Origin: Euglena gracilis
Taxonomy: Eukaryota
NCBI GenBank assembly: GCA_039621445.1
Contig: CP154954.1
Location: forward strand, 24,440,954-24,504,953
DNA: 64,000 nt
Direction: 5' to 3'
Each line of letters starts with the position of its first letter. Within the stretch, counting starts at the first letter, position 1. Under the pieces are notes generated by a model that saw nothing but the letters and a program-made list of their open reading frames with translations, ran no database searches and was not told where the DNA came from. Positions 1 to 64,000 of the stretch are shown here, one piece after another. The position numbers and the translations under genes are program-made.

Positions 1-2169
1 CATGCTGTGGGGCATAAAGCTGTCACTCCTCCCGGACCAATCCAACCAGACTTTGCCGCCATATACCTTTGAAGACCCCCAACCCCCTCTGCCCGTACGA
101 GTCTCCCCAGATTGGACTTATCTCGTTGCACTCATCACCTTCCTTGCGCCCCCGCCCTCCCAAGCGTCTCGCAGCAACGGTTCCTGCTCCTTGCTGCCCA
201 TGGAAAAGTACCCCCTGAAAAGAACACCCTTGCCCAATGAACAGGGGGTGTTCGGACCGTCTAGATTGCTACCATATGCTTTTTTTTGCTCGGCAAGGAA
301 GTATTCCTTTGTTGCTTGTCCTCTCCTTACAGATGAGTTCCTCTCAGTTTTCTTTTGGTGGTAATGTTTCCGTTTGACCATCTGAAAACAAACGGATATG
401 CATTTGCCGTTTCATTGTTGAACCTGAAGAAACTGATTAACAAGCACTCATCACTTGTTTTCTGACCAAGAGCAAGGTTATATTGTGAACCTTTAACCAT
501 TCTCAAAGAATCTCAAACTTCTCGAAAATCTTGAAGCCTCGAAAAATCCGGAGGGCGGTACAAAGTGGGTTTAAAATGCAATCAAACCTTAAAAGGTTTG
601 GAAAGGGGTTGAGTTGGCCGTTTTTTTGCTATTCCTGGTCACCTTTTGGCCACTCTGGTAATTGTTGACCAGTTTTTCGGCAATTTGCGTTCATTTTTGG
701 TATTTTTGCAACAACAACCAGTGGCCATTTTTGCAACTTATGGCTTTCTTGGGCGTGTTTGCTCACTTGGAGCTTTTTTGGGGGCATTTTTGACCGCCTT
801 TGGCTACTGCTTGCTGCCTCTGGCTCCTGTTGCTTGCTTTTGGCTGTCTTCGGAAGCTCTTGACTGTTTTCCACTGCTTTTTGGTCAGCTTTGGGCACCT
901 TTTCCGCCGCCTTTGGTCGCTTCGGCCATTTTTCTTTTGGACAAAACCTTGACAAATCTCGAGGAGGGGGGGTCAAGCATCTCGACCACCTTGGACCCCC
1001 TCCCCCAAAGTCAAGATCAAGATCCAACCGAACCAAGCGAAATGCCATTCTGAAGGAAAAAAAAACTTTTCAATAACCTTGCCTGGGGGTTGTTTTGCAA
1101 TTAGCCAAACAATTCTTTCATTTAAATCCCCCTATTTACAAACCTTGCCTTCGGCCGGCCAAACAAATCAGGTTGTACGAACGCCGGGGGGACTTATAAG
1201 TGGTTTGGAGGTTTAGCTCCAACAATCGATCACTCACTTCAAGACGAAGGGCAACCTTATTGAAACCTGGTTGGCTGACGAGGGTGCTTGGTCACTAAAT
1301 TCAGATCCCTTCGGTGAGTGCCTCGCTGCACCTCCACTATTCACGCCGTGCAGAAGGCTTGCTTCCTGGCCTCAAACCGCATTCTTTGCTCCCCCTCACC
1401 TGCACTGTTTGTGTGAGGAGAGACCTGTGGCCGGTCTCTCCCCACCCCAGGGCTGTCCGCGAGGTCGACCACCCCCCACCCATCATGACTGGGGGTTCAT
1501 CCCCCTCCACCGGACCTTCCCATATTTCGGGGGCGATTTTTTGGTCAAACGTTTCTTGTTGTGGCTGGGGGTGGGTCGACGTCCCAAGACCTTCCTGTAC
1601 AGCCCTGCTCCACCCTACAACCGACATCTTTCTTTCCTTCCCCCCTCTATCGGCCATCCTATGTATTATGGTGTGCAGCGTTTGGACGGAATGGGAAGCG
1701 TTCTGTATCGTTTTTCTCGTCATTCTATTTTGGATTGCAGTATGAATCATCTTGCTCATTTTCTTGGGCACGAAAGGGAGAGTCCCCAAATAAACAAAAG
1801 AAACCCACTTTTCACACATTCCCATCCCTGCAAAGGGGGTGGGGGGGTAGTGGTTAAATTAGTGCATGTAAACTGACACAAACGAGAACGTAATGCAAAA
1901 GGAATCAGCATTTTGCGAGTCCTTATTTTTTTGCAGAGCAAGATATATTGTGCTTCTGGAGAATTGGGGTTGAACCTAAAACTTTGCTCCTATTTCTTCA
2001 TTTTAAGTTTCGAACCTTTTCAGTAATTTCATAAACACTCCATGTTTTATGGACACAGGTTTTTTAACGTGGGTTTATATTTGAATTCATCCCACCGACA
2101 ACCTTGTGTGGTATACAGATACAGGCTAAAAATGATTCTCAAAGAGATTGCGTCTTTTGGGGAAGAGTC

Positions 2170-2524
2170 ATGGCACAAAGTGGGGCCCCCATACCACCCC
2201 CATACCCCGTACCCCATACCCCATACCCCATACCCCATACCCCATACCCCATACCCCATACCCCATACCCCATACCCCAATAACCCCCAAAATAAACCTC
2301 ATCTTAATCACGGACCTCTTTTGCAAGCTAATCGCGCAACGTATGAAACTGTTCGAGTGCCCGGGGGGGGGCTCCCGCCCCCCCCCCCCGGACCCCCCCC
2401 GGCAAAAAAATAAACCTCACCTTTTTCCCCATACCCCATACCCCATACCCCATTCCCCATACCCCATACCCCATACCCCATACCACCCCCATACCCCAGG
2501 TATGGGGGCCCCACTTTGTGCCAT
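2170..2524. mobile_element. MITE with 26-bp perfect TIR and (CCCATAC)n arrays at both ends
   Basis: ATGGCACAAAGTGGGGCCCCCATACC at 2170 and its exact reverse complement at 2499-2524. Heptamer arrays at ~2190-2278 and ~2427-2497. Absent from duplication copy 2. Confidence 0.85.
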
Positions 2525-3469
2525 ATGTGTTGGGGAATGATAACATGTACAACGACAAATTGTTTTATTTGTTTGCCCTGTATTCCTTTTCATTGGTCCA
2601 CGCCCAAGGAGGGCTTTCCAATGGCCGTTCAGCTGTCGGTAAAATAGGGACATTTGAAAAAAAAATCACAACAAAGCCTGAGAAGTCATGCTGGCCACAT
2701 TGCAACCAGAACCCCTCTGTCCTTGTGAGTGTGGCAAGCAACCACTTGATTATTTCTGATCTGCAACTGCCATGTGTGTGTGATGGCTGTTTCCCTGGCC
2801 ATTCATCTGTAGGTTACCCTTCGTAGACTGTGGACGTTCAATTTTGGATTTGTCTTGTTTTGAAAAAAAAATCACAATAAGACACCCAGAAGGAGACCAA
2901 TTTTGAAAAGTTGTTGCAATTTTTTTAGGTGCCATTTTTGCAAAAATTTACATCACAAGTGGGAAAAATCATTACCATTTTCAATCAAAGCTGAATTTCC
3001 CAATCATCAATTTTCCAAAATGAATAGTTTCCCATCATTTTTTTCCCCGTCATTTTTCCTGTCATTTTGTTTTTCCGTCATTTTTGTCCAGATTGGAAAA
3101 CTTTTGCCCTTTTTTGCGCTATTGTGCAAACGGAGTGACACATTTTGTGTTTCAATCGTTGAGGAGAAAGAGTGAGATTTGCCCATCTTGTTCAAAGGTT
3201 TGGCTGGGGTGGTTCCAGCTGAATTTTCAGTGACCTCAGGGACATGCCCAAACCTCTTTTGTCCCCCTAATGGCCAGGTTTTGTCGATGCCAGAAATCAT
3301 GTTTTGTAGCCCGAGCATCACTGAAAACACACGAAAGACCCGAAAAGGGGTTTATTGACAAGTGTCCAGATGACTGTTTCTGCGGCAGTCGACCCCTCGT
3401 AGTGTTCCCCAGCACTTGTGAAAAAAACAGGCTCTCCATTGCTGTTTTCCAAAATGACAAAAATGCAAA

Positions 3470-3943
3470 GGAGAGTTTCTGGGAAAGCCTTTTTTTGCCC
3501 TCCACACGCACGGCCATTCAGAACCGGAGATGGGGACCTGGGAAGAATATACACGGTGCACACGTTTGGAAGGTGAGAGATCTGGCAGGTGGGGAGATAA
3601 TTACAGTGTTGTCGGCTGACAGATCGGCCGAGAGCTGAGGGCTCCAGTTTCAGCGCTCACGACCGGACAGCGGGGAAGGGCATTAAGAGCCGGGGCTGGA
3701 AAACGCGCAGAAGGACCTTTTTCAGCAGGCATCAGGAGGAAAGTTCGTGATCCATCTTCGTCGTGAAAAACAAAGGTGCATTTGCCATTTAATGGGATGT
3801 TGAAACGGTGTAAGTGCTTGCACAATTGCTCTAAAAAGTAATGTACACCCTCATTTTCACAGGAAATGAAGTGAAGAAATTCTGTCTGCCGGCTGGCAGG
3901 ATCCACTGCAGGAGACTGGATACACGCATTGACACAAAGCACA
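3470..3943 (-). pseudogene. Degenerate coding remnant, possibly a MULE-type DDE transposase fragment (second copy ~6640-7110)
   Basis: Frame ...AVDPASRQTEFLHFISCENEGVHYFLEQLCKHL...CTFVFHDEDG resembles the MULE core, with CVW downstream. Differences between the copies are largely at third codon positions. Preceded by a TTTTCTAG acceptor-like site. Confidence 0.35.
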
Positions 3944-4048
3944 CTAGAAAATAATTAAAACAGATACAAGAGCCCTTGTTTTCACCGAGGTGTGGAGAAC
4001 ACCAAGTGACTGCCTAGTACCTACTTCCCCCCCCCCCAGATATATTAG

Positions 4049-4245
4049 ACAATTGGGCCGGCGGACAGCATTTCCCAAAATCGTCCAGTGCTTCGTGCTG
4101 AAACCCATACCCGGGCCTGGGGGCCAGCTCCGGCCGGCTGGCTGGACAAAGGTGTTGGCTGGACTCCGGGGGTTGGGGGCAGGCTTTGGTATAAGGGCAG
4201 GTTGGGGGGTGGGGGGTGGGGGGATTGGACCCCCCGGTCCAGCTG
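4049..4245 (+). repeat. Dispersed repeat (second copy 14152-14325)
   Basis: Shared ACAATTGGGCCG...GTCCAGTGCTTCGTGCTGAAACCCATACCCGGGCCTGGGGGCCA. Confidence 0.8.
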
Positions 4246-4289
4246 GGAAGGATTACTTTGGGACCGCACCACGCTCTCCAGTGCTCCCC

Positions 4290-7204
4290 TCCTCCCGGAC
4301 CAATCCAACCACAGACATTACCGCCATATACCTTTGAAGACCCCCAACCCCCTCTGCCGATACGAGTCTCCCCAGATTGTACTTATCTCGCTGCACTCAT
4401 CACCTTCCTTGCGCCCCCGCCCTCCCAAGCGTCTCGCAGCAACGGTTCCTGCTTACATGACTGCCGTTGCTGCCCATGGAAAAGTAACAACCTGAAGAAG
4501 CTGATTAACAAGCTCTCATCACTGTTTTCTGACCAAGAGCAAGTTATATTGTGAACCTTGAACCATCTCGAATTCTCGAAGAATCTCAAACTTCTCGAAA
4601 ATATTGAAACCTCGAAAAATCTGGAGGGGGTACAAAGTGGGTTTAAAATGCAATCAAACTTTAAAAGGTGTGGAAAGGGGTTGAGTTAGCCTTTTTTTTT
4701 TGCCATTCCTGGTCATCTTTTGGCCACTCTGGTAATTGTTGACCAGTTTTTCGGCAATATGTGGTCATTTTTTGGTATTTTTGCAACAACAACAACCAGT
4801 GGCCATTTTTGCAACTTATGGCTTTCTTGGGCGTGTTTGCTCACTTGGAGCTTTTTTGGGGGCATTTTTGACCGCCTTTGGCTACTGGTTGCTGCCTCTG
4901 GCTCCTGTTGCCTGCTTTTGGCTGTCTTCGGAAGCTCTTGACTGTTTTCCACTGCTTTTTGGTCAGTTTTGGGCACCTTTTCCGCCGTATTGGGTCGCTT
5001 TGGCCATTATTTCTTTTGGACAAAACCTTGACAAATCTCGAGGAGGGGGGGTCAAGCATCTCGACCACCTTGGACCCCCTCCCCCAAAGTCAAGATCAAG
5101 ATCCAACCGAACCAAGCGTAAATGCCATTCTGAAATAAAAACAAACTTTTCAATTACCTTACCTGGGGGTTGTTTTGCAATTAGCCAAACAATTCTTTCA
5201 TTTAAATCCCCCTATTTACAAACCTTGCCTTCGGCCGGCCAAACAAATCAGGTTGTACGAACGCCGGGGGGACTTATAAGTGGTTTGGAGGTTTAGCTCC
5301 AACAATCGATCACTCACTTCAAGACGAAGGGCAACCTTATTGAAACCTGGTTGGCTGACGAGGGTGCTTGGTCACTAAATTCAGATCCCTTCGGTGAGTG
5401 CCTCGCCGCACCTCCACTATTCACGTCGTGCAGAAGGCTTGCTTCCTGGCCTCAAACCGCATTATTTGCTCCCCCTCACCTGCACTGTTTGTGTGAGGAG
5501 AGACCTGTGGCCGGTCTCTCCCCACCCCAGGGCTGTCCGCAAGGTCGACCACCCCCCACCCCATCATGACTGGGGGTTCATCCCCCTCCACCGGACCTTC
5601 CCATATTTCGGGGGCGATTTTTTGGTCAAACGTTTCTTGTTGTGGCTGGGGGTGGGTCGACGCTCCCAGACCTTCCCGTACAGCCCTGCTCCACCCTACA
5701 ACCGACATCTTTCTTTCCTCCCCCCTCTATCGACCATCCCATCCATTATGGTGTGCAGCGTTTGGACGGAATGGGAAGCGTTCTGTACCGTTTTTCTTGT
5801 CATTTTATTTTGGATTGCTGTATGAATCATCTTGCTAATTTTCTAGGGCATAAAAGGGAGAGTCCCCAAATAAAGAAAAGAAACCCACTTTTCACACATT
5901 CCCATCCCTGCAAAGGGGGGGGGGTAGTGGTTAAATTAGTGCATGTAAACTGACACAAACGAGAACGTAATGCAAAAGGAATCAGCATTTTGCGAGTCCT
6001 TATTTTTTTGCAGAGCAAGATAAACCCCCCCCGAAATACAAACCCCCCCCAAATATAAAACCCCCCCTGAGGACCTTGAAATCCCGCCCGAATATAACCC
6101 CCCGACAAAATTTTCGACAAAATCTCCCCCGAAATTGTGATTTTTGGCGGATTTGGGAGCAATTTTTACCAAAAAACGTGCCAAAATGAAAATTTTCCCA
6201 TCGTTTTTCCCCGTCATTTTTTTCCTGTCATTTTGTTTTCCGTCATTTTTGTCCAGATTGGAAAACTTTTGCCATTTTTTTGCGCTATTGTGCAAACGGA
6301 GTTACACATTTTGTATTTCAATCGTTGAGGAGAAAGAGTGAGATTTGCCCATCTTGTTCAGGGGTTTTGGCTGGGGTGGTCCCAGCTGAATTTTTAGTGA
6401 CCTCAGGGACATGCCCAAACCTCCTTTTCCCCCTAATGGCCAGGTTTTGTCGATGCCAGAAATCATGTTTTGTAGCCCGAGCATCACTGAAAACACGTGG
6501 AAGACCCGAAAAGGGGGTTTATTGACAAGTGTCCAGACGACTGTTTCTGCGGCAGTCGACCCCTCGTAGTGTTCCCCAGAACTTGTGAAAAAAACAGGCT
6601 CCCCATTCCTGTTTTCCAAAATAACAAAAATGCAAAGGAGAGTTTCTGGGAAAGCCTTTTTTTGCCCTCCACACGCACGGCCATTCAGAACTGGAGATGG
6701 GGACCTGGGAAGAATATACACGGTGCACACGTTTGAAAGGTGAGAGATCTGGCAGGTGGGGAGAGAATTACAGTGTTGTCGGCTGACAGATCGGCCGAGA
6801 GCTGAGGGCTCCAGTTTCAGCGCTCACCACCGGACAACGGGGAAGGCATTAAGAGCCGGGGGGTGGAAGACATGCAGAAGGACCTTTTTCAGCAGGCATC
6901 AGGAGAAAAGTTCATGATCCATCTTCGTCGTGAAAAACGAAAGTGCATTTGCCATTTAATGGGATGTTGAAACGGTGTAATCGCTTGCACAATTGCTCTA
7001 AGAAGTAATGTACCCCCTCATTTTCACAGGAAATGAGGTTCAGAAAATCTGTCTGCCGGCTGGCAGGATCCACTGCAGGAGACTGGATACACGCATTGAC
7101 ACAAAGCACACTAGGAAATAATTAAAACAGATACAAGAGCCCTTGTTTTCACCGAGGTGTGGAGAACACCAAGTGACTGCCTAGTACCTACTCCACCCCC
7201 CCAG
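4290..7204. repeat. Copy 2 of the tandem segmental duplication
   Basis: Long near-identical stretches with copy 1, e.g. 1081-1460 vs 5161-5540. Confidence 0.9.
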
Positions 7205-7431
7205 AAATTTTCGTCCACCCTTTTTTGCCTCTGTCCTGGTAGGAAACAGTCACAGACCCTTGTTCCTGCTGACCTGTCAGCTGTTCTTATATTTATTTTT
7301 CCCCTACTTCTTATTTTTTTTTGAGAATTTTAAATTATTCGGTTAAAAATGCACATTTCCTGAGTTGAGAAAATATTTTTTTTATCTATTTTCATTTTCA
7401 TCCGGCTTCTGAAAGTAAATATGGGAGAAAA

Positions 7432-8231
7432 CAGGGTTTTTCACCGGTTCGTGCCACGAACAATCACGAACAATCACGAACCAGCACGAATTTGGGACTT
7501 TGGCAAAATCACGGACAATCACGGACAATCACGAACAATCACGAACCGGATTTTTTTGTCACCCTTGCAGAAATGACTGCTTCTGAGAATGACGGTGTTG
7601 TTCAATCAACCAAGGAAAAAAGATCATGGAAGAGGAGTGGCAAATTGACTCTGGTCATACCTATTTTGTTTTGATTTCCCCCCTTTTGTCACCTTTTTCA
7701 GTTTGGTGGAGTCATGGAAGTGAAATCATCATAGAGATTTGTCCTCCATTTTTGTACTTGTCATATTGTCAACAAACATGTTCATTGGTGTAGATGAACA
7801 ATTGCATGGCATTGTCACTTTCACCATTGTGGAACGGTCGTTCAGCCTCGCTAGTCTTGTTGATTCCCAGAGCCGTCAAAAGATGGGGAGAACCAAATTT
7901 TAGCTCATGGTAGAGAATCAAGCTACAACATATGTCTTGTCTGTCGATTTTGTGAGAACTGAAATGAGCTGAACTGTGGGGAAGAATTTGCGCCAAGCCG
8001 CAGTGACCTCGTTGACCATTTGCTTTCCCCATTGACCTGAATATTTAGATTAAAAGAGGCACAAGAAGCCAAAGTACAAGAGGAATCACCTATTTCGCCA
8101 AGGAAAACAGAAAACCGGGCGGTTTTTTGGAAGCACGAACAATCACGAACAATCACGAACAATCACGAACAATCACGAACAATCACGAACCGGATTTCAG
8201 GCTTCCTAGCACGAACCGGTGGTAAACCCTG
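7432..8231. mobile_element. Non-autonomous TIR element with (CACGAACAAT)n subterminal arrays
   Basis: TIR CAGGGTTTTTCACCGGTTCGTGC / GCACGAACCGGTGGTAAACCCTG. Flanking direct repeat GAGAAAA. Decamer arrays near both ends. Confidence 0.85.
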
Positions 8232-8989
8232 GAGAAAACCGAATTTTCGGATTTTTGTGTGGGCTGGGTATTAAAAAAACGTAGCAGACTGTGATTACTT
8301 TTGAAACATATTTGCACAATAGCACGAGTGATTGAAGTTTACACTTGCTTGCGCAATTGCACAAATAATTTTTTTACTCTTTTTTTTGGCGATTGCTTAA
8401 GTCACCCGGTTGATTTATCTCCACTGGGACGTTTCTCTGACGTGATGTTTCGTTTTTTTTTTCTTCAGAAAAAGATGCACAATTGGGTGGCATCTCCCAG
8501 GTTCCCCTGACAAACATTTGAAACCATGTCATACACCTTTCCCCCCAACATTGGACGTTGGACAGGAATGAGAATCTGGCGGTTTTACAACCTGGAAAGA
8601 AAAAGAACCTTCGCAATCCCTTCGAATGACAACTCATTCACATGTGTTGAGATGCTGGACAAAAGAGCGTTTATTCCAGTGGGAGAAATGAGACCCCAGA
8701 TGCAACGCACCAAGGGCCGAGGATTTAAACCATTTTCAGTTGTTTAAAAATGCCTCCACTGAGCCCCCTTTTCCAGAGTGAGTTTCGGGTGTTCACGGCG
8801 CGCTTCATTCATTCAAATGCTGTTGGGAGGGGGGACTGAAAAATGGCGTCCACCCCCCCCCCCCGGCTCACTTCTCATGAAAGGGAGGAGGACCTCGGTC
8901 ACCCGCTCCTACCAGGTGAACTGAGCTGGGGGGGGAAGGCTGTGGCATTGAGGAGGAGTGGGAGGTTGGGATTAAGTGCCGGCTGGGGG

Positions 8990-10551
8990 CAAGCACCTAT
9001 AGCTAAAATGGCCTAAAATGGGCCTCATAGGCATTTTTTATGTATGCATGTGTGCATGTATGCATGCCTGTCTGTCTGTCTGACTGGCTGGTTGGCTGGC
9101 TGGCTAGCAAGCACCTATAGCTAAAATGCCTAAAATGGCCTAAAATGGCCTAAAATGGCCTAAAATGACTTTTTGACCCCCTATAGGTGGGGGTCCCTAA
9201 AATGGCCTAAAATGGCCTAAAATGGCCTAAAATGGCCTAAAATGGGAAATTTTTTGTTGCACAACAATTTTTTTTGTGAACAACTGGGGCCATTCAGGTG
9301 CTGAATTTTGGTGTCTTTTGTCAATGTGGACGGCGAACAGTGGATTTGGTGGAGGAGCACAGCCCCGCAAGACCCTTTTTTTATCCCAGCTAATGATAGT
9401 ATCAGTCCCCAAATCCACGGTCCAGATTCTCTCTTATTTATGAACGTGTTCAGAGGGTTTTCTTTTTAGTATTAATTTTCTCCAAGGGGGAAACCAAATA
9501 CGGAGAAGAGGAATTGTTTTCAGCTTTGCCCTTTGATCTCTGCAATCGCCAAAAAAGGCCCAAATGGCTAAAACAATGCCAAAATTAAATTGAATCTCAC
9601 CAGGCAACAGCATCAAATTTGACGTTGGACCGAAAATCCCCAAATGACGTCCAAGGTTGGGGGTGTCTTGTGGCGTGGGTGGGGTCTTAATTTGGGGGGA
9701 GGTTAAGGTTTGGGAGTCAATCTTCAGGTACCAACTTTGTATGCATAGACCCCCCCCCCAGAGTTTGGCTCCCCTACTCCTTCCATTCACACTTGGATCC
9801 TTAATCTTGGCCCAAAATTTTTTTCAAAAATTTTGGCTTTTTTTGTGCGGAAAGTTTGACACTCGTGCAAACTTGCTCTCCCATCATCACGTCATAGTGG
9901 CCTGTGAAATACCCGACAAAAAAAAGGTCTCCACTCATTACCCTCATTTCCCCCACCTTCTCGAGTTAAACCCCTCAAAATTGCTGCACACACAACACAC
10001 AACCTAAAACTTTGGGAAACATAGATTTTGGACCAGATGGGAAAAATATAAGCCACGTGCAGACAATGAAGATGAATTATTCCCCCAGAAAAGTCAGAAA
10101 CTTCTTTTTGCGAAACCCCGCAGAATGGTATAGATTTCACAAAATACAAAAAACTGGGCGCTTTTTTGGTCGCACGAATGAAAACTTTTAATATTTGTCC
10201 AACGTTTTTTTCCTGAAAGTTTTTCACTGCCACAAATTCTTACTGTTCAGAATTCCTCTATGGGGCATGAATTAAGATTTGTTGAGCTTCCCATTGTTTT
10301 GATCCAGTGTTCATGAATTTTGCATGCTTTTTTGGATGCATTTCTCATTACTGAATAAGAGAAGGTTCGCACACGTTATTATGCAGTTTTCGGGACAAAA
10401 ATGACCGCAAAATTATGATTTTCAGAACCCCCACCTATACCTTAAAATGGCCTAAAATGGCCCAAAATGGCCTTAAATGGCCTAAAATGGCCTAAAATGG
10501 CCTAAAATGGCCTAAAATGGGGAAATTTTTGGGCTTGACTATAGGTGCTTG
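8990..10551. mobile_element. hAT-like non-autonomous element with (AAAATGGCCT)n arrays
   Basis: TIR CAAGCACCTATAG / CTATAGGTGCTTG. Perfect 8-bp TSD GCTGGGGG. A second left end at 9107. Confidence 0.9.
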
Positions 10552-10959
10552 GCTGGGGGCTGGGCTGGTGGGGGTGCTGCTGTCCTCCACCGGTTTAGGG
10601 CCTCCCCTCCCCCCAACCGATGCACCCACCCAGCCGCTGACACACCGCCACTCCATATAGCTCTGAAGACACCCCACCCCCTCTGCCATCCAGAGTTTTT
10701 TCAAAAGTTTCGTGACCCTTGGGGGAGTGGGTGGGTCCCGGCCGAGCCCCCCCCCCCCCCAGGGTTGGGCCAGGTGGATACCTCGCATGGGTCATCACCA
10801 TTATTGCTTGAATGGAACATCCCGATAAGTTGGATCGAAATTGCCCCTCACCCTGAACTCCTCCCTTTTTGTGCTTCAACCGTCCTCCTGCCTGTGAACG
10901 TGTCCCCCAAACGTCGCCCCCGACGCTCCTGCTCAAACTCATCTCAGGCCGGATCCTTG

Positions 10960-11150
10960 GGAGGAGATAAAAATTCCTGGCAAGACATTCAAATCCTTGC
11001 ATCACTTATCTCAAGCACACCTTCATTTAACCTCGCCTTCCCTTCTGGGGTTGGTTGGGTGGGAGGGGTTGCAGCCAGGACCAGTCCACCTGGATTTTTT
11101 GGCTTTTAAAGTCGTTGGTGAATGGGCCGGCGGGGTGAGTGGGTCGACCG
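10960..11150 (+). repeat. Dispersed repeat (second copy ~26320-26530)
   Basis: Shared CCTTGCATCACTTATCTCAAGCAC and flanks. Confidence 0.6.
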
Positions 11151-11285
11151 CCCCCCCATTGGGTGGTTGGAGAACCCACCTGTAATAAGCGCCTCTGCAA
11201 TTTCGAGATAAAGTCTGATTTTCTGATGGAACAAAAGATCCTCGAGGAGAGGGAGCGAAGGCAACGATTTCAGGCACCCCATGGG

Positions 11286-11332
11286 CAGGGTTTGATATAA
11301 GGAGGGCGTACATGGTTTAGGTGGGGGGGTGT

Positions 11333-11363
<31 letters not shown>

Positions 11364-11713
11364 TGGCCCGCATGGGGGTGTCCGGACCCCCCCCCCCACC
11401 TGCCAGGGGGGGCCGGACCGACCCTCGGGGGGGTTCCCGGGACCCCCCCCCCCCCAAAGGGTCAATTTTTTCCTCTGGCGCTTTGCGCCGAAATTTTTTT
11501 TTGCATTTTTGGCACATTTTTGCCCAAAAAGTGCCCAAAATGGCAGTTTTGGTCGTTTTGGGGGGTCAAAAATTTTCGGCCCGGCGCTTCGCGCCGGGCC
11601 GAAATTCGACCGCGCAACTGTTTAGGTGGGGGTGTCCCCCCCCCCCCCCCCCTCCTGGCCCGCAGGGGGGGGGTCCGGACCACCCCCCCCACCTGTCCTT
11701 ATATCGAACCCTG
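11286..11713. mobile_element. hAT-like MITE
   Basis: TIR CAGGGTTTGATATAAGGA / TCCTTATATCGAACCCTG. 8-bp TSD CCCATGGG. Internal direct duplication. Confidence 0.9.
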
Positions 11714-11809
11714 CCCATGGGCCCCGTTTATGCCTGTGTAAACCTTTTGCCGCTTGCATCATAAACTGAGGTCTTATTTAGCCGCCTAAGTTAAATGCCC
11801 GAGAGGAAG

Positions 11810-13237
11810 CTCATTTGACCACAAACTCACAGAGACCACTTAAAAATGTGTTCCCAGGGTATTTCTTTAACATTATCAAACAATGATAAATTTTCTGAAT
11901 GGACATTTATTGTCTGAAACATGCATTTCATGCTGCATAATCTTTTCACCAGCAGGAGATGAAGAAGCAACAATTCTTTCAAAGTTCTTCGTCAGGTTAT
12001 TTTTAGATTGCTCATATTTATTTATGATTGACCGGGAGTGGTTTGGTGAGGTGTGGTTTGTGATTTTTTGTGCTGAAGCAGCACACGATTCCACCTTGCA
12101 CTGTCGTTGTTCAGTTGTCCCGTCGCTTGCATCCACCCTATACCCACCTCCTCGATACAACGACCAGGCCTTTTCCAAGGTTCCTGGTGATCAGATCCAC
12201 AAATGAATTATCCACCTCTTCTTTTGAACCAATAGATTCTTGTTTTAAAATGGACATGGCTTCGTTTGGCTTTAGCATTCAAAACACTCAGGAACTTTGA
12301 ACGTGGCCTGTAATAATTGTATCTTGCGAGAGAACAAGAGGCCAAGAGAGATGGGCCTTGCTTCCTCTTTGCAATTCTTTCCCTATCCCCCCCTAGGCCC
12401 TTGTTTTGCTGCTTTCTGACAGCACCCACACCTTGACAACGTAGCTTTGATGCCCATTTGACCCATAACCCCCGAAGACAGTAAAATGACGAAGAAGGAG
12501 GAACTGCCAATATAATCTCATTTGACCACAAACTCACAGAGACCACTTAAAAATGTGTTCCCAGGGTATTTCTTTAACATTATCAAACAATGATAAATTT
12601 TCTGAATGGACACATATTGTCTGAAACATGCATTTCATGCTGCATAATGCTTGTTGGATTTTTGAATCTTTTCACCAGCAGGAGATGAAGAAGCAACAAT
12701 TCTTTCAAAGTTCCTCGTCAGGTTATTTTAGATTGCTCATATTTATTTATGATTGACCGGGAGTGGTTTGGTGAGATGTGGTTTGTGAATTTTTTGTGCT
12801 GAAGCAGCACACGATTCCACATTGCATTGTCGTTGTTCAGTTGTCCAGTCGCTTGCATCCACCCTATACCCACCTCCTTGATACAACGACCAGACCTTTT
12901 CCAAGGTTCCTGGCGATCAGAGTGCACAAATGAATTATCCACCTCTTCTTTTGAACCAATAGATTCTTGTTTTAAAATGGACATGGCTTCGTTTGGCTTT
13001 AGCATTCAAAACACTCAGGAACTTTGAACGTGGCCTGTAATAATTGTATCTTGCGAGAGAACAAGACTGAAGAGGCCAAGAGGGATGGGCCTTGCTTCCT
13101 CTTTGCAATTCTTTCCCTATCCCCCCCCTAGGCCCTTGTTTTGCTGCTTTCTGACAGCACCCACACCTTGACAACGTAGCTTTGATGCCCATTTGACCCA
13201 TTACCCCCGAAGACAGTAAAATGACGAAGAAGGAGGA
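11810..13237. repeat. Tandem duplication of a ~710-bp unit (11810-12502, 12518-13237); diverged third copy at 28326-30111
   Basis: Both units start CTCATTTGACCACAAACTCACAGAGACC and end GACAGTAAAATGACGAAGAAGGAGGA. Confidence 0.9.
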
Positions 13238-13281
13238 CAACATGGGCCAGAATCAGGCTTTTTCTAAAGCCTTTCAATCCC

Positions 13282-13625
13282 AGGAGGGGGGGGGGGCTAG
13301 TCCAAATTTGGCGAGTGGGAATTCTAGTGGACCACTCTGGGGGGTTCTGCTAGCAGTGCAAGCTAATGGATTTTTCTCCAGTATTTTTTTCCATTGGCCG
13401 GCGCGAAGTGCCGAGTTTTTTGAGACCCCATAAAGCTGGTGAAAGATGTCCATTGTTTGCCATTTTCGTGTTTTTTTTGGAACAAAATCAGCCAAAAAAT
13501 GTATTGAAAACCCTTTTTTTTACCTCGGCGTGCAGCCGGAAGCAAGCAGCACCGGAAGAATTTTTTTTCTTGTTTGGGGGACCCCAGCCCCCCCTCCCCC
13601 TTGGGGGAGGAGGATCCAGCTAGTC
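13282..13625 (+). repeat. Dispersed MITE-like repeat (second copy ~17843-18128)
   Basis: Shared TAGTCCAAATTTG...AGTGGACC...CTGCTAGCAG...ACAAAATCAGCCAAA...ACCTCGGCG. Confidence 0.7.
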
Positions 13626-14624
13626 CATTTTTTCCAGTGTGTAACAAAATGGCTGGCCAGTGGACCCCCCTGTGGTCCTTAAGCAGTTGCCTGGCCAGAA
13701 AGAAATGCTTCAATTGGGTGATCACAGTTTGACAAGGTTGCAATGTATGCCCCACAGCATGGATGCTCAACGCCCTTAACTCAACGAAAGGAAAATGCAT
13801 CTGGTGAACAACAGGCCCAAGTGTGTGTTTTGCGGACGAGTTCAGAGGTATATTGCTCTGAAAAGCCTCTGTTTATAAGAGTACCATTTACGGCACGGAC
13901 TGTGACTCCTTGCAAGCTGGTCAATGCTGGTTATTAGCAAGGAACGTAGGAGCAACAAAAGAGACTGAAAATCGACATTGATCAACTTTTTCCCTCTGAC
14001 CCGGACCCAGCGGGGAAACTGTCCTCTACCCTCTGTACCCCCTGACATGATACCTTTATGGGGGAATTGGCAATAGTTGGAATGGGCCAAACCTTTTTTT
14101 TCTTCCCCCCGCCTCACCCAGCCTGGCGTGGGACCACCCCGGGACACTCCCAACAATTGGGCCGTCGGACAGCATTTCCCAAAGTAGTCCAGTGCTTCGT
14201 GCTGAAACCCATACCCGGGCCTGGGGGCCAACTCCGGCCGGCTGGCTGGACAAAAGTGTTGGTTGGGGTTGGAGGCAGGCTTTAGTAAGTGCAGGGGGGG
14301 GGGGTTGGACCCCTGGTCCAGCAGGGTAGGGGGGTCCCCACCTTAACAGTGACACGGGCTAGGTGACCGATTTTCGGTCTGGCGCAACGTGCTGGGCCGA
14401 AAAAAAATTTATGGCCATGAGTGCCAAATTTGGGGACTTTTTGAGCAAAAATTTATCAAAAAAATGCAAAAATTTCGGTGCGAAGCACCAGAAGGGAAAA
14501 TTTGACCTTTTTTGGGGGGTACGCCCCAATAAGGTCAAACTTTCCCTTCCGGTGCTTCGGTGTTTTGGTGCTTCGGTCCGGACCGACCCCCCCCCCCCGG
14601 ATTCGCCGGACCATACCATTGCTT

Positions 14625-14880
14625 CCCCCCCCCCCCTAGTCGTATGACCACCCCTCATTTATGACCACCCCCCGGTCACAGGTTGCAGGTCATGGGGGTG
14701 TTATGACCCCCCCCCCCGGTCACAGGTTGCAGGTTGCGAAAAATTTAACACCACCTTACCTACAACCGCTGCCTCGTTTATGACCACCCCCCGGTCACAG
14801 GTTGCAGGTTATGGGGGTGTTATGACCACCCCCCCCCGGTCACAGGTTGCAGGAACCCGGTCATACGACTAGGGGGGGGG
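14625..14880. mobile_element. MITE with poly-C/poly-G TIR and internal ATGACCACCCCCCGGTCACAGGTTGCAGG repeats, copy 1
   Basis: TIR CnTAGTCGTATGACC / GGTCATACGACTAGn. Four internal repeat units. Confidence 0.85.
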
Positions 14881-14904
14881 TAAGGTGCGTCCGCCCCCCC
14901 CCCC

Positions 14905-15218
14905 CCCCCGGGAGGTGACTGACTGGTTTTTTCGGAGTGACTGACTGGTTTTTGGCTCCAGGCCCCCCCCCGGGATCAGACCCAGCCGGGGGGGGGGTGG
15001 AGGAGTCGGCCAGGATTGGCTGAAAGGGCCCACCCAGTGTTGAAGGTGCCGATTTTTTTTGGGTTTTTGACCAAAACCCTTGATATTTGGCCATTTTTGG
15101 CCGAGAGGCAAAAGTGACACCCCCTCCCCCCCCAGGGAGTGGGAAATGGGTGACTGGTTTTGGAAGTGACTTCTGCTTTTTTGAAAGTGGAAAGTGACCC
15201 TCCCCCCCTGGGGTCGGT
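14905..15218 (+). repeat. GTGACTGACTGGTTTT-rich repeat family (also ~17280-17560 and ~54080-54410)
   Basis: Shared GACTGACTGGTTTT motifs and AGTGG(A)AGTGACCC end. Confidence 0.65.
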
Positions 15219-15240
15219 AAGCATGGTCTGGACCACCCTT

Positions 15241-15505
15241 GGCAGGTGGGGGGTGGTCCGGACCCGGGGGGGGTTACCGTAGGAGGAGGTTCGATCTCCA
15301 ACGTTCGAGCTCCAACCTCCTCGAACGTTTTTAAGCTCCCCCTTCAGGGGGGGGGGGCTTAAAAACCTTCGAGGACCCTCCTCGAACGACCTCGAACGAC
15401 ATTCGAGGAGGGTATCGAACCTCCTCGAACGTCCTCGAACGACATTTGAGGAGGGACCTCGAACCTCCTCGAAGGACCTCGAACGACATCTCGACCCTCC
15501 TCCTG
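15241..15505. repeat. TCGA-rich (CCTCGAAC) repeat as a back-to-back inverted pair; further copy 16525-16722
   Basis: 15241-15345 is a reverse-complement relative of 16525-16722. 15346-15500 matches 16525-16600 directly. Confidence 0.75.
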
Positions 15506-15654
15506 CGTACATGCATACAGCTTTCAACACCAACGTCCTCGACAAATTATGGGTGTTTTCTTTTTTTGTTTTTTTTGTTTTTGGGGAATCTTTTCAGAAA
15601 CGACCACCCAAGCAGGCGACACCTATTCCCTCTCGATATGTGTTTGGGTTGGTA

Positions 15655-15911
15655 CCCCCCCCCCCCTAGTCGTATGACCACCCCTCATTTATGACCACCC
15701 CCCGGTCACAGGTTGCAGGTCATGGGGGTGTTATGACCACCCCCCCCGGTCACAGGTTGCAGGTTGCGAAAAATTTAACACCACCTTACCTATGACCGCC
15801 ACCTCATTTACGACCACCCCCCGGTCACAGGTTGCAGGTTATGGGGGTGTTATGACCACCCCCCCCCGGTCACAGGTTGCAGGAACCCGGTCATACGACT
15901 AGGGGGGGGGG
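15655..15911. mobile_element. Same MITE, copy 2 (TA-flanked, Tc1/mariner-like)
   Basis: Near-identical to 14625-14880. TA on both sides. Confidence 0.85.
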
Positions 15912-16294
15912 TACTTTGAACTTTTCAAATTTCCCCACCCCCCGTCACTCCCTACTCAGGCAACCTAGGCCCAGAGAGAGACTGTAGGGGGAAATTTTCC
16001 ACGCGATTTAAAAGAAACATATTTTTCTTACGCAGGAATGCAGTGATTCTTAAATATTTTTATTCAAAAATATTTCTGTACCGAGAGAATTTCTGAGGTT
16101 ATTAGAAAGAATGGCGTTAGGGTCAGGTTTAGGGTTTGAAAATATTTTTTCTTATGCAGGAATGCACTCATTCATAACCATTTTTATTCAAAAATATTCC
16201 CAAAGCGGAAGATTTTCTGAGGTTATTGGAAGGAATAGGGTTAGGGTTAAGATTTCATCTCCAATGGTTGCAACCATCCCGCTCATCGTTGCTA

Positions 16295-16455
16295 TATTTC
16301 CCTCTACAGGGTACACAGCGAACCCAAAGAGTCGCCCAACTAGGGTTAAAAAGGGACCCGAGCGAGGCACCGAAGGCGCCGAGCGAGGGTCCCCCCATGT
16401 GTATTAACCCTAGTTGGGCGACTCTTTGGTAGCTGGTACCCTGTAGGGGGAAATT
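16295..16455. repeat. Foldback (inverted repeat) element
   Basis: CCAAAGAGTCGCCCAACTAGGGTTAA / TTAACCCTAGTTGGGCGACTCTTTGG plus outer TACAGGGTAC / GTACCCTGTA arms. Confidence 0.85.
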
Positions 16456-19400
16456 TTCCACGCGTTTTAAAAGAAACATATTTTTTTCTTACGCAGGAAT
16501 GCACTCATTCCATTTTTATTCAAAAGGGGGGCGGCTTAAAAACCTTCGAGGACCCTCCTCGAACAACCTCGAACGACATTCGAGGAGGGTCGAACCTCGA
16601 ACCTCCTCGAATTCGAGGTTCGACCCTCCTCGAATGTCGTTTGAGGACATCCGAGGAGGTTCGAGACCCTCCTCCTACGGACCCTCCCACTACCGTAACC
16701 CTCCCGTCCGGACCCCCCACCATTCCAGGGTGGGGGGATGGTGGGGGGGGGGCCCTCCCCACCAAAACCCCGTCCGCCTTCCTTTCATCGAACCCAACCC
16801 CTCCACCACCTGTCGGGAGCCCCACTCAGCCTGAGGGTGAAAGGGGAGGGGGTTTGCCCGGGCCGCCGCGGGGGGACGTCGCTGGCCATGCCAGCCCTGC
16901 TGCCCCGGCGGGACCCCGGCGGGGCCCCGGCCCCGACCTCGCTGGGCGGCCCCCCCCCCGCCTTGCCCCGGGAGCTGAAGTCCCTCCGGAGGGGCGGGGG
17001 AGGTGTTGCCCTGTGTCTCAAAAGAGGCAGGTAGAATGGCAACCAACGGTGCCCCCCAGGAAAACAGGAAGCGGTGTGGAGGAGGGGTCTCTCCCCCAAC
17101 CCACCAGCATGGGGGGTATGGGGAGGGAATATGGGGGGCCACGCCACCCCATAGGGTTTTCCAGGCTGCCCTGGGAGGGGGGAAGGCCACAGGGGGGCCA
17201 AAGTGAACGCCATACAGGGCATGGTGGCGATTTTTCGGAATTTTTTTTCTCGATAAAAAATGCGAAATGCCGTGTGCATACAATCACCAGGTCACCAGCC
17301 GACCCCCCCCCCCCGGGGTGGGGACTGGTTTTTGGTCTGGACCCCCTCCCTCTTGGGGGGTGGTTGGCAAAATACCACTAAACTAACCTGGCGCCAAAGG
17401 CACTGTAAAATTTTTGGCCTATTTTTCCAGTTTTTGATCAAATTTCTTTTGGATTCAGAGTGGCCGACCCCCCCTGGGAGGGGGAGGGTAGCGACTGACT
17501 GGGTTTCCAAAAAAAGTAACTGGTTTTTGGAAGAGTGGAAGTGACCCCCTCCCCCCCACTCGGTAAAAAAAATTGTATGGCAATGTGGGTGGGGGGGCTC
17601 CCTCCCCAAACAGGCCTTTTTGCTCCCCACGGGCTCCCAATCAATTGATTGAATCGGGGGTGTGAATGTTGTGGCTCCTTTTTTTGACAGCATTGGTTGG
17701 GTTGACCTTCGTTGCTGCCCCACAACTCGCTAGTGCTCCACAGATCGCCGGAACCAAATGTCACTCGCAAGCCAAAAGCTGACCAACGTCCCAATCCACA
17801 TAATGCCCACCAGGCTTCTGCTCAAGGGTTCACAGTACCCCCCCGGGGGGCTATAGTCCAAATTTGTTTTGTGGAAATCCCAGTGGACCCTCACCCTGGG
17901 GGTCTGCTAGCAGGAAAATTTTCCCCTGTGACTGGCGCGAAACAGCGAATTTTTTTTAACCCCAAAACCTGCCCGAAATGCCAATTTTTGGCCATTTTTG
18001 GGACAAAATCAGCCAAATAAAACATATTTGAAAAACTAATTTCCACCTCGGCGCTAGTTCTGCAGAGGATTTTTTCCAGTTGGGGGACCCTGGGACCCCC
18101 CCCCCCCCCAGGGGGATGGTCCAGCTCGTTGCCTTTGTTTATGCAAAACCCTCCCCCTGAATAGAAGCCCCCGCTGATTACTATTTGGAACGTTCGTCGA
18201 AAACCGGGGGGGGGTCCTATTTCGGGGGGCGCTATTCGGGGGGGGGGTAGGAGAGGAAGCTTCCACATTTGCATTATTGGAAGTGAGGGAAGAGGAAAGC
18301 AAATCTGCGGAATGTTGCAAAAGTTCGGGCAACAACGAAGGGAATGAGGCACTGAGGGTAATATGCAGGTTGTAGAATTGCTTTTTTTTGCATCATCCAA
18401 GCTTTGAAAATTCGCATTTTTTGCATAATTCTCTTTATTTTGCACAGCGAAAAGAAAATTTTGTATTTTTTTCTATTTTTTGTCCTCCTTTTTTTTCGAA
18501 AAGAATTTTGGGAGATTGCACAGGAAAAACAGTACCACAAGCTCATATTAAGTTTCATTTGGTGAAATGAAACATACCTTTTTTGGCGTTTTTTTTATTT
18601 TACTTTTTGGCATTTTTCTTTCGAAAGCTAACGAGCAAGGCCGAAGGTACTGCTTTGCTTGTGTTTTCATGTTTTCTTTGTTGGATAGAAGTGCAAATGA
18701 TTGTCCAAAAGATACAAAATATACAAAAGATACTGTTTTGTGTTACACAGAATCCGGCATAATAAAAGTTTTCATTGGAGGGGGTGAAAACTTTCTGCCT
18801 TCTCCAGCAGTACCGTCTAAGTCCTAAAGATAGATACAAAGAATTTGCTAGTTGCATTTTTTTGCATTGCATATTTTGTGGTGCCTTGTTGCATATTCCC
18901 CTCCCCCAAATGAAATATTGGCCCAGTTCATTTTTGGCTTTGTATTTTTTCCGTCCACCAAATCATTCTGGATATTGCATAGCAGAAATGGCCAAAAAGA
19001 CCACAAATGACCCAAGTTTTTCTGACATGATCCCTGTTGACTGTGGTCAAAACTGGCCCAAAATGGTCTGAATGGCAATGAGGCTCAAAATTGCCTGAAA
19101 TGACCAAAGATGGCCTGGCACCTGAAAAATGACACGTTTTCCGCAATTCTATCACATTGCTTCGCATATTTGATACACATTTCAGCGCTTATTTTGAAGG
19201 TTTAATTTTGCCGTCAAGGCACAAAGTGTGGTTTTCTTAAGGACCCGGGGGAGGGGTCCCGCCAGAAAACCAATGGCATCACAGGACGCCGGGTTTTCGG
19301 ACAGAACCGGCGTCCGGAAAACCTGTGGGGGGACGCCGGTTCTGTCCTGAACCTGGCGTCCCAAACTCCGGTTTAATCGACAAAAATGGATGGAAAGGGC

Positions 19401-20464
19401 CCAAAATTGTTAACACTCAAGCCAAAAATGGCAAAACCTGGCGAACAATGCCAAAAAGATGTTGATGATGCCCCATTCATTCAAAAATGTCCTCGTGGCT
19501 CACCTTGAATGGATGTGGAAAAAATTATGGCTTAAAGGCCCCCAGGGGGAGGGGGGTCCAGGCTGGAAAAAAAAAAGTGCTGGCTAGACCCCCGACTCTC
19601 CCTTCCACTGCTCCTGTCCCCGAATAGGGTGATTCCCCCCCCCCCCCAAAGAAGGATCCAGGGGCATCCGTGCCGTAGCTCCCGGCCAGCCTGCGGATCC
19701 ACCCCCTGGATCCACTGGTAAAAGTTTGGACTTGCACAAAGCCAAAAGTCTCCAGCGATTTGCGCCGTAATTTCATGGCTTGCTTTTGCTGAGACTGTCA
19801 GAATCAATGCAATTGAAATCCCCGTTGGTCACCCAATTTTTTTTCTACGGATGAAAATTGGTTTTCATAATATTTTCTTAACTTCCAAAAGCAACAAAAC
19901 GTCGTCGGAATGATTCAGCCAAAATACAGCAATAATCTGCTCAGCAGTACAATTCAGCAAACACATGCTTGTCTGGGTAGAGAAAAAAATGTTCCAATAA
20001 AAATAGCCAAAGGTGGAACCTTTGCTTCTAGTAAAACTGTGTCCGTCAGTATATTTGGCTTTGTTCTTTGGGTCTCTCACTTCGTGCAGCTTCAAACAGG
20101 CAAGTCTTTGTGGGTTGCACAAACATTTGAGGAGCAGTTCGATGCAAAAAAATTTAATTTTTATTGGAAAATTCAGGTGCACAAAGACACATGGCGTGCG
20201 GCGTGCATGGTGTGCTACACCATGTGCTGGCGTCCCGAATGTGCAGGGAAGAGGGAACACAACATGGACCCTCGAAAAACACGACGCAAAAGAAACAAGA
20301 AACCACAAAAAAAAACAAAATGGTCAACCATAAAAAATGGGAAACCACAAAAAATGGGAAAAGGCACAATTTGCATGAAATTTCTTCAGGAGCTGCTCGG
20401 GGTGCACAGTTTTCTGCTGGAGAGGAAAAAACTTTTCATCTTGCACAAAAATAACAATTTGTTA

Positions 20465-20685
20465 CCCCCTCACCCTGTCGTACGACCACCCCTCATTTAC
20501 GACCACCCCCCGGTCACAGGTTGCAGGTCATAGGGTGTTATGACCACCCCCCCCCCCCGGTCACAGGTTGCAGGTTACGAAAATTTTAACTCCACTTTAC
20601 CAACGGCCGCCCCCACATTTACGACCACCCCCCCTGGTCACAGGTTGCAGGAACCCGGTCGTACGACAAGGGGGGGGGGGGCGGG
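20465..20685. mobile_element. Same MITE, diverged copy 3
   Basis: GTCGTACGACC / GGTCGTACGAC inverted ends, three internal units, TA flanks. Confidence 0.75.
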
Positions 20686-21279
20686 TAACCAAAAAAATGC
20701 AAAAATCAAAAAAAAATAAGGTCTCAGGGGGAAATTGGGGCCATAATAAGAAATGAACACAGCGGATAATTTTTCAGCAAAAATTCAAACTGCTGGGGAA
20801 AAAGCACAAAAATAACGAACAAAGAGGAACAAATTCCAAATTTTACCAAAACCGAAAGTCGCCAAAACAAAAAAAAACATTTGCCTCCCCAGCTGCTTTG
20901 TGGCAGAGGTTAGCCGGGGTCAGCCGGAGGGGAGGGGGTAGGGGGGTCTAGGGGTTGGGTCTCCAACAAAAATGGATCGGATTCTCGTTGGACTTTGTTG
21001 AATTGTTGGATGGGGTTGGGGGGTGGTAAAAAAATGCCCCAAAAAGCCCAAATACAGCTGGCTTGGCATTTTTCAGCAGAAATTACGAGGTAAAATCCCC
21101 AAAACCTCCCAAAAATGCCATTTTTTGGCTTTTTTTGACCCCTTTCCCCCAAAAATTTCGGCTTTATTGTGCCGAATTTTTTTCAGCTACCTAGTCCCGC
21201 TAGCACCTTTTTCCAGCCGGCGGCTGGTCCCAGCCCCCCCCCCCCCCCGATGGGTGCCTGCGTGGGTGTCCCCTCCGAA

Positions 21280-21780
21280 CTCTCCCTCCAGAGGCATCCG
21301 ATGGGCTGCGCCGCCTCGTGCCCCAGCACCCTTGCCCGTGCAGAGGCCCCCCCTGCCACCCTGGGGGCTGGCCCCCCGGCCAAGCGAAGCAAAGCGGGAG
21401 GCGACCAGGGACCGGGGAACAGCGCCTTGAGCGAGCAGGGGCGGGCGCCGGGCGCTGGGAGACACATTGGCCGTGCTTGGGGCTGCGTTTTGGTCTCCTT
21501 TGGGGAACGGCGGCGGCCGTTCTCGCCCGCCCCCACGCCCTCCGCCGGCTTCGGCCCCGGTCCCTGGCCACATCGCCGGGGACCTCGCTCCTTGCCGGCC
21601 GCGGTGCGCCGCAGCCCCGCCGCAGCAAGCGATGAGGCACCGCAGCCCCGGCGCCGCATCGTTCGACCGGCTGGAGCAGGTGGGCACGGAGCCCTCTCCC
21701 AGCCAGGCCTCGGGTGGCCAGCGGGCAAAAGGCTCGGTCGCCTCCGACAGATTTTGGCTCAGCCGCCGATGATCCCAGGG
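21280..21780 (+). repeat. GC-rich dispersed repeat (second copy ~43670-44110)
   Basis: Shared CTCCCTCCAGAG...CCGATGGGCTGC...CCTCGTGCCCCAGC...GGCTGGAGCAGGTGG. Confidence 0.7.
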
Positions 21781-22469
21781 AATTAGCTGAGTGTTGGTTT
21801 TTTACAGTGGGGATTAGACCACCCAGGCTTGGAGGAGGAGGGGTCCAGACCCCCTCCCAGAACCAAAAAGTATTTCCGGCACTTTGCGCCGCGGAAGGTA
21901 ATATTTTTGGTATGTGTTTTAGCCAATTTTTCAAAAAAAACGCGATTTTTGGGCTTTTTTTCAGCCCAAAATGGCGCTTTGTGCTGGAATTTTTTTTGTA
22001 GAGGGACTAGGGGGTTCCAGACCTCCCCCTCCCCGCTCATTGAATACTCTGATGGCCCGTGAGTGAGGAAAAGCGTTCCTCAAATGGATGAATGACACAT
22101 GACTTTTGTGAGAAGAAGCATATTGTACAAAATTGATCAAAATGCTTTTCCACTTCTCAGGAAAGGGAGTGAACCCCTAGCCACAAGTCTGCTGCAGTCA
22201 CAGCCTATGTGGAAGAACCCAGGCACATGGGCCTACAAAGACGCAAAAAAAAATGAACACCGTCCAAATAGAACCAACTTCGAGGGAGGTGCAGAAATGA
22301 ACGGGTCATCACAGGCAGGGGTTTGGTTGTTGTTTTTTTAAAACCTTCTGTGTAATCTCCCAGGCTTTTTGGACTTTTTTGTTGTTTGTTGCATTTTGCC
22401 AATTATTTTATTTCGTAATTATTTTGAAAAATCGTTCTGGGGAGAGTATTAACACGTGCGCACATATGG

Positions 22470-23720
22470 AGCCCGTGGTGGCCACCTCTCGCCTGCCCCA
22501 TCCACCTCCGCCGGTTATTTGCAGAGGAGATTATCTGTCCCCCGGACGTCCAGGGTCACCCTCCGCCAAAGGAGCGGCGGAACGCCGTCACCTTTGACCT
22601 CCCGGCGGAGCCCGGGCTCCACCGCGCCAAGGGGTTCAGCGACCTCCCGTTCGCCTTTGCCAGGGTGGCTGTCGTGGGCTCTGCCGTTCGGGACCATTTG
22701 TTTGTGACTTTGCACGGCTGCTTTTTTTTGCTTTGTTTGCAGTCCTTTTTTTGGACAGCCTTGCTTTCATATTTGAAGGCGTGTCAGAACGTAATGTTGT
22801 GTTTGCGATTTTCCCCATACAGACTTCAGGTCATTAAATGATCAGATTCTTTCTAAAATCATACTGGAGAGTAAAAGGAAAGGGAAATTAAATTGGTGCA
22901 ATGTTGTTCAGTGTTGTCAAAATGACTGAAATAGGCGGGTGTTGAAGTTTTTTTTATAATATGTATTCCTACATAGTTTGAATTTTTCATATTTTCATAA
23001 TGAATTGAAAATTTTTCCGGCTGTTTGCATTTTTCCCTTTTTTGGATAATTCACAGATTTGCCTGCTAACTTTTTTTTGGTTCCACCGGATAAATGCTTT
23101 TCATTATGCAATGTTCTTCATCATGCAGCACCATCAATGTTTTGAATAATCATTCACATTTTCTTTCAAAAATAATAACAGAGAGAAACCTGCTTCATCA
23201 TGCAACAACAATAATGAAAAAAATGCACAAAAAGTGGAGATTTCAACTTCAATTGTTTGGGAATCCCAGTTGGAGGGACGTTTACACTGCGGGGAGTTCG
23301 TAACAGAACTAGCACGAGGCTTGATTGTTTTGCCCTCCTTTCGTTTGTTTTCCTTCTTTGACCCCAGCATATTTGCAGTGCCTTGTTGCACCACCCCCCG
23401 CTGAGAGCAATCAAAAACACGGAATATGACGGGAAAGTCGCTGCGAGGAATAAAACGCGGATTTTTTTCCCGCTTCTTCGCTCCCACATCTATGTCTCAC
23501 TCCTGCACACCGCATACGCTGCCTTTGCTGCATCTCGACCCAGGGCTGCAACCTTGTGACTGGGTTGTGCTGGGAAAGGGCGATGCCGGGACGCCCCAGC
23601 AGAGGCCACCCCCCTCCGCTGCGGTGCACGTCCCTGAGAAGCGGGCCGACCCCCGACCGCTGTCCTGCGCTACCCGCAGTGTCCCGATTCATGCCATTGC
23701 CACAACGTTGTTTCGTGTCA
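22470..23720 (+). repeat. Dispersed repeat related to ~49960-50600
   Basis: 22540-22690 matches 50012-50150 (CCAGGGTCACCCTCCGCCAAAGGAGCGGCGGAACGCC). 23530-23700 matches 50450-50590. Confidence 0.7.
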
Positions 23721-23815
23721 GGTTTTCTTCCCCGGGCCCAACAGCAAGATATTAAGTTGAGTTTTGTACAGAGGGAGGAGGGTCCAGACCACCCCCTGTT
23801 CCCCTGCCTTTGGAC

Positions 23816-25360
23816 CAGGCACCTATAGCTAAAATGGCCCAAAATGGCCTAAAATGGCCTAAAATGACCTTTTGACCCCCTATAGGTGGGGGTCCCTAAA
23901 ATGGCCTAAAATGGCCTAAAATGGCCTAAAATGGCCTAAAATGGCCTAAAATGGCCTAAAATGGGAAAAATTCTGTTACACAACAATTTTTTTTGTGAAC
24001 AACTGACGCCATTCGGGTAATTACTTTCGGTGTCTTTTGTTACAGCTGGTTGTGGAATATGTATGGAAATCAAAATAACTGCCAATTTTCTCAATTGTAA
24101 TTGGTCAATTATCTCTAAAACAATTGCCAATTTTCTGAAAGCAATTGCGGTTTTTCTCAAGAATGAATGCCCTCGTGACAGTTGTGTTTGGAAGACAAGT
24201 TTCTGTTTCATAAGCGTCTCTTTCTCTTGCATCCACGTCTGATCCGATGCTAATGCTCGTCATGGGTACAATGTGTTGGCCGGGAGTTTGCCTACAACGT
24301 GGGCCCTCTTGATGGGGCTGTCGGATGACTTTCTTTGACTGTCCACCCCAATGGACACTTCTTTTTTCTGATTATGAGACAACTGGCAATTGCTTTTGAG
24401 AAGATTGCAGTCATACTTTGAGGCAGTGGCAAAATTTTTGAGACAGGTGGCAATTCATTGTGAGTATCAGTATCAGTCCCCATGGTCCCCAACGTTCTTT
24501 TGGTATTTGAATTTTGAAGGTTTGGACAGCTGGATTTTCTTCTTACTCCCATCTTTTTTGGTGCGCAACGATGTCTGTTTTGCAAATAATGAAACAGTGC
24601 AAATGTGGAAGTATGGGGAAAAGACAGGGAAAGAAAGACGAAAGATGTTGGAAAAATCTCAATTGAAAGATGTGCATGCTTATTTGTTTTGTTACGTACC
24701 AGGGATTCCTTCAAAATAACGATCCAGCACAATTTTGGGGATTTTCCAAAACCGCAAATAATCACGCCGAGTGATCAAGTGACCCAAACAACCACAAACA
24801 ATTATGAATGATATTCTCTCCTGTTTATGAACCTTTTTAGTATTAAGTTTCCCCAAAGGGGAAAACCAACACGGAGAAGAGGAATTGCTCTAAGCTCTCA
24901 CATTGAATTTCACCATGCAACAGCATCATCTTTCAGAAAAATGGCTTCTTTTTGCGAAATCCTGCAAAATGGCGTAGATTTCACAAAATACAAAAATTTG
25001 GGCGCTTTTCTTGGTTGCGCAAATATAAACTTTAATATTTGTCAAACGTTTTTTTTTTGAAAATTTTTCACTGCCATAATTTCTTATTGTTCAGAATTCC
25101 TCTATGGGTATGAATTAAGATTTGTTGATCGTGGTTGTGATACATTGTTTATGAATTTTGCATGCTTTTTTGTATGTACATTTCTTATTACTGAATAAGA
25201 GAAGGTTTGCACACGTTATGATACAGTTTTTTGGGACAAAAATGACGAAACATTGTGATTTCAGAACCCCTTAAAATGGTCTAAAACGGCCTTAAATGGC
25301 CTTAAATGGCCTAAAATGGCCTAAAATGGGGAAATTTTTAGGCTTGACTATAGGTGCCTG
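23816..25360. mobile_element. hAT-like element, same family as 8990-10551
   Basis: TIR CAGGCACCTATAG / CTATAGGTGCCTG. TSD CTTTGGAC/CTTCGGAC. AAAATGGCCT arrays. Shared ends, different interior. Confidence 0.9.
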
Positions 25361-28300
25361 CTTCGGACCAAGAGTTGGGGTCCCCCACTAGAACCCAAAA
25401 AAGCGCCGGAGAAGATGAAATTTTTGGTGTCTGTTTTGGCTGATTTATTTCAAAAAAAAAAGTCTGCAAAACCACGATTTTGGGGCATTTTTTTTTCAAG
25501 GAAAAAATAATTTCCGTTGCTTTGCACCAGATTCTTCTTTTGCACAGGAGAAGTGGGGTCTGGATTCCCCCCCTCCCCGCTCATTTGATACCCCGCCCAA
25601 AGGTGTCAGCGACTGACCGGCTATCTCATTGGGACGTCGCCCACTTGGGAGTGGTCAGCGCCGGCCTGCCCCATCCCAGCCTTCCCACCGCAACGCTCCC
25701 GGGCTGCCCCCAACCGCCACGCGCCGCCTCCGCCTCAAACCTGTGTGGTCTGGATCTGAGCGCGCCTCCACCGCCGGTCAGCTCCCTGGCCCGCGAGGCG
25801 GCCCCCGACCCCTCGTTGAGGGTGACTCCGCTTGCCGCCTCCTGGCCCAGCACCCCCAGTCACAAAGCCCAACCATTGTGGTCAGCCTGTTTGAGCATCG
25901 AAGAGGTTGGGCTGGAGATCGGGGCACCCCCAACCAAGCTTCTTCACAAGGAAGACCGCACTCTTGCCAGCTTCTTTTTTTGACTTGGAAGACCCTCAGG
26001 GGGTGGGAGTGGGGTGGGAGCCTGCCCCTCCCAGAGGAGGGGGCCCTGTTCAGGGGGCTTGGGTGGAAAAATTCTGATGCAAGGCGGTGTAAATTTGTGA
26101 ACTCCGTATTCAAAAGGTGGGAATGGCCGAAATTGATGTGAAATTGTTTAAAGTTTTTTTAATCCTGAGACCAGAAGTTAATTTTGAGGGCATTTTGGCT
26201 GATGTTTTTTTTTTTCGTGTTCTTCCTTGGTTGGGTGGATGGAGGTCCCCCGGGGTCAAAAGCATGCTTTTTTGGGCACGCATGGGGGCAGCTCTTTTAA
26301 CCCTCCCCAGAATGTCGGGCCAGATATCCAAGCCCTTGCATCACTTATCTCAAGCACGCATTCATTGAACAGTTTAACCTCGAATGAACCCCTCTCCCGA
26401 GGTTGTTCAAGAGTTGGGGAGGCAGGCCGTGTCAAGGCGCAATCCGGCCAGGTCTTTATTGTGTTATTCAAATGCTTGTTCAATTTTGTGGGTGGGTGGG
26501 TGGGTGGGTGGGTGGGGCGAGTGGGCCCACCACCCCCGACTGGGAGGACGGGGAACCTCTTACTTGTAACCCTTCTTCAAGTCGACAAACCAGAGGTGAT
26601 ACCTCTTCATACCCCAACCCTGGTGATGCAAAATGAAAGGTTAGTGGCATAAAACCTAAACTGGTTTTCGCATTTCTTTTTCTGCCGAAATTTGTGAAGG
26701 CTGAAATTTTTTTGCCGCAGGTTTTTAACGTGTGATTCAATATTTGATTTAAATTAGATTTGTGATTTGATTTAAAATTATTGTGTTCACACACTGACAT
26801 AAACCCAGTCCCAGCTTATACCACTCCTCGCAGCAGCGGTTGCTGCCCCCCACACGACGTCCTGTCTGTGGTCGGGGGCAGGGGCCCTGCACCCGCATAT
26901 GGGTGACCTGCTCGTCCCTCGTATTCATTCAGTAATGCCCCATGCTGTGGTGTGTCCTCACATGGCCAACTTCCAGTGAGCTGGAGATGGTCGACCGAGG
27001 ACTGTATGGGGGCAAACACATTTAACCGCTTTTTTTTGTGTTTTTTTTTATTTTGACAAGATTTGTTTCTTGCTCGTTTGTGTGTGTGTTTTTCTGGTGG
27101 TTTTTTATTTTTTTGTGAGGTTTTTTCGACTCAGATAAAATTCACATTTTGGGCCTAATTTTTCCGTGAGACCAACCACCGTGAGACCAACCACCAACCA
27201 GTTTCTTTTTTTTATTTTAAAAAAAAGTGCATTTTTTCAGAATCAGCATATTCCCAAAACCTATTCAAAATACACAACAAAATATTTTGGCACATCATGT
27301 ATATTCAACCATATGCATAATGTTGCATATGGTTGCAAATTTTTCCTGGAGAAGGCTGACAATCTTCTCTGCAGCAGAGAACCGGGAGCTCCTGGAGGAA
27401 GTTGCATGGAAACTCGCGTTTTTTTTTTTGCGTTTTTCAGGGTCCATTTTGTGTTTTCCCTCCCCGGCGTTCCTTGGGCAGTCTTTACTCGGTGTGGGGT
27501 CAATGGAACCACTGGATGGGCCATGTGTCGCGTGTGTGACAGCGCACATGAGCACCAGCCCAAGGGAAATTGATTCCCAATGATTCCAAGGAAGGCGCGT
27601 GTGCAGTGCAAAACTGTGTCGTGAACGGCTGGCTGGCTTGCCAATCCATGGTGGCGCAAAGGGAGAGCGTGGCACAGGGAAGGGAGGGGTGGGCGTCCAA
27701 AACAACGTGTGTGCACAATCCGCCAGGCTATTGCCTAAGGGTTTTCAGCACCCCCCCCCCCAGGGGGGAGATGGAATGCCGCTAGTAGCTCATAGCAGCC
27801 GCAAGAATGCCCCCCCTCCCGGGTCATTTCTTGCGAATGGGAGGAGGGTGAGCTTGGTTGTCCGCTCCTGCCGGCGCCGGGTGATCCACATTGGGGGAGG
27901 GCTGCGTCGTGTGGGCTGGGGGATCGGGTTTCGGCTCGGGGATGGGCAGGCGGGGGGCTGCGCAGACGCTGCTGCTGGCGCCCCTGCTGTCCTCCACAGG
28001 GGTGGGGGGCATTGGTTTGGGACCTTGGGACCACACCACGCTCCCCTCCTCCCTGACCGATGCCCCCATCCAACTGCTCCGTATGGCTCCGAAGACGCTC
28101 TACTCCATCCGCCGACACGAGTCACTTCAGCTGGCCCATCTCACCACATTGATCACCTTCTCCCTCCACCCCCCCCCCCATAAGCACCTCACAGCAACGG
28201 TTCCTGCCTAATGATAATCCCAGCTGCGCCACGCTCCAGCTCTGCCGCGGTCGGCGTTCATTTGGAGTGTGCTGCGTCTGTTGCCGTTGCTGCTTTTTGT

Positions 28301-28827
28301 GAGTGGGAGGGGGAGCTCACTCTGGTTTGACCATAAATTCACACAAATTCACAGAGATTACTTAAAAAATGTGTTGTTTCCCCCAATACAACGTTAAATT
28401 CTGTGAATAGCCACATGTTGCATCCCTGAAATCTTATGCGGCACAATGCTTGTTGTTTTAATTTTTTCACTGGTAGGATACAAAAATATATATAAAAATA
28501 AAAAGTATTTATCTACTAATTGCTCATATCTCTTTATGATTTAACTGGAGTGGTACGGTGGGTTTTTTTTAGTGCTAAATCAGCACACGATCCCAAATGG
28601 CATTGTTGTTTTTGTCAGTGGCATCCACCCTATACCAACCTCCTCGATGCAACGACCAGGCCCTTTTTTTTTTCAAAGTGCCTGGTGATCAGAGTCAACA
28701 GATGAAATATCCACCTCTTCTTTTGAGCCATTGCATTATTGTTTAAAATGGGCATGGCTTTGTTTGACTGAAGCATTCGAAGTCCTCAGGAGCTTGAATG
28801 AGGCCTGTGATAATTGTATCTGCCGGA

Positions 28828-29946
28828 CAGGCACCTATGCCGACCGCAGCCGACCGCAGCCGACCGCAGCCGACCGCGCAAATTTTTTCTAATTGATGTC
28901 AATTTTTCAGTGAGAACGAAAAATTAGGCTCATTTTTATCCCAGATGTTGAGATTTTTCTGGCTCATCTGGCTCATGTTGCCACTTTTGGCCACTTTTGG
29001 CCATTTTTGGCCATTTTTGGTCGCTTTTGTCCCCTTTTGGCCCATTTGCCACCACAATTCACCCATTTTGACCTATTTTGACCATTTTTGGCCACTTTTT
29101 GACCACTTCTTGTAATTTTGGGCCATTTTGTCCTGCTCTTGGGCCATTTTGGGCCATTTAGGGCCATTTTTGACCATTTAAAGCCACTTTCGACCTTTTC
29201 TTTTGTTATTTTTGCCCATTTTTTGGTCTCTTTTTGGTCCAATTTGACCATTTTGAGCATTTTGCGCCAGTTTGTTGCCAAAAGTGAACAAAAGCTGCTA
29301 AAGTGACCCAAATCGGCCAAAAGCAGGGTCATTTTGGGCCATATTTGGAATTTTTTTTGTTGTTTTTGCCTGCTTTCGGAACTTTTGGCCATTTTAACCA
29401 TGTTTTGCCACTTTTAGGCCATTTTTAGGTCACGTTTGACTGCTCTTGATGTCAAAAGCAAGACGTTTAAAGTGGCCTGAAAGTGGCCAGAAGTGGGTAA
29501 AAATGGCCAAAAGCAGAGAAAAGTGGTCAAAAGTGGGTTAAAGAGGCCAAAAGTGGTCAAAAGAGGTCAAAGCATAGCAAAAGCTGGCCAAAAGCAGCCA
29601 AAACACAGCAAAAAGTGGGCAAAAGCAACAAAAGTGACCAAAAGAAAGCAAAAGGCAGGAAATAATGGGCAAAGGCAGCAAAAATCGACCAAAATTAGGC
29701 AACATTGGCCAAAAGCAGTTCAAAAGCATCAAAAACTGGCCAAAAGCAGCGAAAAGTGGCCAAAATTCGGCAACTGTGGATTGTGTGATTGTGATATATG
29801 CTCATTTTTTGTTGGCCTGCCCCCCACCTACAGCCAACTATTTTGCCGACCGCAGCCGACCGCAGCCGACCGCAGCCAACCGCAGCCGACCGCGGCCGAC
29901 TGCAGCCGACCGCGGGCTAAAATTTGGAATCTGTCATAGGTGCTTG
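28828..29946. mobile_element. hAT-like element with (CCGACCGCAG)n arrays
   Basis: TIR CAGGCACCTATG / CATAGGTGCTTG. Perfect 8-bp TSD CTGCCGGA. Interrupts a copy of the 11810 repeat. Confidence 0.9.
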
Positions 29947-30403
29947 CTGCCGGAGAAAGCAGGTCAAGCACGTTGTGTAATATTTCTCTCCTCTCAGCAA
30001 TATTTCCCCTCCACCCCCAGGCTTCCTGTTCTGCTGGCACACTCACAGGGTTGTATGATGCAAACCTGCCCATTTGACTCATTACCCCCGAAGACAGTAA
30101 CATGGCGGAAGTTGTTCCAGAATGATTATAATTCAATTTAACAAATTGCAAATGCATTACCCACGTCGTGGATTCTCAACGACCCCTAGGTCTGACAAAA
30201 GACAATGCAGTCATTCACAGTGAAGAACAGGCTTAAATGTATGTTTTGCTGACAAACTCTGAGGCTTTGCTGCAAAGCACCTCTGTCTGTAAGGAGGTGC
30301 AGACTGTGGCACCTCCTTGTGAACTTCAGGAATAACAGCAATAGCTGAAAATCCAAATCTAGTCTTTCCCATTGGCACTTGTACCCCCTCAGGTGTGTTT
30401 TGC

Positions 30404-30620
30404 CCCCGCCGGGCGCTTGGCCCCCCTCCTCCTTTCATTCAAACCTGGCCTACAGTTGGCCTTCGGTCTTAACTTGCAATGCTGGCCCCCCATTTTTGAA
30501 GGTTTTTGGCCTATGTTGCATTTGTCTTGCCGAAATTCTTCACATGCAAATTTGGCCCCCATAAGCTTGACCCCCTTGCCTTGCCTTCAATCATAGCCCG
30601 GGCCAAGCGCCAAGGGGAGG
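30404..30620. mobile_element. MITE family (copies ~32883-33070 and ~43134-43290)
   Basis: Inverted ends GGCGCTTGGCCC / GGGCCAAGCGCC. Shared internal AGTTGGCCTT and ACATGCAAATTTGGCCCCC. Confidence 0.7.
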
Positions 30621-33600
30621 TATGCCAAGGAAGAACCCACCTCTGCTGCTCTCTCATCTATGCTGTTTTTTTTTTCTTATTTTTTTGCAATACCCCCCCT
30701 GCGCAAAGGTCGAGTGTAAAGCATCTTCGTCCCTTGCCTGTGCCATTGCATGTTCCTTCTGGTTTGTTAATGCCTGTGGTTCCCTTAGTCCAAAAACACT
30801 CTTTATAGGAAATTTCTTAACCTAATACTCTCATTTTTTCATTCATGGGAATTTTCAAACGCCTTAAATAATAATGTTTGTTTGTGCATCTGTCAGGTCC
30901 CACGACACCCCAAAAGAAACGTGCAAGGCAGTTTGTGCAGGATGCTGTCATCATTAGCGCACAATATGTCTTTTGGTTCCACTTTGGAAAATTTCTGAAG
31001 AAGTTGCTTTATTTCAGACCAATGGATGAATGGATTGATGACTCATACATGATCTTTTGCCGGATGTAGCACGTCAGAAGACGTCCAACCCCCGACAATG
31101 GTTCAACGGTTGTAGGGTGTGGCCAGTCGACGAATTGTTCTTCCGTCCCCTTCGACTCCACTTATCCCTGAGAGCCGCTTTGTGAATGGCCTTGCCAACA
31201 AACTTCCTTCTCCATCTGATACGTGAGTCTGATTTGGACGTTTGCACTATCCACAAACCCAGTGGTAGGACCGCCAAATTGCTTGATCAGGGATCCCATG
31301 GGCCAAACGTTAATCCCAGGAAGTGCATTGGGTGGCGGTGCCCCCATCCTTCCGGCAATGACCCTGAAGTGAACTTCCGGAAGTGACCCAAAGTGCATGG
31401 GTTTCGGGCCAAAAACATAGGGCCGGGGGGGGGGGTCGAAAAACGTTCATTTTCTTCATTTTGGCTCAAAAACCGTTTTTCTGGGTCCGGGAGACTCAAA
31501 AATTGCCTGTATTATTGTTATTGTATTTCGGGCAAAATATTTTTCTCGTTTTTTTTTCTTCTAATTTGTGGGTGGGGGTCCGATCCCCACTCTTTCTTCT
31601 TTTTCCTGTGGCGGTTTTTTAGGTGAAGCTTTTCCTTCCGCCCCTTCAGTGCAGAAGGAATTTTAGTTTGCGCGGTGCCAAGGGGTGGTCTGGCCATTGT
31701 CCACTTCCTGGGTGGGGAGTTGACCCCGCCAGGCCTTCCCGTACCGTCCTGGAGGAGGCACAATTCGCCTGCCTTCTTTCTGATTGATTGCCATCCACCT
31801 ATTTTTTGGGCAGGGAAATCACAATGGTGTTAAATGAATTTTGGAGCAAACTTTGGGGGGAAAAGCACCGGAATCGTTATGTTATTCATTTTTCTAAGTT
31901 TTATTGGGCATCCCCATCACGGCCGAGCTTTAATTTGTGCTGGTTCCTTTTTAAGGAAGTGCGCACCCTCCCCCGGGGGGTGGGTGTTATGGGCAGGCAG
32001 GGGGGGGTGCCCGCTATGGTCAGGCCTCCCATAGCACAAGGCACCCCCAGGGTTGGTAAAAACACCCCCAAACACCCCAGGGGTTGCACTACTTGATCTG
32101 GAGTTCCGAGGCCAAGGACAGCGGTGGGTTGAAGTGTGCCACTCAAAAAGGACAGAATGCAAGAAAATTGCGGGAATGCACAAGAGGTCTGCAACCACAG
32201 CGATATCGACAGCCTCCCCCAACATGCTGGGTGCACGGCATGAAAAGAATTTTTTGGATTTGAGCCTAAATCTTGAGAATGTCAGGTCCGTGTGAAAATC
32301 CTAACCTTAACGCCACCTACATGATACTCCAAAGTAGCCTCCCCATTTCCACAGTTTTTTCACAGGGGGGGGGTAATTGATACGGGTGGGAGGTAATTTG
32401 TCCTTTCAAAGAAATATTATTGAAAAATATTTCACAACAAACTCTCCACAAATTCCAAGGTCTAGAAAAATTTGTCCGCCACATTTCTTTGTCATCTCTT
32501 TTTACAAATTCCCACATGCATGAAAAATCCAGTGCGTATAATTAATACAGTGCGTACTGTTGCAATCTTCCCTCCCTCTGATGATTGTCTCCTCCCAATT
32601 ATTTCCAGCTCATATTCAGAATCATCATCCTCAAAATTTTGTGCAAGTCAGCTGTCTCAAAAACTCCTTTCTCTGTGGGGACCCTACACCCAAGGGCGTC
32701 CATCCAGCCAGCTCCTTTTTTTTCCCAGCCAGCCTTCAGCTCCCAGCCTGACTGCGGAGGCCCCCCCCAGAATCCGCTGAAATAAAATTTGAAGCTCAGC
32801 ACAAGGCTGGGCCGAAAATTTTGAAAGAGGTGTCAAAAATAACCAGAAATGAGTATTTGAGTACTTGGGGGATTTGTAAATTCCCCCCCCCCCCCGCAGG
32901 CGCTTGGCCCCCGTTTTATGCAAACTTGCCCCCCCCCCCCCCTAAAGTTGGCCTTCGGCCTTATTGTACATGGCTGCCAAAATTCTTGACATGCAAAACT
33001 TGGCCCCCATAAGGTTGGCCCCCTGGCCCTACCTTCAGTCATGGCCCGGCCAAGCGCCCGGGGGGGGGGGACCAACCTGGTCCAACTGGCAGTCGGCCGT
33101 ACTCCCCCCCCCAAACCCCCAACCCTCAGGGTCCAAACAACACCATTTTCCAGCCGGCTGGCTGGACCAGGGGGTATTATTTTTTAGATGTAATTTTTCA
33201 GAATTTTCAAACTGCTTTTTTAACCTTTTAACGGCGTCGTTTTTCAAGGGAAGTCCAAGGGTCATCCCACCATCGAACGGGGTCCAAAATCAAAGAAGTC
33301 TCCGTTTTTTTTTCGAGTTTGGGTGGATAGATAATGTTCCAGTGATGCCAGAAATCATTTTCCCCCCGGAATTGGCTTGTTTTTGCCGAGATTCAGCGAC
33401 TACATTTTCGACTCGAATTTCAAAAACTTCGCAAGAAGAATTACTTCAGGGGTTTTTTTGAACGGGTTTCACAGCATTTTGGCCCGAAATTTTAAAGCAT
33501 TTTTTTTTTAAAATGCTTTAAAAATTTAAGGGTTTTAAGGGTTTTAAACCGCCCTAAAAAATACCGTCTGGGCCGGACCCCTCCCACCACGTGGTACGCA

Positions 33601-35222
33601 AGATTTCCCCTGTTTCGGGTCCCAGCCCGAATGATTGATCCAGAAAGGGGCGTTTGAAAGTTGGGTTTCTTTTTGAGCGTAGCTGCCCCATGACCCTCTG
33701 GTGCTCCATGGACCATTGGATCCACATCGCACTCACAAGCCAAATGCCGGCGCATGACCAGCGTACCTTCCCCTCCCCACGTGATGCCCACCAGCTTAGA
33801 CGACCCCCGCAGCTTTTTATATTCCGAATTTTTTTTTTACCTCATCCTTCCCGGAGGAGTAACGGATATGCCGACACCTCGTGTTCCACCCGATAGGTAT
33901 TCCCTATTTGTTCGCCCTCAGGGCGTTGTTTAAGAATGTTTGACACCCTGACCCCATCTTCTGGGGGGAGGGGCGCTCCAGCCAGCCGGCTGGAAATTAG
34001 CCTTGGACCCTCCACCCTCCCATCGACAGGTATTATTTCTCTTCGGGCGGCTGGCGGGAACGGTTTCTTTTTAGTTTTCGAAGAATTTTACGAGATAGAC
34101 GCATTTTTGTGGCTTCAAATGTTTTGGCACCGTTCCCCCCCCCCATTCGGCCCAGTTCCAGCCGGGGGACCCCATGGAGGGGGTCCGCCAACACCCAGCA
34201 CCCAGCCAGTCCAAACTTTCCAGGCTCTGAGTTGGACCCACGGGAATTGCTAAGCGACCCTCTGGTCGGCTGGTATTTTGGTGGAGGGGTTTTTTCAAGT
34301 CTCATCTTTGATCGTTTTGAGTTTTTTGGGGGACTGGATATCTAAACACCATTCATAAAGCTGACAAAAAACGGTGTGTGGGGCAAAGGTGTGTGGGGCA
34401 AAGGTGTGTGTGCAAAGGTGGTGGCAATGTGGTGCAGGGAAGGACGTGGTGGTTGGTGGTCCATAATTTCACAGAATTGACTGTGGATTCGGAGGATAAA
34501 ATGGAATGAGATTGAGCGGGCAGGCCCAAGGTAGTGGTGGGGAATGGGGTTGGCAAGTATTTTTTTCTGGTGGTGAAAGCTTGAGTGAGACAGAATGGAC
34601 GGTAAGAGTGAGAGGACGCTTCCACATTTGGCGGGAAGCGGCACAGGAAGCGGCCGGATTCGCATTTAAGCTTTTTTTGCTTTTCAGCTTTTCGTGTTGG
34701 TTTGTGCATGTGCACAAATTAATGAAATTTTTCATTTGGGTTGTGTGGATCCAGGGGGGTTTGAAAACACGGTGACAAGAGAGTCAACAAATGAGCAAAA
34801 CTGTGCTTTTGGCGGTGTGACCCCTGGGACTTTGGCGAAAAATGGTGTTTTTTGTGGGGTCCGGAAATGGGCTCTGTCGAAACCCCCGAAAAAAAAGAAA
34901 CAGGCACAGGAACGCCGGGTGTCCTCAAACTGCCGGCGGTGTGTGTCGTGAGTGTTTGCCAGACTGTTTCGCTTGTGCCGCGTCATTGTGGTGTATGTTG
35001 TTTGTTTGGCAAAAGCGCGCGCAGGAAGTGCCGGGGTGTGTGGGTGTGGTGTGGCCAAGCCGGTGGGCAGGGCGTAGGGAAAGGAAGGTAAGCGTGTGGT
35101 GTTTGGCAAATGATGCAAAGGGGGAAGCAAGAGGGTCCACAGGAATGAAAGGGATGGGTGTCTTCCACCCAATTTATGACCGGGATCCGCACAACCAGTT
35201 TTGTTGCACAGAACCGGAAGAA

Positions 35223-37090
35223 GAAGCCCAACCCTTGAAGGACAAAATTGTTTTCATGGGGGCACAAACATAATTTTGTAAGTGCGCGCATTTGCGCCCA
35301 TAAACACAGTTTTGTTCTTCAAGGGTTGGGCTTTAGCGTCCATGAACTGACACCGTCGATAAACAGCGCGACAAAGGGACCGTGATGGCGTGGACCAGCG
35401 GGCTGTCCAGAAACATAATTTGGTGGATTTGTCACAACGTTTTTCGACGGCGTCGGTTCGCAGGCGCTGAAGCTCGCACAGACAAAAATGTGTTTATGGG
35501 CGCAAATGCGCGCACAAACAAATTATGTTCATGAATTCTGATTAGTCCATGAACGTACAAAATACACAACCGTCAAACGCCGGCAAATCGCTCGTGGTTC
35601 ATGTGCGCTAAAGTGTGCATCAAGTTGTTCATGGGCTCCAAGGCGCAAATCAACTGCCTACAGAAATTCCAGAATTTCAAAACGGTTCATTTGCGCCTTA
35701 GCGCCATAAACAACGTGACGTGTTTTAGCGTAATTGAACCACCAATGGAGGAATAAAACGACGAAATCATTTGGCCCTGCAACAAACACCGTTCACAAGC
35801 TTCTGAAGGGGTTCAACCCCAACGGCCACACCGTCTCCTCCAACGCTTGGTATTATGGGGCCAATTCTGGTCTAGTGACAGGTCCCACGAAAAATAGAGA
35901 CAGCGTATCTCCTGAAGGTGGGTGCGCAACCACCCGATAACTGTGGACGTCCGCCGGCACCGATTTTAGGATCCCAAAGGCCCTGCCGCTGGCCGGCTGC
36001 TTGGGCTCCGCTGCTGCAGTTACATTACCTGCTGATGCTTCAGCACCCGCCAGGCTGGCTGGCTGGCTGGCTGGCAGGCTGGCACCGACCTCCCCGGTGC
36101 AACAGCACCCACCGAAGCGACCGCGGTATTCCCCGCAACAGGGGCATGAGACTGGCGGGACGATGTGGTGCGAGCTCATGGCAACCGGCAGCCGGAGAGA
36201 AAGCCAGTTCTTGAAAGCCGGTTATTTTGGACGTAGGATGTGTTGAACCTTTACCACTCGATTGGTTGCATGAAAGTGGTGGGACTTATCCCCCACAAAT
36301 ATGTGCAAAAACTGGTGCGTTGCATGTTTTCCCAGGGAAACACAGTGGAGAATACCAGAAAACAGATTCCGGCCTGATGCATCCCGGGTATTTCACGTCC
36401 CAAATGTTGAAATCTTGTAACGCAGCACTGTTGCAGAAAAAGCGTCCAACAGTCACAGGTCGTTTGCACGTCATCAATTCATTACGCTTAACTGCCCAAC
36501 CGATGCAGCAAATGTTCGCCTGTCAGATACCGCGTTCTATGTGCATTACGCAGTACCTCTGTACGTATTGTGCACTATCTCTCACCAGAAATTTCATCGC
36601 CACGCCATCGCGGCGCACAACCAATGGTGGGCGCACGCAACTGCGTTCACCAGCCGTCACAGACGAGGAGATGGTATCGCACAACTAATATGTGTTCGTG
36701 CACACATTTGCGCGCACAAAGAAATTTTGTTTGTGTGCGCTTAGGCTCGCACAGATGCATCATTTTGAAGTAAATGATTAAATGTTAGTAGGCGCATTTG
36801 CGCGCTTTGTTCGTACGCGCAAATGAGCACACCAACGCGTATCACGTTCAAAAACCTCGTTGTGGTGATCCTCAGTGTCCTTTAGCATGAACATGTTGTG
36901 TGTCTGCGCCAATGCACAGACCATCCGCATATCAGTTTCCCAAGTGGTTGGTGCACGCATTTGCGCACACAAGCAAAATTTGTTTGTGGGCGCTTCAGCG
37001 CGCAAGGACATGCCACTTTAATTTCAACGTTTGGCGTTGTGCTCGCGCAAATGCGCCCACAAACAAAATTTGTTTGTGCGCGCCATCAGT
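35223..37090. repeat. Element with terminal clusters of TGTTTGTG-GCGCATTTGCGC-CACAAACA palindromes
   Basis: About nine palindrome copies at 35270-35525 and 36690-37085. Core homologous to 55600-56630. Confidence 0.7.
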
Positions 37091-39009
37091 TGCATGACGG
37101 CTGGCCAACGCAGTATGTAGTGTGTGATGTAATATTGCTACTTGTGCCCTGGCCAGTTGAGGCACCGCGTCAGCACCAGTACCAATTGTAATAACGGCGG
37201 GTGTGTACTTCCCACCAGTTTGGCATACAAGAGCACCAGTCTCACCCTCGGCCCTCCTCGCCTCACTCGGTAAGCAGCATGCATGCAAGACAACCTGGAG
37301 TGTTACACCCCTTCAATAACAGGGTTTGCAACAGTTCATAATTTTTTTTTCCATGTGTCAGGGTTCAGGGTCCCAGGGATTTCGTAAAATAGAAAATTTG
37401 CCATTCTAAAGAAGAAACCCTTCTTCAGACCGAACCCGGCCGCTTAAGATGGATGCAAGCTTCCACATTTGCACTTTTGGAAGCGAGGGGGAGAAAAATT
37501 GAAAACTTGCATTTTTTGCATAATTTTTTTTGCATAGTGAAAAGAAAGTTTTTCTCTGCCATTTTTTGAAGAAAAAATTGAAGAAATTTTCGGGAGGTTG
37601 CATGGGGAAATTTGTCTTTTTGGGGCACTGCCTCCAAGCATCTCGTTTTCTGCCTTCCCCCCCCCTTTTTTTAGTTTTTTTAATTTAGATTTTTAAAAAA
37701 GACTGAGCTTTGCGTAGATACGAACTTTAGAAACTAAGCTTTGTTGAAAAGTGCTTTTGTGACCCCCAGCCACGGCCACGGATTGTTCTATGTCAGATCG
37801 GCTAACCCAATATCCTCCACCATAGGAACCCCTCTTCCAACGATCGATTCTGGCTTTTGTCATGTGTTGGCGCTTGCTGGTGGCTTCATAATTTTGTGAC
37901 CAACAGCGAGGTTTCGAGACTCTTATTTCATGCCGTTTGATGAGGATGGTACAGAAAATGTTGGTTCCGGTTGGAAGCCCCCCTCCCCCGGAGCCACTCT
38001 CGCCATTACATTAGCCTGACCCCGGTACTCGGGAGCACGGCCATGTCCCAGTTCTGGGTCAAAGAGGTCAGAGCACCCTCCTCCAACCGATGGAACCCCT
38101 GGAATGCCTGGAATGCAATGGAACTTGTCATGCACCTCAGGTTTTGGCGCTTGGAGTGTTTATAGTGGTCAGGGTTTCATTTGAAGGCAGGCGTCATTTC
38201 ACCCACTGCTACATCAACCTAGGGTTGCTTTTCCATCTGTGTGCGAAGCGGGCCACGGGCGACGGCGACTTTGTGCGTGCCCCTGCGCGGCGTTGGACCG
38301 GGAGGGAGGGACTTCACCCCACCTCGCCGCTGTCATCGCCAGCCTCCCTCCCCTGCGCTGCTCTCCGCCGTTCGTGCCCAACCCTGCGGCTCGCTGCCTG
38401 GGTCGGTGGTGGGGTGGTGCTGGTCAATAACCTCCAGCGACAAATCCCAACAAATCCCAACAAATCCCAACAACAGCACCAAAATTTTTTTCCAACGAGA
38501 TGAAATTGCTCAAAGAGGATGGTTTTACTGGTCATTGGTTTACACAACCTGTGTTTTTTTTTTGCTATCCTTGTTTTTGCTGACGCCTTTTCAGGGGCGT
38601 TTTGAAAATGTGAGCTTAATGTTTTTGGGTGGGGGTTGAAGAAGCTCAACGCCAAGGCCAATGGCCGGAGAGCATTGCTGGAATATGCGAAAAAATAAAC
38701 ATATTTTGGCAACAGAATACCCACACCATTGGTCTTAATCATGGTTTTAGGTTTGACCAAAGTCGACAATTTTTCTTCTGTTTATTGTATACCCCCTTGT
38801 ACTTGGCACTGTGCCCCCCGTGTCAACTGCATTTTCCCCGTATTTTTTTGGGTCAAGGACTAGGGGGTGGGGTCAGAAAGAAGCTTGGCAAAGTCGACTC
38901 GATGGAATCACTTTAGAACTGCTTGAAATCCTCCAATTGTTTTGGGGCTTTGTTGCACCTTCGCTGTTCTCTGGCCCAACGTTCGTCTTCCGAACATGGG
39001 GGGGGGGAG

Positions 39010-40260
39010 CAGGCATTATTTTTTTAAGGCGAAATTTCTCAAATTTTTGTAAGGCTTTTTTTAAGGTTTTTTAAGGTTTTTTAAGGTTTTTTGAGGATTT
39101 TAAAAAAATTTTAAGGTTTTTTAAGGCATTTTTTTCCTCAGCTAAAATGTCAGATCCCGAAGATGGTCCGATGGCTTCAGGCTCCTCTGTGGTTTCAGAA
39201 CGCCCAAGGAAGAAGCCTAGGGCGAATTATGGGGATCAGGGGCGGTCCATGAGGGACAGTTGTTGTCAACAGGCAAGCAAATGTCCTGAATAGGGTCAGA
39301 AATTTAAAGTAATTGCAATGAAAAAAAATGGATGGTTTCCAGTTTCGAGTTTCGAGGTGACCCACTCTGTATCCCATGCAACAAGGTGTTGAGCAACGTG
39401 TATGGCGGCACACTGCATGGGCACGCGTTTGGTATTGCTCACATGAAAAAGTTTGATTATTTTCTCGGTGTTCATGAGGCTATCCGGTGTGGTTGCACGG
39501 GTTGCCGCATTGCGGGTCTGCAAATCCGCGATTGCGGTTCGGATATCCACTGTGTCATTTTGTCACTGTTGTTGCAAATTCTCAATCCTATTTGCGATTC
39601 CATTCTATTCGAAATTCCAGGTGTGAAAGCTTGCAAATTCAGCAGGAATTTCTCCACATGGCAAGATTTCTGCTCCAAACGAGAAATTTCTTCCAACTGC
39701 TGCACATAAGTGCGGGGATCAAAACTTTAGTGTGCTTGGGCAAGAAAGTGGGAAAAATTCGCGGAATCACCGCTCAATTGGAGAACGCGCTGTTTTGCTT
39801 CTTGAAATGCTGTGGCAAGTGTGGGAAACTGCTCCAGCGTAGTAAATTGTCCCAATCGGCATTTTTTGTGGTTCATGCAACTTTTGCTGCAATTGCACTT
39901 TTGAGCAATTTGGGTTGACTCCTCTAAGAATGTCTCAAGTAATTCAAATCAAGAAAGACGTGGTTACAAGTTTTGCTTTTTCTGGCCGTGTGTCACAGCC
40001 TTTGGTGAACCGAGGCCAACCGAACTATGCCAGAAACCTTGGCAAACAATCCAGTTTTGTTTGTTCACAACCGCTTCTGTATTGACTGGCTTAATGCGGG
40101 GTTTCAGACATACCATTATTTGTTTGGTGCAAGAAAAATTTTTCTCAGGGATAATTTTAAGGTTTTTTAAGGCCATCACAGGGAAGAAAAACTTCCCCGG
40201 GGTGATTTTTTTAAGGTTTTTTAAGGTTTTTTTAAGGCGCCTTAAAAATAATAATGCCTG
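39010..40260 (+). mobile_element. Internally deleted hAT-like element with transposase remnants and (TTAAGGTTTT)n arrays
   Basis: TIR CAGGCATTATT..TTTAAGGCG / CGCCTTAAAAATAATAATGCCTG. TSD GGGGGGAG/GGGGGCAG. Encodes LCIPCNKVLSNVYGGTLHGHAFGIAHMKK, a C2H2/BED-like finger. Confidence 0.8.
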
Positions 40261-41616
40261 GGGGGCAGCTGGCAGTGTACACCCCTTTATGGTTTTGCAG
40301 ACCCAGGGAGGGCGTTGCCAGAGAGGTGCTGCGAGGGCGCACCCTCGGTGTCTCCGATGCTCCGGGGCCCAAAAGTTATTCAGAAGGGAATTCTGCCTGG
40401 TTGAGACTCTGTCCCCCCGGTTGGTCCGCCGCACATAACGTGGGATTTTTTAAAGCGCCCGTTCCCATGGTTTGCATTAATGAGCCCCATGTGCTAGTAA
40501 CGAGCCCAGCAACTGCTTAGTGGGCCACGGGTGGCGATGCGCTGTCCCTCCTCTGCCTGTGAGACCATGAGAGGTGGTTGCCCTGCGCTGACCCCTGCTG
40601 TGACAGCAGGACACCGTGGTGCAGCTGCCTCTCGAGTTCAAGGCACACCGCAAGCAGGTTTTTCTCTTTGATCGGTATCTTTTCCTGGACCATCCAGAAT
40701 CAAGTTTTGTCGCAAGGTTGCCATTCCGGATGGAGACGGAAATAGCTGATGACGAAGACCAAACTGGTCAGCGGCGAATTCCTTGTGATCCGTGGCCATA
40801 TTCACTTAACACCTGCGTGACCCCTCTGGGGGGATTTCACGAATGGGTGGGTGGGAAGGTCGTTGGGGCGGTGTGCTCCATGGGCAGGCTTCTTTTTTTT
40901 TGGTAAGTTTGCTCCCCCAGGGAGTGACAAGGGCAGGCAGGAGGTTCGGGCATCGACCCCCTGGGGAGGTCGCGTTTTGGGCGTGGGTCGTGCTTTAGCA
41001 CACCCACCGAAAATTGGCTTGGTTGGCAGGTGCCGGGGCTGAAAAACTGACTCTCCTCGGGGGGGAGGGATGTTCCTGCTATGGGCAGGCACCCCATATC
41101 ACGAGGCACTCCCTCCCCCCCCCCACGGTAGGTAAAAAGAACCTTGGCCATGGGTCAGTCCCACCTGTGTGAAGCTTGGGCTGGAAAAAACGTTTTTTCG
41201 AGTGTTTTCAGCCAAGTTTGGGTGAGCTTTGGGTGGTTGGGTGGGTGGGTGGGCGCCCCCTCCAGGGGGAGACCGTGCATGGGTCCGTTTTCGAAAAAAA
41301 GTGGGCGGGTTTGGGCCTGGAAAAAGTCCCCCCCTCACCCAGAGGCTAAGCGGAAGTGGTCAGTATTTGTATCTTCAATGGGAATGCTGCTGCTGGCGTC
41401 GTCGCAAGCTGCTTTCATTTCGACCCACAGGCAGAGGAAGTAGAAAAACCTTCAGCGACACATGAACATTCCGCCCGCTTCTTCCAGTTAAAAGCGCACC
41501 GTATGATGGCCTGAATGCCAACACACGTGACGCACAAACGGTCTGCCATTTCCACGCTTTTTGTTTCCATGTCTCTCCTTGCAATGCCCAGTTCAGGCTG
41601 GGTTGGAGGATCAATG

Positions 41617-42021
41617 CAGGGGGGGGGAATGCGTTTCGCATTTTTTCGCATTTTTTGCGCATTTTTTTTCATTTTTTTCAGCGCATTTTTTTTGCTTTTT
41701 GGCACATTTTTTCGTGATTTTCCAAAATTTTCGCATTTTTTGACCATTTTTGTAATTTTTTGCAAAAATTTGAAATTTTCGACTTTTTTTGAAACTTACA
41801 TTTTCCTCATTATTCTACATAATTTCTTCAAATTTGGTGCCATTTTTCCATGTTTTTGGGTAATTTTTGCATTTTCGTGATTTTTGCGCATTTTTTCTCG
41901 GATTTTGCACATTTTTGCGCATTTTTTCCAAAAATGCGCATTTTTTGCGCATTTTTGCGCATTTTTGCGCATTTTTGCGCATTTTTTCCGAGGCCGGGCG
42001 AGCGCATTCCCCCCCCCCCTG
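41617..42021. mobile_element. MITE with (ATTTTTGCGC)n arrays; right-end-only relative at ~58774-58862
   Basis: TIR CAGnAATGCG / CGCATTCnTG. Flanking direct repeat ATCAATG. Confidence 0.85.
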
Positions 42022-44217
42022 ATCAATGCCACCAAGGGGGGTGGTGACATCCAGCCTGCCCAAACTTTCAGCCATTTCAGCACCCCTGGCCCAGGGGTCC
42101 TCACAGGGACTGTTCAGAAAGGGTCAGTCCACCCCTGGGAAACTGTCTGTCTGTTACTGCTGACCTGTCATCATAGGAGGCTGTATCTGCTGACATGTCT
42201 TCCATTAATATATTTTAAGAGTTTTTGTGTCGGCCAGGGTCAAAAGAATGCCAATTTTTATTTTCTTCGACCCGGACCCCCAGAAAATCGCCCTCTGGTC
42301 CCCTGTCTTCACAGGGACCTGTTTCCGACCTCTGTACTCGCTGATCAGTTTGTCAGTTTGTCAGATGTCAGTTTCCCTGTTGGCGTGGGTACAACAGTTT
42401 TTGCTTTATTTTTGGCCATTTTCCTATTTTTTGTTTGAAAATTTTGACTTTCAAGAAATCTTCATTTTCGACCCCAATTTTCTTCTGGGACAAATAATTG
42501 CCAATTTTTCCATTTTTGCATTTTTTTTGTCAACAACGGCATATTTTTATGCAAAATAAAAGTTTCCTGGTGGAGGTGGAAATTTTTCTAAGTCCTTTCC
42601 AGCAGAAAGTGCACATCCCGGGGAGCTCCTGAAGGATTTTACATATGCAACTTTTTTTTGCGTTATTTTGCGTTTTTTTTTTTGGCGTCATCTGTTTTTG
42701 CGCCTGCGCGTTGCAAGCGTTTTTTTTTTTTGGCGTCGCGCTCGCCAAATGTCCATTTTGCATTCCCTCCCCCTGCGGGATGAGGTAGGGTGGCCAGGTT
42801 TTCAAAAGGTGGGTGGGTGCAGGGTTTCCCACAAATTCGTGCCGCAAAAAAACCACAAATGATCACAAACCAGCACAAAATTTGGGACTTCCCAAATACA
42901 TGTACAAGTAATACAAGTACCTGACGAAGGGGGAAAATGGGTCGGAGGGAATTTTAACAGGAAATTTGTGAGGTTTGTTGAGTCGAAATTATTCTGCGAC
43001 CTTAGGATTAAGTTTCTCCACGACTTCTCTGAGGATCAATTTGGGATCAAGCATTCAAACACGGGGCTGACTTTTACGTTTTAGAAGTTCCCATCCCACC
43101 GCATTCAACAATCCACAGGATAAAGTACCAAATACCCCCCGGGCGCTTGACCCCCCTCCTCCTTACATGCAAATTTGTCACCCCTCAAAGCAAAGTTGGC
43201 CTTTAGCCTTTTGCATATGACCGCCAGAATTCTTAACATACAAATTTGGCCACCCCTAAGGTTGGCCCGGGCCCTCCGCACAGGGAGGGGTGAGGGGGTT
43301 GCCCTTGTGTCAGCAAAACACACACAATGTCTGGTGTCCCGGGACCTCCGCCCGATGCATCGACACAAACACGTCACTCCCAGGCTGGGCTGTACGGGAT
43401 GCCCCGCAACAGATGGGTGTGTCGGGTGGGGGTCGACCACCTCCCCACCCCCATCCTGGTGGTATGGGGGGCGGGTCCCTCCCATCAGGCCTTCCCTTAT
43501 TTCCCGTTGCGCCAATTTTTAGGTCAAATTTTTCTTTTGGCGCCTTGGCGCTGAAGGAATTTTCTTTGAACAGGTCCCACGGTGGGCGGGAGTTGACCCC
43601 CCCCCCCCAGGCCTTCCCGTACAGCCCTGCCCCCCAGGGCAACCGCATGCATTTCTTCTTCCCCTGACCCTCCCTCCAGAGACAACCGATGGGCTGCCCA
43701 CCTCGTGCCCCAGCGCCCCCGGCCCTGCAGAGGCCTCCCCGGCTCCCCCGGTCGCCGACCCCCCGGACCGGGTCCAACGGCCCCACGCAGTCCCGCCTCC
43801 CAACCCGGCGGAACAATGAGGGAGGCGCCCAGGGACCGGAGGAGAGCGGAGGCCTGCGGGGGCGACGGTGCGGGTGGAAGCCGGGCGGCAACGGGCGGGG
43901 GGGGGGGGCGGCGCATTTGGCGCTGTGGTTTGATCTGTGTCGGGCCAGCGGCCGGGCCGGCCCGCCTCCTCCGGCGCGCTGTCCGACAGCCACGGCCACG
44001 GTCCTTGGCGACTGCTCCGGTGACCCCGCCTTTTGCCGGCGCGCCTCCGCCCAGAGTGGGCGATCAACAAAGCTGCACACGGGCTGGAGCAGGTGGTGGA
44101 GGATCATTGCTGATGTCAAAACCCCCGAAAAAAATCTGCGATTGCCGAGCTCGTGAACAGGAAAAAAATTTTGCTTGGCCATCCTGGGGTGTATTTTAGT
44201 ACCCCTCCTGGGGGGGT

Positions 44218-44651
44218 ACACCAAGAGCACAGAGCCCAGGTGGGGTCCAAAGGGTCGGGGAAACAGCAGCAGCAGCAGCATCCCAGCAAGCAGCAGCGGA
44301 AAGTATTTCCTTCCCAGGGGGACCCGGAGGGCCGTGGTGGTAAAAAGGGTCCACTGCAGGTGACACCGGTACTCGCCGGCACGCAGTGGAGGAGTAGACC
44401 CCTTACCACCCCGAGCACCTCTTGGGAACGAAATCGAGCAGCAACAGAAGCAGCAGCAGCAGCAGCAGCAAGAAAGGGGAGCCAAAAGCTCAAGGGGGAG
44501 GGGAAGGGCCAGGAAACCACAAAACGGACGTTTGAAGTCCCAGTGAATATGGGGTCAGACAATTATTGGGAGTTGCTCCGAAGAAAGGGCCAGAAGCGGA
44601 ATGTAGCGCCAGGCCTTGAACCAGACAGAAGCGAAAGTGCATCTAAGGGGG
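44218..44651 (+). repeat. 5' pseudo-LTR
   Basis: Highly similar to 49389-49818 and in frame with the GIY-YIG ORF. Confidence 0.9.
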
Positions 44652-44926
44652 ATCACCCGCGCAAGCCGTGGGGTCCTGCACTCTCAGGACATGACATCCA
44701 AGAATTGCACTCCCATACCCTTGGACAAAAAACATTTTTTTTCCGGGAAAGATTTCAAGATTTTCAACTGGAGGGTCCATCGTGCCTGGTAAAAAATCTG
44801 GAAGGAAGGAGCGTGAAGGAAGTCCAGACCAAGGTGGCCTCCATCCAGCACCGGTGGTGGGCAGATGGTGACTCCCACCATGTCCCGCAATTTGTGGAAG
44901 GAAGGGATTCTGGCACAATCTCAGAG

Positions 44927-45212
44927 ATCTATTACATGCACCATTTGCCTTCAGGGAAGGGGTACGTGGGCCTGGCCCACCATGGTGCGCAAGAGCGCAT
45001 GAAAACACATTGGGGGTGTCAAAACCGGGAGACTGACCCCATCAGCATGATGATGCGCAACAGCTCCAGTGCTTTTGAATGGATCTGTTGGCCAGTGGAG
45101 AGGTTCCCAGGACGCCGAGAATGGCACAAACAGTTTCACAAGAAAGCTGCCCATCGAGAGGGCTGGTGGGCATCTTTCCTGGGCACCTGGTGGCCGCGGG
45201 GCTTCAACTGGG
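44927..45212 (+). pseudogene. GIY-YIG endonuclease domain
   Basis: IYYMHHLPSGKGYVG..ERMKTH...REGWW...TWWPRGFN: GIY/YIG-like motifs, conserved R/H, catalytic E and the P-G-x-N end motif. No CCHH cysteines. Confidence 0.85.
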
Positions 45213-45680
45213 GAGCACTGGCGGGTACCATAAAGGTGGTGTAAAGGCGGATTGGAACACCCACCGAGAAAATTTTCACCGAGAGTGGTACAGCAAGTCG
45301 GAAAGAGGACTGGCAGATGCGAAACAGTGGGTGACGGATATTTGTGACGCCATCACCTCTTTTCTGGAGCGTTTGGTGCGGGAGGAGCTCAAGCGACACA
45401 AGGAGCTCAAGAAGAAGCCCAAAGGAGATTTTGTGAAATTGCTAATCACCCACAAAGGATGGAACGCACCAGAGGTGAGGAAAGTGATCCGGGAATTGCA
45501 GGTTTGCAAGTTGCACCCAGACCGAACAGCAGCAGAACACATTTGGGTGTGCGAACGCAAAGTTCCACCCATTGGCAGCTGGTTGCTGAATTACACTGCG
45601 CTTGAAGATGAGGACCTCACCGCGAAACAGAGAGCCGAACTCTTAACTGGGAAAACATCAACGGTGAGAAAGACCCCAAA

Positions 45681-47350
45681 AGTTTCTGTCATATCCTTCA
45701 TCCACGGGTGGAAGATGTGTGGAAAGGACATATCGGCACCGCAGATGTCAGGAAGTTCAACAGTCCGCTTGTACGTGGGTTGTTGATCAAGGGGCAAGCC
45801 TACAAGCTGGAACACAGGGCTGAGACCTTGCTGCAGGAGTTAGGAAAGGGGCTGTATCCAGTAAATGATGAAAAGGGGAGGAGACCCTATAGATTTTGAA
45901 GCCTGGAAATTGTCAATCATCCAGAGAGTGAAGGAGAAGCTCACAGGCTCTGACAACGCCATGTTCCCCACAGGAGACATGGGCCAGAAAGAAATCCGGG
46001 CCATCCAAGAGCATTTGGTGTTTCTGAAGGAAGACTGGGCACCGCATGTTGGGGTGGCCATGTACACGTACAGATATATGTGGGGGCACACCTTTCAGGT
46101 GGACAAGGAAGACCCACAAGCCCTGACCCAAAGGCATTGGGATTTCCTCGAAAAGAGAGGGCTGCAGCCCAACAGGCACATATTTATGGAATCTGGAAAT
46201 CTGCCAAAAGGAACCTGCAGTGGATAAGCGGTGTGAGAAAAGACAAGGAGGAGGAAAAACGAAAGGAAAACACAGAGCCAGAAGGGTCCATTGCAGGCGC
46301 CGGCAAGGAGTTGGTGGGTGTGCACACACAAGTGATGCATTCACTCCGAAGCAAGGACGCCCACAACCGCAGGAAAGGGTTGGCCAAGGCATGCTGGTTT
46401 GTTGAATCGGTCGGGGAGGTGGCACAGCCGTTGCGCTTTGAAGTCACAGATGTGGCCAAACGGGGCGCAATGGCAACTACGGTGGATTTTGTAACAATGT
46501 ACCCCTCATTTGACCAGATGTTGTTGAAGGACAGGCTCAGGGATGCGATCTGTGGGTTTGGGAATGGGAGGAAAAGAGATTGGAAGCGAGGCACCAGCTG
46601 CGGGCAAGGAAAGACAGGTGGGTGCACCTCATGCCAGAGGAAGCAGCACAGGATGCTTCTGGATGCTTGTCAAAGGAGGAGGTGTTGAAAATGGTGCAAT
46701 TTGTGATTGACACTGGGTTCATCAAGAGGGGAAGCACGCTGCTGAAGCAGGTGAAAGGGTTTGGGATGGGGTTGGCGTGTGCACCCCAAATTGCCAACCT
46801 GGACTGCTACCCTGTTGAGAGAGGTTTTGACGCCACAAAGACACTTGAGGAAATGGAGCACAATTACCGTTTCATTGATGATATTCATTCATTTTCCGGA
46901 TGCATCCCGACTGCAGAGCAGTATGGCATGCAGTACAAATACACAAAGACCAATGATGGAGAATCTGTGTACCTCGGAATGGTCCTCAAGTGGCTCCCGC
47001 TAGTGCACACGGGGGAAATGAAGTTCTTCACCGGAATGCATTTCAGAGATTGCACGTACCCAATCCGAATCAGGAGGTACCCAGGGGCAGGGTCAATGGT
47101 CGCAGACTCCCAGCGCTTAGGGGTCCTCACTGGCCAGTTCATCAGAGCACAAAGGCTGTGCTCTACGCTGCAAATGTTCAAATTTGCAGTGCAGGGCATT
47201 GTCCTGGCAGCCACCCGTAGGGGGTATTTTAGGCATGAACTGGACCGCATGTGGAGCAAATTCCTTGCTGATTGGTGGAAAGCGGAAGAAATCCGGCGGG
47301 TGGAGCTGCTTTCGTGGTTCCGCAAAATGACTCGTGTGGTGAGGCTGCAA
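45681..47350 (+). pseudogene. PLE linker and reverse transcriptase (frameshifted)
   Basis: GHIGTAD..LLIKG linker, IYGIWKSAK, DFVTMYPS (46485), QVKGFGMG..APQIANL (46748), YRFIDD (46865), YLG, and thumb GVLTGQFIRAQRLCS. Confidence 0.92.
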
Positions 47351-47404
47351 GTGCAGAAGGAGGGCAAGGAGCACAGCAAAGCTGTCCCATTTGCAAAGAA
47401 ATTG

Positions 47405-47458
47405 TGCCGGTTTGGAAGCGGGTGTTTGTACCAAGAAGTTGGGTGCCCATTCCAGCAC
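47405..47458 (+). pseudogene. CCCH zinc finger in the RT frame
   Basis: CRFGSGCLYQEVGCPFQH (C-x5-C-x6-C-x3-H). Confidence 0.75.
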
Positions 47459-47556
47459 AAGGTGCCAGTCCGTCAGCACCCTGCACGCCAACGCTGCTGT
47501 GGGCACAGCGGGGAAGTAGTCAGGAAGAACCAAGCAACCCTGTGGCTAGCAGCCCC

Positions 47557-47943
47557 GATGGGTCATGTCTGTTCCATTGCGCTGCCGTGTCTAACGAGGG
47601 CACCGTGGCACTGGAACTGCGCCGCAAAGTATGCAAAGTACGCAAAGTAAGCAGCTTATGTCAGGGAGGAATGGGATACAGAGATCCCGGGTTCGGGAAT
47701 GTCGGTAGGACAAACCCTGACAACCCTGGACTGGGACAAGGAGGGATATTTGGCATCAGTGGTCAGCCATATCCATTGGGCTGAAGAACCGGAGCTGGCT
47801 TTGTTGCCTCCTGTCTTGAAATTCAGACTGCGGGTGTTTCTGGACCATGGTGACCATTGTCAAGAGTGCACACAACATGGCTCCAGAGGTCCCCTCAGGC
47901 GGGTGGTGTTCCACCAAAACAGGGGTCATTACGACGCGATCAT
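47557..47943 (+). pseudogene. OTU-like cysteine protease domain (frameshifted)
   Basis: DGSCLFH...LRRKV, then WAEEPEL...GHYDAI, matching the OTU Cys box, W-x4-EL and His box. Confidence 0.8.
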
Positions 47944-48194
47944 GATGGACGGAAGCCCGGATCCAGAGAGGAGCCACCACACAACCCACTTGAAGGTGAG
48001 GAAACCACTGCTAATGGTGCCAACCAGGGCTGAGAACAAAGCCGAAGCTTACCAGAAAGCTGTGCAGAAGCGCAGAGCAAAGATCAGGAGGGAGAAAGCT
48101 AGTCGCCAGGGCAATGTTTTCATTGATGACGACGTGGAGTTGTTGATGAGTTTTGTAGAGCGCAGCAGTGACACGAGTGTTGACTGCAACAACT

Positions 48195-48385
48195 CCGTGG
48201 CAAGCCCTGGGGGTCCGAGAAACCACCCCCAGCCAGGACTGCATGGCAGTTTACAAGAGGATGAGCTTTCTGATCCACCCGGATGAATGTTCCCACCCAA
48301 AGAGCAAAGAGGCTTTTCAGAAGCTGGGAGATGCCAAGGATTGGGTGGATGACAGAGAAGCGTGGTACACAAATTACCAACAAAG
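48195..48385 (+). pseudogene. DnaJ J-domain
   Basis: PWQALGV...YKRMSFLIHPDECSHPKSKEAFQKLGDAKDWVDD with intact HPD. Confidence 0.85.
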
Positions 48386-49388
48386 GGAGGCGTCCGACCG
48401 ATTGGCGAGGTGTTGGGCACTCTGGGTTGCTGGAGGCGGGCAGCTCAACATCTTGCTGGTAGAAGAAGACCTGCAACGCCATTGTGGTTTGGGAGAGGAG
48501 GGCGTGTTGCGCATACAGCTGGAGGAGGAGGCCGAGTGGCAGCACATCGGTTTGGCATGGGTGGAAACCGAGGTACTGTTGCAGAGCAGGCCCAGGCAAA
48601 GCACACGCACCAGGACCCAACCTCAATGGTACCAGAGTGAACAAACAGAGCACAGAGAACAGAATATGAGGCGCCAGGCGAGGGCGTCAGGCAAAGAGAG
48701 GTTCTCTTCTGATGGGGACACAGAAATGGCAGCAAAAGAGGAGAGCCACGACTGGAAGGCAGGGGAGCGGATAGGCGAGGCCGAGAACCGTGGTCCTCCG
48801 GTCACAGCCAAAGGGGGTCCCTGGGGACAAAAAAAAGGCGAGAGCCGGGGCATGCACCAAGTGCCCAACAAGCTCCTGGAGGCAGCCAGCCCCATCAGAA
48901 ATGGCACCAACCCGTTTAGCAAAACAAACCAAACAGTGCCGAAGGCTGGACCACAGTCCGAGGCACCGGAAAATCAACTTCTACACACACTCCCAACCAC
49001 CCGCCTTGATTTTGCCACCACAGTTTGGAGGTAACCACACAAAAGGTGGACACACCCACACCGACACCAACGCCCGCAGCAATGGCAAGGCGTGCTGGTT
49101 TGCACAGCAGTGTCTGTACCAGTACCCAGCCAACTGGTGGGGATACACCCAAAAAGTGCAGCCCACAGAGAAGGGCACCCCATGGGGAGGGCGGGGCAGA
49201 CCCACGGGGGAACAGCGCATGTGCAAGTATGGTATGGGATGCTGGTGGAGGACCACCAGCATCCCATAACCACCACCACCACCAGAACGCAACGCAAGAA
49301 TTGGGAACCAAACCAAGAGCACGATCTCATCATCATGCCCATCCAATTGCGAACAACGACGCAGACAGCAACACAACAATTGGGAACC

Positions 49389-49818
49389 ACACCAAGAGCA
49401 CAGAACCCAGGTGGGGTCCAAAGGGTCGAGAAAACAGCAGCAGCAGCAGCAGCCCAGCAAGCAGCAGCGGAAAGTATTTCCTTCCCAGGGGGACCCGGAG
49501 GGCCGTGGTGGTAAAAAGGACCCACTGCCGGTGACACCGGCACCCGCTGGCACGCAATGGAAGAGTAGACCCCTTACCACCCCGAGCAGCACTTGGGAAT
49601 GAAATCGAGCAGCAACAGAAGCAGAGCAGCAGCAGCAAGAAAGGGGAGCCAAAAGCTCAAAGGGGAGGGGAAGGGCCAGGAAACCACAAAACGGACGTTT
49701 GAAGTCCCAGTGAATATGGGGTCAGACAATTATTGGGAGTTGCTCCGAAGAAAGGGCCAGAAGCGGAATGCAGCGCCAGGCCTTAAACCAGACAGAAGCC
49801 AAAGTGCACCTAAGGGGG
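49389..49818 (+). repeat. 3' pseudo-LTR
   Basis: Direct repeat of 44218-44651. Confidence 0.9.
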
Positions 49819-52356
49819 TCTTTCAGTTACCCCCTGCACTGCAAAATAAATTATTAAATTATTCCTCCAGTTATTCGTAATTTAAATTGTTTTGTTTTCC
49901 GGACAAACAGCATTCTGGTGGTGTGCTTTTGCGTGTGCGTGCATGCGGCACCGCCTGCCTGCACCATCAACCGCCGCCTGCTTCTCCAGGAGGAAAAGGA
50001 GATGGTCCATTCCCCGGACGCCCAGGGTCACCCTCCGCCAAAGGAGCGGCGGAACGCCATCACCTTTGTCCTCCCAGCGGAGCCCCGGCTCCCCTGCACC
50101 AAGGGGTTCCGCGACCTCCCATTTGTGTTTGCCAGAGTTGCTGCCGTGCGCTTTGCTTCCAAAAACCTTGCGGGCTATTGAGTGTGTATGTGTATGATTT
50201 TTTTTATGACCTGTTTGCCCCTGTTCATTTGCCACGCCTCGGTGTTCAGGGAGGTAATTGAGATATGGATCATAGAGCCGAACATCAAAAACATTTTCCA
50301 TCGACCATTCTGCATTCCTGATGATGCACCCACACGCTGAAGCAATGGGGAAAGAATTGGAAGAATTGGCAGAACGCATGTGGACATTGGAGATTCCCAT
50401 GGCCGATGGCGATGTCCTTTCTGGACATGGACACAGGGTTGCTTCCTGATTTTGGCTGGGTTGCAGTGGGGTCTGGGAGAGCAGCCCCCCTCCCTGTGCC
50501 CTAGCAGAGGCCACCCCCTTCCTCTGCGGTGCACTTCCTGCAGAAGTGGGTCGAACCCCGACCGCCGCCGCACGCCAGCCGCATCGTCCCAGGCCATACA
50601 ACATACCGCACACAACATTGGAATATTGCTGGTATTCACTACCCCACAGGTGGACGAGTGACTGACTGATCCCCTTATGCAGTCACTGACTGCTTTTTTT
50701 TAAATACTTCAGGGTCCCTCCCCGAGCTTAATGCGGATTTACAACGAAAGTTGGGCTCTGCTTTTGACTTGCGCTGCTGCCTTTCCCATGCGGCACTGTG
50801 TTCTCCCCAACGCAGGGTGCGGTTGATGGATCACCCTCCGGTCATGCAAACAGCCAGTGTGCCCGCCCACCCGCCATCGGTATCAAGTGGATGCCCCGGC
50901 TGCACTGCCCTCGACGGCTGCGTTCTGCCGTGGGTTCAGTGCTTGTTCTGAGCAGGCCATTGGCCCTGCTGGCAGGCTCGATGGCCCGGGCTGTTGTCCC
51001 CCCCCCCCGTTTGAGGGGAACCCCCACCCCCTTGCCACCTCCAGGCCAAGCACTTTCAGTGACAAATCCAGACGATTTCACCAAGGTTTTCGCAGCATGG
51101 AAGAGATTGGGTTGTGATCCGGCCATTCCCAACAAATAAAAGGAGGGCTGCACGTCCAAAACCTTTTGGATGTGCAGCTCATATCAATCTGTCTCCGTGG
51201 TTCTTCCCCTGAGAGTGTTGTTTCTTTCCCTTCGCTGGCATCTCTTTTGTGGTTAAATGGGCCCGTCTTATTACAGGAAGAATATTTCCCCTCCCCCCAA
51301 TTGGCCACCAAAATATTGCATTGTTCACCTGACACATAAGCGATTCCCCCAAAGTTAGCCCTCAAACTGGCTCAGGGAAAGCCTGGGGAGGGGTTGGCTG
51401 ATTTCAAGCCCTGGCACTCAACCACACATTCATTTAGCTTTGTGGGGCCCCTCCCTCCTGATTTATTTGAAGACTGTTTGGTGGTTTTTTTTTTTTTTTG
51501 CTGGCGCCAGGAGGAGAGGGGAGTTCCCCCACCCACCGAAGCCCGGTCTGGGACCACCCATGTTGGGGGGGGGTCCAGCCCCAGACCCACCCACCCACCC
51601 ACCCACCCCCACACAGGGGAGGTCTGCTGAGTTAAACAGAAGGCCCCACCAACCCACAACATTAGAAACATAAAACGGATTGTAAAATCCCCCGAATAAG
51701 TGCTGTGTGGCTGTGTGCATTTTAAGGAAGTATTTTGGACCCCAAGGGGTGCGCACTTATTAGGGCACTGCGCACTTATTAGGGCAAAGCACAAAATACT
51801 TGATTTTGCACCACTCTTTCCATTTTTTCTCCTTCTTGTAATGTCAAGCAAGAAGTCAAGTGATTATCTGTCAAAGTTTTGGGCTTGGACGATAGAAAAA
51901 TTTGGTCCGAGAAGGACAGTTCTGAGAATTGTGTGTGTCTTTCTGACCTGAGATGTGACAGTGATTTCTCCTTTGGGGGATGTGAACTTTTTAGGGGGGT
52001 AGTTTTGTACCCTTGTGGGGGGGTGTAATTACCCCCCCCCCCTTATTGTCCCCCCCCCATCATAATTATTAATACGCCACAGCCAACAGTCTTCACACAT
52101 CTAAGATTCATCTCAGATGAATAATAGTATATGTGCCCTCTCTCCCTGAGTGTGTGTCTCCAACTCCTCCAGTGGGCGTTTGGTACGCTCCCCACCTACA
52201 CCATACTAGCTGGGAGGCAAATCTCAACAGTGGATACATTTTGTGCTGTTCTGGCATTGTAGAATTTTGCGGCATCAGGCGCAGCTGTAACAGTTCATAC
52301 AGAGTCAAGTGCGCACCCCCCGGGGGGTGCTGTGGGCATGTGCACCTCAAATAGCC

Positions 52357-53102
52357 GATTTTGCCACTGCAGCTTGGACGTAACCACGCCAAAGGTGGGC
52401 ACATTCACACCGACACCAACACCCCCCAGCATTGGCAAGGCGTGTTGGTTTGGACAGCAGTGTCTATACCCTGTATCAGCACCCAGCCAACTGGTGGGGA
52501 TACACCCAAAAAGTGCAGCCCACAGAGAAGGGCACCCCATGGGGAGGGCGGGGCAGACCCACGGGGGAACAGCGCATGTGCAAGTCTGGTATGGGATGCT
52601 GGTGGAGGACCACCTCCTGCCCATATGCCCATCCCATTGAGAACAGCAATGGGAGAACACAACGCAAGAACTGGGAACCACAAGAGCACAGAGCCCAGAG
52701 GGGGTCCAAAGAGTCAGGGAAGCAGTAGCAGCAGCAGCCCAGCAAGCAGCGGCGGAAAGTATTTCCTTCCCAGGGGGACCCGGAGGGCCGTGGTGGTAAA
52801 AAGGGCCCACTGCCGGTGACACCGGTACCCGCTGGCATGCAGTGGAGGAGTAGGCCCCTTACCACCGTAAACACCTCTTGGGAACGAAATCGAGCAGCAA
52901 CAGAAGCGGCGGCAGCAGCAAGTGTAGGAAAGATAAGCCAAAAACCCAAGGGAGAGGTGAATTGCAAGGAAAACACAAAAACGGAAGTTTGCAGTCCCAG
53001 TGAATATGGGGTTGGACAATTATTGGGAGTTGCTCCGAAGAAAGGGCCAGAAGCGGAATGCAGCGCCAGGCCTTGAACCAGACGGAAGCCAAAGTGCATC
53101 TA
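52357..53102 (+). mobile_element. Solo 5'-truncated copy of the PLE 3' end
   Basis: Colinear with 49008-49812 and ends at nearly the same point (GCCAAAGTGCATCTA). Confidence 0.85.
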
Positions 53103-54569
53103 CGGAGGTGCTGTGGGCAGGTAGGGTGGTAGGGCAATTTCGACCCCACTGGTAGTAGCACACCCTGTAGCACACCCCCAATGCCTTCGGCGCCGGAGAC
53201 CCGTAAATGGCCATTTTCAAGGGAAATTTGCCTGGGTCGGCAAGTGACCCTCCCTGGGGTGTGTGCCTGCTAAGGGCAGGCAGCCCATAGGACAAGGCAC
53301 CCTCCTCCCCCCTGGGGTTGGTAAAAAGAAGCCCGGTTGGAACACATTTCCTACCATAGAAGCCTGTGCCAGTTAGTCAAAACTGGTGTCATCCTCCTGG
53401 GTTGCGTCTCTCCCCCACCCTGCCACGGAAGCAGGCCGCGTTGTTTCCACGGAATTCTGCCTCAGGTCTCTTCCGTCACCATTGCCTGCCACAGTGTTGG
53501 CGTCCTGCAGAGTGCTTGCTTCCGGCCCCTGAATCGCCTTCTGTCCCAGTTCCCAGTTCCATTGCTGTCCCCACCTCCACCTCTTCCGTCTCCGAACGAA
53601 GAGATACGTGTTGGCGGCCTCCTTTCCAGCCCCTGTTTGACGTGCTCCCATCTGTCACCCGTGACGGCATGACAATTATGTCGAGGTTCCGACCAGGCTC
53701 AACGTGAGACCGACCCCATCCTGGGGGACCTGCTTGGGCAGGCACTCTGACACCCACACCGACACCACCCAGGGGAGTTGGACACGGCCAACGTTGGTCC
53801 AGGCACTGCTGTGCCAGATCCTCCAGGAATGAATAATATTTTTGTGGCGATTTTCCACGTAGGTGCGACCAGTCCGACCCCCCCCCAGGCCTTCCCATAT
53901 TTTCGGGGGCACCGTTTTTTTTTCGGCGCGAAAGGAATTCTCTTTGAGCAGGTGCCATGGTGGGTGTCGACCCAACCCCCCACCTCCCGGGTGGAGGGTC
54001 CGACCCCCCCCCCCGCCAGGCCTCCCATACAGCCCTGACGACCCCCCAAAAGTATTTCCTGCGCTTTGTGCCTCCCCTCGTACAATCATTTAGTCACTGG
54101 CCGACCCCCCCCCTGGGGGAGACGACTGGTTTTTTCAGAATGATTGACTAGTTTTCATCCCGGACCCCCTCCCCCGGGGGGGGGGTTGGCAAAAAAACCA
54201 TTCCAGTGACCTGGCCCCGAAGGCGTCGGAATTTTTTTTGCTTTTTTTCACATTTGTGGTCAATTTTCCTTTTTGGATTTCAGAGTGACGCCCCCCCCCC
54301 CCCGGGGGGGATAGCGGGGGGGGGAGGTAGTGACTGACTGATTTTCCAAAAAAAAAACAGTGATTGACTGGTTTTGGGAAGAGTGGGAGTGACCCCGCTT
54401 GGGGGTCGAAAATTGTCTGGCCCCCCTCCCATGGGATTGGTCAAATTTAGTCTGACTCCAACAGCCATGGGCTTCTCATCAGTTGCAGTGCACAGCAGTT
54501 GGCCAGATTCTTGCTGGTTAAAGGGGAACCCTCCCACTTATAAACCCCCCACATTTATAACTCCCCCTC

Positions 54570-57065
54570 TTAGGCAGTGCATCTCGCACTTAAGGGTTTT
54601 TGGTCGATTTGCGCATTTGCGCAAACCGACCAAATTTTTGATTTTGGCACCGGCGTTGCAAGGGGGAGAGCGCGAGGCGACAGGTGGACAATGAATCCGG
54701 CAGAATTTACATTTTTGGCCACAGCGGTCCCACAAATTGCTTTGTTTTTTAGCTGCTTTTTTGGTGGTCGGCATGCCAGGAAAACCCCCGGACCTACCCC
54801 CCTAAATGAAATATCAACCGGCAAAATCAGCAAAACCCCAGTACCGCCTCCCTCCTTTTTGTGCGATGCAGCTCTCCTCGCCGGCTTTTGGCGACCCTGA
54901 CTGGCTCCCTCCGGGGGTTTTGGCGCACTTTTTGTTTTCGCCGGCCTCGGATTTGTGCCTTTGGACGTTTGCCGGAGTGCGGGGAACAAGCATGGGGGGC
55001 TAGGGTGGGTCCAATCACACCGCCGGCCAAGAACGCAGAAAGGAAGGCGTGCCTGGGGATTTTGTTGAACAAAGAAAGAAGGTCGATGTGCGCAATTTCG
55101 CCCATCGACCATTGTACAGTTCCCCCGAAGAACGGCCATAAATACCAGATAATTCACACTTCTGAAATTGATGTGACAAATACCGTGAGTTTTGGGCAGA
55201 TGATGAGGTCGGTTTGCGCAAATGCGCACATCGACCACATGTGCGCATTTGCGCAAACAGACCTCACGTCCATTTATGAGAAGGGTCAACTATCATGGAC
55301 TGTAAACTGACCTCGCTGCCTAGAGCCTTTTGAAACAACAATAACTGGAAGAGCTTACAACGCAGCTTTGCTCCGAAAACAGACAGAAACGCACTGAAAA
55401 ACACCTGTATCAAGTACCAGGTGAGAATAAAAAAAGTGGTCAGTTTGCGCAAATGCGCACGTGTTTGGCGTTTACACATTTTCAAACACCGACCACATGT
55501 GTAAAGATGGACGTCGTCGGAGTGCGAAATGGGCACACCATGACGACGTGCGCATTTGCGCACACCGACCACGATAGTAAATTAAAAGACAGAACACATC
55601 AAACACGACCTCAAACACTACCTGCAATGGCTTCTTCGGTGTGCAATTTACTCAGCTGCCAAACACTCTCCTCCACCATGGGGCTTTTTTTAAGGGAAAA
55701 AAGTGACAAAGTGACAGGCAGGGTTTGATATAAGGAGGGCGTACATGGTTTAGGTGGGGGGGTGTCCCCCCCCCCCCCCCCCCTCCTGGCCCGCAGGGGG
55801 GGTCCGGACCACCCCCCCCACCTGTCCTTATATCGAACCCTGGTGACAGGCCCAGGTCCATCTAGAGACCGTAGACCTCTGGTAGGTGGCCTGCCGCTGG
55901 CACGTCGCCGGCACACGTGCAGCGGCGCCATTGGGCATGGGGTGGCCATCGAAAACACCCACAACTTGCCCCCTGGTTTGTGTTTTGCTGCAACGGTCAC
56001 ATCAGGTGATGATAGGGGGTTGCATTTAAGCTTTCACAAGGCCGTCATTAACCCCCCGGTTCAGCAGCAGCCACCGAGATGGCGTTGTTGTCCCCCACAA
56101 CCGGGACGGCAGACTGGGGAGGCGGACATGCTGCTGGTCCATGGAAACAATGGAAAATCGGAGCGTCTTAAATGTGGCCACAAAACTCATTGTTTTGGAG
56201 GGAGAGAATATTTAATGGTTACACCTGGTTGGGTTGCGTGAAAGAACTGGGACTGGGCACCCTGATATTGTGCACAAAAACTGGTGCGTTGCATGTTTTC
56301 TGAGGAAAAAACGAGGCATCAGTGTGGCAAAAGCAGAATAATGACTCCCGGTTGGGGAAACAGGAGGATTACACACACGTAATTTTGAAATTCTGTAAGT
56401 CGTTGTTTTTTTCAGAAAAGTGTACAGCAATCTTGGGGGGGGGGGTTACACGTCATCAACTCCTCCCGCGCAACTCCCAAACTGATGACGCAAAAACGAT
56501 CGGTTGTGCCGGTTAGAGATAAGACATGCAAAAACTTGCCCTTGGAGAGAACAAATTTTCTCCCGTCATTTAGTGTGTTCTACTGTGTGTTTTGCATAAT
56601 ATAAACCAGAATTTCGTCACCACACAATGGCTTCAAAAGTATTGCATCCGCAATGGTCGGTGTGCGCAAGTGCGCATATCAACTGTTCTGGACGAAGAGC
56701 ACTGCGTAATACGGAGTTAAAACAAAGGTACATTTATAAGCCACCGTTCTTTGGCACACATTGCAAGCAGTACCCATTCAAAATCCTTGGACAAACTTTA
56801 CTTCTGAAACCAAGAAAAGGTGTGTCTTGTGTTTCATGTGGTATTATAAAAAAACGTGGAGTATATTTTACAAATTTTAAGTGGTCGGTTTGCGCAAATG
56901 CGCACATCAACCATTCACAGATTTTCACAGATACCAACCACACCATTCACAGATACCAACCACACGCGCATTTTGTGCTGGTGGTTGATGTGCGCATTTG
57001 CGCACATCGACCACTTATTTATTTTTTTGATGGTCGATGTGCGCATTTGCTCACACCGACCATCA
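54570..57065. repeat. Element with GGTCGATGTGCGCATTTGCGCACATCGACC palindrome clusters (more copies at 58383 and 59122-59200)
   Basis: About ten copies at 54602-55570 and 56655-57061. Core homologous to 35800-36620. Confidence 0.7.
55719..55842. mobile_element. 124-bp hAT-like MITE, short form of 11286-11713
   Basis: Same TIRs. Perfect 8-bp TSD GTGACAGG. Confidence 0.9.
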
Positions 57066-60000
57066 ACAAACAAATAAGTGTTTGAACCAGAAAAAGGTCG
57101 ATCCGGATTGCTCACAGCCACGACGCCCAATGAATTGAAATGAAGGAAGGAAATAAACTCCAACATGCCTAAAAAACAGAATGAGCGGTGTAAACAAGAA
57201 TATTTATCCCCAGTAATGAGCATTGTCAATCCTGCATTTGGGAGGGAAGGACGTTGCATTTTGGGGAAATGGCTTTGAGCTGAACTTTCTTCTGGTATTT
57301 TGAGGAAATTTTCCAGTATTGGAAAGAAATTATCGAAAACTACCCACTCTCCACTTGTAAACACCCCGGGATTTATAAGGTCTGGCTGGTTTGGTCAGCT
57401 GAAGGGGGGCTATAAACGGGGGGGGGGGTATTTTTTTGTCGCTGAGCTCTTCTCTCTTTAGAGTAAGAGCGGAGCTTACCACCAAAAAGGGGGGGGCGTA
57501 GTAATGCAAACCATCGATTATCACCATGACCCCGGCCCCGTTCCCGGAATTTTCTTTCAGCCACAAGCGACTGGATCCTGGCTTTCCGAAGCACCTCCGT
57601 TTGACCTTAACTAAAGGTTCCAAACTTACGATTTACCAACCCCGCCAGCTTCGACTCTACCATTAAAAGAAAACATACATCAGACCAAGTGAGTCGCGGG
57701 AGAGCATGTATGGCCCCCCATTCGCCGTTCTGGCCGCCAACACACCTGGCGCATGTTCCGGCTCGGTTTTGTGGTCCAAACAATTGTTTTTAAACTTGCT
57801 CAACAATGAACCATATCTATAGGCATTTTGATTGCCCCGGGCCAATTTAGGTACGCTACTGTGTGTTTTTTTTTTTTGGCTTGTTTTGAGTTGGTGCTTT
57901 TTTTGGGCCCTATCGGAGTCAAAAAAAATCGAAAATTTCAAAATATATACAACATGATGGGGAAGGAAAGCAAATCACTGGGGACATAACACGAAGCCCT
58001 GGGGCCCATCCATCGCCTCGTATAAACCGCCAGGGCCAGCTGCGCACCCGTGCCGGGCCGGCCGGGCTGGGTTGGGCGGGGCCGCCGGGCTGCCAGGCTG
58101 GGCCTTCAGGCAGGTGAAGAGCTCAGCACTGCACACAACCTGGTTTTAAACCAACCTCCCAAAATGACCCCCAAACCGCCCAAAGTGGCAAATTCAGGCA
58201 AAATTTGTCAAACCTGGCACTTTTGATGATGGGCGGTCAAATGAAAATCGGTTTCGGGAGGTTTTGCGACCAAAAAAATCATCCCCGGCGTCTTCCGGTT
58301 ATGAACCAAGGTTTGGTTGTTCAGACGGCGGTTTATGTAGGGGCTTAGGCGGCGCATCTCGCACTTAAAGGGTAATTTCTTTGTCGATGTGCGCATTTTG
58401 CGCAAATCGACATTTTTTGTGAATTCCTTGTAGCGCCGACTGTGCCTGGTGAAACAGCAATGTATGAGGTTTACACCTCACAATACAGGTTAGGAAACAA
58501 GCTTTGGGTGATGAGGTGTGGGTATTCATCCAATGACGATGAGGACACTAGGGTTTTCAGAGACCCCGCATCGAATCCCACTCCCCTGGTCACAAGGAAG
58601 AGGCACCATGGCTGACATTGTTGGTTATGGTGAACAGAGAGTGACGCCTTCCTGCATTTTTTTTGGCCAAAAATGCCTTCATTTCAGTTGTTTTTTGGTG
58701 GTTTTGGTTTAATTTTGGGCTCATTATTGGAAATTTTTCTAAGTCCTTTTTCCCTTAGGAATGTACAAACTCAGCGCATTTTTTTGCGCATTTTTTGCGC
58801 ATTTTTGCGCATTTTTGCGCATTTTTTCCGAGGGCCGCCCAGCGCATTCCCCCCCCCCCCTGGCGACAGATTGGTGTTGTTGTCTGTAAAACAGGTGGGT
58901 TGTACACCCTGGCTGTTGCGTCGATGGGTATTGGTGTGTCCGTGCTGCCTGTAATGATGGATGTTGCAAACCTGTTTGAAGGGGGCCGACTATCCACCAT
59001 TTGGACAACGTGATGTGATGGTAAATTAGGCGACGATTGTGGCATAAAAAAACTTCAGAATTCTGCTGCTATCAGACCGATCAAAATGTTGCGTCTAGCG
59101 ATGACACATATGAAGTGAGGGGGTCGATGTGCGCATTTGCGCACATCGACCACATGTATATTTTGTGTAAGGGTTGGTGTGCGCATTTGCGAACGTCGAC
59201 AAGTCTTATGTTAGTCCGCATCGATGCTGTTGCCTGGACGTCGCCCAACCACTGCATTTCTGGCCGCCCCATACCACCCCCGCAGCAACCCCGGCCCACC
59301 TAACGCGCGTGGCCTCAGCCCAGGCCTATACTGCATCCCGTCCGTGGTCGGGGGCAGGGGACCTGCTCCATTATGTGGGTGGCGCGCTCGTCCCTCGCGT
59401 TCATTCTGTGATGCCCCGCGCGTGGTATGTCCCTCACATGCCCAACTCCCACAGCATGGTTTGAAGCACTCTTGTCAACTGACAGCACAACTGGTGTGGT
59501 TTGTTCATGAATTGTGCAGGATTCCAATCACGCAGAAATCACAACCTCATATCCCCTCCGGATGCACAACATGAATCACCACATCGTTTGGGAATATCCA
59601 GCTGCAAATGTTTAGCATTCAGGTCAGTGAGTGTGCACAGCAAGGATTCCTCTCTCAGAAGTGTATGAGGCACGCTTTCCTTCCCAAGGAGATTGAATTC
59701 ACAAAAAGTTTGGCTCAGTACAGTCCTTCCGGCTTGTCAGATTTTGGGGTTTGGGTGTCCTCACCCACCTCCACCCCTCTTTTGAGTCCATTCTTTTGGC
59801 TGTCCAGAAAATTTGGAGCTACAATAGTTTTCATCATTTGATGCATGATTACTGCAGTTGGTGGTACCAGCCCTGCACCTGCAGGCACTGCCCCTACAGG
59901 ACGTGCACTGACTGACCTGTCTGACATGTGCAGCGTGTGTCCCAGGTTTGCTCTATTCATATCCTTCAATTTCAACCGGATTTTCCTCAATCACAGGTAA

Positions 60001-62282
60001 ATCGTTGTAACCAAAGAGATCAAACTGCACAATTTCTGGTTTTCTGGTTGGTTTTTCTCTCGTTTCTTTTGTCAGATCCACTGCAGATTCGGCAGATTTA
60101 GCTTGCTGATTTTGTTGCAATTTTTTCCGCTCCTGCTGTTCCATTCCAAGTTCGCTGCACTGCTGTTGCAGTAAAACTCCCACCTGCTGTTTCATCTTTC
60201 ATCGAATTTTCCATTTCCGCCCGGATTTTCAGTGTCTGGGTGGAGGGTCGTGTGACCTCGCCATGGAGGTGGCCGGGGGGGGGGGGGGCACAGAAAATAG
60301 GCACTGCAAAAAATTCCCAAAGAACTGCAAATTGTGTGTAAAAAAAAATCGACCTTTCGACACCAAATTTGAGCTGGGCGGCCCTGATCGACGGGGGTGG
60401 GGGGGCTACTGGGCTGCTCTGGTTAGGTTCCAATTTGACCCGGAGCCCTACTGATGGTTGGGGTGCAATTTTACCATTACAGTTTAGAGCCAAAGCTTCG
60501 GGGCACCAACCCCCAAAACTTGTTTTTCAACAAATTTTCCGCACAGCCAGGCTGCTCCAGACCAAAACGTCCACGGATGTAGGCCAAGGACAGTTGTTTG
60601 AGGCTGCTTTGCCATGCATCTCGTTACGGACCCTGGAGGGGGGTTGCTGGAAGGGGGCTGGAAAGTTGGGCGGTCTAGCCTAGCCCCCCCCCCCCCCCCC
60701 CGGGAGGGGGCTGGACCCTGGCTGGATGTGAGATGGACCAGGTTGGGCCGAAATTGGACAATTGTCCAAACATGACCTGCAAAACACAGTTAATGAGCAT
60801 TCGACCCCCCCCCCCGATGAAACCTCCAAAACGCTCAAAAACACCAATTTTGGCCATTTTTGAACATTTTTCCCCAAAAAAATTTGGCGCTTTGCGCCAA
60901 AAATTCTTGGGCTGGACCCAGCAAAAACGGGATTGCTACCCCCCCCAAATAAGACCTGGGTTTATTTTTATTTTGGGTCTGTTGCTGGAAACCTCCAAGG
61001 GGGTCTTATTTTTTGATATTTATTTGACCGACCAAAACCCGAAAAAAAAAACACGAAAACACATCCTTCAGGTTCCCAAAAACACTAAATTTTTCTCCGG
61101 CGCGTTGCGCCATGTGTAAATTGCTATGAATGAACATTTAGCATGTTTATCTGCACTTCAAAATACTCAAATCTTCAAAACTTTATCATTTTGTGTCTGA
61201 AATTTGGGTTTTTGGTAATTTTTCAGGGAAAATTTCATCCGCCCCAGCGCTTCAGGGGGACCTTTTTGGGGGGCCTGAATTTGTATTTTTTTTTGGCCCA
61301 AGGTGGGCTTTTTGGGGGATTTTGCGGGATTTGGGGAATTTTATTTTGAGTGGTGTTATTTTTGGGGAGGGGTAGCAGGGCTAGCAGCACCCCCAGGGAG
61401 GGGGTGCCGCTGCGTCTGGGCTGGGCCAAAACCGGGGCCTGGCAGCAGCCCTCTGGGGGGATTTGCCAAATTGTAAAGAGATGTATGTGCCCCATAATAA
61501 TCTACCACAACCACTGCCACTGCCAGTGCTGCTACAATGATGCTGTGCTCTGTTGTCCTAGAAGTAATCCGCATAACAGACACCCGATGGAGGGAGCAGA
61601 AAGGTCTAAGTTTTGGAGTATACATATTTGTTTGCTACCCAAATAAAAACGCATGAGAGGAATACCTCCTGTCTTTCTGTCTGCAAGGGGGTATATGCAA
61701 CAAAGCCCCTCAAAATATGCAAATACGCAGATGCACTTTTATGTTGGAGAGGACATAATTTTTTCATCTCCTTCAGAAAAAAATCACTTTGCAACATTAA
61801 TGCATTTGGTGTGCAATACGGTGCATGTTTTTGGACAATCAGACAATTATTCAGATTTTTCTGTAACAGGACGCATAAAAGCATAAACAAAACAGTGTCT
61901 TTAACAAGTATTCGAAAATGCCAAAAAACAGATCAAAAAAATGCGCAAAAACTGCACAAAAAAAGCACACCAAAAGAAAGAGTGGTGCAAACTTGCAAAA
62001 TGACATTGGTTTGCCCAGCTTGCTTGAACTCATATTTCATTATGCAATGATTTTCACTGTTTCAGTTTCTGTGTAGAACTGGTCAAAAACTTTGAATTTT
62101 GCAACTTCCAGTTGTCTGGGAGTAGAGCTGTTTGCCTGCACCTTCCCCTTGTCCTTGACACGCCAAAATATATCGGGAAGGTGCAGTTGACGGGGGGGGG
62201 GTGTCATGGACACACCGTGCCATATGTACTGTACCATAAAAAAATGGAATTTGGGTACGGGAAAATGCGGTTGACACGGGGG

Positions 62283-62736
62283 CAAGCACCTATGATATGA
62301 CTGGGCGTGACTGGGCGTGACTGGGTTCGAGGACCCTGAAAGGTGCGGTGACTTGACGTGACTGGGCGTGACTGGTTGATTAGATGTGCTTGAATAAATT
62401 TCCTGTTTCTTCAGCCATTTCTAAACGCCATGCATCCATGCGTACTGTTGCTGATTGGGTTCTTTGGGCCCAAAATGAAGGATTTACTGATATTGTTGAA
62501 GGTCCTCCCACACTGTCACCACAACATTTTTCATTGACCGCCATCTCTTTTCCATCAAACTGCATGACTGAGTTGCAGACCCGAGAGACCCTCACTTATT
62601 TTGTTGCTTTGCAAAATTCTAGGCATCATGTCTGTTTGAAGCTTGGATGACTGGGATTTCTCTTAGCGTGACTGGGCGTGACTGGGCGTGATTGGGCGTG
62701 ACTGGGTTTGGGATCCTGGATGACCATAGGTGCTTG
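62283..62736. mobile_element. hAT-like element with (GACTGGGCGT)n arrays
   Basis: TIR CAAGCACCTATG / CATAGGTGCTTG. 8-bp TSD CACGGGGG. Confidence 0.9.
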
Positions 62737-62769
62737 CACGGGGGGGGGGGGTACTGTTGCTGCTTACTA

Positions 62770-63084
62770 CATCCATGCGTACTGTTGCTGATTGGGTTCT
62801 TTGAGCCCAAAATGAAGGATTTACTGATATTGTTGAAGGTCCTCCCACACTGTCACCACAACATTTTTCATTGACCGCCATCTCTTTTCCATCAAACTGC
62901 ATGACTGAGTTGCAGACCCGAGAGACCCTCACTTATTTTGTTGCTTTGCAAAATTCTAGGCATCATGTCTGTTTGAAGCTTGGATGACTGGGATTTCTCT
63001 TAGCGTGACTGGGCGTGACTGGGCATGATTGGGCGTGACTGGGTTTGGGATCCTGGATGACCATAGGTGCTTGCACGGGGGGGG
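62770..63084 (+). repeat. Tandem duplication of the right half of the 62283 element including TIR and TSD
   Basis: Near-identical to 62433-62747. Confidence 0.9.
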
Positions 63085-64000
63085 TTATGGACCAGCCGTG
63101 TCAAAGACAAAGGGGGGAAAGGTACAATTGCCCCCCAAAAATGTGTGACAAAATATGCAACAATTGCAAAAAAGAAGCTTTCCGCAAATGTTTCATTCTG
63201 CAAAAAAATCAAAATTTCAAAATATTTGAGTATTATGCAAAAGAATGGATGCAACGTGCATTTCCCTCCCCTGCTGTCTATCTGTTTCCATGTATAAAAG
63301 CTGGCCACCAGTTGTTTGAAAAGGTAGATGGGATTGGGACCTTGAGCAAACCAAGAGTCGGCTTGCTTCCAAAGTTGGCCAAAACCAAGAAGGGGCCAGC
63401 ACGCAAAAAATATATCAACAATACATGCTGGCGGTTGTATACCTCTTTAAGGACCCCAGGGGGTTTGTAGGGATGGACCTATGGTAGAAGTTTGGGCTGG
63501 TTAGCTCTCCCCTCTGCACCCATCCAATTGGGGAGGGGGTCCGGGGGGAGCAAACTCGAGAACTACTTTTGGGGGCTAACTAACTGAGAACCACTCTTGG
63601 GGGTCAATCTTGGGGTTCCAAAAGAAAATTTCCTGCGCTTCATGCAAAAAATAACAGAGGGCCTCACACCTCTGAGGGGGTCTGGCGAACCCACCCACCC
63701 TATCCCCTCCCCTGTCCCCCCCTCCCGGGGTTCCAACCTTTAAAAAATACCAGTACTCCGCATTCCAATCACTGTGACAACACCAAATGCCCTTGAAAAA
63801 CGCAGCCTTGATCCTCTTTTGAAGAAAAAAAATCTCAGCTGGGCTCCGCAAAGAGGGCTGGCCAGGCTTAATTTGACCAATCTGAGGGGGGGGAAGGGTG
63901 CCCCAGAGTGCCTGGGCAGGCAGGCACTAATGCCACGGGGGGGGCAGTGGCTGCCTGGCCATGGGACAAAGTGCGCGAAAACTGGGCTCGCCGCTAACTT

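Follow-up and report, generated by a model that had tools for sequence, protein, structure and literature searches.

A dead, degraded copy of a Penelope-like retrotransposon, set in a partial head-to-tail tandem, occupies positions 44218–49818 of the window, by which we mean the whole 64,000-nucleotide stretch of Euglena gracilis DNA analysed; all features described here lie on the + strand. One full-length unit of 5167 bp (44652–49818), degraded and coding nearly throughout, was delimited by repeat spacing and frameshift-aware alignments. It follows an upstream pseudo-LTR (44218–44651), which is the 434-bp 3′ tail of a 5′-truncated tandem copy, and it ends in a downstream pseudo-LTR (49389–49818) that is the element's own 3′ end. 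The pseudo-LTRs, defined by repeats and a shared boundary, align as two direct repeat pairs, 44218–44453 with 49389–49624 (94% identity) and 44458–44651 with 49625–49818 (97% identity), at a spacing of 5167–5171 bp. A separate 5′-truncated copy of the same family (52357–53108) consists of the 3′ end only and is 84–89% identical to that of the element. All three copies share a 3′ boundary (44651, 49818 and 53108), at which similarity stops with ...CTAAGGGGG. The original prediction of a Penelope-like retroelement flanked by pseudo-LTRs is borne out.

The start codon of the element lies within the upstream pseudo-LTR (ATG at 44549–44551, opening MGSDNYWELL). Residue 1 of the relative P0166 aligns at 44549, the frame then crosses the 44651/44652 junction, and MGSDNYWELL recurs in the downstream pseudo-LTR (49716–49745). 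The gene is therefore complete only with the tail of a previous copy upstream. An Rfam search of 42000–54000 at E ≤ 1 found no hammerhead ribozyme and returned just two lncRNA matches, which we judged to be chance.

The predicted order of five domains on one strand, GIY-YIG, RT, CCCH finger, OTU protease and J-domain, was recovered from motif positions, profiles of relatives and a fold model. The N-terminal GIY-YIG endonuclease domain (44819–45208) has its core IYYMHHLPSGKGYVG at 44927–44971 and the motifs REGWW (45155–45169) and PRGFN (45194–45208); no Cys lies between the GIY and YIG halves, and a CCHH finger is absent. In a Foldseek search of the PDB with an AlphaFold model of 44819–45208 (pLDDT 84.6, pTM 0.78), ranks 1–3 were the I-TevI catalytic (GIY-YIG) domain (E 1.5e-3, prob 1.00, TMt 0.72–0.74), and the GIY-YIG domains of UvrC and Slx1 ranked lower. 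At the nuclease positions Y, Y, G, H, E and N, the 9–11 aligned relatives show no variation, and the R/H/E/N-type residues are conserved in full-length relatives. The linker and N-terminal RT region (45210–46180), placed by alignment to P0166, contains a CxC remnant, FCHILHP (45684–45704; the CPC of P0166 is deleted in the window copy), and a DK-like motif, KEDWAPH (46027–46047). In the relatives' full-length alignment A4, neither the cysteines of CxC nor the Asp of the DK-like motif varies. The RT core and thumb (46180–47400) carry motifs A (DFVTMYPSF, 46485–46511), B (QVKGFGMG, 46748–46771) and C (FIDD, 46871–46882), and a protein search retrieved 553 library proteins at E ≤ 1e-3, including 34 at E ≤ 1e-30. 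Pfam RVT_1 matched relatives only weakly (E 1e-4 to 1e-2); neither RVT_1 nor GIY-YIG reached the Pfam cut-off in the window or in relatives.

After the RT thumb, motif position marks a CCCH zinc finger (C-x5-C-x6-C-x3-H, CRFGSGCLYQEVGCPFQH; 47405–47458). The window's own piece matched Pfam zf-CCCH_PAN3 at no better than E 0.09, and zf-CCCH_2 in P0152 fell below the cut-off (E 4.9e-4). An OTU cysteine protease or deubiquitinase domain follows (47541–47946), identified by motifs, alignments of relatives and profile; it has the Cys motif DGSCLFHC (47557–47580) and the His motif GHYDAI (47924–47941), and is interrupted by two frameshifts, one near 47556 and the other near 47653, and by a stop codon (47648–47650). 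In a third frame relative to the OTU lies a J-domain (48165–48380), aligned to P0167, with an intact HPD (48276–48284). Its sequence narrowly missed the Pfam DnaJ cut-off (E 4.6e-6, 27.1 bits; cut-off 27.8) and matched the DNAJC27/RabJ J-domain (PDB 2ys8, E 1.2e-5) and 6jmg (2.1e-4). The broken window pieces gave no Pfam match for OTU, RVT or GIY-YIG, and these identities therefore rest on relatives and the fold model. Pfam OTU was above the cut-off in P0009, P0170 and P0171, among other relatives. The best solved-structure matches of the family profile were to nairovirus OTU domains (6dx3, E 7.9e-13), with 4hxd, 3prm, 3phw and others at about 1e-8 and a range of 7.9e-13 to 1e-4 across nairovirus and cellular OTU deubiquitinases. 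Profile searches thus favour the predicted J-domain in the window itself, near the cut-off, and the OTU in relatives, whereas the OTU of the window went unmatched. The C-terminal region (48381–49388), placed by alignment to P0167, retains degenerate traces of CCCH repeats (KACWFAQQC, 49087–49113; CKYGMGC, 49222–49242), in a stretch where P0167 has four CCCH-like repeats, and a 79-bp internal duplication (49283–49322 and 49362–49401).

The frame is broken, as predicted. Relative to P0166 it has 11 frameshifts and 2 stops, the last shift being in the tail of P0166 itself; compared with P0167, the stretch 48165–49820 adds 8 frameshifts and 3 stops, which brings the whole copy to about 18 frameshifts and 5 stops. 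It also lacks 68 residues, the CxC motif among them. Judged by its reading frame, this copy cannot work, and its domains lie in different frames through damage specific to this copy, as comparison with P0166 and P0167 shows.

Nearly all relatives are metagenome ORFs, and the closest named one is a Euglena gracilis transcript product, P0166 (EG_transcript_489; 1264 aa), which is 88.6% identical over 1191 codons. P0166 encodes EN-CxC-RT-CCCH-OTU in a single frame and stops directly after the OTU in a frameshift-like tail; a J-domain is not seen there. RT, OTU and DnaJ are joined in one ORF in P0167, P0152, P0171, P0170 and P0175 (DnaJ E 1.8e-5, below the Pfam cut-off, in P0170, to 1.4e-17), a fusion that the original prediction had envisaged, and P0159 (1983 aa) reads EN-CxC-RT-USP-DnaJ. 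The family is multi-copy and indeed high-copy: summed word depth in a DNA run from the same organism (X1) was 216–974 in the flanks and 3,074–430,262 inside the element, climbing towards the 3′ end, with 23,304–89,753 over the OTU/J region versus 6,419–24,807 over the RT core. Judged by their recurrence in intact ORFs, the OTU and J-domain are integral to the element lineage. All 28 aligned OTU domains of relatives retain the Cys of DGxC, and all but one, which is truncated, retain the His of HYD; HPD occurs in 18 of 19 complete J-domains. This conservation of catalytic residues suggests that both domains are likely to be active in relatives. Of the OTU-bearing relatives, 23 extend 150 residues or more past the OTU; 13 of these have a J-domain and 10 do not, and on this count it is optional. 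Two J subtypes sit at different places in the protein, and the J-domain may therefore have been gained twice. By mean pairwise identity (0.33 for OTU versus 0.56 for RT), the accessory part is evolving faster than the RT.

By diagnostic motifs from one paper (PMC8557442), the element is most probably a permuted PLE of the Naiad/Chlamys clade, Chlamys type. GIY-YIG ahead of the RT is the permuted order of that clade, as described there, and its marks here are the N-terminal nuclease without a CCHH finger and with no Cys in its GIY-YIG core, the CxC linker, DK-like Asp and R/H/E/N-type residues in relatives, and the hammerhead that was not found. Chlamys elements, N-terminal EN+ PLEs hosted by green algae, by spike mosses and by a slime mould, share these traits in that account, along with the DK-type motif, pseudo-LTRs from partial tandems, frequent 5′ truncation and long ORFs with C-terminal extras. 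Chlamys-1_cBra from Chara braunii (about 1800 aa) carries a Josephin-like protease, another deubiquitinase fold, and a Cys/His-rich motif, whereas the protease here is an OTU (USP in P0159). The main text of PMC8557442 does not mention a J-domain, and euglenids, to which the closest named host here belongs, are not among the hosts that it lists. In Chlamys-3_cRei the pseudo-LTR contains the transcription start site; here it contains the start codon itself. Canonical Penelope, Poseidon and Neptune elements likewise combine RT with GIY-YIG, have pseudo-LTRs in which transcription starts, and undergo 5′ truncation (PMC8557442), but their domain order is reversed, and the present element has neither nuclease CCHH nor hammerhead, a longer unit (5.2 kb) and the extra OTU, J and CCCH domains. 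The original prediction, which took canonical PLEs as its yardstick, was thus right about the PLE, but the order is that of Naiad/Chlamys, in which a Josephin-bearing element was already described. It treated the OTU/J combination as unfamiliar among described PLEs, and we found no description of either domain in any PLE in the literature searched; the main text of PMC8557442 mentions neither OTU nor ubiquitin, and no chaperone, Hsp or DnaJ.

The slot after the RT is occupied, within the same RT family, by OTU, USP/UCH (P0022/P0159, P0079 and P0115), Josephin (P0050/P0162 and others; Pfam E 1e-10 in both P0050 and P0162) or Ulp1 (1 of 37). On the RT tree, P0159 with its USP is nested within the OTU clade (20 rows, SH-aLRT 99). 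This interchange points to deubiquitination as the activity under selection at the slot.

Very probably, then, the window holds a decayed copy of a high-copy, permuted Chlamys-type PLE whose giant protein carries an OTU and J-domain host-manipulation module. Intact members encode a single giant protein that runs from an N-terminal GIY-YIG nickase through a CxC linker, RT, CCCH finger and OTU deubiquitinase to a J-domain and CCCH repeats. Nickase and RT would insert the element by target-primed reverse transcription, a process that would yield the 5′-truncated copies and partial tandems. In the C-terminal module, the OTU would most likely strip ubiquitin or a ubiquitin-like tag, possibly from the element's own protein or RNP or from host factors at the insertion site; in either case, the element could be spared degradation or restriction. 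The J-domain would most likely trigger host Hsp70, by which the large protein or RNP would be folded or remodelled. The proteostasis role originally proposed, in which Hsp70 would aid RT/RNP folding alongside deubiquitination or the processing of a polyprotein, is plausible.

It is possible, although we think it unlikely, that the module acts on chromatin, deubiquitinating histones or repair factors where the target has been nicked, with PHD and CCCH fingers as guides, while the J-domain and Hsp70 disassemble complexes there. C-terminal PHD fingers recur in P0005, P0006, P0007, P0170 and P0172, are a frequent accessory of Chlamys elements (PMC8557442) and link the family profile to the plant histone-reading proteins SHL and EBS (E 2.5e-5 to 2.3e-4), but neither the window copy nor P0167 has a detectable one. 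Moreover, CCCH-type fingers more often bind RNA.

We consider it improbable that the OTU, or its USP, Josephin or Ulp1 stand-in, is mainly a processing protease that cuts a giant or cross-tandem product, with deubiquitination secondary. Intact relatives do encode very long products (1264 to 1983 residues), and in P0167 and P0177 a stop-free ORF runs from the C-terminal region via the pseudo-LTR part into the N terminus of the next unit, so that tandem read-through products, which would need cutting, are conceivable. Viral OTU/PLP enzymes combine polyprotein processing with deubiquitination, and papain-like/OTU proteases serve in processing in some RNA viruses. However, the sole property common to the four unrelated folds in the slot is specificity for ubiquitin or ubiquitin-like C termini, and the 25-row alignment A3 has no conserved adjacent Gly-Gly column. 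A ubiquitin-like domain was seen in P0130 alone, together with host CLU/eIF3 domains, in what looks like a chimeric gene model.

That the OTU and J-domain are a roleless, one-off host-fragment capture or nested insertion in a single copy is scarcely credible: PLEs can transduce foreign DNA between terminal repeats (PMC6431247) and the two domains differ in frame here, but the frame changes are the copy-specific damage noted above, at least 10 distinct relatives (40–88% identity) have the same order in uninterrupted ORFs, and word depth at 47.5–48.8 kb, the segment that other copies would lack on this reading, equals or exceeds that of the RT.

Fusion of a ubiquitin(-like)-system cysteine protease to a transposition protein is shared with Dualen (Josephin-like), the non-LTR elements NeSL and Utopia (Ulp1-like) and Helentrons (OTU-like), which are different transposon classes and for which the relevant parts of the sources report no J-domain (PMC8557442, PMC4640811, PMC6431247); in NeSL and Utopia the protease is N-terminal. 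The nairovirus L protein also fuses an OTU to a polymerase, but there it is N-terminal to the RNA-dependent RNA polymerase of a negative-strand virus, whereas the OTU described here lies on the C-terminal side of an RT; their similarity is confined to the domain, and no common descent of the fusions is implied. The J-domain resembles those of DNAJC27/RabJ and DNAJB1/B12 in its HPD motif and helix II/III pattern, but sits inside a retroelement polyprotein without their other domains.

All coding pieces of the Penelope-like element (PLE) lie on the plus strand, in the order GIY-YIG endonuclease core (44927-44971), reverse transcriptase (RT) motifs A, B and C (46485-46882), CCCH finger (47405-47458), OTU cysteine motif DGSCLFHC (47557-47580), OTU histidine motif GHYDAI (47924-47941) and J-domain HPD motif (48276-48284). 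A Pfam search with the window's own ORF pieces returned DnaJ only, plus chance-level matches to Androgen_recep and zf-CCCH_PAN3. The other domains are too broken or divergent for such a search, so we tested them through relatives. The RT piece (46514-47650) matched 553 proteins at E ≤ 1e-3 in a full HMMER scan. The closest, P0166, is also the closest named relative, a Euglena gracilis transcript product (EukProt source name 'EG_transcript_489'; identifiers of this type appear in papers on E. gracilis data in a literature listing). It is a single open frame of 1264 residues, shares 88.6% identity with the window over 1191 codons in a frameshift-aware alignment, and encodes in that one frame GIY-YIG, a CPC motif, KEDRAPH, RT, a CCCH finger and OTU. 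Related leads in the protein atlas all scored below 0.9 (0.87 for OTU clusters and 0.85 for a Chlorophyta cluster).

The original prediction proposed that OTU and J-domains belong to the retroelement and might be fused in one ORF, and it named the absence of 47.5-48.8 kb from other copies as an outcome that would overturn it. The fusion was found in uninterrupted metagenome ORFs: P0167 (1436 aa) runs RT-OTU-J followed by four CCCH-like repeats, and RT, CCCH, OTU and, further on, DnaJ occur in that order in P0152 (1364 aa), P0171, P0170 and P0175. The 47.5-48.8 kb region is retained in these intact ORFs, and in a DNA run with the species label of the window (X1) word depth reaches 23,304-89,753 over 47.4-48.8 kb, no lower than over the RT core (6,419-24,807). 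The refuting outcome is thus contradicted, and the module is part of the element lineage. A further relative, P0159 (1983 aa), combines GIY-YIG, a CAC motif, RT, a USP/UCH domain (E = 2.4e-32) and DnaJ (E = 2.7e-19). RT and GIY-YIG share one ORF in P0166 and P0159, as is typical of PLEs, and the window has both on one strand.

Both OTU motifs are present in the window, although its own pieces alone gave no Pfam OTU match and a phmmer search of the OTU cysteine piece against PDB returned nothing at E ≤ 10. The relatives score 24.5-38.9 bits against the Pfam PF02338 cut-off of 23.3, and a 25-row family profile matched the nairovirus L-protein OTU in PDB (best E = 7.9e-13), as well as Otu2/OTUD2, OTUD5 and Otu1, giving the domain the profile support that had been called for. 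In the aligned OTU domains of relatives the catalytic cysteine is kept in 28 of 28 and the histidine in 27 of 28, the exception being truncated. For the window, the alignment row was used from AAYVREEW onward and the cysteine motif was located separately. These results identify the window domain as an OTU cysteine protease domain. Mean pairwise identity is 0.33 for OTU versus 0.56 for RT, and this lower conservation counts against strong constraint on the OTU domain.

Across the RT family, the slot after the RT is occupied by one of four folds: OTU, USP/UCH (P0022/P0159, P0079 and P0115), Josephin (the P0050 group, P0071, P0083, P0092 and P0136) or Ulp1 (one of 37 scanned proteins). Among RT relatives, P0050 and P0162 have Pfam Josephin matches. 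We built an RT tree of 51 rows from proteins with all three RT motifs, excluding seven cluster-mates. In this tree P0166 is the sister of the window (SH-aLRT 100), and both belong to a clade of 20 rows (SH-aLRT 99) that comprises 15 OTU rows, the USP-bearing P0159 and four truncated proteins. P0159 adjoins the OTU-bearing P0176 and P0010 (support 91-93), and the Josephin rows fall in the other half of the tree.

A protease encoded in a long retroelement ORF might process its own polyprotein at specific sites, or it might remove ubiquitin-family tags. The four folds are unrelated and have in common only specificity for the C terminus of ubiquitin-family proteins, which favours tag removal over site-specific self-processing. 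The family alignment contains no conserved Gly-Gly pair, which is likewise consistent with tag removal.

The J-domain has support within the window itself: its J piece reaches E = 4.6e-6 and 27.1 bits against Pfam DnaJ (PF00226; cut-off 27.8) and matches the DNAJC27/RabJ J-domain in PDB (E = 1.2e-5). Relatives score up to 70.5 bits against the same Pfam family, and 18 of 19 complete J-domains retain HPD. The profile matches and the HPD motif identify a J-domain in the window, and we predict that it would recruit Hsp70. Two subtypes occur, one directly after OTU, as in the window, and a more canonical one at the far C terminus. The J-domain is an optional part: among the 23 relatives that have OTU and 150 or more residues beyond it, 13 carry a J-domain and 10 lack one. 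Several relatives also have PHD fingers.

In the window the nuclease precedes the RT. A sequence profile of full-length relatives reached I-TevI in PDB only at E = 0.8, with low-complexity matches above it, and the GIY-YIG claim thus rests on a fold test. We modelled window 44819-45208 with ten relatives as alignment rows (pLDDT 84.6, pTM 0.78). The top three PDB matches to the model are the I-TevI catalytic domain (E = 1.5e-3, probability 1.00, target TM 0.72-0.74), followed at lower ranks by UvrC, Slx1 and a GIY-YIG restriction enzyme. On this model, the nuclease has a GIY-YIG fold. Its Y/Y/G/H/E/N positions are invariant in nine full-length relatives.

Canonical PLEs carry GIY-YIG with an internal CCHH finger at the C terminus and a hammerhead ribozyme in the pseudo-LTR (PMC8557442). 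The Naiad/Chlamys clade is described as having an N-terminal GIY-YIG, a CxC linker and a modified DKG motif (Craig et al. 2021, PMC8557442), which becomes DKA in Naiad and DK in Chlamys, together with an insertion-in-fingers domain that separates motifs A and B of the RT and, usually, no hammerhead; within the clade, Chlamys has lost the CCHH and CX2-5CxxC fingers (PMC8557442). The traits of canonical PLEs with a C-terminal endonuclease (Penelope/Poseidon, Neptune and Nematis) are absent from our element. The cysteines of the CxC linker shared by Naiad and Chlamys are invariant in nine full-length relatives (C430 and C432 of P0166), as is the aspartate of the DK motif (D552), which reads P.DK..H in more distant relatives, EDRAPH in the element subfamily and EDWAPH in the window. 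Eleven aligned endonuclease domains have no conserved cysteine in or just upstream of the GIY-YIG core: there is no CCHH in the core and no CX2-5CxxC upstream, as in Chlamys rather than Naiad. RT motifs A and B, compared among relatives only, stand 88 residues apart in P0166 and 63-108 residues apart in a set of 55 relatives. No Rfam hammerhead was found in the element region at E ≤ 1.

Chlamys elements are known from the green lineage or slime moulds and insert at (CA)n or (C)n runs (PMC8557442). At the single locus studied here, a G7 run precedes the composite insertion, which ends in G5, and this fits the C-run preference. Taken together, the evidence makes it highly probable that the window element is a Chlamys-type PLE and that OTU and J form an integral module of this family; membership is assigned by diagnostic motifs, as the RT tree contains only unnamed library proteins.

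The unit (44652-49818, 5167 bp, plus strand) is associated with two direct repeats of about 434 bp in the same orientation, at 44218-44651 and 49389-49818, which are 94-97% identical to each other. A further family member, shorter and likewise on the plus strand, begins 2.5 kb downstream (52357-53108); it is 5'-truncated, contains the 3' region only and is 84-89% identical. In a three-copy alignment the right-hand boundary is identical in all copies (...CTAAGGGGG) and the left ends differ, the pattern of 5'-truncated, head-to-tail retroelement copies. A truncated copy lies ahead of the unit, and its tail forms the 'upstream LTR'; partial tandems that produce pseudo-LTRs, together with 5' truncation, are PLE traits. 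The flanking repeats might also suggest an LTR or DIRS element. This reading is rejected: the apparent LTR is the element's own 3' end repeated upstream, the junction lies within the ORF, and Pfam scans of relatives revealed no RNase H, integrase or tyrosine recombinase. A host gene model and a domesticated RT are likewise rejected, because truncated copies share their 3' ends and the repeats reach very high depth.

In DNA run X1, summed word depth, which is not a copy number, is 216-974 in the flanks versus 3,074-430,262 in the element interior, climbing towards the 3' end, and 4929 contig pieces match the element. Depth and contig pieces together show a high-copy family. Two scans of metagenome contigs and searches of genome and viral contigs yielded no confirmed related DNA locus.

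The window copy itself is a fossil, useful as a record of its family. Relative to P0166 it has 11 frame changes (the last being P0166's own tail), two stops and 68 missing residues, including a 36-residue deletion near 45355, and the CxC motif is deleted. Compared with P0167, the region 48165-49820 has eight more frame changes and three stops, and the CCCH repeats are decayed.

By analogy with known PLEs, transcription would start in the upstream repeat, which here also holds the start codon; the GIY-YIG domain would nick the target, and the RT would copy the RNA in place, leaving truncated and tandem copies. We hypothesize that OTU strips ubiquitin or a ubiquitin-like tag, either shielding the element's protein or RNP or disarming host control, and that the J-domain brings in host Hsp70 so that the very large product is folded or remodelled. 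We lean slightly towards both OTU and J being active and helping transposition; any particular substrate would be much less probable. A broader proposal, which we advance tentatively and consider somewhat less likely than that, is that a Chlamys-type subfamily in euglenids and metagenome-only relatives carries a conserved host-manipulation cassette of a deubiquitinase and an Hsp70-recruiting J-domain. Within the clade the deubiquitinase fold would have been exchanged at least once (OTU for USP), with Josephin or Ulp1 filling the slot in sister lineages. The exchange and these stand-ins suggest that escape from ubiquitin control might be a general, unrecognized requirement of the class.

To our knowledge, the J-domain would be the first described in a retrotransposon; our literature search was likewise blank. 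Ubiquitin-family proteases in transposons are already known, and the element is not a new category in that respect: Josephin is reported in Chlamys-1_cBra and Dualen (PMC8557442), a Ulp1-like protease in NeSL and Utopia (PMC4640811) and an OTU-like protease in Helentrons (PMC6431247). In Chlamys-1_cBra the Josephin-like protease is C-terminal and is accompanied by a Cys/His-rich motif (PMC8557442), whereas the window element has OTU. The literature searched, including the main texts of PMC8557442 and PMC6366073, contained no account of OTU or USP in a PLE, of a J-domain in a retrotransposon or of PLEs from Euglena.

A ubiquitin-family protease slot with four folds, often accompanied by a J-domain, points to concrete host dependencies that can be tested: restriction or turnover through ubiquitin, and assembly with the help of Hsp70. 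PLEs are the closest transposon relatives of telomerase. The text of PMC8557442 notes that there is no in vitro system for PLEs. With this element the permuted PLE clade reaches a euglenid-like host, which bears on whether the clade is old or was transferred between the green lineage and hosts whose plastids are of green-algal type. Long element ORFs with OTU, USP and DnaJ matches are likely to be mislabelled as host genes. The source names of two relatives, P0151 and P0156, are 'DnaJ-class molecular chaperone' and 'ubiquitin C-terminal hydrolase', which indicates that such retroelement ORFs are labelled as cellular genes in public metagenome annotation. Another RT relative, P0130, is fused to ubiquitin, CLU and eIF3_p135 domains in one gene model; the likeliest explanation is a chimeric gene prediction spanning an element inserted into a host gene, and P0130 was left out of the domain counts.

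The N terminus of P0166 (MGSDNYWELL) corresponds to an ATG at 44549 within the upstream repeat, and the frame continues across the junction of repeat and body. In two independent relatives, P0167 (residues 1269-1430) and P0177 (885-930), the ORF continues stop-free beyond the C-terminal region, crosses the pseudo-LTR part and enters the N terminus of the next unit (MGSDNYWE..., then the endonuclease domain), leaving the frame open all round the unit. In the downstream repeat of the window (region 49569-49880), the first stop of the MGSDNYWELL frame lies in flanking DNA, at 49878-49880. A gene start in the pseudo-LTR and a frame open round the unit in some relatives suggest that expression of the element may depend on tandem copies. 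As pure speculation, spliced-leader addition could replace a hammerhead in cutting unit-length RNAs in a host with mRNA trans-splicing.

Three RNA runs with the species label of the window (about 5-6% of each) contain 92-145 reads at ≥90% likeness, mostly partial and clustered on the pseudo-LTRs. In the size-fractionated run X24, a 38-nt stretch spanning the junction of repeat and body (44636-44673) is covered far above its surroundings, with 72 and 87 reads whose loose ends on the two sides are unrelated and highly uniform. Among the minus-first-mate reads, 82 of 82 show T>C at 44653. This signal probably comes from another transcribed locus that contains a small element fragment.

The 3' region of the element contains a spaced duplication of 79 bp (49283-49401, 88% identical). 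The number of internal repeats of this type differs in the 52357-53108 copy, and many length variants of the 3' region occur among contigs of other element copies. (CAG)n runs lie inside the pseudo-LTR at 44260-44290 and 44440-44470. Ten long ORFs elsewhere in the window matched no Pfam family. On the minus strand, an open frame of 414 codons (43310-44554) occupies the GC-rich, low-complexity region upstream and runs into the repeat.
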